DNA from: Nautiliaceae bacterium
Lineage (GTDB): Bacteria; Campylobacterota; Campylobacteria; Campylobacterales; Nautiliaceae
Assembly (NCBI GenBank): GCA_039831155.1
Contig: JBDONT010000037.1
Coordinates: forward strand, 1 to 41,722
DNA: 41,722 nucleotides
Direction: 5' to 3'
The position numbers were made by a program, and so were the translations under genes. Of this stretch, positions 1 to 41,722 are shown one piece after another. How positions within the stretch are numbered: the first letter of the stretch is position 1; each line of letters starts with the position of its first letter. The notes beneath the pieces are model-generated. The model was given only the letters and a program-made list of their open reading frames with translations. It did not search any database and had not been told where the DNA came from.

Positions 1-28
1 ATAGTAGGAGAGTAATAGTAGGAGAGTA
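1..28 (+). repeat. Tandem 14-bp repeat (ATAGTAGGAGAGTA x2) containing the hisB Shine-Dalgarno
   Basis: Positions 1-14 and 15-28 are identical; ATG at 30. The repeat may extend left of the window. Confidence 0.9.
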
Positions 29-29
29 A

Positions 30-599
30 ATGAGAGAGATAAGAAGAGTTACTAAAGAGACTAAAATAGAAGTAAAAGTGGATATACAAGGTAACGGTAA
101 AGCTAATATTTCTACGGGGGTCGGATTTTTTGACCATATGTTAGAAACCTTGGCAAAACATAGCGGAATAGATATGGAAGTGTTTTGCGACGGGGATATA
201 GATGTGGATTATCATCATACGGTTGAAGATGTGGGTATTGTGTTGGGGCAGGCTCTTTATGATGAGGTGTTTCCTATTGAAAATATAGAAAGATTTTCTA
301 ATGTTATTGCGATTTTGGATGAGGCTGCGGTTGAGGTTGATTTGGATATAGGAGGAAGACCTTATCTTGTGTATGAAATGCCAAGAGAGGGGGCTATTAG
401 AGATTTTGATTTGGAACTTGTGGAAGAATTTTTTAAATCTCTTGTGTTTAATTTTAAAATAGCGGCTCACATTGTTTATAAAAGAGGAACGAATAAACAT
501 CATATAGTTGAGAGTGCGTTTAAATCGTTTGCAGTGGCACTAAGACGAGCATTGACTTATAGAGAATCCGGAATTCCGTCTACTAAAGGGGTATTATGA
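30..599 (+). CDS. hisB: Imidazoleglycerol-phosphate dehydratase
   Basis: RVTKET, TGVGFFDHML, DYHHTVED, NKHHIVE and PSTKGVL motifs. Confidence 0.97.
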   Translation: MREIRRVTKETKIEVKVDIQGNGKANISTGVGFFDHMLETLAKHSGIDMEVFCDGDIDVDYHHTVEDVGIVLGQALYDEVFPIENIERFSNVIAILDEAAVEVDLDIGGRPYLVYEMPREGAIRDFDLELVEEFFKSLVFNFKIAAHIVYKRGTNKHHIVESAFKSFAVALRRALTYRESGIPSTKGVL

Positions 600-1087
600 T
601 AGAACTTATCGTAATAGATGTTGACGGTACTTTGACTGATGGTAAAATATATTACGGGAATAATGGCGAAGAGTTTAAAGCTTTTAATATTAAAGACGGA
701 CTTATGATAAAAAGTTGGAATGCTTTAGGTAAAAAAAGTGCAATTATTACCGGTAGAACTTCTAAAATCGTAGAAAGAAGAGCGAAAGAACTGGATGTTA
801 CGTTTGTTAAACAGGGTGTTAAAAATAAAGAGGAGGTTTTAAAAGATATTATTTCCTCTTTAGGAATTCGTTTGAATCAAGTAGCGGTAATAGGTGATGA
901 TATGAATGATTTATCTATGCTTAAACTTGTGAAAAAGTCTTTTGCTCCTTATGATTCAAATTCTTATATTTATGATTTTGTAAATTATCCTTTAAAGAAA
1001 AAGGGTGGAGAAGGAGCGGTTGCGGAAATGATAGAAATGATTTTAAAAGAAGAAAATTTATACGATAAGTTTTTGGCATTATGGTAA
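596..1087 (+). CDS. kdsC: KDO 8-phosphate phosphatase (HAD family)
   Basis: DVDGTLTDG, IITGR, GDDMND and GGEGAVAE motifs; precedes lptC/lptA-like genes. Confidence 0.92.
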   Translation: MIELIVIDVDGTLTDGKIYYGNNGEEFKAFNIKDGLMIKSWNALGKKSAIITGRTSKIVERRAKELDVTFVKQGVKNKEEVLKDIISSLGIRLNQVAVIGDDMNDLSMLKLVKKSFAPYDSNSYIYDFVNYPLKKKGGEGAVAEMIEMILKEENLYDKFLALW

Positions 1088-1578
1088 AAAAATTTTTCTT
1101 TTTTCTTTTCATTTTTGTAGTAAGTGTTTATCCGATAGTGGTGGGAAGCGAAAATTATGTTGAAAAGAAAAAAAAAGAGATAATTTTGCCGGAAGTTGAA
1201 ATAAAAAAAGGAAATTATTTTTTATATAAAGAGATTTTGGAAAAAAACGGAAGTTTTTCTTCTTTGAAAAAATTTGATTCCAAATATGTAGTATATAATT
1301 TGGTAGTGGACGATTTAATAAAAAAAGCTTTTTATAAAGCTAAAAAAACTCTTTTTTTTAAAGAAAAAATCGTAGGTTTTGATGTTTATTATAAAGATGA
1401 AGCTTTAGAATTAATATCCGATAAAGCTATTTATGATAAAACTACGAAAGAATTAAAAGGAGAAGGATTTAAACTTTTTAACAAAGATATAAGGGGGTAT
1501 GGGAGTAGTTTTGTTATAGATAAAAATAAAAATATTTTTGCAAAAAACGTTACATATTTTATAAAGGTTGATAAATGA
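1081..1578 (+). CDS. LptC-like LPS export periplasmic protein
   Basis: N-terminal membrane anchor, beta-rich body (SDKAIYD), position between kdsC and lptA. Confidence 0.6.
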   Translation: MVKKFFFFLFIFVVSVYPIVVGSENYVEKKKKEIILPEVEIKKGNYFLYKEILEKNGSFSSLKKFDSKYVVYNLVVDDLIKKAFYKAKKTLFFKEKIVGFDVYYKDEALELISDKAIYDKTTKELKGEGFKLFNKDIRGYGSSFVIDKNKNIFAKNVTYFIKVDK

Positions 1579-2024
1579 GAATAGTTTTAATTTTGTTTAT
1601 GGCTCTTTTTTTGTTTGCGGAAGATTTAAAAATTACGAGTAAATATTTTCATTATGACCCTAAAAAACAAGAGAGTGTTTTTAAAGAGGATGTAAACGCA
1701 ACAAAAGGAAGTGATAATATTTTAGCGAATGAGCTTATAGTTTATTTCGATAAAAAAAGAAAACCTGAAAAATTTATAGCTACAGGAAATGTTAGATTTA
1801 TAATTTCTCTTGATAAAAATGCAACGTATAAGGGTAGATGTAATAAGCTTGTTTATACTCTTTATAACGGAAATATAATTCTTTTAGGTAATGCTAAAAT
1901 AGTAAAACTCCAAACGAAAGAGAGCGTAAAGGGTAATAAAATTATTTTAAACAGAATTACGAAAGAAGCGGAAGTTACGGGTAATAAAAAACCTATAGAA
2001 ATTATTTTAAAGGTAAATGAATGA
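1575..2024 (+). CDS. lptA: LPS transport periplasmic protein LptA (OstA family)
   Basis: Signal peptide; ATGNV, LLGNA and VKGNKI beta-jellyroll motifs; synteny. Confidence 0.85.
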   Translation: MRIVLILFMALFLFAEDLKITSKYFHYDPKKQESVFKEDVNATKGSDNILANELIVYFDKKRKPEKFIATGNVRFIISLDKNATYKGRCNKLVYTLYNGNIILLGNAKIVKLQTKESVKGNKIILNRITKEAEVTGNKKPIEIILKVNE

Positions 2025-2593
2025 AAGTAAAATTTTTAAAATCTGCACCATCAATAAATGAAGCGATTGAGCCGAATTTCACTGAAGTTGCACTTCTTGG
2101 TAGAAGTAATGTAGGTAAAAGCAGTTTTTTAAACGCTTTTACGAATCAAAAAATCGCAAAAACGTCTCAAACGCCGGGGAAAACTAAACTTATTAATTTT
2201 TTTGAGGTTGAAGATGAAGGTAAAAAATATATCTTAGTTGATTTACCGGGGTTTGGGTATGCGAAGGTTTCTAAGAGTATGCAAAAAGAGTGGGCTAAAA
2301 ATTTGGATGAGTTTTTAAGAAATAGATTTAACACAAAACTTTTTATCCATTTAAGAGATGCCAGACATCCGAATTTGGATATAGACAATCAAGTGGATGA
2401 GTATATAAACTCTTTTAAAAGAAAAGACCAACAATTGCTTACGGTATTTACAAAAATAGATAAATTAAAACAAAGTGAAATAGCAAAATTAAAAAAAGAG
2501 TTTCCGGATGCTTTGTTTGTTTCTAACGTAAAAAAAAGAGGAATAGACAATGTAAAACGTAAGATTAATGAAATTTTATGGGGGAATCAATGA
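2021..2593 (+). CDS. yihA: Ribosome biogenesis GTPase YihA/EngB
   Basis: GRSNVGKSS, SQTPGKT, DLPGFGYA and TKIDK motifs. Confidence 0.96.
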   Translation: MKVKFLKSAPSINEAIEPNFTEVALLGRSNVGKSSFLNAFTNQKIAKTSQTPGKTKLINFFEVEDEGKKYILVDLPGFGYAKVSKSMQKEWAKNLDEFLRNRFNTKLFIHLRDARHPNLDIDNQVDEYINSFKRKDQQLLTVFTKIDKLKQSEIAKLKKEFPDALFVSNVKKRGIDNVKRKINEILWGNQ

Positions 2594-3048
2594 TAAAAAT
2601 TATTAAACCTACTCTTGATAATATAAAAGATATTCAGGAGATATTGGCACCTTTTGTAAAAGAGGGAGTTATTTTAAAAAGAGATGATGATGAAGTGGCT
2701 ATGAATATACGCTCTTATATGTTGATTTTATACGATAACGAACCGGTTGGAGTTGGAGCTTTGCATATTTATTCCAGATTTTTAGGGGAGATACGGTCTT
2801 TGGCTTTAAAAGAAGATTTTCAAGGAAAAGGATTGGGGAAAATACTTGTAAGTAGCTTTTTAAAAGAAGCTAAGGAACTTAAATTGAAAGAAGTTTTGGT
2901 TTTAACTTATAAAAAAGAGTTTTTTGAGAAATTGGGCTTTACGGAAATAGCTAAAGAAGCTATTCCGGATAAAAAAATATGGGCGGATTGTATAAGATGC
3001 AAGTTTTTCCCGAGTTGCAACGAAATAGCTCTTATTACTTATTTGTAA
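2590..3048 (+). CDS. GNAT N-acetyltransferase, short ArgA-like (amino-acid N-acetyltransferase)
   Basis: EIRSLA, FQGKGLG, LTY..FF..LGF, KIWADC..C..FP.CNE. Start taken at ATG 2590, which overlaps the yihA stop. Confidence 0.8.
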   Translation: MIKIIKPTLDNIKDIQEILAPFVKEGVILKRDDDEVAMNIRSYMLILYDNEPVGVGALHIYSRFLGEIRSLALKEDFQGKGLGKILVSSFLKEAKELKLKEVLVLTYKKEFFEKLGFTEIAKEAIPDKKIWADCIRCKFFPSCNEIALITYL

Positions 3049-3434
3049 AACTGCTTTTAATTTACGGTGTAAATTTTCTTAGCAGTTTTTCTCCGTTTTT
3101 ACCGGTAATGTTTTCTTTTTTTATAGTATGTGAGGAGTATTTTTTCGGGCTTTTTTTTATTGTTCTTTTTAGCTATTTTCATAATTTTAATATATGGTGG
3201 ATGTTTTCTTTTTTTATAGCAATGAAGTTTTATTTTATTAATTTCATAAAGGATATGATAAATTTTAAATATCAGGATGTGGTAGGAGCTTTTGTGAGTT
3301 ATCTGTTTTTACTTTTTTATTTGTTTATAAAAGCTAATTTAGGAATTTTTTTGTTAATTGCTTATATAGTTTATAATTTTGCTTTTGATGTTATTGTAAT
3401 GAGGTTAAGTAAATGCGAATTAAAATCGTTATAG
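2979..3434 (+). CDS. Hydrophobic membrane protein, possible MreD-like (true start uncertain, probably downstream)
   Basis: Several hydrophobic segments; fills the gap and overlaps the mrdA start. Confidence 0.5.
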   Translation: MGGLYKMQVFPELQRNSSYYLFVKLLLIYGVNFLSSFSPFLPVMFSFFIVCEEYFFGLFFIVLFSYFHNFNIWWMFSFFIAMKFYFINFIKDMINFKYQDVVGAFVSYLFLLFYLFIKANLGIFLLIAYIVYNFAFDVIVMRLSKCELKSL

Positions 3435-5200
3435 GAATAATTTTATTTTTTTATTTTATTTTAATTTACAGAATTTACGAACTTAGTGTCGAATCGAATA
3501 AAGAATATTTGAAATTATCTTTAAAAAATATGGAAAAAACTTTTCTTATAGCACCGATAAGAGGGGTTATTTATGATAGAAACTCAAAACCGGTCGCTTA
3601 TAATGAGCTTAGATTCGATATAGCGTTAAAACCTCATCTAAGTTCTTCGGAATTAAATGAAACATTGGATGAGCTTAAAAACACTTTGGATTTAAACTCT
3701 GCTCAAATTGCCAAACTTTATAAAAAATATAAAAGGGAAAATTCTCCTTATAATCACAAACCCGTTACATTAATTAAATATCAAAAAGAAGAAATTATTT
3801 ACAAAGTCCAGCCGTTTTTAAGTTTAAACGATGATATTATAATCACTCCTTCTTATATGAGAAAATATCCGTATAAAGAGATTATGGCAAATATCTTGGG
3901 GTATGTTTCAAAAGCCAATATTAACGATTTAAAAAGAAATTCCGTAATAAAACTTACTCAAATTTCCGGTAAAAGAGGGATTGAGAAGTATTATGACGAT
4001 ATTTTACAAGGGACTCCGGGTAAAAAGAAAGTTATTGTAAATGCTAAAAATGAGATTTTAAAAGAGCTTTCCTTTACAAAACCGCTCTCTCATAAACTTG
4101 TGTTAACTGTGGATACCAGACTTCAGAAATTTATTTATAACTTGTTAAAAAAAGAGAATAAAAAAGGTGCCGTTGTTGTTATGAGTGTGGACGGAGAAGT
4201 GTTGGCACTTGTTACATATCCTAGCTATGATGACAATCTCTTTGTAAAAGGGATAGATGCTAAAAAATGGAATTCTCTTTTACACGATATTTACCATCCT
4301 CTTTTGAATAAACCGGTAAGTGGGATTTATCCTCCGGGGTCTACGGTTAAACCGGCGGAGGGACTTATAGCGGTGGCTAGTAAAAAGTGGAATCCCTGGC
4401 AAAAGATTTATTGTCCCGGTTATATTGAAATAGGAAAAAGAAAGTTTAGGGACTGGAAAGAAGGGGGACACGGAGAAGTTAATTTAATTAAAGCCATAAA
4501 AAGAAGTGTTGACGTTTATTACTATAAGCTAGGGTTAAAACTTGGTATTGATTATTTGGCAAAACATCTAAGAAAAATGGGATTTGGTAGAAAAACGGGC
4601 ATAGATTTACCTAACGAAAAAAGGGGAATAGTTCCCGATAAAGAGTGGAAAAGAAGAAGATTTCATCAACCTTGGTTTATAGGAGAGACTCTTAATGCCG
4701 TAATAGGCCAGGGATATTTTCTTGCAACTCCTATTCAGGTGGCAGTCGATACGGCTCTTCTTGCCAGTGGTAAACTTCCAAAACCTTTTGTTGTGAAATA
4801 TATAGACAATAATAAAACAAAACCCACTTTAAAAGATGTTTTAACTCCTTTACAAAAAGCTTATTTGGGAATTGTGAGAAAAGGAATGTGGGAGGTTTGT
4901 AACGCTCCGGGAGGTACTGCCACAAGACATATACATACTAAAATATTAATAGCCGGAAAAACCGGTACGGCCCAGGTTTACTCAATTCCTCAAGAAGTTA
5001 AAAAAAGAAAAAAAGAAGACGAGCTTAAATATTTTCACCGTTCTCACGCCTGGTTTACTACGTTCGGACCTTATAAGCATCCGCAATTTGTCGTAACCGT
5101 ATTGATAGAACACGGAGGACACGGAGGTGAAGCCGCAGGCGGTATTGTAAGTGAAATATATGATTGGCTTTATGAAAACGGCTATATAAAATTGCGTTAA
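3413..5200 (+). CDS. mrdA: Penicillin-binding protein 2
   Basis: PIRGVIYDRN, YPPGSTVK (SxxK), SVD (SxN-like) and KTGTAQ motifs. Confidence 0.95.
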   Translation: MRIKIVIGIILFFYFILIYRIYELSVESNKEYLKLSLKNMEKTFLIAPIRGVIYDRNSKPVAYNELRFDIALKPHLSSSELNETLDELKNTLDLNSAQIAKLYKKYKRENSPYNHKPVTLIKYQKEEIIYKVQPFLSLNDDIIITPSYMRKYPYKEIMANILGYVSKANINDLKRNSVIKLTQISGKRGIEKYYDDILQGTPGKKKVIVNAKNEILKELSFTKPLSHKLVLTVDTRLQKFIYNLLKKENKKGAVVVMSVDGEVLALVTYPSYDDNLFVKGIDAKKWNSLLHDIYHPLLNKPVSGIYPPGSTVKPAEGLIAVASKKWNPWQKIYCPGYIEIGKRKFRDWKEGGHGEVNLIKAIKRSVDVYYYKLGLKLGIDYLAKHLRKMGFGRKTGIDLPNEKRGIVPDKEWKRRRFHQPWFIGETLNAVIGQGYFLATPIQVAVDTALLASGKLPKPFVVKYIDNNKTKPTLKDVLTPLQKAYLGIVRKGMWEVCNAPGGTATRHIHTKILIAGKTGTAQVYSIPQEVKKRKKEDELKYFHRSHAWFTTFGPYKHPQFVVTVLIEHGGHGGEAAGGIVSEIYDWLYENGYIKLR

Positions 5201-5232
5201 TTTGATTAAATATGTCTTAAAAAGGTCTCTTT

Positions 5233-6962
5233 TTGGGAAAATTTAGAAAAAGTATATTTTTTAAAGTTGCACTTTTGATTATTTCTTTGCAAACTTTAGT
5301 TTTATTTATAATAGCGGTTTTGCTTCAAAAACATCAGTTAAGATTAATTCAAAAAATTCACAATCAACAGCACTCTTTCATAACCACTTTTATAGAACGT
5401 CAAAAAATTAAACGGATTTCAAAAGAGATTGATAATATAAAAAGTGTTGTTAATGTGCTTAGTGGGACGTTGGCTTATTCTTTATACAATCTGGATGAAG
5501 GTAATTTAAAAAAGATAATCAAATCCCTTCTTAAAAAAAGAGTGATAAAAAGCGTTTATATTTACGACAGTGTGGGATAAGAAATATTTATAGGAGGGTA
5601 TAAAGATGGAAAAAAGATAATTTTGACTAAAAACATACCTCCTCAATTTATAGCGTATCCTTCTATAAAAGAGGATATTGTCTATAATAAAGAAAAGGTT
5701 GGATATATTAAAATTTTTTATGATATGGCGGAAATTTTAAATGAATTAAAAGCTCAAGAGACTCAAGCACTTGAAATTGCAAATATGCAAATGGATAATA
5801 TTTATTATTCCCTTCAAAAAGAGCATAAATTTTTGTATATTTATTTCTTTTTGGCTTCTTTACTGGTTGTGCTTGTGGTGGTTTGGGTGCTTTTTAGTTT
5901 GGTTAACAAGCCTTTGTCGGAACTTAAAAAGGGGCTTGAGAGCTTTTTTAAATTTTTGGCAAATCCTAAAAACAGGGTAACTCCTATTCATATAGATTCT
6001 CAAGATGAATTCGGAGAAATTGCCAAATTTGCAAATAACAGAATAGTAACAAGTTCTCATCTTCACGCTAAACTTGCCGAACTTATGGAGGTTGTAAATA
6101 GATACGTGCCTATTGTTGAGTTTGACGAAAAGTGTAAAATTATTAATTTAACGGATGCTTTTTGTGAAGTCGTAAGTTTTTCTAAAGAGTATTTGATAGG
6201 TAAGGATATAGGGTTTTTGGTGATAGATTGTAATGAGTTGGTTAAGAAATAGAAATAAACGGAGTTTACCAAATTGAAATAAAACTTTTTGATAATAAAT
6301 GGCTTTTTTCAACTTTTACAAAAAAAGAATCGGAAGATATAAAAGAATATGTTTGGATTTCTTACGATATAACTTCTAAAAAAGAAGTTGAGTTTATGAA
6401 AAATAATTTGGAAGTTTTAGTCGATGAAAAATCAAAAGAGATTCAAAAATTTCATAATCTTACTATGGATAGTATTAAATATGCTTCTTTAATTCAATAT
6501 GCTATTTTGCCCCCTAAAGTGCTTTTTGACGAAGTGTTTGAGGATTGTTTTATTATTTGGGAAGCAAAAGACATTGTAGGAGGGGATATCTATTTATTTG
6601 AAAAAATTTCTGAAAACGAATATATATTGATGGTAATAGACGCAACGGGTCATGGAGTTACCGGGGCTTTTGTAACTATGCTTATTAAAGCTATAGAAAG
6701 ACAGATTATTTATGATTTTAATATAAACGATTCTCCCGGTAAAATCTTATCAGAATTTAATAAAAACATAAAAAACGTTCTTCATCAGTTTGAAGATGAA
6801 AAAGGAGTTTCTAATGCCGGATTTGACGGGGGACTTATTTATGTTAATTTAAAAGAGAATATTTTGAAATTCGCCGGGGCTAATGTAGGGCTTTATTATG
6901 TGGAAGACGGGGAGGTTAATTTTATAAAAGGCGATAGGCACTCTACAAGTGGCCTCCTTTGA
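5233..6962 (+). pseudogene. Decayed membrane sensor-HAMP-PAS/PAC-SpoIIE(PP2C) phosphatase gene
   Basis: In-frame TAA at 5578-5580; 1-nt frameshift near 6247-6249; HAMP (SQDEFGEIA), PAC (WISYDITSKK) and PP2C (VGGDIY, DATGHGVTGA, GFDG) motifs; truncated after KGDRHS. Confidence 0.85.
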
Positions 6963-7649
6963 CGTTTTATAAGCATAATCAACTTACCGGGGCTACAGTG
7001 GAAATAGTTGATGAGGTGTTTAAAAGAATTCACAAAAATTATAAAATAGACCTTATTCCCTGGAAAAGATGTGTTTATTTGGTTAAAAATTACGATAAAA
7101 CAAAAACATACGAGATGTTTTTAGACGGGACTTATACGAAAAAAAGAGCTAAAGAGTTTTACTTGACAAAACCTATCTATTCTACGCATAACGTTGCTTG
7201 GTTTTCTACTAAAAGATTTTCAAAAGTGAAAATTAAAGATATTTTACTCAACAATCCTAATAAACTTAGATATTGCGATGTAAACGGGTATCAGGTTGAG
7301 ATGTATTACAAAAAGCTTCATTTAAGCAAATCCAAAAAAATAGATCAGGGAGCTAAAAACAGTTGTGACGTGTTAAGAAAAATCTCAAAAAATAGGTGTA
7401 GACGTTATGATAGCTTCAAAAGAGGCTATTATCGGTTATCAGGAGAGTGGAAGATGTAAAATACCAAAAGATATTTCGTATGTCGATTTGCCTATGTTTA
7501 AAGAGACTAAATTTTATATGTTTATCTCAAAAAAATATTCAAAAGCAAAAGAGCTTTTAAAAGAGATAAACTCTGCACTTGAAGAGATGAAAAAGGATAA
7601 AACCTTAGATAAGATTTTAAATAAATGGCTTAAATTAAAAACTCTTTAA
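6941..7649 (+). pseudogene. Decayed amino-acid-type substrate-binding domain gene (SBP family 3-like)
   Basis: WPP, G..VEIV, PWKRC, YTKKRA and GR.D-like motifs; no signal peptide; an extra A at 7400 splits NRC/DVMIASKE. Confidence 0.75.
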
Positions 7650-8592
7650 ATTTTTCTTTAGGGAATTTTTTAGCTTTTATAGGCTGGTTGTTTAATAAAA
7701 CTTCTCCTTCTTTTTCTTTTGAATAGCTTATTAAAATATTGGCTGCAACTTTTTTTATATCGTCGGGAGAATCTTTTTGGATTAATCCCACAGGACCTTT
7801 AAAACCTTTAGGGAACATTTTTAAAAACAACTCTCCCTTATACTCTTTTAAAACTCCGTTTTCATCTGCGTTTCTAGATAAAATAAATTTATATCCGTTT
7901 AAATTGAAGTGTCTTCCGACTTTTAAAATATCTATTTCATTTGGTGTTAGATTTAGTGCTTTTGAAAAATCTTTTAATCTTTTGGAGAAGTTTATATCGG
8001 TAAGTAAACATCCGCCTCCGGGGCTTTCGAAGTTCTCAAGGCCGTATTTTTTTGCAAGTTTCAGTTGTGTTTTTCTGTCCCTTCCACTGATTCCCAGCAG
8101 TTTTTCCCTATCTACCCAACCTTTTATCTCCGCAACGGTAGGAGGTAGAAGTTTTGCACTAAGAGGTCTTAATACAATTCCTTGGGCGTTTGCCAGTTTG
8201 TTTACTGCGTTTAGTGCCGGCAGTCTTTGGCTCATAGGTCTTTGACCTACCACTTCTCCACTGATTATAAATTCGGCGTCACTTTTTTTCATATATTCTT
8301 TGGCAACTCTAATCATATTTGCATGGCAGTCTATGCAAGGGTTCATATTTTTTCCGTATCCGTAAACAGGATTAAAGAGAATTTCTTTTATATATTGTTC
8401 TTTGATATCTAATACGGTAAGTTTTATGCCGAGTTCTTGGGCTAATTTCTGAAGGTGGAAAATTTTATTTTTATTACTCTCAAAACCGATGTCTATATAA
8501 ACACCTTCTACTTCTATGTTTTGTTCTTGAATAAGTTTTATGGCTAAAGCAGAGTCAAGACCTCCACTAAATAGTGCTATCGCTTTCAACAA
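7630..8592 (-). CDS. PP-loop tRNA sulfurtransferase-like protein (ThiI/MnmA-like family)
   Basis: SGGLDS PP-loop, NPCIDCH, GEVVGQRPMSQ, LRPLSA and PGGGCLLTD; directly downstream of dnaG. Confidence 0.8.
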   Translation of the reverse strand: MLKAIALFSGGLDSALAIKLIQEQNIEVEGVYIDIGFESNKNKIFHLQKLAQELGIKLTVLDIKEQYIKEILFNPVYGYGKNMNPCIDCHANMIRVAKEYMKKSDAEFIISGEVVGQRPMSQRLPALNAVNKLANAQGIVLRPLSAKLLPPTVAEIKGWVDREKLLGISGRDRKTQLKLAKKYGLENFESPGGGCLLTDINFSKRLKDFSKALNLTPNEIDILKVGRHFNLNGYKFILSRNADENGVLKEYKGELFLKMFPKGFKGPVGLIQKDSPDDIKKVAANILISYSKEKEGEVLLNNQPIKAKKFPKEKFKEFLI

Positions 8593-10189
8593 GTACTCCT
8601 TTTTTCAGTTGTAGTATTTTATAGTTCAGTTTTTTTAAAAGATGCATTTTTTCATCTGTTGGGATTGATTTATTTAATTTTATTTCCAGCAGTTTTTGTT
8701 GGTAATAGGGGATTAAAAGTTTAATTATCTGTTTTTTTAAGGTTTCGTAATCCAGTGTTAAAATATCGTCTCTTAAGACTATATCAAGAAGTTTAGGGTC
8801 TTCGAATTTTTCCTGGTATACAAGAGAGAGTTCTTCTTTATGAACGGTAAAAACGTCCACACTTAAATATTCCACTATTTCATCCATTAATTGAGGCTGT
8901 TCGTAAAGTGTTTTTATAATTGAGGCTTCTGCTATGTTTATTTTTTTGTTTGTGTTTATTTGTATAGAAGATGTTCTTACGCTTAGTAGCTTTGGTGGTA
9001 CTTGGAGCATTCTTGCAGCTTCTTGAATAAACGATTCTTTTAAAATATCCGGCAGTGAAAATATATATTCTTTTAATTCGTCAATTGCGAATTTTTTTTG
9101 AATGGGGTTTTTTATTTCGTATTTATTTATTGTACGGTTTATTATGAAATCTGAAAATGGAGTTGCGTTTTTTATGTAAGGTTCGAGGGGTTCGTTGTTT
9201 TTTATAATATCCGCCGGGTCTAATCCTTGTGGCAGTAAGACGACTCCTCCTTCGAAAAAATTTTTAAAAAGAATTTTGGAAGCTTTTAAAGCCGCGTTTA
9301 TTCCGGCATTGTCACTATCATATGAAATAAATATTTTGCTTGATAGTTTTTTTAGTTGAGGAAGGTGTTCGGGGGTTAGGGCTGTACCTAGAGTTGCTAT
9401 GCTGTTTGTGTAATTTGCTTGATGAAGCATAATAACGTCCATATAACCTTCTACTATAATCGTCTCTTTTTTTCTTAAGATATGCTCTCTTGCGAAATTT
9501 AATCCGTAAAAGGTTTTTGATTTATTGAATATTTTCGTATTTGAGAAGTTGATATATTTTGCCGGATGGTTGGTTATAGTCCTTCCTCCAAAGGCTATTA
9601 TTTTGTTGGATGTGGAGAAAATAGGGAATGTAATTCTTTCTATGAGTCTTGGATATTCACCCTTTTCGGATAATACGCCTAAAAAAATTAAGTCTTGTTT
9701 GTTTAAATTTGCGTCTTTAAAAAATTGCATTTGGGTTTGGACATCCGGGGCGTATCCCAGAGAAAATTTTTCTATTGTAGAATCGTTTAAACCTCTTTGT
9801 TTGAGGTAGTTATAAGCCTCTTTGTTTTTGTATAGTTGTTGAATGTAAAAGGCGTTTATTTTTTCTAGTAAATCTACTTTTATATAAGAGTTTTTTGATG
9901 AGTATTCCAGCTTGAAATTATACATACTTGCCAGTTTTTCTATGGCTTCCGGGTAGGAGAGTTTTTCTATTTCCATTATGAATTTTATAGCGTCTCCACT
10001 TGCACCACATCCGAAGCAGTGATATATCTGTTTAGAAGGACTTACCACAAAGCTTGGGGTTTTCTCACTGTGAAAAGGGCATAATGCAGTGTAGTTGCTT
10101 CCCTGTTTTTTGAGCTGAACATAATTTCCGATAACATCGACTATATCGATAATGCTTTTTAAATTTTCTATTGATTCGGGTTTTATCAT
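8567..10189 (-). CDS. dnaG: DNA primase
   Basis: CPFHSEKTPSF..CFGC zinc finger, FGGR, and TOPRIM VEGYMD / YDSDNAG. Confidence 0.97.
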   Translation of the reverse strand: MIKPESIENLKSIIDIVDVIGNYVQLKKQGSNYTALCPFHSEKTPSFVVSPSKQIYHCFGCGASGDAIKFIMEIEKLSYPEAIEKLASMYNFKLEYSSKNSYIKVDLLEKINAFYIQQLYKNKEAYNYLKQRGLNDSTIEKFSLGYAPDVQTQMQFFKDANLNKQDLIFLGVLSEKGEYPRLIERITFPIFSTSNKIIAFGGRTITNHPAKYINFSNTKIFNKSKTFYGLNFAREHILRKKETIIVEGYMDVIMLHQANYTNSIATLGTALTPEHLPQLKKLSSKIFISYDSDNAGINAALKASKILFKNFFEGGVVLLPQGLDPADIIKNNEPLEPYIKNATPFSDFIINRTINKYEIKNPIQKKFAIDELKEYIFSLPDILKESFIQEAARMLQVPPKLLSVRTSSIQINTNKKINIAEASIIKTLYEQPQLMDEIVEYLSVDVFTVHKEELSLVYQEKFEDPKLLDIVLRDDILTLDYETLKKQIIKLLIPYYQQKLLEIKLNKSIPTDEKMHLLKKLNYKILQLKKGVLVESDSTI

Positions 10190-10234
10190 TTTGAAATTAT
10201 AGTAAAATTTTAGAAATTCTACTAAGGATAGAAG

Positions 10235-11203
10235 ATGAATTTTAGAGACCCTCTTTTTAATTTGATAGTTTTTTTCAGTATTTTGCTCTTTGCGGCTTTG
10301 CTTACTATAGCCCTTGGGAAAATAAGAGAGTATTTTAGGGATAAAAGATTAAAAAAATTTTTAGAAGAGTTTGATTATATAAAAATCGAAAATTTAAAAC
10401 TTGACAAATCCTCTATAGATGCTCTTTATCTTTTGGCTAAAGCGTACGAAAAAGAGGGGGATTTTGAGAAGTCTTTAAAGATTTATTTATGGATTAGTAA
10501 AAACGTAAAAAGCGTTGAGATAATAAAACATATAGCAAAACTTTACTTCAAAGCCGGATTTTTGGAAAAAGCGAAAAATAGCGTTTATCAAGTACTATCC
10601 ACCAGACCCAGGGATGTTGAGATGCTTAAACTGTTGATTTTAATAGATGAAAAATTATGTAATTTAAAAGAGATAGTCGATGTTTTAGAGATATTTGAAG
10701 AACTTGAAATATCTTTAGAAGAAGAAAAAGCGAATGCTCTTTTTAAATTGGCCTTAAACAATAAATGTAATATAGAGTTTTGTGAAGGTATTAAAAGTTT
10801 AGAAGATGTTTATCAAAATTATCCTTTTGTGAAAAGAGAATATTTAAAGGAGATGTTTTTAATAGAACCCAAAAAAGCGTACGAAGAGATAAATGATGAT
10901 GAGGTATATGAATTTTTGGATTTGTATTGGTATAGAAACGATATACCTAAAGAAGATAAGTTTAAAAACGTTTTAGCTGCCAAACACTTACTAAAGTGTG
11001 ATAAAAAAGCACCTTTTGAGATAGAAGTATTAAAACAGGTCGACAAAAATCTGGCGGATTTGGAGTTTGAATATATTTGTAAAAACTGTAAAAAAGTGTT
11101 TCCTCTTTATTCTACAAGATGTCCTAACTGTTATTCTCTTTTTAAGCAAAAGTTGATTTTTAACGTTGTTGAAAAAAAGGATTTGAATTTAACGGAGTTT
11201 TAA
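10235..11203 (+). CDS. LapB/YciM-like TPR membrane protein with C-terminal rubredoxin-like Cys4
   Basis: N-terminal TM helix, TPR-like helices, YICKNC...RCPNC. Confidence 0.7.
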   Translation: MNFRDPLFNLIVFFSILLFAALLTIALGKIREYFRDKRLKKFLEEFDYIKIENLKLDKSSIDALYLLAKAYEKEGDFEKSLKIYLWISKNVKSVEIIKHIAKLYFKAGFLEKAKNSVYQVLSTRPRDVEMLKLLILIDEKLCNLKEIVDVLEIFEELEISLEEEKANALFKLALNNKCNIEFCEGIKSLEDVYQNYPFVKREYLKEMFLIEPKKAYEEINDDEVYEFLDLYWYRNDIPKEDKFKNVLAAKHLLKCDKKAPFEIEVLKQVDKNLADLEFEYICKNCKKVFPLYSTRCPNCYSLFKQKLIFNVVEKKDLNLTEF

Positions 11204-11528
11204 AGGTACACCTGTAAGCCGGGTTCTGTTTAGGAGAGTATTTATCTAGGTGCACACTTTGCAGTGCCACTCGTGCGAAGGGTAGAGTTGCAAGGCTTTA
11301 CCATCCCTTCTTGCTGCGGAGTGGGTTTGCCAGCTGGGTATATCGCTATACCCACTGGTGGGCTCTTACCCCACCGTTTCACCCTTGCCTGTGAGCATAA
11401 GCTCCATCGGCGGTTTGGTTTCTGTGGCACTTTCCCTCGCCTTACGGCGGCAGCCCGTTAGGCTGACCCCTGCCTTGCTGCAGCCCGGACTTTCCTCTGG
11501 TTTCCCAGCACTCTCTCGGTGTACCTTT
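11202..11528 (-). ncRNA. rnpB: RNase P RNA
   Basis: Minus strand shows GAGGAAAGTCCGGGC, GAAAGTGCCACAGAAA and ACAGAACCCGGCTTA conserved motifs; termini pair as P1 (AAAGGTACACC/GGTGTACCTTT); GC-rich island. Confidence 0.97.
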
Positions 11529-11533
11529 ATATA

Positions 11534-11542
11534 ATTATATCA
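11534..11542 (-). promoter_or_regulatory. Extended -10 promoter (TGATATAAT) of rnpB
   Basis: TGnTATAAT about 5 nt upstream of the P1 5' end. Confidence 0.75.
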
Positions 11543-11547
11543 TAAAA

Positions 11548-12549
11548 TTAATTTTTAATTATATCTTGAACGGCTAAATAAGCGTGATTAAACGCTAAAG
11601 CTATACTACCACCGTTGCTTGTTGCGACATCTCCTATAATATATAGTCCTTTTATATTTGTTTGCATAGTTTTTTCTTCATAAACCGGTTCACCTTTTTC
11701 ATTAACTTTTATACCTATATTTTTAAGAAAATCTATAGGAGCCGTACCGCCTAGAGCATATACTACTCTGTCGAAAATTTCACTACTTCCGTCGGTAAAA
11801 TTCACTTTTACTTTAGGAGGAGTGACATTTTCTTCTTCATAAGGTTCTACATTGATTATATCTACACCTAATTTAGATTTTAGTTTTTTTTCTTTTATAT
11901 ATTTTTCTACCAAAGTTTTATTTGTCGGATTCATTTTTGTAATTTCGGCTTTTCTATAATTTAGCGTTACGTTGCAATTTATATTCATATCCACAAGTCC
12001 GTAAGCGTATTCTCCGGCGGTATCTCCTCCTCCCACTATTAATACTTTTTCGCCTTTTTGCACTTTATCCAAATTAAAATTTAATCTTGGTCTTATTTTA
12101 GGAGGGAATTTATATTTCGGTTTATTGGGTTTTCCCATTCTTCCGATGGCTATTATTACATTTCTTGCTTGAATAATTCCTAATTCGTGGTCGGCTCCTA
12201 TTTCAAAAATACCGTCACTATTTTTTTCTATTCCGTATACGTGATGATTGTATTTGATTTTGTCTTCTATTTCGAATTTTTTTATTTTTTTATCCATTTG
12301 GTCTAAAAATTCTTCTTTAGAGCATTCTTGAAACGTTACGTGCCCTATAAAATCGAATTTTTTACCTTGCCAATCTTTGTCCACTCTTTTACCGGGTTTA
12401 TAAAATTTTCTAATTACGTCACAATGATTCTCCGTTTTTTCCAATACTAATATTTTATTTTTTCCGGCTAGTTTCGATTCTATAGCGGCGGCTATACCTC
12501 CAGGACCCGCTCCTATAATTACTATATCCAATACTTTATCTAAGCTCAT
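11548..12549 (-). CDS. fqrB: FqrB-like NADPH:flavodoxin/quinone oxidoreductase (thioredoxin reductase fold without CxxC)
   Basis: GAGPGG, IRKFYK..KRVDKD, GRMGKPNKP and GGGDTA motifs; resembles Helicobacter/Campylobacter FqrB as recalled. Confidence 0.7.
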   Translation of the reverse strand: MSLDKVLDIVIIGAGPGGIAAAIESKLAGKNKILVLEKTENHCDVIRKFYKPGKRVDKDWQGKKFDFIGHVTFQECSKEEFLDQMDKKIKKFEIEDKIKYNHHVYGIEKNSDGIFEIGADHELGIIQARNVIIAIGRMGKPNKPKYKFPPKIRPRLNFNLDKVQKGEKVLIVGGGDTAGEYAYGLVDMNINCNVTLNYRKAEITKMNPTNKTLVEKYIKEKKLKSKLGVDIINVEPYEEENVTPPKVKVNFTDGSSEIFDRVVYALGGTAPIDFLKNIGIKVNEKGEPVYEEKTMQTNIKGLYIIGDVATSNGGSIALAFNHAYLAVQDIIKN

Positions 12550-12624
12550 GAAAGCTCCTTTTTTTATTTAATTGTAACCAATAAAAAAAAATTATAAATA
12601 AATAATAAGAAAAGTAGCTTTTTT

Positions 12625-12731
12625 GTGTGTATAAAAGTAACACTTTTCTTTCTGAATGAATATATATTCACCAGTTTACAGGCTTTTTACGATATTATAT
12701 TATTGAAATAATGTGTTACTAAAAGTAATTA
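12625..12731. promoter_or_regulatory. Two imperfect copies of a 19-bp palindrome, consensus GTGTTACT-AAA-AGTAACAC (candidate operator)
   Basis: 12625-12643 GTGTGTAT-AAA-AGTAACAC; 12713-12731 GTGTTACT-AAA-AGTAATTA. Confidence 0.5.
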
Positions 12732-12842
12732 TCTTTAATAATCAAAAAACAAAGCATAAAAATTTTTAATAATGAAATTAAGCCCGGCTGAAAATGATAT
12801 GTGTAAAAATGAAAAAATTATTAAAAATAATTTAAGAAAATA

Positions 12843-12871
12843 TTTTTTTTTTTTTTAACTATTGTTATAAT
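12843..12871 (+). promoter_or_regulatory. Hydrogenase operon promoter: T14 tract followed by extended -10 TGTTATAAT
   Basis: T run 12843-12856; TGTTATAAT 12863-12871; SD AAGGAG before GTG at 12908. Confidence 0.75.
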
Positions 12872-12907
12872 AGTATTTGAAATAAATAGTCGGTTAAAGG
12901 AGAAAGA

Positions 12908-15900
12908 GTGGAAGGACTGATTTTTTTGTCTTTGTTTTTGGTTTTTGCTTCTAAACTGTATGCCTATTTTAATAAAGAAGATTTAAAAAAATCTTTTTTT
13001 ATCGCTAGTTTAGGAGAGGTTTTTTATTTGGGAATTTCCGTTTTGGGAAGCGAAGCTTTAGGTGTGGCCATCTTGCATATCGAGTATCAGATTGTTTTTA
13101 GAATTTTAGCGTTTTTAATGTTATTCGAATTTTTTAAGTTTAAGAATTCTACTAGTCTTAGTAGTTTAAAAGGTGTAGGATTTAATAAATGGGGGATTGT
13201 TTTCGGGTTTGCCGTTTTTGGTAGTTTGGGTATATCTTTAATTACTTCCAAACAGTTGATTTTAAATGTCTTTACTTCTAGCGGTATGTTTGAATTGGGT
13301 TATATGATAGTGCTGATTAATATTATTCAAGCTGTATATTTAATTACTGTTTTCGAAACTATCGTATTTGAAAAAGGGGAGGAATCTTTAAAAAAAGTTT
13401 CTAATATATTACCGATAGCGATATTTACGTTAGCCGGTATTTTTGTTTTTATTTTACCGAATATATATTTAATAATTCCTTCATCTATAGGGGGAGTTCA
13501 TTATAATTTTGATTTTAGTTTCGATTATTCGGGAGTAAGAGGTGTTTTTGCAACTTTATTCGCTTTCGTAATGTTTCTTGTTTATATTTATTCTTCGGAT
13601 TATATAAATAAATATAAATTTTTTTATTATTCTTTTCTAAGCGTTTTAACTATCTCCCTAATAGGGATAGCAGTAAGTGTTTCTTTTGAGAGTTTTTATC
13701 TTTTTTGGGAACTTATGACCATTTCTTCTTATTTGTTAATTTTATATTCTAGAAAAGAGAGTGCTATTAAAGCTGGTAAAATTTATTTTTTAATGTGTAT
13801 AGCCGGTGCTTATTTATTACAATTGGCGTTTTCTAAATTTTTTGTAAACGGAGTTTATGAATTCGGAGATATTAAAAGTGTTTCTTTAAGTGTGGCTGTT
13901 TTATTACTATTAGGATTCGGTGTAAAAGCCGGTATGGTTCCTTTACAAAAATGGCTTCCTTTAGCTCATCCGGAAGCTCCTAGCAGTATTTCGGCTCCTC
14001 TTTCCGGACTTTTAACTAAAGCGGGTATTTTGGGAATTATTTTCATAATTTATCTTTTCGGTTTTCAGTCGGATATTTTTTCTTATATGTTAATAATAAT
14101 TGGTCTTATTACTTTATTTTACGGAGAAATAAAAACTCTTTTTGAAAAAGATGTTAAAACTTTATTTGCCTATTCCACTATAGGTCAAATAGGAGAAATT
14201 TTAACGGTTTTAGGTTTAATGAGCCTTAGTGCTTTAACTTCGGTAATATACCATATTATAAATCATGCAATAGTAAAAGATTTGCTCTTTTTAAGTATAG
14301 GGATTTTAATTTTAAGTGCAGGAGGGAAAACTTTAGAAGATATTAAAGGAATAGGTAAAAAACTTCCTTTATTAGCTTTTCCTTTCGGAGTGGGTATTTT
14401 TGCGATTAGTGCTTTTCCTCCGTTCGGTAATTTTAACTCTAAATTTTTAATGGTTTATGCAGCAACGGAATCAAATAATTTTGTTGTGGCTTTCGGATTG
14501 ATTATAGGGGCTTTAATAGGTTTTATAGGGATGTTAAGGGTTTTTAAATATGTATTTTTATTCGCTCCTCAAAAAGAATTTAAAAAGGTTGGAGGAGTTA
14601 AAGTAATAGTTACTTATGTGCTTGCTTTCGTTTCATTATTATTAGGGATTTTTCCTAATGCGGTTATTTCATTTATTAATAAAGCCGTGTTCGTTTCTTT
14701 TGATAAGCTTGTAAGCGTTCCTAATTTTACTTTGCATATTCCTTTTGTAGTTTTAATAATGATTATAGGAGCTACGGTTGTATTCTTTTACGGTAAAGAC
14801 TCTTCTAAAAAAGCCGGTATGATAGCTGCTTCGTTTTCATTAATTGCTTTTGTTTCGACTTTAATTTATAAATTTTCATTAGGAAGTTTTTTTGCCGGTT
14901 TAGTTCTTTTTATGGCAGTATTGAATTTTGTATACGCAATGAAATATATGGATCATTCTCATAAACCTTATAGATTCTTTACTAACTTTATGATAATGAT
15001 TATAGGTATATTAGGTGTTGTTTTAAGTAAAGATTTTTATAATATGTTTTTTTATTGGGAAATTATGGGAGGATGGGCTTTATATTTGGCCCTTGTTCAT
15101 GAAGAGGATGAAAAATCCGTAAAAGAAGCTAGTAAATATTTGGTATATAATTTTGCCGGTGCCGGTATTATTATGATAGGCTTGGGAATAATCCTAAATT
15201 ACGGTATTAATTTTGATTTTCTAAAAAATATATCTTTTAACAATACTATTCTCCTTGCATTTATACTTTTAACTATAGGATTCTTAGCTAAAGCCGCTCA
15301 GATTCCGGTAAGAATAGATTATCAAATGCATCCTAAACCGGCACCTACACCTATTAGCGGGTATATATCTTCGGTAATGTTAAAAACAGGTCCTTTTATG
15401 TTGATAAAAATTTTCTATTCTTTAATCGCTACCGGGATTGCTATAAAAATTTTAACTATAGCACCTTTGGCTCATTTAGCGGCTGTTGTAGGAGTGATTA
15501 CTATTTTAATGGGAGCGGCTTTCGGACTCTTGACAAATTCTATGAAAAGGCTTTTAATATTTTTAACCGTAGCCGAAATAGGCTACATAATAGCCGGTAT
15601 TTCTTTACTTAATAGTGACGGATTGGCTGGAGGGTTTTTGCATTTAGTAAATCATATGTTTTTTAAAGACTTACTATTTTTAAGTGCGGGTGCTATTTTT
15701 TATAAAACCGGAGTTGATAATTTAAATGAAATAGGCGGGCTTGCAAGAAAAATGCCTATAACGTTTTTAGCGTTTTTAATTGCGGTATTCTCAACTGCGG
15801 GTGTACCTCTTTATAGCGGATTTGTTTCGAAATGGATGATTTATCACGCATTATTAGAAAAAGGTTACGTATTTTTAGCTGTTTCGGCTTTATTCGGTAG

Positions 15901-16396
15901 TATTATGATTTTACTTGTATTTGTTAAATTTTTACACTCCGCTTATTTCGGAAAAATAGATAAAAGATTTATCAATATTAAAAGAGTTGATTTATGTATG
16001 GCTATACCTATGGGAATTTTAGCTTTCTTAAATGTATTATTGGGAATTTTTCCTTCTATTATGTTAAAACCTATTAGTTTAGTTTTGGAAAGTTTTAATC
16101 TTTCTCCTGTTTCTTATACTTTGGCTTCCGTAAAAATGGGAGATGACGTATTAAATATGGGGGATTTAGCCGTTTATTTAATTGCGGCTATAATAATAGG
16201 ATTTTTACTTATTTATTATTTCGGTAAAAAAGAGAGAAAAACGCATATTTTTCTTTCCGGTGTTAGAGATTTGAGTGAAAGAGAAATCCATCTTCACTCT
16301 CAAAATTATTATGAACCTTTGATAAAATTAATTTTAGGAATTATTAGATTCGTAAAAAGAATCTTCGGATTAAAAGGAGGATATGTTGAACGCTGA
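12908..16396 (+). CDS. cooM: Energy-converting hydrogenase large membrane subunit (CooM-like, fused antiporter-like modules)
   Basis: Two NuoL/M/N-type modules (FWELM..WLP.AHPEAPS; YWEIM..HP.PAPTPIS) plus a partial N-terminal module. Confidence 0.85.
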   Translation: MEGLIFLSLFLVFASKLYAYFNKEDLKKSFFIASLGEVFYLGISVLGSEALGVAILHIEYQIVFRILAFLMLFEFFKFKNSTSLSSLKGVGFNKWGIVFGFAVFGSLGISLITSKQLILNVFTSSGMFELGYMIVLINIIQAVYLITVFETIVFEKGEESLKKVSNILPIAIFTLAGIFVFILPNIYLIIPSSIGGVHYNFDFSFDYSGVRGVFATLFAFVMFLVYIYSSDYINKYKFFYYSFLSVLTISLIGIAVSVSFESFYLFWELMTISSYLLILYSRKESAIKAGKIYFLMCIAGAYLLQLAFSKFFVNGVYEFGDIKSVSLSVAVLLLLGFGVKAGMVPLQKWLPLAHPEAPSSISAPLSGLLTKAGILGIIFIIYLFGFQSDIFSYMLIIIGLITLFYGEIKTLFEKDVKTLFAYSTIGQIGEILTVLGLMSLSALTSVIYHIINHAIVKDLLFLSIGILILSAGGKTLEDIKGIGKKLPLLAFPFGVGIFAISAFPPFGNFNSKFLMVYAATESNNFVVAFGLIIGALIGFIGMLRVFKYVFLFAPQKEFKKVGGVKVIVTYVLAFVSLLLGIFPNAVISFINKAVFVSFDKLVSVPNFTLHIPFVVLIMIIGATVVFFYGKDSSKKAGMIAASFSLIAFVSTLIYKFSLGSFFAGLVLFMAVLNFVYAMKYMDHSHKPYRFFTNFMIMIIGILGVVLSKDFYNMFFYWEIMGGWALYLALVHEEDEKSVKEASKYLVYNFAGAGIIMIGLGIILNYGINFDFLKNISFNNTILLAFILLTIGFLAKAAQIPVRIDYQMHPKPAPTPISGYISSVMLKTGPFMLIKIFYSLIATGIAIKILTIAPLAHLAAVVGVITILMGAAFGLLTNSMKRLLIFLTVAEIGYIIAGISLLNSDGLAGGFLHLVNHMFFKDLLFLSAGAIFYKTGVDNLNEIGGLARKMPITFLAFLIAVFSTAGVPLYSGFVSKWMIYHALLEKGYVFLAVSALFGSIMILLVFVKFLHSAYFGKIDKRFINIKRVDLCMAIPMGILAFLNVLLGIFPSIMLKPISLVLESFNLSPVSYTLASVKMGDDVLNMGDLAVYLIAAIIIGFLLIYYFGKKERKTHIFLSGVRDLSEREIHLHSQNYYEPLIKLILGIIRFVKRIFGLKGGYVER

Positions 16397-17345
16397 AATA
16401 ATTAACTTTTTGATTTTTCCCGGGGGAATATTCGCAATTCTTTTAGGGCTTATATTGATGAGTGTAGAAAGAATTTTAGTAGCTAGATTTCAAGGAAGAG
16501 TAGGACCTGTTTTTTATCAAAATATAATAGATATTATTAAACTTTTTAACAAAGAAACGCTTGTTCCTAAGGATGCTAAATACTTTATTTTTAAATTCGC
16601 ACCTCTTTTCGGATTTTCCGGAATGTTGGTTTTAGTATATTTTTTACCGATACCGGGAGTTTATGAAGGTGTAAAAGGAGATTATGATTTAATAATTTTA
16701 ATTTATTTTATGGCTTTACCGGCTATTTCTCATATTTTAGGAGGAGGGGCTTCTAGTTCGCCTTATGCTGCTATAAGTGTCAGTAGAGAACTTAAACTTA
16801 TGCTTGTATACGAGTTTGTTTTTATTATTATAGGTTTGACATTAGCTATTTATGTAGGACACGGTAGCGGGGAATTTTCTTTGAAAAAAATTATGGATTA
16901 TCAGTTGCAAAACGGTTATTTTTTATTTGATTGGAAATTATGGCCCGCTTTTTTGGCTTTTTTAATTTTTGTATTGGCAACTTTAGAAGTACCTCCTTTT
17001 GAAGTTGCACATCATAATTCGGCGGATATTATGGAAGGTTATTTAATCGAATATAGTGGTACTCCTTTAGCTATGTTCGAAATTACCGAAGCTTTAAAAA
17101 TAGTTGTTTTAAGTATTGTATTTCAAATTTTCTTTTTTCCTAGTGTAATGGGTGATGATATAGTGTTAAATTTATTATGGTTTATAATAAAAACATTATT
17201 TCTGATTATTTTTATAGCATTGGTTCACGCTTCTTTGGCTTCTTTTAGAGCCGATCAAGAATTTAAGTTTTTAATAAGAATACCTGTAGTATTGGCTTTG
17301 CTTTCGTTAATTTTAGTTATTTTATCTATAAAAGGATTAATATGA
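16383..17345 (+). CDS. cooK: Hydrogenase membrane subunit (NuoH-like)
   Basis: ER.L.AR.QGRVGP, D.IKL..KE, PPF and EYSG motifs. Confidence 0.85.
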   Translation: MLNAEIINFLIFPGGIFAILLGLILMSVERILVARFQGRVGPVFYQNIIDIIKLFNKETLVPKDAKYFIFKFAPLFGFSGMLVLVYFLPIPGVYEGVKGDYDLIILIYFMALPAISHILGGGASSSPYAAISVSRELKLMLVYEFVFIIIGLTLAIYVGHGSGEFSLKKIMDYQLQNGYFLFDWKLWPAFLAFLIFVLATLEVPPFEVAHHNSADIMEGYLIEYSGTPLAMFEITEALKIVVLSIVFQIFFFPSVMGDDIVLNLLWFIIKTLFLIIFIALVHASLASFRADQEFKFLIRIPVVLALLSLILVILSIKGLI

Positions 17346-17770
17346 GTATTATAACTAGAAGTCCCTTTTTATTTAGAATTAATACCGGTAGTTGTAACGG
17401 ATGTGACGTTGAATTGGCAACTACGGCCATGATACCTAGATACGATGTTGAAAGGTTGGGTTGTAGATATACCGGTTCTCCTAAACATGCGGACATTTTA
17501 TTGGTAACCGGTCCTATAACGGCTAGAAGTAAACCTTATTTAATTGAAGTTTTAGATGAGTTGCCTAAGCCTTTTGTAGTGGTAGCGATAGGTACTTGTC
17601 CTGCAAGTTGTGGTATTTTTAGAGATTCTTATTCTATAGAGGGACCGCTTGATAAATATGTTAAAGTCGATGTGAACGTTCCCGGATGCCCTCCTAGACC
17701 TCAATCGATTATAGACGGGGTGGCGAAAGCTATAGAAATTTGGAAAAGAAAAATAAGGGATGAAAAATGA
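17342..17770 (+). CDS. cooL: [NiFe] hydrogenase small subunit (NuoB-like)
   Basis: GSCNGCDVE, SPKHADILLVTGP, GTC and VPGCPPRP motifs. Confidence 0.9.
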   Translation: MSIITRSPFLFRINTGSCNGCDVELATTAMIPRYDVERLGCRYTGSPKHADILLVTGPITARSKPYLIEVLDELPKPFVVVAIGTCPASCGIFRDSYSIEGPLDKYVKVDVNVPGCPPRPQSIIDGVAKAIEIWKRKIRDEK

Positions 17771-18270
17771 GCGGATTTTTAAAAATTGCGATTAGAAACC
17801 TTTTAAAAGGTCCTACGACCGATCCTTATCCTTTCGGACCTACTTTCATACCGGATAAATTAAGAGGAAAATTAAAAGTTGATCCTAAAGCTTGTACTGC
17901 GTGCGGAACTTGTGAAGAAGTTTGCCCTTCCGCAGCTATTCATATTACTAAAAATAATAATTTATATGTTCATACAACTTGGTATAATACTTGTTGTTTT
18001 TGCGGAAACTGTGAGTTTTTTTGTCCGACTGGAGCTATAAAACTTAGCAATGATTTTCATACGGCTAATACGGAGGAGGAAAAATATAAATTCGTAAGTA
18101 TTGCCGTTATTCCGGAAATAAAATGTGAAAAATGTAATAAATTTTTCGTACCTCCTAGTGAGGAATTGTTAAAAAGAGCTTATCCTCATATAAATGAAAA
18201 TATAGAAAAATTTAAAAAAATATGTCCTGAATGTAGAAAAAAAGAAGCTTTTAAAAGGTTGCATAAATGA
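17767..18270 (+). CDS. cooX: Hydrogenase 2x[4Fe-4S] subunit (NuoI-like)
   Basis: CTACGTCEEVCP and CCFCGNCEFFCP plus C-terminal CEKC...CPEC. Confidence 0.85.
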   Translation: MSGFLKIAIRNLLKGPTTDPYPFGPTFIPDKLRGKLKVDPKACTACGTCEEVCPSAAIHITKNNNLYVHTTWYNTCCFCGNCEFFCPTGAIKLSNDFHTANTEEEKYKFVSIAVIPEIKCEKCNKFFVPPSEELLKRAYPHINENIEKFKKICPECRKKEAFKRLHK

Positions 18271-18788
18271 ATGAAATGAAAGAGACATTAACGAGAAAAG
18301 TTAAATCCGAAATAAAAGAGAGGTTGGAAGAATTCGATTTAAGGGAAGAGATTGATGAGAAAGGGAACGTTCAGTTGTGGTTAAAGCTGTATAATTTAAA
18401 AGATATTTTACATATAGCTCAATTAGTTAAAGATTTCGGAGGTAGATGTATAATTATAAGTGCCTATAAAAAAGATAATCATAGTGTATTGGTTTATCAT
18501 TTTGATATAGACGGTATGATTTTAAATGTAGAACTTGAACTTTTTGATAATAAAGTTTATTCGATTACGCCTATTTTAAATTCTGCAAATTGGGCTGAAA
18601 GAGAATTTAAAGAAATGTATGAAATAGAACTTATAGGACATCCTAATCCGGCAAGACTGTTTTTGGACGAAAGTATAGCCGAGGGTGTTTTAAGAGAGTA
18701 TATGCCGCTTTCTCAAGCGATGAATGGAGCGGCTACTTGTTGTATGTGGGAAAAGATTGAAAGTGAAAGGTTAGAAGATGAAAACTAA
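18267..18788 (+). CDS. cooU: Hydrogenase NuoC-like subunit
   Basis: SITP....ANWAERE..EMY....GHPNP.RLFL. Confidence 0.85.
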   Translation: MNEMKETLTRKVKSEIKERLEEFDLREEIDEKGNVQLWLKLYNLKDILHIAQLVKDFGGRCIIISAYKKDNHSVLVYHFDIDGMILNVELELFDNKVYSITPILNSANWAEREFKEMYEIELIGHPNPARLFLDESIAEGVLREYMPLSQAMNGAATCCMWEKIESERLEDEN

Positions 18789-19857
18789 AATTCCTATAGG
18801 ACCTTTTCATGTAGGGTTGGAAGAGCCTATTTATTTTAAGATTACTTTAAATGGAGAAACGGTAGATGAAGTTGATATGATAAACGGTTTTGTCCATAGA
18901 GGGATAGAGTATTTAGCAATGCAAAAAAACTTTTTTCAAAATCTTATATTAACGGAGAGAGTTTGTGCTCTTTGTTCGAATAATCATCCTTTTACTTATG
19001 TGATGGCGGTTGAAAAAATAGCCGGTATTAAAATAAGCAAAAGAGCCGAATATTTAAGAGTTATTGCCGATGAAGTAAAAAGAATAGCTTCTCATATGTT
19101 TAATCTTTCTATGCTTGCTCATTTAATAGGTTTTCATTCTTTAATGACTCAAACTATGGAGGCTAGAGAAATAGTGCAAGATATTAAAGAATCAATTTGG
19201 GGAAATAGAATGGATATGAGTGCTAATACTTTAAGCGGTGTAAAGTATGATTTAAACGAATCCCAAATAAAATATATATTAAAAAGTCTTGATAAAGTTG
19301 AAAAAGAGGCCGATGAACTTATTGATATCTATTTTAATAATAAACTTGTAAAAGCCAGAACCGTAAATGTAGGGGTGCTCCCAAAAGAAGATGCAATTCG
19401 TTTGGGTGTTGCCGGACCTACCGCAAGAGGTAGCGGGGTTAATAATGATGTACGTTTAAAAGCTCCTTATGCGGCTTATGACGAACTTAAACCTAAATTT
19501 ATTATAGAGGAGGGTGGTGATGTTTATTCCAGAATGAGAGTAAGGTGGAGAGAGGTGAAGGATTCTATAAGACTTTTGAGGGATGCTCTTAATAATTTGC
19601 CGGAAGGTCCTATTGTTACTCAAAAAAGACCTCATATTCCGGCGGGAGAAGCGGTAACCAGAAGTGAAGCCCCAAGAGGGGAACTTATCTATTATTTAAA
19701 AACAAACGGTTCTCAAAAACCTGAAAGAATGAGATGGAGAGTTCCGACTTATATGAATTGGGAAGCTTTAAGGGTTATGATTCCGGGGAATAAATTAAGT
19801 GATGTTGCGGTAATTTTTAATAGTATAGACCCATGTATTTCATGTACAGAAAGATAA
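18778..19857 (+). CDS. cooH: Group 4 (Coo-type) [NiFe] hydrogenase large subunit
   Basis: L1 motif ERVCALCSNNH; L2 motif DPCISCTER at the C-terminus with no cleavable extension. Confidence 0.93.
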   Translation: MKTKIPIGPFHVGLEEPIYFKITLNGETVDEVDMINGFVHRGIEYLAMQKNFFQNLILTERVCALCSNNHPFTYVMAVEKIAGIKISKRAEYLRVIADEVKRIASHMFNLSMLAHLIGFHSLMTQTMEAREIVQDIKESIWGNRMDMSANTLSGVKYDLNESQIKYILKSLDKVEKEADELIDIYFNNKLVKARTVNVGVLPKEDAIRLGVAGPTARGSGVNNDVRLKAPYAAYDELKPKFIIEEGGDVYSRMRVRWREVKDSIRLLRDALNNLPEGPIVTQKRPHIPAGEAVTRSEAPRGELIYYLKTNGSQKPERMRWRVPTYMNWEALRVMIPGNKLSDVAVIFNSIDPCISCTER

Positions 19858-19867
19858 AGGAGAGTAA

Positions 19868-20386
19868 ATGGCTAATAAATTTATATTCGCGGATGCTACT
19901 AAATGTATAGGATGTTTGAATTGTGAACTTGCTTGTGCTGCTAGTCATATGGGAGTTGATATAGAAGAAGCTTATGAAATGGGATTGCAAAATAAAGAGT
20001 TGATTCATAGAAATACGGTTATTCATCAAGCTAATTTAACGGCTCCTATGCAATGTATGCAGTGTGAAGACGCACCTTGTGTCAAAGCGTGTCCTATAGA
20101 TATTATTAAATATGAAAACAATTATGTAAAAATTTATGAAGAGGATTGTATAGGATGTAGAAGCTGTGCTATCGTATGTCCTTTCGGGGCTATCGTAATG
20201 GCTCCTAGTAGTTCCACTAACGTAACGGGACTTGTGGCTCTTAAATGTGATTTATGCGGAGGAGAAGAAGGAAAACAGGCATGTGTTAATATATGTCCGA
20301 CTGATGCTTTGGAACTAATAGATTACGAAGAGTACAAACTTAGAAAACAAAAACAGGCATTTGAGAGATTAAATCAACATGCATGA
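19868..20386 (+). CDS. CooF/HydN-like 4x[4Fe-4S] electron-transfer protein
   Basis: CIGCLNCELAC, CMQCEDAPCVKACP, CIGCRSCAIVCPFG and KCDLC...CVNICP. Confidence 0.88.
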   Translation: MANKFIFADATKCIGCLNCELACAASHMGVDIEEAYEMGLQNKELIHRNTVIHQANLTAPMQCMQCEDAPCVKACPIDIIKYENNYVKIYEEDCIGCRSCAIVCPFGAIVMAPSSSTNVTGLVALKCDLCGGEEGKQACVNICPTDALELIDYEEYKLRKQKQAFERLNQHA

Positions 20387-20714
20387 ATTATCTGTCGTGC
20401 AGTCGATGATAAAAGTGGTTGAAAAATTTGCTAAAAATAAAGAGGTAACGAAGATAGTTGTAAAAATAGGGAAAATGAGCGGGGTAGAACCCTATTTTTT
20501 AAAAGAGAGTTTTGATTTTTTTAAAGAAAATACGGTATGCAAAAATGCCGAAATAGAAATAGTTGAAGTAGATATTAAAATTAAATGTTTCGAATGCGGA
20601 GAAATAAGTTTGGTAAAAGGATTTGATTTTCATTGTCCTATTTGTGGAAGTGAAAAAACCAAAGTAGTTTCCGGGGAGGAAATGCATATAGAATATATAG
20701 AGGTAAAGGAGTGA
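20379..20714 (+). CDS. hypA: Hydrogenase nickel metallochaperone
   Basis: MHELS start; CFECG and CPICGS; SGEEM. Confidence 0.95.
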   Translation: MHELSVVQSMIKVVEKFAKNKEVTKIVVKIGKMSGVEPYFLKESFDFFKENTVCKNAEIEIVEVDIKIKCFECGEISLVKGFDFHCPICGSEKTKVVSGEEMHIEYIEVKE

Positions 20715-22138
20715 AAATGAAAAAACATTACAAAAGAATTCCGAAACAAATTCAAAGAAAAAGAGAAGCTCATGAAAGAAAAAGGGATTTTGAGCCTATT
20801 TATCATGAATTTACGAAAGAAGAAGCAACTGAACAAGCTCAAAGATGTATTACTTGTCCTATTGATATTTTAAGAGGATTAGAGAGTGAATTTAAATTTT
20901 GTAGAACGGGATGTCCTTTAAATAATTACATTCCTCAATGGATAAGAGAAGTTAGATTGGGAAATATTGAAAAAGCTTTCGAACTTAGTAACGAAACCTC
21001 TCCTTTTCCGGAAATTTTAGGAAGAGTATGTCCTCATGATAATTTATGTCAGGGAAGTTGTACTATAGCTAAGACCGAACACGGAAGTGTAAGTATAGGT
21101 GCTATAGAGGTATTTATAAGTGAGGAAGGATTTAAAAAAGGATTGAAACCTTATTACGGAGAAGATAAAAAAAGAAAAAAAAGAGTTGCGATAATAGGGA
21201 GCGGACCTGCCGGTATGAGTTGTGCGACGTTTTTGTTAAGAGGTGGGGCTAATGTGGAGATTTTTGAAAAATCTGACAGACCCGGAGGTCTTTTAACATA
21301 TGGTATTCCTAATTTTAAACTTCATAAAGACGTAGTTTTCAGAAGATTCAAATGGATGAAAGAAGCCGGGCTTAAACTTCATCTTAACCATCCTATTTTA
21401 ACCGAAGAAGAATTTGAAAAAATAGTAAACGAATTTGATGCGGTGTTTATAGGTGTGGGAGCTCCAAGCGGCAGAGGTGCCAGAATGGAAAATGAAGACG
21501 CAAACGGTGTTTATCACGTAATGGATGTTCTTACTCACGCTCAAAAAAGAGTATTCCAAGATTTTGACGATTGTATTTTAGAAGGTAAAAGAGTTATTGT
21601 TTTAGGTGGTGGGGATAGTGCTATGGATGCTGTCAGAACCGCTATAAGAAGCGGTGCTAAAGAGGTTACGTGCGTTTACAGAAGAGATGAGGCTAATATG
21701 CCGGGAAGTAAAAAAGAGGTAATTAACGCAAAAGAAGAGGGAGTTAAATTTATGTTTTACACCGCTCCTAAAGCTGTAAAAGTTGATGATAATAATAACG
21801 TAATAGGACTTGTATGTCAAAAAACCGAACTGGGAGAGCCTGATAGCAGCGGAAGAAGAAGGGTTCAGGTTGTAGAGGGAAGCGATTTTGAAATTCCTTG
21901 CGATATAGTTATTCTTGCATTAGGCTTTGATAACGTTAAATTTCCATGGTATGAACACGCGGGAATTGAAACCGATAAATGGGGTTGTCCGTTGGTTGAT
22001 AAAAGAAAAAGAACAAGCAATCCTAAAGTATATGCCGGAGGAGATGCGGTAAGAGGAGCCGATTTGGTTGTAACGGCTGCAAGAGACGGAAGAGATGCTG
22101 CATTTGCTATTTTAGAGGATTTAGGCTTAAAGGATTAA
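20711..22138 (+). CDS. GltD-like Fe-S/FAD NAD(P)H oxidoreductase (no gltB partner in the window)
   Basis: RC..C...C..GCP, GRVCP....[30 protein letters not shown] and [13 protein letters not shown] motifs. Confidence 0.88.
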
Positions 22139-22140
22139 AA

Positions 22141-23847
22141 ATGACACCTATTTATACGAGTGATGTGGTAATTGTAGGAGCGGGGCTTGCCGGACTTGCC
22201 GCAGCGAGAGAACTTGTTAAGGGAGGAAAAGATGTTATAGTATTGACTAAACTTCATCCTCTACGTTCTCATTCCGGTGCCGCTCAGGGAGGAATTAACG
22301 CCGCTTTGAGTGAAGATGACGATGTTGAGCTTCATATGTTCGATACGGTTAAAGGAAGTGATTATCTTGCTGACCAGGATGCGGTGGAACTTATGTGTAA
22401 GAAAGCTCCCGAGACAATCAGATGGATTGAGAGAATGGGAGCGGTATTCAGCAGACGCGAAGATGGAAGAATTGCTCAAAGACCTTTTGGAGGACAAAGT
22501 AAACCTAGAGCTTGTTTCGCAAAAGACAGAACCGGTCTTACTCTTCTTCAGACAATGTATGAGCAGTGTGTAAGAGAAGGTGTTAGGATTTTAGACGAGT
22601 GGTATGTTGCGGACGTATTGTATGAAGACGGTAAAGCATACGGGGTTGCCGCATATAATTTAAAGGATTTGACTCCGGCTGTTTTTAATGCAAAAGCGGT
22701 TATGTTTGCGACCGGAGGATATGCAAGAGCGTTTAAGATTAATTCGAACGCACACGCCAATACGGGGGACGGGCTTTCTATTTTAGCCAGACGCGGTATC
22801 CCTCTTGAGGATATGGAGTTCGTTCAGTTTCACCCGACAGGACTTGCCGGTAGCGGAGTTTTGATGAGTGAAGCCGCAAGGGGTGAAGGAGGAAGACTTT
22901 ATAACTCTTTGGGTGAAAGGTTTATGGAAAAATACGCTCCGGAAAAAATGGAACTAGCTCCCCGTGATGTTGTAAGCCGTGCTATTATGAAAGAGATAAT
23001 CGAGGGCAGGGGAGCTAAAGAAGACCCTTTTGCGGTATATCTTGATTTAACTCATTTAGGGGAGAAAAAAATAAATGAAAGACTTCCGGAGCTTAGAGAC
23101 CTTGCACTGACTTTCCTTGGACGCGATATGGTAAAAGAGCCTATTTTAATTGCGGCTACCGCTCATTATTCTATGGGAGGAATTCCGGTTGATATAAACG
23201 GACGTGTAAAAAAATCTCCTAATGAACTTACGGAAGGGCTTTATGCTGCAGGAGAATGTGCTTGTGTAAGTGTTCACGGGGCAAATAGACTCGGAGCTAA
23301 TTCTCTGCTTGAAGCTCTTTTTTACGGAAGATGGGTAGGAGAGAATATTTTAAATGACTTGGGTAAAATTTCTTTAAAAGAGGCTTCCGAAAGGGATGCT
23401 AAGAATATGTTGGAAGAAGTTGAATTTATTTTAAATGCAAACGGAAATGAGAAGGTTTCTAAAATAAGAGAAGAGCTTCAAGAAACTATGAGTACGAAAG
23501 TGGGTGTTTTTAGAGAAGAAAAAACTATGCTTGAAGCCAAAGAAAAGTTAAAAGAATTGAGAAAAAGATTTAAAAATATAAAACTTGATGATAAAAGTAA
23601 AATGTACAATACCGACCTTCAAGAAGCTATTGAACTCGGACATATGCTGGATTACGCTTTATTTATCGCAGAAGGAGCTATTAATAGAAAAGAATCTCGT
23701 GGAGCTCATTATAGGGAAGATTATCCGAAAAGGGACGATGAAAACTTTTTAAAACATACGTTCGGTTATCTTGAGGGCGATGATATTAAGGTGGAATATT
23801 CGAATGTTAAGATTACTAAATTTGAACCTCAAGAGCGTAAATATTAA
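22141..23847 (+). CDS. sdhA: Fumarate reductase/succinate dehydrogenase flavoprotein subunit
   Basis: [16 protein letters not shown] (FAD His), [26 protein letters not shown] and HGANRLG motifs; no Tat leader. Confidence 0.93.
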
Positions 23848-23857
23848 AGGATGAGAG

Positions 23858-24826
23858 ATGAAAGTGACGTTTAAAGTTTATAGATTCAATCCTGAAACGG
23901 ATAAATCTCCTCATTATGAAACTTATAATTTGGAAATGGGAGAAGATAAAGTAATTTTAGATGCTTTGAATTATATAAAATGGGAAATAGACGGGAGTTT
24001 AAGTTATAGAAGAAGTTGTAGGCATGGTATTTGCGGGAGTTGTGCTATAAAATTAAACGGTAAGAACGTTCTTGCTTGTAAAACTCCTATTAAAAAAGCG
24101 GTTGAAATGTTCGGAAATACTCTTGTGATAGAGCCTTTAAGTAAAAATAAAGATAAAGTTATAAAAGATTTGGTTAACGAGAAAAAAGATTTTTGGGACA
24201 AAAACGCAAAAATAAAACCTTATTTGATAGCTGAAATAGAAGAACATCCTAAAGAAGAAAATTTGATAAAACCTCCTCTTGTGGAGTTATTGGAAGAGGC
24301 GGATTACTGTATTGCGTGCGGATGTTGTTATTATACTTGTGAGAGTGTAAGAGCTAATAAAGAGTTTTTAGGACCTCAAGCACTTGCGAAAACTTACAGA
24401 TTTACGGCCGATGTAAGGGATGAGGCTAAAAAAGAGAGACTGGAAATCGTTAACGAGCTTGGTATAGGAATTTGGGACTGTGTGAAATGTCAAGCATGTA
24501 TAGAGGTATGTCCTAAAGGGGTTGATCCTTTTACTAAAATCACTCATCTTCACAATCAGGCTTTTGAGGAGGGTGTCGCTAAAAGGAACGTTGCTACAAA
24601 ACATGCCGAAGGTTTTGTACATTCTATTAAGAAACACGGAATTTTGGATGAAGGGATGCTTGTTTTATATTCCGAAGGTTTGGGTGTTGTAAGGCATTTG
24701 CCGGAGGCTTTTGAGATGTTTAAAAAAGGTAAAATCAAACTTCCGTGGGAGATGCCAAAAAGCGAAAAACTGGATGAAATCCAAAAACTTATAGAAATTT
24801 CTCAAACCCATGAGTTAAAGGACTGA
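23858..24826 (+). CDS. sdhB: Fumarate reductase/SDH iron-sulfur subunit, E-type with C-terminal extension
   Basis: SCRHGICGSC..C [2Fe-2S], CIACGCCYYTC and CVKCQACIEVCP. Confidence 0.9.
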   Translation: MKVTFKVYRFNPETDKSPHYETYNLEMGEDKVILDALNYIKWEIDGSLSYRRSCRHGICGSCAIKLNGKNVLACKTPIKKAVEMFGNTLVIEPLSKNKDKVIKDLVNEKKDFWDKNAKIKPYLIAEIEEHPKEENLIKPPLVELLEEADYCIACGCCYYTCESVRANKEFLGPQALAKTYRFTADVRDEAKKERLEIVNELGIGIWDCVKCQACIEVCPKGVDPFTKITHLHNQAFEEGVAKRNVATKHAEGFVHSIKKHGILDEGMLVLYSEGLGVVRHLPEAFEMFKKGKIKLPWEMPKSEKLDEIQKLIEISQTHELKD

Positions 24827-24827
24827 T

Positions 24828-25685
24828 ATGAAATATGCGTTATATACCGGATGTACGGCAAAAGAGTCAACTCCCGAACTTTTAAAATCTACTCTTGCGG
24901 TAGCTGAAGTTTTGGGAATTGAAATTGAAGTTCTTAATGAGGCCAGTTGTTGCGGGGCTAGTCATTTGCAGGATTTTGACGAATTTCTCGCTCTTACTCT
25001 AAATGCCAGAAATATTTGTTTAGCCGAAAAAAGAGGGCTTAAACTAGTGACTCTTTGTAATACGTGTCAGCTTATGCTTGAAGAGACTAAAAGAAAACTT
25101 GACAGTGATGAAAAACTAAAAGAAAAAGTAAATGAAAAATTAAGAGAAATCGGATATGAATATAAAGGCACTTCAAGAGTTCAGCACTTTTTGTATGCGA
25201 TTCTTGAGGATATAGGACTTGAAGAGATTTCAAAACACGTAAAAAAACCTTTAAACGCAAAAATAGCCCCTTTTTACGGGTGTCATATTATAAGACCTTC
25301 AAAGACCCATAACGGAGATAATTTAAACGAAAATCCTTACAAACCGAACGCTATTGAGAGTTTGATTAAAGTTATGATGGGAGAAGCGGTTGATTACGCT
25401 ATGAAAACCAAATGCTGCGGGTTTCATGTCGATTTGCAAAACACACCAGTGAGTGAAAAACTGACGGCTTCGGCTCTTGTTGACGCTAAAGAAAACGGGG
25501 CTGAAATGATGGTAACTCCTTGTCCTTTATGTCATTTGAATATTGACGTAAAACAAAGAAGTGCGTTAAAAAAAGTCAATAAGGATTTTAAACTGCCGGT
25601 ACTTCATCTCCCTCAGCTTTTAGGACTTGCTTTTGGAATAGAAAAAGAAAAACTCGGATTAAAACATCACGTTATTCCTCTTTAG
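24828..25685 (+). CDS. CCG-domain (HdrB/SdhE-like) subunit
   Basis: YTGC..CCG..CNTC and FYGC..CCG..CPLC, i.e. two CCG domains. Confidence 0.9.
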   Translation: MKYALYTGCTAKESTPELLKSTLAVAEVLGIEIEVLNEASCCGASHLQDFDEFLALTLNARNICLAEKRGLKLVTLCNTCQLMLEETKRKLDSDEKLKEKVNEKLREIGYEYKGTSRVQHFLYAILEDIGLEEISKHVKKPLNAKIAPFYGCHIIRPSKTHNGDNLNENPYKPNAIESLIKVMMGEAVDYAMKTKCCGFHVDLQNTPVSEKLTASALVDAKENGAEMMVTPCPLCHLNIDVKQRSALKKVNKDFKLPVLHLPQLLGLAFGIEKEKLGLKHHVIPL

Positions 25686-25989
25686 AAGCCGAACAGTTTT
25701 TAAAAGGAGGTAAGGAGATATTTAATCTTTTTATCTCCTCTAATGCACACTTCCTGAAATTTTCCGGATTTTTTTCGATGGAAAATATAACTTTTTTACC
25801 TTCTCTTTTGGAGTTTAAAAAGCCGCTCTCTTTTAATATTTTAAGATGTCTTGAGAGTCTTGACTGAAGCATATTAAAACTTGCTTCTAGTTCACATACG
25901 CATATATTGTCGTACGTTAATATAAATTTTAAGATTTTTATTCTCGTTTCGTCTTTTAAGGCGGCTACCGTTTTTAAAAAATCTTCCAT
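25672..25989 (-). CDS. ArsR/SmtB-family repressor with alpha3 CVC motif
   Basis: MEDFLKTVAALKDETRIKIL, ICVCEL and QSRLSRHLKIL; true start ATG 25989 with AGGA SD upstream. Confidence 0.9.
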   Translation of the reverse strand: MEDFLKTVAALKDETRIKILKFILTYDNICVCELEASFNMLQSRLSRHLKILKESGFLNSKREGKKVIFSIEKNPENFRKCALEEIKRLNISLPPFKNCSASKEE

Positions 25990-25997
25990 AACACTTC

Positions 25998-26996
25998 CTA
26001 AAGAATTTCTTTTAAATGTTTTAATGTAAATAAAAGGGTAACGGTCCACATACTTAATAAGAGCCAGAAAATGCCGTATCCTATGTAATTTATTAAATCT
26101 AATTTTAACATTTTTGATATGAGATGCGAAGAAGTACAAAACGCTCCTAAAGGGAATATAAAAGCCCACCATGCCATCGAATAGTTCAGTTGAGATTTTT
26201 TTATATAGTTTAATGTCATAATTATAGCCGTAATAAGCCACCACAGTCCAAATCCCCAAAAAAGAAGGGTAAATACGAAAAAAGGTTCTTTAGGATAGGA
26301 AGAATTGTTGATGATATTGATAAGGGCTATGCTTCCAGCACCTATAGGACCTAGATTAATCCATATTGTAGGGGCTATTTTCCCCGGTAAAGGAGAATGG
26401 AGTATAAGTCTGTAGATTATTATACACAACAAAGCGGAATAAAGAAAAAAACCGGCTCCCCAGGATGAGTAGTTTATCAGAGTGATTGTTTCGTTTAACG
26501 TTTTTGAAAAGGAGTGTTCGAAAAAACTTCCCGCTATTGGAATTACTATAAGACCTACCGGCGGAATGTACCATCCCGGATTTATATGTTCTATTTTTAT
26601 ATTTTCATGGGAAAACATAATAAGAGGCACCGTAAAAGCGAAAAATATCATCAAAGCGGTACCTGCACTCCAAAAATAAAATGAAAGCCGGTAATCTTTA
26701 AACAGTGTCAAAAATCCTGCGGCTATTACCAGCATAGCTACTGCTATTGTCGGATAAAAGGCGGTTGTTATGGGATGGAAGAGATCTTTTTTCGCTTCCT
26801 CAAAAAAAAGAATCCATCTTAAACTCCACGGTACCAGTAAAATAAAAAACATAAAGATATTAAAATAAAACAGCATATAAGCAAGCGGTTTTAAAAAATG
26901 ACAAAAGGGCGAATAGAAATAAGCACTTACGGATAAAATTCCGGTTCCCATAATCATCGCGAACCATGAAGGTGTGAAATTTTTTATCATTTGCAT
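25998..26996 (-). CDS. TDT (TehA/Mae1/SLAC1) family transporter
   Basis: PSWFAMIMGTG, PGWYIPPVG, WINLGPIG and WWAFIFPLG motifs; about 10 TM segments. Confidence 0.9.
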   Translation of the reverse strand: MQMIKNFTPSWFAMIMGTGILSVSAYFYSPFCHFLKPLAYMLFYFNIFMFFILLVPWSLRWILFFEEAKKDLFHPITTAFYPTIAVAMLVIAAGFLTLFKDYRLSFYFWSAGTALMIFFAFTVPLIMFSHENIKIEHINPGWYIPPVGLIVIPIAGSFFEHSFSKTLNETITLINYSSWGAGFFLYSALLCIIIYRLILHSPLPGKIAPTIWINLGPIGAGSIALINIINNSSYPKEPFFVFTLLFWGFGLWWLITAIIMTLNYIKKSQLNYSMAWWAFIFPLGAFCTSSHLISKMLKLDLINYIGYGIFWLLLSMWTVTLLFTLKHLKEIL

Positions 26997-27034
26997 AGTG
27001 TATCCTTTTTTTTGTTATTGTAATATAAATTTAT

Positions 27035-27062
27035 AAACATATCAAGATATTTTGATATGTTT
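27035..27062. promoter_or_regulatory. 11-6-11 inverted repeat, probable ArsR operator
   Basis: AAACATATCAA-GATATT-TTGATATGTTT, just upstream of the minus-strand TACAAT (27017-27022). Confidence 0.8.
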
Positions 27063-27118
27063 TTCTTTTACAATTAATTTTGATAAAATTAAATAAAAAA
27101 CCGCAAAAGGGGAAATAC

Positions 27119-28354
27119 ATGAAAGAGGTGCTACAAAAAGTAAAAGAGGCTTCAAGGGTTGTTTCTACTTTAAAAGGGGAAGTTAAAAGAAAAGTTTTAA
27201 AAGAGATGGCTAAGGCTTTGATTGATAATTCTAAAACTATTATAAATGAGAATAAAAAAGACTTGGAATATGCAAAAGAGGCTAATTTGTCTTCCGCTCT
27301 TATAGACAGACTGTTACTTGATGAGAAAAGAGTCTCTTCAATGGCTAAAGCTTTGGAGGATATTGCAGCTTTAAAAGACCCGGTGGGAAGAGTGATTGAC
27401 GGTTGGGTTTTGGATAACGGGCTTAGAATTGAAAAAGTTAAAATTCCAATCGGGGTAATAGGTATTATTTACGAATCAAGACCGAACGTTACAAGTGATG
27501 CTGCCGGGCTTTGTTTTATGAGTGGGAACGCTTGTATCTTAAAAGGTGGAAAAGAGGCTATGCATTCAAATAAAGCCATTATCAAGGTTTTACAAGACGT
27601 GCTTGAGAAAAACTCTTTACCGAAAGAGATAATATCTTTACTTCCGGATTATTCAAGAGAAGGGGTTTATAAACTTATTCAGGAAGATAAGTATGTGGAT
27701 TTGATTATTCCAAGAGGAGGGGAAAAACTGATTAAGTTTGTGAGTGAAAATTCAAAAGTTCCCGTTGTAAAACACGATAAAGGGCTTTGCCATATTTATG
27801 TGCACACTAAAGCCGATATAAAAGAGGGAGTAGATATCGTTGTAAACGCAAAAACTCAAAGACCGGGCGTTTGTAATGCCGTTGAGACCCTTCTTGTAGA
27901 TGAAAAAATAGCAAAAGAGTTTTTACCGGTTGTGGCTAAGGCTTTGGAGGAAAAAGGAGTTGAGCTTAGAGGATGTGAAAAAACAAGAGAAATTGTAGAT
28001 ATGAAAGAAGCGACACAAGAAGACTGGCATACGGAATATTTGGATTTGATTTTATCTATTAAAGTTGTAAGTGATTTGGATGAAGCGATTAAACATATAG
28101 AAATATACGGAAGTGGTCATAGTGACAGTATAATAACCAATGATTATAATGCGGCAGAAGAGTTTTTAAACAGAGTTGACAGTGCGTGTGTTTACGTAAA
28201 CGCTTCTACCAGATTTACCGACGGAGGAGAGTTTGGGTTCGGGGCTGAAGTTGGAATATCTACGAATAAACTTCACGCAAGAGGACCTATGGGGATTGAC
28301 GATTTAACAACGTATAAATATAAAATTTACGGAAACGGACAAATTAGAAATTAA
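27119..28354 (+). CDS. proA: Gamma-glutamyl phosphate reductase
   Basis: IYESRPNVT, IPRGG, CNAVETLL, NASTRFTDG and KLHARGP; start ATG 27119 after TGATAAAAT (27081) and a GGGGA SD. Confidence 0.97.
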   Translation: MKEVLQKVKEASRVVSTLKGEVKRKVLKEMAKALIDNSKTIINENKKDLEYAKEANLSSALIDRLLLDEKRVSSMAKALEDIAALKDPVGRVIDGWVLDNGLRIEKVKIPIGVIGIIYESRPNVTSDAAGLCFMSGNACILKGGKEAMHSNKAIIKVLQDVLEKNSLPKEIISLLPDYSREGVYKLIQEDKYVDLIIPRGGEKLIKFVSENSKVPVVKHDKGLCHIYVHTKADIKEGVDIVVNAKTQRPGVCNAVETLLVDEKIAKEFLPVVAKALEEKGVELRGCEKTREIVDMKEATQEDWHTEYLDLILSIKVVSDLDEAIKHIEIYGSGHSDSIITNDYNAAEEFLNRVDSACVYVNASTRFTDGGEFGFGAEVGISTNKLHARGPMGIDDLTTYKYKIYGNGQIRN

Positions 28355-28363
28355 GGAGATATA

Positions 28364-29263
28364 GTGATAGCAATTGATTTGGGAAGTAATACCATAAGAG
28401 CGATTAAGTACGATTGTGCAACCGATACTAAATTAAAAGAGTTTGAAAGAATAGTACGAACGGCAGATAACCTGGTAAAAACCGGAGGAATTACCGATGA
28501 GAGTATAGATAGGATAATAAAAGCGATAGAAGATATGAAGATTGTTTTAGGAGAAGATGATAAAATAAAAGCAGTGGCTACCGAAGCTTTAAGAAGTGCA
28601 AAAAACAGTGAATATGTAATTGAAAAGATAAAAGAAAAAACGGGGATTGAGTTTGAAATTATTTCTCCTAAAGAAGAAGCCGATTTTGCAGCCATAGCAG
28701 TTGAGACTTGTTTAAAAAAGTGTGGGATAGAGCCTTATAACCATTTTTTATTGGTTGATATAGGAGGTGGAAGTACGGAGATTACTTTAAAAAATAAAGA
28801 GAATATTTTAAGTGAAAGTTTTAGACTGGGAATGGTAACGTTAACCCAAAGACACAAAACCCCGGAATCTATTAAATTCGCTATTAAGAAAAAATCTAAA
28901 TTTATAAAAGAGTTTTTGGATTTTGCTTTTAACACCTTAAGAAGACCTAAGCATTTTGTGGCGTCTTCCGGGACTCCTACGACTATTGCGGCTTTAAAAC
29001 TTGGTATGAATTATAAAACTTATAATCCTCAAAGGGTAAACGGGACTAAGATTACTATTGAAGATTTGGATTTTTGGGCTGAAAAATTAATGAAAATGGA
29101 GATGAAAAAAAGAGAAGAGCTTGTAGGAGTTGGAAGAGGCGATTTGATTATAAGTGGAATTTATATTTTTAAAGAGATTTTTAAACTGGCAAAATATCGT
29201 GAATGCATAGTTTGTGATGACGGTATAAGAGAGGGTGTTGCTATTAGCGAATGTAAAAAGTAA
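28364..29263 (+). CDS. Ppx/GppA family phosphatase
   Basis: IDLGSNT, ATEALR, DIGGGSTE and GIREG motifs. Confidence 0.92.
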   Translation: MIAIDLGSNTIRAIKYDCATDTKLKEFERIVRTADNLVKTGGITDESIDRIIKAIEDMKIVLGEDDKIKAVATEALRSAKNSEYVIEKIKEKTGIEFEIISPKEEADFAAIAVETCLKKCGIEPYNHFLLVDIGGGSTEITLKNKENILSESFRLGMVTLTQRHKTPESIKFAIKKKSKFIKEFLDFAFNTLRRPKHFVASSGTPTTIAALKLGMNYKTYNPQRVNGTKITIEDLDFWAEKLMKMEMKKREELVGVGRGDLIISGIYIFKEIFKLAKYRECIVCDDGIREGVAISECKK

Positions 29264-29299
29264 TTTTTATTTGTTATAATTCTGACAAAAAGGTTTTTT

Positions 29300-30997
29300 A
29301 TGAAGATGACCGGTGCTCAAATAGTAATTGAATCTTTGATTAAAGAAAATGTGGAAGTAGTATTCGGATACCCAGGTGGGGCTATAATGAATGTTTATGA
29401 CGAAATATATAAACAAGACTCTTTTAAACATATTTTGGCAAAGCACGAACAAGGTGCCGTGCATATGGCTGACGGATATGCAAGGGCTAGCGGAAAAGTA
29501 GGCGTTGCGATGGTAACAAGTGGGCCTGGGCTTACAAATGCGATTACCGGGATAGCAACAGCGTATACAGATTCTATTCCTATGGTGATTATATCGGGAC
29601 AAGTTCCGACAACTGCCATAGGAACGGACGCGTTTCAAGAAGTTGACGCAGTGGGTGTTACAAGACCTATTACAAAGCATAACTTTTTGGTAAAAGACGT
29701 AGAAGATTTGGCGTATATTTTAAAAGAAGCTTTTTATTTGGCAAAATCCGGACGTCCTGGGCCGGTGCACGTGGATATTCCAAAAGACGTAACGATTGCT
29801 AAGACTAAATTTGAATATCCGGAAAAAATAGAATTAAAAACTTATAAACCTACCTATAAAGGTAATAAAAGAGCTATAAAAAGAGCCGTTGAAGCTATTA
29901 AAAAAGCTAAAAGACCGGTGTTTTATATAGGCGGTGGTAGTGTTTTAAGTGGGGCCTATGGGCTTATTAGAGAAATTGTAAAAACTACAAAGATTCCGGC
30001 AGTTGAAACTCTTATGGCCAGAGGAGTTTTAAGATACGACTGTCCTTATTTAATGGGAATGGTAGGGATGCACGGAAGTTATGCCGCTAATATGGCTATG
30101 AATGATGCAGACCTTATTATTTCACTTGGGGCTAGATTTGATGATAGGGTAACCGGAAAAATTGATGAGTTTGCAAAAAATGCGGATATCGTTCATATAG
30201 ATATCGACCCTTCTCAAATCGGAAAAGTAGTGCCTACTAAATATCCGATAGTGGGTGATGTGAAAATGGTGCTTGAAGATATGATACCACTTCTTTTAGA
30301 GGGGATTGATTCAAGCAGATATGAAGATTGGAGAGGTATTTTAAATAGATATAAAGAGCTTTATCCTTTGTCTTATAAAGATAGTGGTGAGGTAATAAAA
30401 CCTCAATGGGTTATTCAAAAAACCGGAGAAATAGCTCCGGAAGACGCAATTATTTCAACGGATGTGGGGCAACATCAGATGTGGACGGCACAGTTTTATC
30501 CGTTTACTTACCCTAGACAGCTTTTAACAAGCGGTGGACTCGGGACTATGGGATTTGGATTTCCGGCAGCCCTTGGAGCTAAAGAAAGTAAAAAAGATAA
30601 AGTGGTTATAAACTTTACAGGTGATGGCAGTATTATGATGAATATTCAAGAGGTGTTGACAGGATACAGATATAAACTTCCGGTAATTAATATCATTTTA
30701 AATAATAATTATTTAGGGATGGTAAGACAGTGGCAAACTATGTTTTATAATGATAGACTCTCTGAAACGGACCTTAGTGACGTACAGCCGGATTTTGTAA
30801 AACTGGCTGAGAGTATGGGAGGAGTTGGATATAGAGTAAAAACAAAAGATGAGTTTGAAAAAGCTTTAAAAGAGGCTATCGATTCTAAAAAAGTTGCATT
30901 TATAGACGTACAGATAGATAGACGCGAGGATGTGCTTCCTATGGTACCACCAAATTCCCCACTTAAAAATATGCTTATATTTAAGGATGAAAAATGA
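29300..30997 (+). CDS. ilvI: Acetolactate synthase large subunit
   Basis: FGYPGG, HEQGA, TSGPG, DVGQHQMW and GDGS...NNNYLGMVRQWQ; TGTTATAAT at 29272. Confidence 0.95.
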   Translation: MKMTGAQIVIESLIKENVEVVFGYPGGAIMNVYDEIYKQDSFKHILAKHEQGAVHMADGYARASGKVGVAMVTSGPGLTNAITGIATAYTDSIPMVIISGQVPTTAIGTDAFQEVDAVGVTRPITKHNFLVKDVEDLAYILKEAFYLAKSGRPGPVHVDIPKDVTIAKTKFEYPEKIELKTYKPTYKGNKRAIKRAVEAIKKAKRPVFYIGGGSVLSGAYGLIREIVKTTKIPAVETLMARGVLRYDCPYLMGMVGMHGSYAANMAMNDADLIISLGARFDDRVTGKIDEFAKNADIVHIDIDPSQIGKVVPTKYPIVGDVKMVLEDMIPLLLEGIDSSRYEDWRGILNRYKELYPLSYKDSGEVIKPQWVIQKTGEIAPEDAIISTDVGQHQMWTAQFYPFTYPRQLLTSGGLGTMGFGFPAALGAKESKKDKVVINFTGDGSIMMNIQEVLTGYRYKLPVINIILNNNYLGMVRQWQTMFYNDRLSETDLSDVQPDFVKLAESMGGVGYRVKTKDEFEKALKEAIDSKKVAFIDVQIDRREDVLPMVPPNSPLKNMLIFKDEK

Positions 30998-31467
30998 AAA
31001 GAATAATTTCCGTAATTTTAGAAAACGAACACGGAGCACTTGCTAGGGTCGTAAATATGTTTGCGGCAAGAGGTTATAATATAACTTCTTTAACCGTCTC
31101 TCCTATCCCAAACAGTGAATTTAGCAGAATGACTATAATGAGTGAGGGAGACCCTAAAATATTTGAACAAATCGTAAAACAGCTTTATAAACTAATACCG
31201 GTATATAAAGTAATTGAAAGTGACGATTTTATTGAAAAAGAGATGGCTATGGTTAAATTTCCTTTAAAAGAGGTAAAAGACAACCTTGCCGATATTGATG
31301 CTCTTGCTAGGTGTTATAATGGAAAAATAAGTAACGTAAATGATAAAAGTGTAGTGGTAAGTGTAGTGGATAGACCGAATAGAATTGATAACTTTTTAAA
31401 AGCGATGCAGGTAAAATATAAAAATCTTGAAGTGGTAAGAAGTGGGGTGAGTGTTATTGAAAGGTAG
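30994..31467 (+). CDS. ilvH: Acetolactate synthase small regulatory subunit
   Basis: ACT domain ENEHGALARV..F..RGYNI.SL; EQIVKQL.KL; EVVRSG. Confidence 0.95.
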   Translation: MKRIISVILENEHGALARVVNMFAARGYNITSLTVSPIPNSEFSRMTIMSEGDPKIFEQIVKQLYKLIPVYKVIESDDFIEKEMAMVKFPLKEVKDNLADIDALARCYNGKISNVNDKSVVVSVVDRPNRIDNFLKAMQVKYKNLEVVRSGVSVIER

Positions 31468-32245
31468 TTATGATAAAACTTTAAGAGAAATTTTTTCGGA
31501 TGTACCGGTAAATTTAATAAAGTTTCTTACAAATCAAGAGATAAAACGTCCTCTTAACCCTTCTTTTCCTTCCATAAAAGAGAGAATAGCCGATTTTTTG
31601 GTTGAGCTTGAAAACGGAGATATTTTTCATTTGGAGATACAGTCCGTTAATGATAAAACAATGCCACGAAGAATGCTTTTTTATGCTCTTTTAATAGAAG
31701 AGAAATATAAAAAATTTCCTATTCAAGTTGTTTTATATGTGGGTAATGAAAAATTAAGAATGCAAAACTTTTATAAAAGAAAAAATTTGGATTATAAATA
31801 TGAGCTTTTCAATATAAAGAATTTGGACTGCAACTATTTAATAAAAAGCCAGAGTATAGAGGATAATTTAATTGCAATTTTATGTAAAATTGACGATGAG
31901 GTGAATTTGCTTAACAGAATTACTTCTCGTCTGTTATCTTTGCCGGATAAAAAAAGGGTTGACTATTTAAAAAAACTTTTTATTCTTGCAAGATTAAGGC
32001 CAAAAGTGTATAATAAATTAGAAGAGTTTTATAAGGAGCAAAAAATGCCTATAGTATTAGACCCTAAGATTGACCCTTTGTATAAGAAGGGTTGGAATGA
32101 AGCTTGGAGTGAGGCTGAAAAAAAAACAAAAATAAAAGATGCTTTGTTGATTATAGAAAAATTTAATATTCCTATTGAAAAAGTGGCAAAAGAGCTTGGG
32201 TTAAAAGAAGATGAAATTAAAAAGGCGTTAAATGAAAATAAGTGA
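31451..32245 (+). CDS. Rpn/YhgA-like PD-(D/E)XK nuclease-family protein
   Basis: YD...R.IF, RIADFLV, HLEIQS, MP.RML.Y and QVVLYVG motifs; C-terminal 4-aa repeats and HTH-like tail. Confidence 0.85.
31986..32047 (+). promoter_or_regulatory. Intragenic sigma70 promoter plus SD and ATG inside the Rpn-like gene
   Basis: TTGCAA (31986-31991)-N17-TATAAT (32009-32014); AAGGAG 32033-32038; ATG 32045. Confidence 0.7.
32045..32245 (+). CDS. Putative nested in-frame 66-aa C-terminal protein (RpnS-like antitoxin)
   Basis: In-frame ATG (codon 199) 6 nt after AAGGAG, with an upstream internal promoter. Confidence 0.6.
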
Positions 32246-33179
32246 AATTTGTAAAATTTTAGAACTTAACTGCGATTTTGAAAAAGATAAAGAGATAAAA
32301 GGGATTAATACTTTACAAGATGCAAATGAGAATGAAATAAGTTTTCTTGAAAATCCTAAATATGTTAAATATCTGAAAAATACAAAAGCTGCTGCAGTAC
32401 TTATAAGAGAAGAGGACGCAGCTAAGTTACCCGAAGGTGTTATTGCTTTAAAGACGGATGAACCTTATTTAAAACTGGCTTATTTAACTAAATATTTCGC
32501 AAAAGAGCCTTGGGTTGAGGGAGGATATCAGATAGCTAAAAGTGCTAAAGTCGACAGTAGCGTAAGGATAGGAAAAGGTGCGAAGATAGGAAATAACGTA
32601 ACGATTATGCCAAACGTTGTAGTAGGTCCGGATGTGGAGATAGCGGAGGGGAGTGTTATTTATCCTAATGTGACTCTTTATAGGGATACGAAAATAGGGA
32701 AAAACGTAAAAATTCACGCCGGTAGCGTAATAGGAAGTGATGGTTTTGGATATGCTCATACAAAAGAAGGTGCTCACGTAAAAATTTATCATTTAGGGCG
32801 TGTGGTAATTGAAGACGATGTCGAAATAGGAGCGAATACTACAATAGACAGAGGAGTTTTTGGAGAGACCAGAGTAAAAAGAGGTACCATTGTTGACAAT
32901 TTGGTTCAAATAGGACATAACTGTGAGATAGGAGAATATTCAATTTTGGTTTCTCAAGTTGGATTATCCGGTAGTTCTAAACTTGGAAGAAACGTTATTA
33001 TGGGTGGTCAAAGTGCAACGGCCGGGCATTTGGAGATTGCTCCTTTTACTACTATTGCCGCAAGGGGAGGTGTTACTAAATCTATAAAAGAACCCGGTGT
33101 TTATTCCGGTTTTCCTCTAATGCCTCATAAAGCTTGGTTAAAATTACAGGGAGTTTTACAAAGGCTTCTTAAAAAATAG
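32232..33179 (+). CDS. lpxD: UDP-3-O-acylglucosamine N-acyltransferase
   Basis: ISFL.NPKY, hexapeptide repeats, [17 protein letters not shown] and DNLVQIGHN. Confidence 0.96.
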
Positions 33180-33225
33180 TTTTTCTCTCTCTTTTTGATA
33201 TAATTGTGTAAAAAAAGAGGAATAG

Positions 33226-33858
33226 ATGAGAGTTGTTTTTTTATTGATTTTAGGGCTTTTTTTAAGCGCGTATGAAGAAGTTTCGATTTTAAACGTTAAT
33301 GCCAATAAAGTTGTTCTTTCAAAAAGCGTTCAAAAGGGTGTTAGTGGTTATGTTATTTGTAAAGACAATAATTTAAGTATTATTTGTGCAAGGGCTGTAG
33401 GGGATTTAAAAAAAGCGACTCTTTATCCTTATGAAGATTTAAAAAACAGTGCTTTTGCTTTGCCGGTCGTATTACCTAAAAAGCACGATAAGATAATTTT
33501 TAAAAAAGATTATGAGAGAGTTTTGATTATAGCTCCTAATCAAGACGAGTATTTAAAAGTTAAATCTTTTTATAAAAATGCTACTTTTATCTCTCCCGAT
33601 ATTTTTGCCGCTTATATTGATGATATTCCTACAAAAGAAGATTTTATAAACTTTGCCAAAATTTTTAATATAGGAAGGATGGTTTTTGTATTAGATAGGG
33701 TATATGAGGTTGATTCTTTTAGTTTTTATGCAGTTAAAGTTTACGGAAAATTTAAAGCAGCTTATAAAAAAGCTTTCTTTACAACTTATCCTAAATTCGA
33801 TATAAAAGGAAAAAATTTTATAAATTATTATAAAAACTTAATAAAGGGTGCAAAATGA
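33226..33858 (+). CDS. Exported protein, PgbA N-terminal (plasminogen-binding)-like
   Basis: Signal peptide, G.SG.V, L..SAFALP, Y.R.LIIAPN and PDIFAA; sits upstream of glcD as pgbA does in Helicobacter (recalled); TGATATAAT at 33196. Confidence 0.65.
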   Translation: MRVVFLLILGLFLSAYEEVSILNVNANKVVLSKSVQKGVSGYVICKDNNLSIICARAVGDLKKATLYPYEDLKNSAFALPVVLPKKHDKIIFKKDYERVLIIAPNQDEYLKVKSFYKNATFISPDIFAAYIDDIPTKEDFINFAKIFNIGRMVFVLDRVYEVDSFSFYAVKVYGKFKAAYKKAFFTTYPKFDIKGKNFINYYKNLIKGAK

Positions 33859-35234
33859 TGGAAAAACATATTAAAGCTTTGGAAGAGATAGTAGGAAAAG
33901 AGGATGTAAAAGTTGATAAAGCCCATTTAAGGGCGTATTCTTATGATGCTACAAAAGAGCATTATTATCCGGATGCCGTGGTGTTTCCGGAAAATGAAGA
34001 AGAGGTAAGTAGAATCTTAAAATACTGCAATGAAGAGAAAATAGCTATTATTCCAAGGGGTGCCGGGAGTGGATTTACCGGGGGTGCTTTGCCGGTAAAC
34101 GGAGGAATTGTTTTGGCACTGGAAAAATATATGAATAAAATACTTGAAATTGACGAAAAAGATATGGTTGCCGTGGTTCAACCGGGCGTTATAAATGCCG
34201 AACTTCAAAAAGCAGTTGAAGAGAGAGGGCTTTTTTATCCACCGGATCCGGCTAGTATGGATTATTCCACTATCGGTGGAAACGTAAGTGAAAACGCAGG
34301 TGGTATGAGAGCTGCAAAGTACGGTCTTACGAAAGATTATGTAATGAGCTTAAAAGCCGTACTGCCAAACGGGGAAATAATTAGAGCCGGAAAAAGAACT
34401 ATTAAAGATGTGGCCGGATATAACGTAGCCGGAATTTTAATAGCTAGTGAAGGTACTTTAGCCGTTATAACCGAAATTACTTTAAAGCTTTTACCAAAAC
34501 CTAAACTGAAAAAAACTTATATGGGAATTTTTGAAAACGTAGAACAGGCAATGAACGCCGTTTATAAATCTTTGGCACGTGGGGCTATGCCGGTTGCTAT
34601 GGAGTTTATGGATAGTCTGGTTGTAAAAGCGTTAAGAGAAAAATTAAACGTAAATTTACCGGAGTGGGCAGGGGCTTTGCTTGTAGGAGATGTTGACGGA
34701 AATGTAGAAGAGGAGATTAATTATCAGTTATCGATTCTTGAAGAGTCGTTTAAAGAAGAAGGAGCGAAAGAGTTTAGGGTTGCAAAAAATGAAGAAGAAT
34801 CAAAAGAGATTTGGTATGCAAGAAGAAATGCTTCTCCGGCTATTACTATTTACGGTACTAAAAAGTTAAACGAAGATATTTCAGTACCTAGAAGTAAACT
34901 TCCGGTAGCTTTAAACGGAATTTATGAAATAGGTAAAAAATATGGAGTTTTGATTCCTTGTTTCGGACACGCAGGGGATGGTAATATTCACGTAAACGTA
35001 ATGGTAAACGGAAGCGATGAAGAGGAACTAAAAAGAGGTTATAAAGCTGTTGAAGAAATATTTGAGTATGTTGTTTCTTTGGGTGGTACTTTAAGTGGAG
35101 AACACGGAATAGGGCTTAGTAAAGCACCTTTTATGAAGATAGCCTTTAGTGATGCGGAGCTTGAGCTTTTTAGAAGAATAAAACACGCATTTGACCCTAA
35201 CGGAATTATGAATCCCGGGAAAATGGGACTTTGA
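33855..35234 (+). CDS. glcD: GlcD-like FAD-linked 2-hydroxyacid oxidase/dehydrogenase
   Basis: PRGAGSG.TGG, YPPDPAS, STIGGNV.ENAGG, GHAGDGN.H and SGEHGIG. Confidence 0.88.
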   Translation: MMEKHIKALEEIVGKEDVKVDKAHLRAYSYDATKEHYYPDAVVFPENEEEVSRILKYCNEEKIAIIPRGAGSGFTGGALPVNGGIVLALEKYMNKILEIDEKDMVAVVQPGVINAELQKAVEERGLFYPPDPASMDYSTIGGNVSENAGGMRAAKYGLTKDYVMSLKAVLPNGEIIRAGKRTIKDVAGYNVAGILIASEGTLAVITEITLKLLPKPKLKKTYMGIFENVEQAMNAVYKSLARGAMPVAMEFMDSLVVKALREKLNVNLPEWAGALLVGDVDGNVEEEINYQLSILEESFKEEGAKEFRVAKNEEESKEIWYARRNASPAITIYGTKKLNEDISVPRSKLPVALNGIYEIGKKYGVLIPCFGHAGDGNIHVNVMVNGSDEEELKRGYKAVEEIFEYVVSLGGTLSGEHGIGLSKAPFMKIAFSDAELELFRRIKHAFDPNGIMNPGKMGL

Positions 35235-35992
35235 TGAGAATTTGTACTTTTAATGTAAATTCCATTAGAAGCAGATTAGAAATAGTTCAAAATTTAATTA
35301 AAGAGTTTGATATTGATATTTTATGTATGCAGGAGATAAAAGTACAAAACGAGAAATTTCCTAGAATAGATGAAGAGTTTGAGTGTATTGTAAACGGACA
35401 AAAACGTTTAAACGGAGTTGCTATTTGTTCTAGATTTCCGATTGACGATTATGAAACGGAATTTGAGGGGGAAAGAGAAGAGGCCAGATTTGTTTATTCA
35501 TTGATTAATGGTTTGCATATTGTCAATGTCTATGTGCCTTTAGGGGATAATTATTCTCAAAAGTTTGAATTTAAGATGTTTTTTTACGAAAAACTGTTTG
35601 AATTTTTAAAAAGATTTAATTTAGAAAAAGAAAATGTAATTTTATGTGGTGATATGAACGTGGCTTTTAGTGACCTTGATGTATGGGATGCTGATGTTTG
35701 GGAGGGGGAAGTTACGTTTTTGCCGGAAGAAAAAGCTATGATTAATAGACTTTTGAATATGGGATTTGTTGATATTTTAAGAGAGTTTTATCCTAAAGAG
35801 AGGATTTTTACTTTTTATGACTATAAAGGGGCTAAAGTATATAAAAACGAAGGTTTAAGACTCGATTATTTTTTCTTATCAAAGCCTCTTTTAAAAAGGG
35901 TAGAGTCTTTGGAGGTTTTGACATCTTTGAGGAGAAAAAGAAAGCCTACTCCCTCTGACCACGTTCCTTTGATTTTAGAGCTTAAGGATTGA
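35234..35992 (+). CDS. xth: Exodeoxyribonuclease III (AP endonuclease)
   Basis: FNVNSIR, QEIK, NGVA, GDMN, GLRLDY and SDHVP. Confidence 0.93.
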   Translation: MRICTFNVNSIRSRLEIVQNLIKEFDIDILCMQEIKVQNEKFPRIDEEFECIVNGQKRLNGVAICSRFPIDDYETEFEGEREEARFVYSLINGLHIVNVYVPLGDNYSQKFEFKMFFYEKLFEFLKRFNLEKENVILCGDMNVAFSDLDVWDADVWEGEVTFLPEEKAMINRLLNMGFVDILREFYPKERIFTFYDYKGAKVYKNEGLRLDYFFLSKPLLKRVESLEVLTSLRRKRKPTPSDHVPLILELKD

Positions 35993-35993
35993 A

Positions 35994-36569
35994 ATGTTAA
36001 ATGATATTATTCATTTTTTAGTTGAGTTTTGTAATTCTATAGGGTATGTAGGAGTATATTTATATATGGTGCTAGTTGGTACTTTTATTCCGGTGCCTAG
36101 TGAGCTTGTTTTGTTGCCGGCAGGGTATTTGGCTGCAACCGGTAAAAAAGATTTAGTGTTACTTTGGGTTAGTGGAGCGTTGGGGTCTTTGACCGGAGCT
36201 TTGATTAACTATTTTTTGGCAAAAATTTTAATTAATAAACTTTTAAAAGATAAACCGATTATCCAAAAAGTAAATAAATTTTGGAGTATGCACGGTAAAA
36301 TTTCTGCGTTTTTAGCCCCTTTGACTCCCGGGCTTGGTCAGTATATTTCAATTCCGGCAGGGCTTTTTCATATGCCTCTTCGTTGGTTTATTCCTTTAAC
36401 GTTTAGTGCCAATTTAATTTGGGTCGGATTTATGCTTATGATAGGTTATCTGTTTGGGACCGGAGAAAATGCTCATAAAGAAGCTGTTTTGGGAAGTTTG
36501 ATTTTACTGGGAGGAGTTATTATCGTAGCTAGTATTTATGTATTTAGAGAATTAAAAAGAAGAGATTAA
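35994..36569 (+). CDS. DedA family membrane protein
   Basis: FIPVPSELVLLPAG, GSL.GA..NY and ISIPAG. Confidence 0.88.
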   Translation: MLNDIIHFLVEFCNSIGYVGVYLYMVLVGTFIPVPSELVLLPAGYLAATGKKDLVLLWVSGALGSLTGALINYFLAKILINKLLKDKPIIQKVNKFWSMHGKISAFLAPLTPGLGQYISIPAGLFHMPLRWFIPLTFSANLIWVGFMLMIGYLFGTGENAHKEAVLGSLILLGGVIIVASIYVFRELKRRD

Positions 36570-36847
36570 GCGATATAATCCACTACTCTTCTTTCTAAAA
36601 TATAAGGCTTTAAAAATTCAATTACTTCTAAGTGTTTAGGATGTGTTGCGTAAATTTCTAAGTCTTTGATGTCTTTTACTTTTGTAAAAACACAAAAGTC
36701 ACTTGGACTTTTATCAAATCTTATATCAATTCCTACTTCTATTTCTATTATTTGAGGAATTACATTTTTTAGGTTTTCTATTCTTTTTTTAAACTCCTCA
36801 AGAGGGGCGTCTTTTTTTGCTTTGAAAATTACTACGTGTTTAATCAT
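36566..36847 (-). CDS. Dabb (stress-responsive A/B barrel) protein
   Basis: MIKHVVIFK, IP.I..IEVG, Y..HP.H and VVDY. Confidence 0.85.
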   Translation of the reverse strand: MIKHVVIFKAKKDAPLEEFKKRIENLKNVIPQIIEIEVGIDIRFDKSPSDFCVFTKVKDIKDLEIYATHPKHLEVIEFLKPYILERRVVDYIA

Positions 36848-38010
36848 TCTAAGCCTTCTACGAACTCTTTTATTCTTTTTATACCCTTTTTAATTGTGTC
36901 TAAATCTGTAGCAAAAGAGAATCTAAAATATCCTTCGCTTCCAAATCCTATCCCAGGTACTACGGCTACTCCTTTTTCTTCCAGAAGACTAAGTGCAAAG
37001 GCCATTGATTCCGGCATAATTTTTTTATGGTTTACGTAGATATAAAAAGCACCTTGAGGTTTTGCCGCACTTAAACCTTCTATTTCATTGAAAGCTTCGT
37101 ATACGTAATCTCTTCTTTTTTTAAACTCTTTTAACATACTTTCAACATCTTTATCGGCTTCTCCTAAAAGAGCCGGAATAGCAGCTTTTTGAGTAATTGA
37201 GTTTATATTTGATGTCATTTGAGATTGAAGTTTAATCATAGCTTTTATAAGCTCTTTGTTTTTACTTGCAAGATACCCGAATCTCCATCCCGTCATTGCA
37301 TGGGATTTACTAAGACCGTTTACTGTAATTGTTCTTTTTAGCATATCTTCGTTTATGCTTGCAGTTGCACAAAAATCCCCTTCATAGATTAATTTTTCAT
37401 ACATTTCATCACTTACCACCCAGATATTACTATCTTTTAAAACTTCTGCAAGTGCATTTAACTCTTCTTTTGAGTAGACAGCACCGGTTGGATTGCTTGG
37501 AGTTGTTAGAATTAACATTTTTGTTTTTGGAGTAATTGCTTTTTTTAGCATTTGAGGAGTGATTTTGAAGTTAGTCTCTTCTGTAGTTTCTATAGGTACT
37601 ACAACTCCGTCGTGATATTTTACAAGTTCCGGATATGTCACCCAATAAGGGCTAGGGATAATTACTTCGTCTCCTTTTTCAATTAAACAGGCCATTATAT
37701 TGTATAACGACTGTTTAGCTCCGTTACTTACTATAATTTCATCTGTTTCGTAGTCTAGGTTGTTGTCTTTTTTTAATTTTATTTTAATAGCTTCTAAAAC
37801 TTCCGGAATACCGGCTACGGAGGTGTATTTTGTAAATCCTTCCTCTATTGCTTTAATAGCAGCTTCTTTTATTATTTGAGGTGTATCAAAATCCGGTTCT
37901 CCGGCACTAAAAGCCAAGACGTCTTTTCCTTTAGCTTTTAGTTCTCTTGCTTTTTGAGAGATTGCGATTGTTAAAGAAGGGGATAATTTTTCTATTCTTT
38001 TGCTTAACAT
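36844..38010 (-). CDS. Class I PLP aminotransferase (aspartate aminotransferase-like)
   Basis: AGEPDFDTP, GAKQ, PSNPTG, SDEMY and SKSHAMTGWR.G; TGATATAAT on the minus strand at 38032-38040. Confidence 0.93.
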   Translation of the reverse strand: MLSKRIEKLSPSLTIAISQKARELKAKGKDVLAFSAGEPDFDTPQIIKEAAIKAIEEGFTKYTSVAGIPEVLEAIKIKLKKDNNLDYETDEIIVSNGAKQSLYNIMACLIEKGDEVIIPSPYWVTYPELVKYHDGVVVPIETTEETNFKITPQMLKKAITPKTKMLILTTPSNPTGAVYSKEELNALAEVLKDSNIWVVSDEMYEKLIYEGDFCATASINEDMLKRTITVNGLSKSHAMTGWRFGYLASKNKELIKAMIKLQSQMTSNINSITQKAAIPALLGEADKDVESMLKEFKKRRDYVYEAFNEIEGLSAAKPQGAFYIYVNHKKIMPESMAFALSLLEEKGVAVVPGIGFGSEGYFRFSFATDLDTIKKGIKRIKEFVEGLE

Positions 38011-38052
38011 ACTTTACCCTTTTTAGTCTGAATTATATCAAAAGTTTTATTT

Positions 38053-40578
38053 TTATTTATCAATAACGTCAATACATTTATCTATACATTTGTCATAATC
38101 AGAACTCCATAAAAATCCCCCGTTTCCTTCTTTTGCACCTTTACATATTCCGGCACAACTTAGTCTTTTTCCAAAGCTGTAATTTCCTCTTTCACATTTT
38201 CTTTTACCTAAGTAGCAGTATCCCTCACAACTGCTTCTTTGGTCGAAAAATCCTTTTGTAGATTTTGTTTTACAGTAGTTCATACATTTGTTAAAGATTC
38301 TCTCACAGTTTGAAGATGAAGTTGATTTTTTAATAATTTTTCCGTTCCATTCTTTAATTGCTGCGTTTAGTGTATCTACTATTTTGTTGTTCATATCGTC
38401 TACACCGTTAAAGTTTTCTGAATATGTATGGGTGTATTTACTAAAGAAAAGACGGACTTGTTTTAGATATGCACTTACTTTACCTTTTGTAGGGTAGTGG
38501 TTTTTCATAGTTGTTCTTACTTTTACGATTCCCCATATGCCTCCAAGTCCAAATAGACCTCCTCTTGATAGGTTTTTATTTAATTCAAACGTACCTTTTC
38601 CTACCGGCCATCCGTTTTTATCTATATTTCCATTCCAGTCGATATAATCCCATTTATTGTAAAAGATTGTCCTTTTAATCTCCTGCATTGCGTTTTTGTA
38701 TTTTATATTTAGGATTTTGTTGTTTATTTTAGATAAATATTTGGAATGAGGGTATTTTCTTTTAAATGCATATAAAGATTTTAAGGTGTTTTGTTTAATT
38801 GCTTTTTTGAAGTCTTCTGTTTCTTGGTAGTCTTTTTTGTGAGCTAAAAAATAATCGATTAATTTGTATCTTATGGCTATTACTTTAGAATTTTTGATTG
38901 ATACTTTAAATACGTCTTTATCATCCGAGTTTTTGTAAATTTTTTTTAAGAAAAGATAATCTTTTTTTGACATTTTTACTTTATATTTTATAGGAAATTT
39001 GTAAGAGACTTTACATTCTTTGTTAATGCAGTTTTTTACTCTTAATATGTACCAATATGTTGATGAGTAAAAGCTGTTGTATTCATATAAAGGAAAAGCC
39101 TCTTTATCAATTCTAGGAAAGACAAACGTTACGTCTTCAAATGCCACTTTTACTGATTTATCTTCTTCTCCGGTAAAATCATATTTTTTACCTCTTATAA
39201 TTACATATTTAAAAGGTTTTTTATCGGCTTTAAATACGTATTTTCCACCTGTATGAATAGACCCGGTACTTGCTATATGAAGGGTTATTTTTGTTTCTTT
39301 GTCGTTTGTATAGACAGATTTTACTTTTAATGAACTGTTATTTGGAGAAAAATATAGGCATTTGTCTTTTTCAAAGCAGTTTTTTACTCCGTAAATGTAC
39401 CATTTGCCGTATTCTTGTTTTTTTGATTCTACTAAATTGAAATAAGAAAAGTTGTTTTTAGGGAATATGAAATCAATGTCTAAATTTCCGTAAAAACACG
39501 CTTTTTCGTCATAGTAGTTTGTAGTGTATTTACCCAAAGAGAAAGTGAAGTTTTTGAGTTCTTTATAGTTGTTTAATGCTCCTATTTTAAAAGCGTATTT
39601 TGTGCCTTTATAGTACAAACATCCTCCATCCCAGGCACCCCCTTTGAAGTGCACTCGCACGTAAGTATTTTTGTTATCGGTAAATACGTTAAGTATTTTT
39701 AAAGAGTTTGTTATGTATCTTAAGCTAAGTGTGTCTAAAGTAACGTAAACATAGTTATTTTTGAAATAAAACATATAAGCCGGTTTACCGTATTTCAAAG
39801 TTAACACGATAGGATAGAATTTTAAATAAAGGCTGTTTATCTCTTTTAAAAACCTTTTTTTATTGTTAACGGATAAATCTTTAAGTTTTTGTTTGATTTT
39901 AGGGTGGGTGTCTAGGTAATAGTCCACATAAACGCCTGTTGCTTCATATAAAGACATTTTTTCCAAATTTACTGGTACGTATTTTTTTCTCCAGAAATCT
40001 TTGTTGGTTTTTAAATATCTCCAGTCAACCTCTCCTGAGATATTAAATTTTTTTCTTTTTAGAGTGATAGTTTTATTTATGTCTTTATTGTTGATTGTAA
40101 TTTTAAAAGTTTTAGGATAGTATAAAAACTTATGGGCTACTATTGTGTAAGAACCGTTTTTTAGCCATAAATTGGGAGATGTTATAGATTTTTTTAATTC
40201 TTTTATATAAAAGGTTGTTTTAAAAGGGGCGTTTATGTGGAGTTTAAATTCACTTCTGTTTTTTTCCAGAAAAGATAGGGGGATTTTTCCTTTTTTTGTA
40301 TAGGCGTAATAATCGTCTATTTTTTTTATTCTTATTTTTTCGCCTTTTTTAAATTTCTTATACTCTTTTTTTACATAAACTTCTTTTGCCAGTCCCATTT
40401 TCAGAATTTTTAGTCTTAGTTTTGCTTCTTTTACATATTCATCATCTTCATCGTTATATTCTTTTAAGAAGTTCTGATAAGCTTTTGGAGTGTTTATTTT
40501 GGCAGCTTGGTTAAATGCATCTTCGGCACATCCACTAAAAATAAAAATCGCTATTATAATAGATAATAAAAATTTCAT
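38053..40578 (-). CDS. Large modular lipoprotein of unknown function
   Basis: Lipobox IFSGC; PEGA-like segment; two internal beta-rich repeats; 10-Cys C-terminus; AAGGAG SD. Confidence 0.8.
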   Translation of the reverse strand: MKFLLSIIIAIFIFSGCAEDAFNQAAKINTPKAYQNFLKEYNDEDDEYVKEAKLRLKILKMGLAKEVYVKKEYKKFKKGEKIRIKKIDDYYAYTKKGKIPLSFLEKNRSEFKLHINAPFKTTFYIKELKKSITSPNLWLKNGSYTIVAHKFLYYPKTFKITINNKDINKTITLKRKKFNISGEVDWRYLKTNKDFWRKKYVPVNLEKMSLYEATGVYVDYYLDTHPKIKQKLKDLSVNNKKRFLKEINSLYLKFYPIVLTLKYGKPAYMFYFKNNYVYVTLDTLSLRYITNSLKILNVFTDNKNTYVRVHFKGGAWDGGCLYYKGTKYAFKIGALNNYKELKNFTFSLGKYTTNYYDEKACFYGNLDIDFIFPKNNFSYFNLVESKKQEYGKWYIYGVKNCFEKDKCLYFSPNNSSLKVKSVYTNDKETKITLHIASTGSIHTGGKYVFKADKKPFKYVIIRGKKYDFTGEEDKSVKVAFEDVTFVFPRIDKEAFPLYEYNSFYSSTYWYILRVKNCINKECKVSYKFPIKYKVKMSKKDYLFLKKIYKNSDDKDVFKVSIKNSKVIAIRYKLIDYFLAHKKDYQETEDFKKAIKQNTLKSLYAFKRKYPHSKYLSKINNKILNIKYKNAMQEIKRTIFYNKWDYIDWNGNIDKNGWPVGKGTFELNKNLSRGGLFGLGGIWGIVKVRTTMKNHYPTKGKVSAYLKQVRLFFSKYTHTYSENFNGVDDMNNKIVDTLNAAIKEWNGKIIKKSTSSSNCERIFNKCMNYCKTKSTKGFFDQRSSCEGYCYLGKRKCERGNYSFGKRLSCAGICKGAKEGNGGFLWSSDYDKCIDKCIDVIDK

Positions 40579-40785
40579 CCTTTCTCCTTTAATTTTTCAT
40601 TAATTTTTATTGTATTTAATTTTTATTAATTTAAAAAACTTTTAATTCCGATTTAATAAAAGTGTTACTAAATCACACATTAGACATTGTTTTGATTTTT
40701 TTGTCAAAAATATAAACCTAAAATTTAATCTTTTCGATAAAGAAATTAAATTTATGTTAATATTTGAGGAAAAAAAGGATAAAAG

Positions 40786-41595
40786 GTGCTTAAGAATTTA
40801 ACTATAAGACAGAAACTTTTGCTGGCAGTTGGAATACCACTTGGATTTATTTTAATTTTGAGTGTTTATCTGCTTTACAATCAGTATGAAAAACTGAAAT
40901 TACAACACAACTATAAAAAAATCTTAAATTTAACAATTCTTTATATGTCCAATACGCTTGTTGAACTTCAAAAAGAGAGAGGGCTTATATTGCTTATATG
41001 ATAAGTACGGGGGATTTAAATCAGGAAATTTTAACGGCTTTGAATTCTACAATTGTAAATCAGGAGAATTTATTGGAAGAGTTGCCGGGTGTTGATGAGG
41101 TAACAAGAAGCCTTACAAGAGAAGTTGATGAGATTAGAAAAGATTTTCAGGTAATTCCTCTTAAACTTCAAATTGTATCTCAAATGAAAAATATAGTTGG
41201 ATATGGAGGTTTTATTCATAATTTTAAAAATTATGTTTTAAGGGGAAAGGGAAAATATCAGACAAAAATTAATAAACTATACGATAAACTTATTTCAAAG
41301 ATTGAAGAGTATAAACATTTAGGTGTATCAAAAGAGGAAGCAGTAGAACTTCAAAAGATAAAAAATGTATTTACTAAATATTATCAGGGATTACAAAAAG
41401 TTGTTGAAGCTTATAATAACGGTACTTCCGTTAAAAAACTGGATAAAATAGTTAAGGTAAACGAAACGATACTCCGGCTATTGAAGCTTTTAAAGTTTTA
41501 AGCAGTGCTAAAGAGATAAAAAAGGTTTCTGTTGCTACGTGGATAAAAATCTCTACCCAAAGAATTAACGCTTATAAAAAAATTGCTGATAAAAT
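40786..41595 (+). pseudogene. Fragmented NIT-like sensor chemoreceptor/signalling gene interrupted by an IS
   Basis: TM helix, LQKERGL, GYGGFIHNFKNYVLRG and W...ST.RIN motifs; frameshifts near 40990 and at the 5-bp duplication 41460-41469. Confidence 0.75.
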
Positions 41596-41722
41596 GGGAC
41601 TATTAGAAATTCCGTGTCAGTCTGGATAAAATACTAAAAATGAAAGGACTGACATGGAAAGATTTGATTTTGAAAAAGCGGTAAAAGAGTTATTAGCAGG
41701 TAAGAAGATAGGAGGTAAAGAC
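41596..41722 (+). mobile_element. Left end of an IS256-family insertion sequence (truncated by the window)
   Basis: End sequence GGGACTATTAGAAATTCCGTGTCA resembles IS256-family IRs as recalled; followed by a transposase-like N-terminus. Confidence 0.7.
41654..41722 (+). CDS. IS256-family transposase, N-terminal fragment
   Basis: MERFDFEKAVKELLAGKKIGGKD resembles the FDFDKAL..L..G..LTGKDG start of IS285/IS1414-type transposases; AAAGGA SD. Confidence 0.7.
   Translation, partial: MERFDFEKAVKELLAGKKIGGKD

What the first reader, a model, noticed from the sequence alone, without database searches (positions are those of the whole stretch)
12908..25685. CODH-less Coo-type hydrogenase fused into one operon with an NAD(P)H module and a cytoplasmic fumarate reductase
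Seen: 12 co-directional genes that overlap or are spaced by 10 nt or less, with no visible terminator: cooMKLXUH, cooF-like, hypA, gltD-like, sdhA, sdhB and a CCG subunit. No cooS, cooC or cooA lies in the window. Known: in carboxydotrophs CooMKLXUH takes electrons from CooS via CooF and translocates ions. Inference: here the CODH is replaced by a GltD-like flavoprotein plus fumarate reductase. This could form an ion-coupled H2 <-> NAD(P)H/fumarate hub serving the reductive TCA cycle, possibly as one supercomplex. Electron direction cannot be read from sequence.
Basis: partly seen in the sequence, partly recalled or inferred. Interest (0 to 1): 0.9.

Follow-up and report, generated by a model that had tools for sequence, protein, structure and literature searches.

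The report
CODH-less Coo hydrogenase with NADPH module
A deep-sea-vent bacterium carries one tight operon joining a membrane hydrogenase, a flavoprotein module that most likely links it to NADPH, and a fumarate reductase; the arrangement is real and conserved, but it has largely been noted in print for close relatives.

Summary
Twelve co-directional genes at 12908-25685 overlap or lie at most 10 nt apart: cooMKLXUH, cooF-like, hypA, gltD-like, frdA, frdB, frdE. No CooS, CooC or CooA was found in the genome (96.7% complete).

Across Campylobacterota the conserved unit is cooLXUH-cooF-hypA-gltD, and it occurs even without membrane subunits or frd genes. The linked GltD is a separate paralog clade. 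It carries a diagnostic 10-11-residue insertion in its first Fe-S motif (27 of 27 linked copies against 0 of 55 gltB-linked copies). CooF and GltD together cover the AegA fusion profile. So CooF-GltD is most likely the hydrogenase's NADPH module, standing where CODH stands in carboxydotrophs.

FrdABE is an anchor-less type-E enzyme. Its orthologs stand alone in other families. In Nautiliaceae it is gained and lost together with the hydrogenase (10 of 10 genomes). That shows co-regulation, not a supercomplex.

Papers on Nautilia from 2009 and 2022 already describe the CODH-less coo locus beside fdr, and the 2022 paper proposes that it generates NADPH. This scan also found the same arrangement earlier on other DNA. 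It is a new member of a described but biochemically untested kind.

The parts
12550..12907 (.). 358-bp intergenic region upstream of cooM, shared with a divergent flavoprotein gene. It is the likely promoter region of the operon.
   Evidence: It is the only gap longer than 10 nt in the cluster. Promoter-like sites lie at 12675-12703 and 12703-12732, but the scan as a whole is not above chance: 44 sites found against 55 expected.
12908..16396 (+). cooM: 1162-aa membrane subunit with two antiporter-like (NuoL/M/N, MrpA/D) modules.
   Evidence: PF00361 with two stretches, E 8.9e-87. About 30 hydrophobic segments. 64-95% identical in 8 relatives.
16383..17345 (+). cooK: NuoH-like membrane subunit.
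   Evidence: PF00146, E 8.4e-56. 8 hydrophobic segments.
17342..17770 (+). cooL: NuoB-like hydrogenase small subunit ([4Fe-4S]).
   Evidence: PF01058, E 8.3e-28. 88-96% identical in the family.
17767..18270 (+). cooX: NuoI-like 2x[4Fe-4S] subunit.
   Evidence: Fer4 families; NF009053, the formate hydrogenlyase Fe-S subunit, E 1.8e-28. Two CxxCxxCxxxC motifs.
18267..18788 (+). cooU: NuoC-like subunit.
   Evidence: PF00329, E 6.9e-17.
18778..19857 (+). cooH: [NiFe] large subunit, NuoD-like, group 4 and Coo-type.
   Evidence: PF00346 and PF00374. CxxC pairs at 63/66 and 353/356 are invariant. 65% identical to the CooH of a CooS-bearing Carboxydothermus locus.
19868..20386 (+). cooF-like polyferredoxin (16 Cys, four [4Fe-4S] motifs). 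Proposed wire between CooX and GltD.
   Evidence: Best NCBIfam match is the N-terminal part of AegA (NF009408 positions 2-158, E 1e-38), then HydN. Best solved relatives are HycB3/HycB4 of HDCR and HycB of E. coli FHL. Cys motifs.
20379..20714 (+). hypA: nickel metallochaperone for [NiFe] maturation.
   Evidence: PF01155, E 9.2e-31. TIGR00100 scores 89.5 bits, above its cut-off of 88.1.
20711..22138 (+). Hydrogenase-linked GltD paralog: 2x[4Fe-4S], FAD and an NAD(P)H site. Proposed NADPH-coupling subunit.
   Evidence: TIGR01318 above cut-off; covers AegA profile positions 189-654. Aligns end to end with the NADPH-GOGAT small chain 6S6S_G, including GGGDxAMD and YRRDxxNMPGS. Separate clade. Clade-specific insertion: CxxC-14 aa-CxxxCP. 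It is the only GltD-like gene in the genome.
22141..23847 (+). frdA: fumarate reductase/succinate dehydrogenase flavoprotein. No signal peptide, so cytoplasmic.
   Evidence: TIGR01812 scores 794.8 bits, above its cut-off of 567.3. The FAD fold starts at residue 8. The match to the MFR SdhA profile begins at profile position 46, so the Tat leader is missing.
23858..24826 (+). frdB: Fe-S subunit with the C-terminal extension of the type-E/MFR kind. The third cluster motif has four Cys.
   Evidence: PF13085 plus Fer4 families; NF009227/NF009226-like. C208-x2-C211-x2-C214-x3-C218-P is invariant in 14 of 14 sequences.
24828..25685 (+). frdE: HdrB/SdhE-like subunit with two CCG domains and no transmembrane helix.
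   Evidence: PF02754 twice; TIGR03288 and NF042965 matches, both below cut-off. CCG and CxxC motifs invariant. No hydrophobic segment.
11548..12549 (-). Divergent neighbour: 333-aa TrxR-fold flavoprotein (Pyr_redox_3). Possibly associated; role unknown.
   Evidence: Found next to the cluster in 6 distinct genomes at varying positions. The nearest solved relatives are weak: TrxR-type ferredoxin-NADP reductase at 46 bits and YpdA.

Best explanation
The operon encodes two enzymes that are expressed together.

(1) A Coo-type, group-4 membrane-bound [NiFe]-hydrogenase (CooMKLXUH, matured with HypA). Its redox partner is not a CO dehydrogenase but a dedicated two-protein module. The module is a four-cluster polyferredoxin (CooF/HycB-like) plus a specialised paralog of the glutamate synthase small subunit (FAD, two [4Fe-4S], NADPH site). 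Together they are the split equivalent of an AegA-type fusion protein. The inferred electron path is NiFe site, CooL, CooX, CooF, the GltD Fe-S clusters, FAD, NADP(H). This gives a reversible H2:NADP+ oxidoreductase. In this H2-oxidising rTCA autotroph it most likely makes NADPH from H2. Because CooM and CooK are retained, the reaction is coupled to the ion gradient. Sequence does not show in which direction. One possibility is that the gradient helps NADP+ reduction when H2 is scarce.

(2) An anchor-less, cytoplasm-facing type-E fumarate reductase, FrdABE. It is an ortholog of the stand-alone FrdABE of other Campylobacterales. In Nautiliaceae it is co-transcribed and co-inherited with the hydrogenase as an accessory second Frd. 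It is probably a co-regulated consumer of reducing power in the reductive TCA cycle, not an obligate subunit.

Shown here: gene content, intact motifs, conservation, co-distribution, the paralog clade and its signature. Inferred: the electron path, NADPH as substrate, the direction, ion coupling, and any contact with Frd.
For: Gene content and spacing.

No CODH in the genome.

Conservation in the family. The same 12-gene order occurs in 8 of 10 fetched relatives' loci. The other two keep cooLXUH-cooF-hypA-gltD.

Wider survey. Of 64 named loci found with a CooH alignment, 28 carry cooF-hypA-gltD directly after cooH, and 9 carry CooS instead. In the 24 non-Nautiliaceae gltD-linked loci no cooM or cooK was found. 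cooL and cooX are fused in the two loci annotated (L065, L076). 16 loci have at least 4 kb upstream of cooL, and none has a co-directional cooM or cooK there.

CooH tree. All gltD-linked enzymes form one clade of 36 rows with SH-aLRT 96. The CooS-linked enzymes lie outside it.

GltD tree. The 28 hydrogenase-linked GltDs plus 4 others form a clade (support 96). It is sister to 55 gltB-linked GltDs plus one of unknown context.

Signature. The spacing between CxxC and CxxxCP is 14-15 residues in 27 of 27 hydrogenase-linked GltDs and 4 residues in 55 of 55 gltB-linked ones.

Rosetta-stone evidence. CooF covers positions 2-158 and GltD positions 189-654 of the 659-position AegA profile.

NADPH motifs are shared with the NADPH-dependent GltD of PDB 6S6S.

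Co-distribution in family f1. 10 of 10 genomes with this CooH also have the GltD (at least 73% identity) and FrdA (at least 84%) next to it. The other 15 have none of the three. 11 of the 13 genomes with no GltD at all still have GltB.

Frd autonomy. FrdA orthologs (64-79% identity) occur in 11 of 16 genomes of other families, and only 1 of those has the hydrogenase. frdABE stands alone in 4 of 4 loci examined.

Expression. RNA-derived contigs of two vent metatranscriptome runs (one sample, one study) hold 0.94 and 0.84 of the sampled words of 19000-25000. PMC10092268 (passages) reports the complex as over-expressed at high pressure and an NADPH-binding subunit as co-expressed with it, and proposes NADPH generation.
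Against: No biochemical data exist for any member.

Thermodynamics are awkward. H2 to NADP+ is already downhill under standard conditions, so the reason for keeping ion-translocating subunits is unclear. Relatives do without them.

The GltD-like gene is the only one in this genome, while a 1461-aa GltB lacks a partner. It scores above the curated GltD-family cut-off. A role as GOGAT small subunit, alone or in addition, is therefore not excluded. PMC2628731 annotated the gene that way.

In Sulfurospirillum multivorans the transcript of the membrane-less homolog was negligible under all conditions tested (PMC5357620).

The 2-nt gap between gltD and frdA, and co-inheritance in 10 of 10 genomes, would also fit a physical GltD-Frd enzyme.

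The RNA evidence comes from assembled contigs only. It may come from the sample that gave the window, cannot show one transcript, and cannot exclude DNA carry-over.

Related genomes are not independent observations.
Confidence: 0.6

Rival explanations
1. One supercomplex. CooMKLXUH, CooF, GltD and FrdABE assemble into a single membrane-bound machine. It passes electrons from H2 directly to fumarate and/or NADP+, possibly with flavin-based bifurcation at the GltD FAD, and couples this to ion translocation.
For: All 12 genes are translationally coupled, with 2 nt between gltD and frdA.

The three parts are gained and lost together in family f1: 10 of 10 genomes with the hydrogenase, against none of the three in the other 15.

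Two further arrangements keep frdABE with the hydrogenase. L041 lacks membrane subunits but has frdABE directly after gltD. L076 has frdABE 2.8 kb upstream.

GltD relatives (NfnB) are known bifurcating flavoproteins: PDB 4YLF and 5JCA are the third and fourth best solved relatives.

An analogous Frd-plus-bifurcating-complex idea exists for Ca. Endoriftia (PMC13147460, passage).
Against: Of 13 non-Nautiliaceae gltD-linked loci with at least 4 kb on both sides, 12 have no frdA.

FrdABE orthologs stand alone in 4 of 4 genomes examined from other families.

The linked FrdB and FrdE show no added domain or sizeable insertion compared with stand-alone orthologs.

GltD is closer to the non-bifurcating GOGAT small chain (360 bits) than to NfnB (about 300 bits).

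Operon membership alone does not show binding.
Confidence: 0.15
2. CooF, GltD and FrdABE form a five-subunit soluble NAD(P)H:fumarate reductase of the Hydrogenobacter thermophilus kind. The hydrogenase upstream is a separate, ferredoxin-coupled Ech/Coo-like enzyme that merely shares the promoter.
For: H. thermophilus has a soluble five-subunit NADH-dependent Frd (ABCDE) whose A subunit is FrdA-like (PMC13147460, passages). That its other subunits are GltD- and Hdr-like is recalled only and was not checked.

Here five soluble redox proteins of fitting sizes lie together.

FrdABE has no membrane anchor.
Against: cooF-hypA-gltD stays attached to cooLXUH in 24 loci that lack frd.

hypA, a hydrogenase maturation gene, sits between cooF and gltD.

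The closest FrdABE orthologs function without an adjacent GltD or CooF.

All 80 best relatives kept from a species-wide scan with the GltD alignment were Campylobacterota; none was from Aquificota.

The original paper (PMC2580677) was not held, so subunit homology could not be tested.
Confidence: 0.12
3. The gltD-like gene is simply the NADPH-glutamate synthase small subunit, as annotated in 2009. It hitch-hikes in this operon, and the hydrogenase uses ferredoxin through CooF.
For: It is the only GltD-like gene in the genome. GltB (1461 aa, contig C43) has no adjacent partner.

TIGR01318 scores above its cut-off.

It aligns end to end with a GOGAT small chain.

PMC2628731 pairs it with GltB (passage).

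In L133 a gltB lies 3.3 kb downstream of the linked gltD.
Against: 11 family genomes have GltB but no GltD, so GltB does not need GltD here.

Presence of GltD tracks the hydrogenase in 10 of 10 genomes.

Sulfurospirillum and Sulfurimonas genomes have both a gltB-adjacent GltD and the hydrogenase-linked one.

The two form separate clades with a diagnostic insertion.
Confidence: 0.08
4. A decaying remnant of a former CO-oxidising Coo system with no present function. This was suggested as one possibility for Sulfurospirillum multivorans.
For: There is no CODH. echE transcripts were negligible in S. multivorans under all tested conditions (PMC5357620, passages).
Against: All 12 reading frames are intact and 64-99% conserved across four genera.

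The Ni-Fe and Fe-S ligands are invariant.

The locus is present in vent metatranscriptome assemblies.

It was detected and regulated in a Nautilia proteome (PMC10092268).
Confidence: 0.03

Closest known systems
The coo and fdr locus of Nautilia profundicola (PMC2628731, 2009) and Hyd-3 of Nautilia sp. PV-1 (PMC10092268, 2022)
   Same: By the papers' text, a cooMKLXUHF operon lies beside fumarate reductase genes, and neither genome has a CooS. The 2022 paper names a co-expressed NADPH-binding subunit and proposes that the complex generates NADPH for the rTCA cycle. Same-genus genomes G001 and G004 share the 12-gene order at 69-93% protein identity.
   Different: This is a different genome. Its closest named record is an uncultured Nautiliales MAG contig at 95-99% protein identity (L043). 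The papers give no comparative or biochemical support. The 2009 paper assigns the gltD-like gene to glutamate synthase. Neither paper links Frd mechanistically. Supplementary tables and figures (Table S1, Fig. S2) could not be read.
CO-induced hydrogenase CooMKLXUH with CooF-CooS of Carboxydothermus and Rhodospirillum (group 4c)
   Same: Same six structural genes in the same order. CooH is 65% identical to that of C. islandicus, and cooF and hypA follow cooH.
   Different: There the partner is CooS (TIGR01702, 781 bits in L053), together with CooC and a CooA-like regulator. Here none of these exists in the genome, and a GltD paralog follows hypA.
The membrane-less 'Ech-like' or CooH-like hydrogenase of Sulfurospirillum (PMC5357620, PMC6242987)
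   Same: Same clade of CooH, and the same cooF-hypA-gltD tail (L065, L079 and others).
   Different: It has no CooM or CooK, CooL and CooX are fused, and no frd is adjacent. In the passages read, the papers do not mention the GltD-like gene: 'glutamate' occurs 0 times in PMC5357620 and 'glutamate synthase' 0 times in PMC6242987. They consider loss of function possible.
E. coli AegA and YgfT (NF009408, NF009451): HydN-like polyferredoxin fused to a GltD-like flavoprotein
   Same: CooF plus GltD cover the whole profile apart from the linker (positions 2-158 and 189-654 of 659).
   Different: Here the two parts are separate genes with hypA between them, attached to a hydrogenase. Neither part reaches the curated cut-off (133 and 504 bits against 1003). 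AegA is linked to formate-dependent urate use, according to the NCBIfam name.
[FeFe]-hydrogenases of group A2, defined by a GltD-like gene downstream (HydDB, PMC5037454)
   Same: A hydrogenase is paired with a glutamate-synthase-small-subunit-like NAD(P)H module (passage).
   Different: The catalytic family is unrelated ([FeFe], soluble). Here it is a group-4 [NiFe] enzyme with complex-I-like membrane subunits.
Type-E succinate:quinone / quinol:fumarate oxidoreductases, the MFR (SdhABE) of Campylobacter and Wolinella, and methanogen TfrAB
   Same: FrdA, an extended FrdB with a four-Cys third cluster motif, and a two-CCG-domain subunit instead of a cytochrome b anchor.
   Different: There is no Tat leader, so the enzyme faces the cytoplasm. 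The scores lie far below the MFR equivalog cut-offs: 508 against 1100, 152 against 600, and 225 against 500. The electron donor is unknown.
Five-subunit soluble NADH:fumarate reductase of Hydrogenobacter thermophilus (Miura et al. 2008)
   Same: A soluble Frd working in the reductive TCA cycle with extra redox subunits (PMC13147460, passages).
   Different: Its genes are scattered in the genome (recalled). Homology of its C, D and E subunits to GltD, CooF or FrdE was not tested because the paper was not held. All 80 best relatives kept from the scan with the GltD alignment were Campylobacterota; none was from Aquificota.

Membership tests
Group 4 (energy-converting) [NiFe]-hydrogenase | The large subunit has N-terminal and C-terminal CxxC nickel-iron ligand motifs. 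| tested here: met
   RVC63xLC66SNNH and DPC353ISC356TER are invariant in 9 of 9 orthologs. PF00346 and PF00374 match.
Group 4 (energy-converting) [NiFe]-hydrogenase | Complex-I-like partner subunits (NuoB, C, I and H-like) plus antiporter-like membrane subunits. | tested here: met
   PF01058, PF00329, Fer4 families, PF00146 and PF00361 (twice). CooM has about 30 and CooK 8 hydrophobic segments.
Coo-type (group 4c) hydrogenase | Gene order cooMKLXUH and close similarity to the CooH of carboxydotrophs. | tested here: met
   Same order. CooH is 65% identical to that of C. islandicus. It groups with the Coo enzymes in the CooH tree, with the genome's own Ech enzyme as outgroup. HydDB itself could not be run.
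Coo-type (group 4c) hydrogenase | A CooS carbon monoxide dehydrogenase as electron donor, with CooC and CooA. | tested here: not met
   Only a hybrid-cluster protein was found in the 96.7%-complete genome. No CooC or CooA-like ortholog was found.
Glutamate synthase small subunit family (TIGR01318) | A score above the curated cut-off, and the N-terminal Fe-S, FAD and NADPH motifs. | tested here: met
   514.9 bits against 482.95. Full-length alignment to 6S6S_G with [14 protein letters not shown] and [11 protein letters not shown].
Canonical GOGAT beta subunit (GltD working with GltB) | Encoded next to gltB, and belonging to the gltB-linked clade with 4-residue CxxC-CxxxCP spacing. | tested here: not met
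   gltB lies on another contig. The protein sits in the hydrogenase-linked clade. Its spacing is 14 residues, against 4 in 55 of 55 gltB-linked proteins.
AegA/YgfT-type ferredoxin-GltD fusion proteins | One polypeptide that reaches the equivalog cut-off. | tested here: not met
   It is split into two genes. The scores are 132.9 and 503.7 bits against a cut-off of 1003, although together the two cover profile positions 2-158 and 189-654.
Type-E (non-classical) fumarate reductase / succinate dehydrogenase | A CCG-domain (HdrB-like) subunit in place of a haem b anchor, and an FrdB whose third cluster motif has four Cys. | tested here: met
   PF02754 twice in FrdE. CxxCxxCxxxCP at 208-219 of FrdB is invariant in 14 of 14 sequences. 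No transmembrane segment in FrdA, FrdB or FrdE. That these two features define type E is recalled from Lemos et al. 2002, which was not read.
8-methylmenaquinol:fumarate reductase (MFR, SdhABE) | A Tat-exported, periplasm-facing SdhA, and equivalog-level similarity. | tested here: not met
   The match to NF042982 starts at profile position 46, so there is no leader. All three subunits score far below cut-off.
Hydrogenobacter-type five-subunit NADH:fumarate reductase | Homology of all five subunits (FrdABCDE) to the purified enzyme. | not tested
   No sequences or text of Miura et al. 2008 were available. Only the secondary description in PMC13147460 was seen.

The most novel reading that the evidence does not exclude
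In Nautiliaceae the twelve products form one membrane-bound machine. In it the specialised GltD flavin sits at a three-way junction between the hydrogenase (through CooF), NADP(H) and the anchor-less FrdABE. The very exergonic reduction of fumarate is then energetically coupled, by flavin-based bifurcation or confurcation or through the CooM/CooK ion pump, to NADPH formation or H2 turnover. This would be a new type of H2/NADPH:fumarate respiratory complex built on a group-4 hydrogenase.
Probability: 0.12. Interest if true: 0.85.

Novelty: new member of a known kind. Interest (0 to 1): 0.4.

Why it matters
Every biochemically characterised group-4 hydrogenase that I recall takes its electrons from ferredoxin, formate or CO. 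That statement is from memory and was not checked here.

A branch wired to NADP(H) through a dedicated CooF-GltD module would widen that picture. It exists both as an ion-coupled membrane enzyme (Nautiliaceae) and as a soluble enzyme (Sulfurospirillum, Sulfurimonas, Sulfurovum, Hydrogenimonas).

It would also answer a question left open in the 2009 Nautilia genome paper: how these vent autotrophs make NADPH when no known route to it was found.

The comparative results here turn a one-sentence proposal from 2022 into a defined enzyme family that can be tested. They are one CooH clade, one GltD paralog clade with a diagnostic insertion, and gain and loss as a unit together with a second fumarate reductase.

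The link to fumarate reductase remains an association and is not a demonstrated complex.

Tried and rejected
- **Laying metatranscriptome contigs over 11000-27500.** The aim was to see continuity across hypA-gltD-frdA. Co-transcription is therefore untested here.
- **Promoter and terminator scan.** It found fewer sites than the shuffles (44 against 55.3 promoter-like, 7 against 9.5 terminator-like). It says nothing for or against an internal promoter.
- **Miura et al. 2008 (PMC2580677).** The paper was not held. Other papers I searched for its subunit description gave only OGOR/POR references or nothing useful (PMC3578206, PMC2607301, PMC9560492). A search for 'NADH-dependent fumarate reductase / FrdABCDE' returned mostly trypanosome papers.
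- **Searches for prior statements.** 'group 4c + hydrogenase + Campylobacterota' gave 0 papers. 'Ech-like + Sulfurospirillum + hydrogenase + NADPH' gave 0 papers. 'Nautiliaceae + hydrogenase + NADPH' gave 3 papers, of which only PMC10092268, already read, was opened; the other two were seen as listing and abstract start only.
- **The CooS-CooF-FNOR clusters of Geobacter (PMC4703632).** These are a functional precedent for CooF feeding an NAD(P) oxidoreductase. Their FNOR is an NADH-oxidase-type protein, not GltD-like, so I did not file this locus with them.
- **Rfam scan of the window.** It found only RNase P RNA and no leader or riboswitch upstream of cooM.
- **The TDT-family transporter and ArsR-type gene downstream of frdE.** I considered them possible parts of the system, but they are not conserved next to the cluster in relatives.
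- **Our-findings look-ups by place and by words.** They returned nothing.

Full report
**What is there**

The window has 12 co-directional ORFs at 12908-25685. Successive genes overlap by 4-14 nt or are separated by 1-10 nt, and each is preceded by an AAGGA-type ribosome-binding site.

Pfam and NCBIfam identify them as follows:
- CooM: 1162 aa, two antiporter-like modules.
- CooK: NuoH-like.
- CooL: NuoB-like.
- CooX: NuoI-like.
- CooU: NuoC-like.
- CooH: NuoD-like [NiFe] large subunit.
- A 172-aa, 16-Cys polyferredoxin of the CooF/HydN/HycB kind.
- HypA.
- A 475-aa GltD-like Fe-S flavoprotein (TIGR01318, above cut-off).
- FrdA, an extended FrdB, and a two-CCG-domain FrdE.

The nickel-iron ligands of CooH are intact and invariant in 9 of 9 orthologs. 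Only CooM and CooK are membrane proteins. FrdABE, GltD and CooF have no transmembrane helix.

FrdA has no leader. Its FAD fold starts at residue 8, and its match to the periplasmic MFR profile begins at profile position 46. The enzyme therefore faces the cytoplasm.

The operon is bounded upstream by a 358-bp gap to a divergent flavoprotein gene and downstream by a convergent gene that overlaps frdE. Consensus scans for promoters and terminators were at or below chance and decide nothing.

**No CODH**

The genome is 1.53 Mb in 43 contigs and 96.7% complete. It holds a single Prismane-family gene, a hybrid-cluster protein (TIGR01703), not CooS. A CooS verified in a Carboxydothermus locus (TIGR01702, 781 bits) finds only that gene, at 23% identity. 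The CooC and CooA-like proteins of the same locus find no ortholog.

The genome also has an Ech-type and a Hyc/Hyf-type group-4 hydrogenase, a Nuo complex, and a second frdABE-like set on contig C20.

**Conservation in relatives**

With CooH as query, 11 of 41 genomes (G000 included) have an ortholog at 62% identity or more.

Of the ten relatives' loci fetched, 8 have all 12 genes in the same order. Two lack cooM and cooK but keep cooLXUH-cooF-hypA-gltD:
- In L041 (same family) a tRNA synthetase gene lies upstream of cooL, and frdABE still follows gltD.
- In L042, which is the same locus as L076 (another family), frdABE lies 2.8 kb upstream, separated by unrelated genes.

A species-wide scan with a CooH alignment returned 64 named loci:
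- 28 have cooF-hypA-gltD after cooH.
- 9 have CooS after cooF, two of them in Campylobacterales MAGs.
- The rest have neither within reach, or are cut by contig ends.

The 24 gltD-linked loci outside Nautiliaceae come from Sulfurospirillum, Sulfurimonas, Sulfurovum, Hydrogenimonas, Arcobacter and others. None shows cooM or cooK. In the two annotated in detail, cooL and cooX are fused. Thirteen of the 24 have at least 4 kb of sequence on both sides, and only one of these (L076) has frdA.

**Two trees and a signature**

In a maximum-likelihood tree of 70 CooH sequences, all gltD-linked enzymes form one clade of 36 rows with SH-aLRT 96. One of the 36 has a contig that ends before gltD. The sister group is a set of Desulfobulbaceae and Desulfocapsa enzymes with cooM and cooK but neither CooS nor GltD adjacent. 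The CooS-linked enzymes lie outside.

A scan with the GltD alignment kept its 80 best loci, all from Campylobacterota. Those at 53% identity or more are beside hydrogenase genes. Those at about 50% lie directly after gltB.

In a GltD tree the 28 hydrogenase-linked proteins plus 4 of other context form a clade (support 96). Its sister is a clade of 55 gltB-linked proteins plus one of unknown context (support 85).

The hydrogenase-linked clade carries a 10-11-residue insertion between the CxxC and the CxxxCP of the first Fe-S motif. The spacing is 14-15 residues in 27 of 27 linked proteins and 4 residues in 55 of 55 gltB-linked ones. The window's protein has 14.

Sulfurospirillum and Sulfurimonas genomes contain both paralogs.

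**What the GltD-CooF pair is**

CooF matches positions 2-158 and GltD positions 189-654 of the 659-position AegA profile. The two genes are therefore the split form of a known ferredoxin-flavoprotein fusion, which is a classical indication that they work together.

The closest solved relatives of CooF are the HycB connector subunits of hydrogen-dependent CO2 reductase and of E. coli formate hydrogenlyase. GltD aligns end to end with the NADPH-dependent GOGAT small chain and shares its FAD and NADPH motifs.

**Co-distribution**

Family f1 has 24 relatives plus the window's genome.
- The 10 genomes with this CooH all have the GltD (at least 73% identity) and this FrdA (at least 84%) beside it.
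- The other 15 have none of the three. Six of these are at least 91% complete.
- Two incomplete genomes among the 15 have a canonical gltB-gltD pair instead.
- GltB is present in 11 of the 13 genomes that lack any GltD. In this family GltB therefore does not depend on GltD, and GltD tracks the hydrogenase.

Presence and absence vary within two genera, so the cluster behaves as an accessory unit.

Outside the family, FrdA orthologs at 64-79% identity occur in 11 of 16 genomes. Only one of the 11 has the hydrogenase. In 4 of 4 loci examined, frdABE stands alone. The linked FrdB and FrdE have no extra domain compared with those stand-alone orthologs.

All these genomes are kin and are not independent samples.

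**Expression**

Contigs assembled from two vent metatranscriptome runs (one sample, one study) hold 0.94 and 0.84 of the sampled words of 19000-25000. This shows presence in RNA libraries. It does not show a single transcript, and the sample may be the window's own source.

**Literature**

I read passages only. Supplements were closed.
- **PMC2628731 (2009).** It lists cooMKLXUHF next to fdr in N. profundicola. It calls the role of CooLH enigmatic because no Epsilonproteobacterium then known had CooS. It pairs the gltD-like gene with GltB as NADPH-glutamate synthase. It states that the source of NAD(P)H is unclear.
- **PMC5357620 (2017) and PMC6242987 (2018).** They describe the membrane-less CooH-like hydrogenase of Sulfurospirillum as remarkable, of unknown role and barely transcribed. 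'Glutamate' occurs 0 times in the first and 'glutamate synthase' 0 times in the second.
- **PMC13147460 (2026).** It treats extra Frd A and B subunits in Campylobacterota as 'incomplete' and does not mention hydrogenases: 0 occurrences.
- **HydDB (PMC5037454).** It defines [FeFe] group A2 by a downstream GltD-like gene, which is a functional parallel.

My searches for an explicit GltD-linked group-4 hydrogenase in print found nothing beyond the 2022 proposal.

This scan had already reached the same conclusion on another genome (finding e1-2630524). I reached it independently before reading that note, and I tested it here.

**Mechanism**

Most likely (0.6), the hydrogenase, CooF and the specialised GltD form a reversible H2:NADP+ oxidoreductase. 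In Nautiliaceae it is ion-coupled through CooM and CooK. FrdABE is a co-expressed, separable fumarate reductase for the reductive TCA cycle.

The electron path, the substrate and the direction are inferred. The reason for ion coupling is open, because H2 to NADP+ is downhill at standard conditions. Coupling would make sense at low H2.

Rivals:
- A true supercomplex or bifurcating machine that includes Frd (0.15).
- A Hydrogenobacter-like five-subunit NAD(P)H:fumarate reductase made of CooF, GltD and FrdABE (0.12).
- GltD as plain GOGAT small subunit (0.08).
- A relic with no function (0.03).

No binding prediction could be run.

**Verdict**

The kind of locus is already described for the genus, and an NADPH hypothesis for it is in print.

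- The family-wide definition of the unit.
- The GltD paralog clade and its signature insertion.
- The split-AegA relation.
- The gain and loss of the cluster as a unit together with a second Frd.

Noticed in passing
window 11199-11527 (-): Bacterial RNase P RNA class A (RF00010, 252 bits), complete, lying between a 322-aa ORF with no family match and the flavoprotein gene.
   Followed up: no
window 11548-12549 (-); also L034 14672-15658, L041 1080-2066, L044 10680-11663, L045 17060-18049, L046 16993-17976: A 333-aa TrxR-fold flavoprotein (Pyr_redox_3) lies next to the cluster in 6 distinct genomes. Its position varies: divergent upstream of cooM here, convergent after frdE elsewhere. Its nearest solved relatives are weak: TrxR-type ferredoxin-NADP reductase (46 bits) and the YpdA bacillithiol-disulfide reductase. 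It could link NADPH to ferredoxin or to a thiol used by the HdrB-like FrdE.
   Followed up: partly
window 25672-26259 (-) and 25998-26996 (-): An ArsR/SmtB-type regulator ORF overlaps the end of frdE, and a TDT-family tellurite-resistance/dicarboxylate transporter (TIGR00816, above cut-off) lies convergent to the operon. Neither is conserved beside the cluster in relatives.
   Followed up: partly
own genome, contig C43 22029-26411 (-): GltB (1461 aa) has no adjacent small subunit. The operon's GltD is the only GltD-like gene in the genome. Eleven family genomes have GltB and no GltD at all, which suggests a ferredoxin-dependent or stand-alone glutamate synthase in this family.
   Followed up: partly
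own genome, contig C20 (L121 4595-9632): A second frdA-frdB-frdE set (49-51%, 36% and 36% identity) is followed by an unassigned 160-aa ORF and a further short frdB-like gene. This paralog was found (48-53% identity at E <= 1e-100) in 20 of 24 family relatives and in G000, including 11 of the 15 that lack the hydrogenase cluster. It is probably the housekeeping enzyme.
   Followed up: partly
L063 (Sulfurimonas MAG) and L070 (Campylobacterales MAG): These two loci carry a canonical cooMKLXUH-cooF-cooS arrangement, with CooS 67-72% identical to the Carboxydothermus protein. Some Campylobacterota therefore do have the CO-linked form, unlike what was known in 2009.
   Followed up: no
L139 (Sulfurospirillum arcachonense) 7899-16852; also L130, L140, L142: Four GltDs of the hydrogenase-linked clade, all with the 14-residue spacing, do not sit after cooH. 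In L139 the GltD lies 1 kb upstream of an fdhF-hycB-hyf-type formate hydrogenlyase cluster, with a Crp-type regulator between them. The fdhF frame is split into 139 + 589 aa, possibly at a selenocysteine codon, which I did not check.
   Followed up: partly
L048-L052, L061, L100 (Desulfobulbaceae and Desulfocapsa MAGs): This is the sister clade of the GltD-linked enzymes. It has a shorter cooM, then cooKLXUH-cooF-hypA, but neither CooS nor GltD nearby. In L100 the next gene is recD2 on the other strand. Its electron partner is unknown.
   Followed up: no
L133 (Sulfurovum MAG) 4599-17063: A gltB gene lies 3.3 kb downstream of the hydrogenase-linked gltD, with unrelated ORFs on both strands between them. 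This is a loose link that might hint at electron delivery to glutamate synthase.
   Followed up: no
L041 (G007): In the CooH tree this family member groups, on a long branch, with the membrane-less Campylobacterales enzymes (support 94). In the GltD tree its GltD groups with the Nautiliaceae proteins (support 99). This suggests either a mosaic origin of that cluster or a long-branch artefact.
   Followed up: no

Follow-up and report, generated by a model that had tools for sequence, protein, structure and literature searches.

A divergent Rpn-like nuclease gene with a conserved internal start between ilvH and lpxD of a Nautiliaceae genome: a probable gene-within-gene toxin-antitoxin module

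Introduction

In Escherichia coli, RpnA-E and RpnP2 are each known as a long and a short protein encoded by one gene (Zhong et al. 2023, PNAS, PMC10400941); a commentary on that work has also appeared (PMC10400984). According to Zhong et al., the internal start of rpnA is proven experimentally, RpnA-S being abolished by the substitutions K240R+E241D+M244L, and the E. coli rpn genes contain internal transcription starts for the short product. The same paper describes the first helix of RpnA-S as a dimerisation helix, places the beginning of the Rpn tetrad repeats 8-20 residues after the internal Met, and gives DUF4351 (PF14261) as the annotation of stand-alone RpnS genes. The long/short design with its tetrad repeats is already claimed there for distant phyla, and a Clostridioides difficile rpn as well as homologues from B. 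cereus, Bacteroides fragilis and Leptospira interrogans are named (PMC10400941). In the literature we searched, the long/short design was found only in the 2023 paper, a preprint and the commentary, and for vent taxa the term "recombination-promoting nuclease" was not found among the matches listed.

Here we describe a gene of this kind in a window of 41,722 nucleotides from a Nautiliaceae genome: its anatomy, the nucleotide-level selection on its internal start, its fold, the variation of its repeats and its insertion into a housekeeping operon (Table 1). A sequence-only reading of the window had proposed that the Rpn gene-within-gene architecture operates in this distant lineage, and the proposal held up in the conservation of the Shine-Dalgarno (SD) sequence and Met, the AAG-GAG codons, the RpnA-S-like fold and the repeats. 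We put the probability that the gene is a divergent Rpn-type gene-within-gene module, comprising a toxic nuclease and an inner antitoxin, at roughly 0.75. Since both the architecture and its cross-phylum breadth are in print, the locus is a new example and poses no new question: it comes from a lineage different from those of the C. difficile, B. cereus, B. fragilis and L. interrogans homologues, extends that list and leaves the picture unchanged, and the published dataset may already list such taxa. What it adds, for thermophilic vent Campylobacterota and neighbouring taxa, is a comparatively well-supported case of the Rpn long/short design.

Table 1. Positions of the features discussed, numbered within the window
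Feature	Position	Strand	Basis or remark
ilvH (acetolactate synthase small subunit)	30994..31467	+	NF008864, 165.9 bits
Full-length Rpn-like ORF (RpnL-like, 264 aa)	31451..32245	+	ORF list
Putative N-terminal PD-(D/E)XK nuclease core, residues 1-145	31451..31885	+	AF2 model and motif
Predicted helical middle region, residues 150-197, ending just before Met199	31898..32041	+	AF2 model
Promoter-like TTGCAA-N17-TATAAT	31986..32014	+	10/12 consensus matches
Shine-Dalgarno AAGGAG, codons K195-E196	32033..32038	+	6 nt before internal ATG
Internal in-frame ORF (RpnS-like, 66 aa and stop)	32045..32245	+	Starts at Met199
Predicted long first helix of the small product (its residues 11-40)	32075..32164	+	AF2 model of the tail
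Two W-x-E-A tetrad repeats, 12-nt units	32093..32116	+	From residue 17 of the small product
Predicted helices 2 and 3 of the small product, HTH-like (H44-51, H55-65)	32174..32239	+	AF2 model of the tail
lpxD	32232..33179	+	TIGR01853, 387 bits

Results and Discussion

Family assignment of the long protein

The best sequence-family matches of the window protein were TIGR01784, the Rpn family, and PF12784 (PDDEXK_2), all at scores under the respective cut-offs. The TIGR01784 match reached 35.0 bits (E 1.3e-8) against a cut-off of 52.1 and was nearly full length, pairing residues 43-258 with profile positions 51-272 of 273; the paralogues in the same genome and an orthologue (L005) scored 31.5-43.3 bits, and the five clade proteins were all under 52.1. 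PF12784 was matched at 26.3 bits (E 7.4e-6), below its gathering cut-off of 27.4 and over residues 38-86 only, and 16 of 29 close homologues matched this profile at E <= 0.01. PF04754, the family of the E. coli Rpn proteins proper, was not detectable in the N-terminal domain: the window protein gave no match to this profile at E <= 1 and neither did a six-frame search of the genome, while 5/29 homologues matched it weakly (best E 4e-4). DUF4351 (PF14261) matched neither the window protein nor its 66-aa product, although three of the 29 homologues carried a match in their tails, and a search of the genome for a stand-alone RpnS-like gene returned four matches, all four being the tails of rpn genes. 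PADLOC returned nothing for the window protein. As a clade missed by curated HMMs, such genes would be annotated as "hypothetical".

Comparison of the whole protein with PDB sequences yielded nothing at E <= 10, and the nuclease assignment was made from structure and motif. An AlphaFold2 (AF2) model (mean pLDDT 83.5) placed the N-terminal core closest to the nuclease domain of NucS/EndoMS (2vld_B; Z 6.7, rmsd 2.9, 100 residues), and Foldseek returned EndoMS at E 6e-3. The putative catalytic residues are D48 (31592-31594), E62 (31634-31636) and Q64 (31640-31642), the latter two within the motif H-L-E-I-Q-S, and D48, H60, E62 and Q64 are invariant across 29 aligned homologues. Because the Z values are middling, the PD-(D/E)XK call rests on fold and motif together. 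We consider it probable that the ORF encodes a PD-(D/E)XK nuclease of the Rpn / PDDEXK_2 group, though a divergent one, and in combining such a nuclease with a variable C-terminal domain it would resemble the E. coli Rpn proteins. In the model the middle region forms three helices (150-163, 166-180 and 184-197), which are followed by a low-confidence linker and then by three further helices; Met199 falls after helix 184-197 and before this linker, that is, at a predicted domain boundary.

An internal Shine-Dalgarno sequence and start codon under nucleotide-level selection

The sequence-only reading had called an AAGGAG followed by an in-frame ATG that would yield a 66-aa product, and all of these are found where it placed them, the six nucleotides between AAGGAG and the ATG (32045-32047) being CAAAAA. 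This arrangement is rare in the genome: its 1272 long ORFs contain 7191 internal in-frame ATGs, of which eight have AAGGAG 5-9 nt upstream, and four of these eight belong to the four rpn paralogues. The remaining sites lay in an aspartate kinase, where the Met stands between the kinase and ACT domains, in a K+ channel, where it stands between the pore and RCK domains, in an AhpC gene whose "internal" Met is likely to be its real start, and in one gene of no assigned kind.

Conservation of the SD sequence and ATG across paralogues had been proposed as a check, and AAGGAG-N6-ATG was found at the same place in four of four, at about 30% protein identity. Among 20 full-length homologues from 41 related genomes (30 loci, with ten fragments, decayed copies or duplicate left out), 19 retained the exact AAGGAG and one had AAAGAGGAG. 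Thirteen more homologues were taken from GTDB genomes (24 loci minus 2 duplicates and 9 short ORFs). GGAG occurred 5-13 nt before the aligned Met in 31/33 homologous genes compared to 5/200 other in-frame ATGs of the same genes, and 10 of 11 homologue clusters at 50% identity retained both the SD sequence and the Met. The aligned Met199 column held Met in 27/29 close homologues (one of the remaining two has L, the other V); in a wider set of 151 sequences (150 representatives at 50% identity and the window protein) Met was present in 124 of the 138 sequences covering the column, the rest being I (4), L (4), V (3), D (1), E (1) and R (1).

The codons chosen for K195 and E196 are unusual for this genome, in which AAG accounts for 11.5% of Lys codons, GAG for 28.7% of Glu codons, and K-E pairs are written AAGGAG in 149 of 5584 cases (2.7%). 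At the K195 column AAG was used in 20/22 homologues, as against 1/23 and 2/20 at other conserved K columns, and at the E196 column GAG was used in 25/30, as against 10/32, 10/25 and 3/21 at other conserved E columns. Among the conserved K and E columns compared, the preference for the rare AAG and GAG is confined to these two, which indicates that selection at the internal start acts on nucleotides. The genome-wide counts indicate that the organism uses SD sequences, GGAG preceding 309/1306 first start codons and 152/7233 internal ATGs; this evidence is indirect, as the assembly yielded no anti-SD tail of 16S rRNA. Furthermore, the RNA around the internal start is predicted to be unstructured (-6.6 kcal/mol, z +0.61). 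Taken together, these comparisons place the SD sequence and ATG clearly beyond chance.

The E. coli rpnA gene has the same AAGGAG-N6-ATG at its internal start, with spacing identical to that of the window gene, and the K195-E196-x-x-M199 pattern resembles the RpnA site mutated by Zhong et al. One could argue that K-E-x-x-M is kept solely for the sake of the protein, as a hinge in the structure of a single nuclease that has no separate small protein, and the position of Met199 at a domain boundary is compatible with such a role for a conserved residue. Against this stands the codon bias just described, together with the observation that the GGAG core stays intact in homologues in which K-E is replaced by E-E, Q-E or E-V. 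In addition, substitutions of the Met are mostly I, L or V (11/14 in the wider set; L and V in the close set), whose codons at this column could be other start codons; elsewhere in this genome the AAGGAG-ATG signature coincides with sites that are likely to be genuine starts, internal or otherwise; and in E. coli rpnA a start of identical DNA design has been proven (PMC10400941). We therefore regard a purely structural hinge as highly improbable, and keep to the reading of an internal translation start.

The predicted small product and its tetrad repeats

Modelled alone, the C-terminal tail was predicted to form three helices (mean pLDDT 69.1), and its comparison with E. coli RpnA-S (7th0_A) gave Z 6.4 and an rmsd of 1.4 A over 46/46 residues at 20% identity. 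Among 48,161 PDB representatives, 7th0_A was the top match of the tail and came second for the whole model; in a second structural comparison of the tail RpnA-S ranked third (Z 5.6), and Foldseek gave a TM score of 0.69 by target. A three-helix small product (7th0) would thus be common to the window gene and E. coli Rpn, but with 13 additional residues before the helix in the window product (model residues 14-60 corresponding to RpnA 244-289). The HTH-like tail claimed by the sequence-only reading is corroborated by this model and by a profile match to the HTH domain of gamma-delta resolvase (E 0.0027). The DeoR DNA-binding domain (Z 5.7) and TrpR (Z 5.7-5.8) come within 1 Z unit of RpnA-S, and the modelled fold is a generic HTH-like three-helix unit, so that the match agrees with RpnA-S without being specific to it. 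When the family profile was compared by hhalign with a single E. coli RpnA sequence, the alignment was confined to the tail, pairing residues 220-257 with RpnA 248-288 (E 7e-4, probability 26%).

The first helix, which by analogy with RpnA-S may be a dimerisation helix, includes the 12-bp imperfect tandem repeat pointed out by the sequence-only reading. Its two units, TGGAATGAAGCT and TGGAGTGAGGCT, encode W-N-E-A and W-S-E-A and agree at 10/12 bases; Tandem Repeats Finder did not report this 12-nt repeat, and its meaning comes from comparison with relatives rather than from the DNA alone. Two W-x-E-A units are present here and in L065, six in L066/L067 (an additional 48 nt), four in L005, and one in the decayed copies G005, L068 and run X4, while homologues P0002-P0015 have 2 to 6 units. 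Orthologous pairs of the other paralogues differ at the repeat site by indels of 24, 36, 36+12, 36 and 48 nt, and the repeat indels between near relatives are always multiples of 12 nt. As in E. coli Rpn, then, the first helix carries tetrad repeats whose number varies between strains or relatives, although the repeat is W-x-E-A and not of the charged/Gly type; the three other paralogues of the same genome have E/Q-K-G-I units, similar to the KGIE of RpnC. The rare AAG-GAG at one place and the 12-nt repeat indels together make the internal start recognisable from DNA alone.

Matches to DNA-binding HTH domains (gamma-delta resolvase, DeoR, TrpR) as good as that to RpnA-S could also suggest that the small product works chiefly by binding DNA as a regulator, acting for instance at its own promoter or at that of lpxD, rather than as a direct protein inhibitor of the nuclease. 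We consider this very unlikely: the hypervariability of the repeats suits a pairing helix and not an operator-binding surface, and the E. coli counterpart of this domain blocks the long protein by binding to it directly, with repeat number determining specificity (PMC10400941). The small product is accordingly discussed below as a putative antitoxin.

Insertion between ilvH and lpxD

The rpn gene overlaps its neighbours at both ends. Its start candidates, GTG at 31451 and TTG at 31457, both lie within the 3' end of ilvH (17-nt overlap), and its stop codon lies 14 nt inside lpxD. In five rpn-less genomes of the same family ilvH and lpxD are directly adjacent, and in rpn-less genomes the gap between them is about 50-320 nt, an arrangement which indicates insertion of the rpn gene into the ilvH-lpxD junction of a Nautiliales-type genome. 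A comparison with relatives showed that RpnL starts mostly lack an SD sequence and abut or overlap the stop codon upstream. The three other rpn paralogues are likewise found among housekeeping genes, between IF-2/RbfA, GreA/Dut and RpoD/NadE. Several rpn paralogues per genome and a patchy distribution are features shared with E. coli. In contrast to E. coli Rpn, the window gene sits in a housekeeping operon (ilvB, ilvH, lpxD), with no defence-island context among these neighbours. Enrichment in defence islands is typical of the Rpn family and not strictly defining. A further difference is that the window system is known from sequence and models alone.

Two RNA-library runs (X1 and X2) contained contigs identical to 31311-31767 and 31830-33300, and to 31321-31804 and 31813-33300, respectively, which cover rpn and bridge its 3' half into lpxD. 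The two runs are one sample and the data are assembled contigs, from which start, strand and level are not readable and in which DNA carry-over is possible. The contig break at about 31767-31830 was considered as a transcript end and rejected, since a direct repeat lies there, at what is also the site of a deletion in G005, and we read the break as an assembly effect.

A promoter-like site upstream of the internal start

The promoter-like site pointed out by the sequence-only reading is present as described, with TTGCAA at 31986-31991, a 17-nt spacer and TATAAT at 32009-32014. The case against chance is weaker here than for the SD sequence and ATG. The region contains 12 promoter-like sites compared to 9.4 +/- 3.4 in shuffles; a perfect TATAAT with a -35 element matching in at least 4/6 positions occurs 0.18 times per kb per strand genome-wide, so that about 0.01 is expected in a stretch of 60 nt. 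When codons 179-198 (31985-32044) were compared with the diverged relative L067, we found one synonymous change where 6.9 were expected (P 0.008), and the bin 32001-32050 was the least diverged of 33. This is one P-value of 0.008 from 17 pairs in all and one independent comparison, L066 and L067 being near-identical; in the 16 other homologue pairs the 20 codons before the internal ATG displayed no synonymous suppression (P 0.10-0.99). A TATAAT counterpart was absent in 19/20 homologues. These comparisons led us to reject, as a feature of the family, a -10 element conserved at a constant spacing from the internal ATG. We regard TTGCAA-N17-TATAAT as a candidate promoter, probably real and specific to this copy.

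A transcript from this site would carry the rpnS-like ORF and continue into the essential lpxD. A promoter serving lpxD alone had been named by the sequence-only reading as a result that would count against it; the site may be used for lpxD no less than for the small protein, and the two roles are not mutually exclusive. It is nearly an even call, leaning slightly against, whether the internal promoter exists mainly to drive lpxD, with RpnS translated from any transcript that crosses it, including the ilvBH mRNA, and so not dependent on a dedicated promoter. With the insertion of about 765 nt, lpxD would have been separated from its former upstream signals (in rpn-less genomes it starts about 50-320 nt behind ilvH), and no terminator-like site was detected on the + strand from 32045 to lpxD in a terminator scan. 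The absence of the TATAAT and of synonymous suppression elsewhere in the family, as against the conserved block of this lpxD-linked copy, would also fit such a role, as would the situation in L067, where the gene upstream of the shortened rpn is on the opposite strand and the transcript of lpxD would consequently have to start inside the rpn remnant or shortly upstream of it. Weighing against it, the block is known from a single independent comparison, its P-value is modest given 17 pair tests, and an identical block could also arise from a short recombination tract. A promoter for RpnS would moreover not be odd, as the E. coli rpn genes have internal transcription starts (PMC10400941). This question concerns the promoter only, and does not compete with the gene-within-gene reading.

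Decay and selection among relatives

A match to rpn was found in 12 of the 41 related genomes, and two closed genomes of the same genus were without one. The relatives of the window gene carry the titles Nautiliales, Campylobacterales, Hydrogenothermaceae, Blastocatellia and Bryobacteraceae. At the same site as in the window, decayed copies are present in G005 (same genus), L068 and run X4, with deletions of 44, 32, 1 and 14 nt; the rpn copy is dispensable. In L066/L067 the copy lacks the catalytic N-terminal part of about 86 residues. A 72-aa ORF on the opposite strand beside the shortened L067 copy has no match in Pfam or NCBIfam, and we give it no transposase label.

Such losses, together with the patchy distribution and the lack of a defence context, would be expected if the copy were a decaying passenger without a present toxin-antitoxin or defence function, whose signals were inherited from a functional ancestor and are not yet eroded. 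The window copy and L065, however, are intact over 264 codons, and all 17 family-invariant residues are kept. Compared with L067, dN/dS was 0.09 in the middle part and likewise 0.09 in the RpnS part (dS about 0.9), and the substitution pattern indicates purifying selection on both. Defence and toxin-antitoxin genes, moreover, are usually lost in some strains. We find a passenger improbable.

Proposed mode of action

By analogy with E. coli, we infer that both proteins are made, that the long protein is a toxic DNA nuclease which the short one neutralises, and that the pair defends against phage. The rpn gene would have been inserted as little more than a coding sequence between ilvH and lpxD, and the RpnL-like protein of 264 aa, with a GTG or TTG start in the tail of ilvH and without a good ribosome-binding site, would probably be made in small amounts, coupled to translation of the operon. 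The RpnS-like protein of 66 aa, translated from ATG 32045 behind a perfect AAGGAG-N6 in unstructured RNA, should be in excess. Judging from its E. coli homologues RpnA-E, the small protein would be the same three-helix domain as the end of the long protein and would pair with it via the long first helix containing the W-x-E-A repeats, keeping the nuclease inactive. Repeat number would set the fit between small and long partners and so separate the four paralogues of the genome.

A broader possibility, which we regard as speculative and rather unlikely, is that rpn modules of this vent lineage spread as bare coding cassettes, each set between the stop codon of one essential operon gene and the start codon of the next, and that lpxD captured the internal promoter here. 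If this were true, host transcription and translational coupling would feed the toxin, while the promoter and the rpnS half would become unlosable even after deletion of the nuclease half, as in L066/L067. The genomic "addiction" would then come about through promoter capture and not through the toxin.

Other genes with the same internal-start signature

Aspartate kinase, with its alpha and beta subunits, and the MthK-type K+ channel, with its soluble RCK domain, are gene types with proven internal starts. As proposed for rpn, a strong SD sequence and ATG at a domain boundary there yield the C-terminal domain as a protein of its own, which pairs with the corresponding domain of the long form, and the aspartate kinase and K+ channel genes of the window genome have the same AAGGAG signature as rpn. 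In aspartate kinase and MthK, however, the short form completes an assembly, whereas the short form of Rpn inhibits. The pattern of AAGGAG, 5-9 nt and an in-frame ATG is usable as a screen for genes within genes, and in this compact genome it picks almost only gene kinds with known or likely internal starts.

The internal start and its conservation

The sequence-only reading had proposed that the rpn-like gene, besides its full 264-aa product, encodes a separately translated 66-aa C-terminal protein that counteracts it. This gene-within-gene interpretation is supported by sequence, structure prediction and comparison: a conserved Shine-Dalgarno (SD) sequence and Met, a fold match to E. coli RpnA-S, and the repeats. 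Every element that it listed (promoter-like site, AAGGAG, internal ATG, 66-aa frame and repeat) was found in its place, and the ORF shares 17 nt with ilvH and 14 nt with lpxD.

Coordinates of the rpn-like gene, its elements and neighbours (window positions), and of other loci in the window's own genome (G000, contigs C..)
Feature	Position	Strand	Details
acetolactate synthase large subunit	29300-30997		NCBIfam match above cut-off
ilvH, acetolactate synthase small subunit	30994-31467		NCBIfam match above cut-off
rpn-like ORF	31451-32245	+	264 codons, from the ORF list; neighbours IlvH/LpxD
promoter-like TTGCAA-N17-TATAAT	31986-32014	+
SD AAGGAG	32033-32038	+	6-nt spacer, then in-frame ATG
internal in-frame ATG	32045	+	opens 66-aa frame running to the rpn stop
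two 12-nt repeat units	32093-32116	+	10/12 bases the same; code W-N-E-A / W-S-E-A
lpxD	32232-33179		NCBIfam match above cut-off
rpn paralogue L002	G000:C43		neighbours IF-2/RbfA
rpn paralogue L003	G000:C23		neighbours GreA/Dut
rpn paralogue L004	G000:C38		neighbours RpoD/NadE
aspartate kinase (L061)	G000:C21:14163-15371		ATG = codon 247, between kinase domain (1-227) and ACT domains (267-397)
K+ channel fused to TrkA_N/TrkA_C (L062)	G000:C43:13134-14276		pore 45-117; ATG = codon 131, between pore and RCK
168-codon ORF (L064)	G000:C41:20759-21265	minus	ATG = codon 131, giving a 38-aa product

The genome (1.53 Mb, 32% G+C) carries four rpn paralogues that are ~30% identical as proteins, and AAGGAG-N6-ATG occupies the aligned position in all four, so that the expected conservation across paralogues holds. 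An rpn match was found in 12 of 41 related genomes searched. After ten of the 30 loci from the 41 genomes were dropped (fragments, decayed copies and one duplicate), a strong SD with an in-frame ATG was present at the aligned place in all 20 full-length genes, and was exactly AAGGAG in 19. A one-genome-per-species scan gave 24 loci (titled Nautiliales, Campylobacterales, Sulfurospirillum, Sulfurimonas, Hydrogenothermaceae, Blastocatellia and Bryobacteraceae), which, minus 2 duplicates and 9 short ORFs, added 13 genes (n = 33). GGAG lay 5-13 nt upstream of the aligned Met in 31 of these 33 genes versus 5 of 200 other in-frame ATGs in the same genes, and was kept in 10 of 11 clusters at 50% identity. 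Among 151 sequences (the best 150 representatives at 50% identity plus the window protein), the column was Met in 124 of the 138 that cover it, the others being I/L/V (11) or D/E/R (3). Six loci (L047, L049, L050, L055, L053, L057) that share this SD and Met and have 31-45% identity with the window protein come from genomes titled Hydrogenothermaceae, Blastocatellia and Bryobacteraceae; homologues in these groups point to transfer across phyla.

Codon choice indicates that the signal resides in the nucleotides and not only in the residues they encode, and that the internal start is under selection. In G000, 11.5% of lysines are encoded by AAG and 28.7% of glutamates by GAG, and K-E is spelled AAGGAG in 2.7% of cases. 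The K195 column nevertheless uses the rare AAG in 20 of 22 sequences and the E196 column GAG in 25 of 30, compared to 1/23 and 2/20 (AAG) and 10/32, 10/25 and 3/21 (GAG) in control conserved columns. In G000, GGAG lies ahead of 23.7% of first start codons versus 2.1% of internal ATGs, indicating that this organism uses SD sequences. The RNA surrounding the internal start is unstructured.

As a positive control, 1272 long G000 ORFs were screened for AAGGAG followed after 5-9 nt by an in-frame internal ATG. The signature was found eight times, four of them in the rpn paralogues; the others were an aspartate kinase, a K+ channel, AhpC and one 168-codon ORF, which had no Pfam match. In-frame internal starts have classic examples in aspartate kinase alpha/beta and in channels of the MthK type. 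The kinase hit resembles the alpha/beta in-frame overlap of this enzyme in other bacteria, and the channel hit resembles the soluble RCK domain that MthK-type channels produce as a separate protein. In AhpC, the signature Met (Met48) is probably the true start.

Family, fold and comparison with E. coli Rpn

The top family matches of the rpn protein were NCBIfam TIGR01784 ('Rpn family recombination-promoting nuclease/putative transposase'; 35 bits, E 1.3e-8, residues 43-258) and Pfam PF12784 PDDEXK_2 (26.3 bits). Both fall below their curated cut-offs (52.1 and 27.4, respectively), as do the TIGR01784 scores of the paralogues (31-43 bits). PF04754, the E. coli family proper, had no match in the rpn protein or anywhere in G000, and the gene is not a member of it. 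A profile of 29 close homologues matched 4155 cluster representatives at E <= 0.001 (528 at E <= 1e-30), placing the gene in a large group that curated models cover only in part.

An AlphaFold2 model built from the 29-sequence alignment (mean pLDDT 83.5) predicted an alpha/beta core (1-145), helices (150-197), a low-confidence linker (~198-219) and three C-terminal helices (209-238, 242-249 and 253-263). Against 48,161 PDB representatives, the best structural match was the PD-(D/E)XK domain of NucS (2vld_B; Z 6.7, rmsd 2.9, 100 residues), and the second was E. coli RpnA-S (7th0_A; Z 6.4, rmsd 1.4 A, 46/46 residues, model residues 212-258). Residues D48, H60, E62 and Q64 (H-L-E-I-Q-S) were invariant across the 29 homologues.

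Zhong et al. 2023 (PMC10400941) describe toxic long Rpn nucleases that are blocked by small proteins, RpnA-S as a three-helix dimer that is lost upon K240R+E241D+M244L, and a small protein also made by a C. difficile rpn. E. coli K-12 rpnA DNA reads AAGGAG, 6 nt, ATG, the same design as in the window gene, and its K240-E241-x-x-M244 corresponds to K195-E196-x-x-M199. The same source reports tetrad repeats that begin 8-20 residues past the Met and vary from strain to strain; those of the window's small product begin at residue 17. It names KGIE as the RpnC unit, which the E/Q-K-G-I units of the other three G000 paralogues resemble. Taken together, sequence, model and analogy support the window gene as a divergent relative of the published long/short modules that would work like them. 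The design is already stated there to be broadly conserved, and this gene is a further example.

Repeat number and a proposed mechanism

Repeat units number two in the window and in the 98% identical locus L065, six in L066/L067 (two metagenome records), four in L005, one in the decayed copies, and two to six among the homologous proteins P0002-P0015. At the repeat site, indels of 36, 36+12, 36, 24 and 48 nt distinguish the members of orthologous pairs among the other paralogues; in one pair, 96.7% identical in DNA, the 36 nt are the sole indel.

Long-form starts mostly have no SD and abut or overlap the upstream gene's stop, and a low long-form level through operon coupling is therefore expected. 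For the short form, the start signal is ideal. By homology with the E. coli proteins, the short form may use the helix that carries the repeats to pair with its identical counterpart domain in the long form, keeping the nuclease off; differing repeat numbers and types could insulate the four paralogues from one another.

The putative internal promoter and lpxD

The sequence-only reading had also placed a promoter inside the gene. TTGCAA-N17-TATAAT is indeed present; a family-wide -10 was not seen, as 19 of 20 homologues had no better -10 match 22-50 nt upstream of the ATG than in the rest of the gene, and the region as a whole showed no excess of promoter-like sites. The family as a whole does not share the TATAAT site.

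A role for the site in expressing lpxD is suggested by L066 and L067, which are near-identical to each other and represent a diverged version of the ilvH/lpxD-linked locus (dS ~0.9). Their rpn begins at about residue 87, having lost ~86 N-terminal residues including D48, E62 and Q64, and they (L066:1-600, L067:1-832) retain lpxD, the promoter-like block and SD, and a small ORF that is intact and holds six W-x-E-A units. Among 33 bins, mismatches were fewest in 32001-32050 (1 in 50). Codons 179-198, the stretch pointed out in the sequence-only reading, showed 1 synonymous and 0 non-synonymous changes against L067 (6.9 expected, Poisson P 0.008), compared to 27 synonymous changes in 41.5 synonymous sites over codons 100-178. 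No synonymous suppression was seen at this block in 16 other homologue pairs (P 0.10-0.99). In this one independent comparison, the kept block fits a promoter now feeding lpxD, small ORF included. Upstream of the truncated copy, an opposite-strand 72-aa ORF without a family match runs off the contig.

Insertion and decay

In five same-family genomes without rpn, lpxD directly follows ilvH (gap ~50-320 nt), and these genomes also retain the ilvH tail from which rpn takes its start codon in the window, indicating that rpn is an insertion of little more than coding sequence. The gene is intact in the window and in L065, and comparison with L067 gives a dN/dS of 0.09. Decayed copies occupy the same site in the same-genus genome G005, in L068 and in DNA run X4, flanked by genes with 97-100% protein identity to those of the window; their deletions measure 44, 32, 1 and 14 nt, the last disrupting the small ORF too.

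All four G000 paralogues sit in rows of housekeeping genes, their starts and stops overlapping or abutting same-strand neighbours. Same-strand ORFs lie within 25 nt on both sides of 15/20 homologues (from 41 genomes, non-independent kin) versus 462/1461 G000 genes (32%).

Immediately 3' of the repeats, a nine-A run (32118-32126) is 2 nt shorter in the decayed copies of G005, L068 and X4, which shifts the small-ORF frame; it is likely a slippage site. A direct repeat, AATTTGGA(T/C)T at 31790-31835, borders a 32-nt stretch deleted in G005. Contigs of the RNA-library runs X1 and X2 (one sample) are interrupted here, probably owing to a mix of strains with and without the deletion. Elsewhere, the sole Rfam match of the whole window at gathering scores was bacterial RNase P RNA class A (11199-11527, minus strand, 252 bits).
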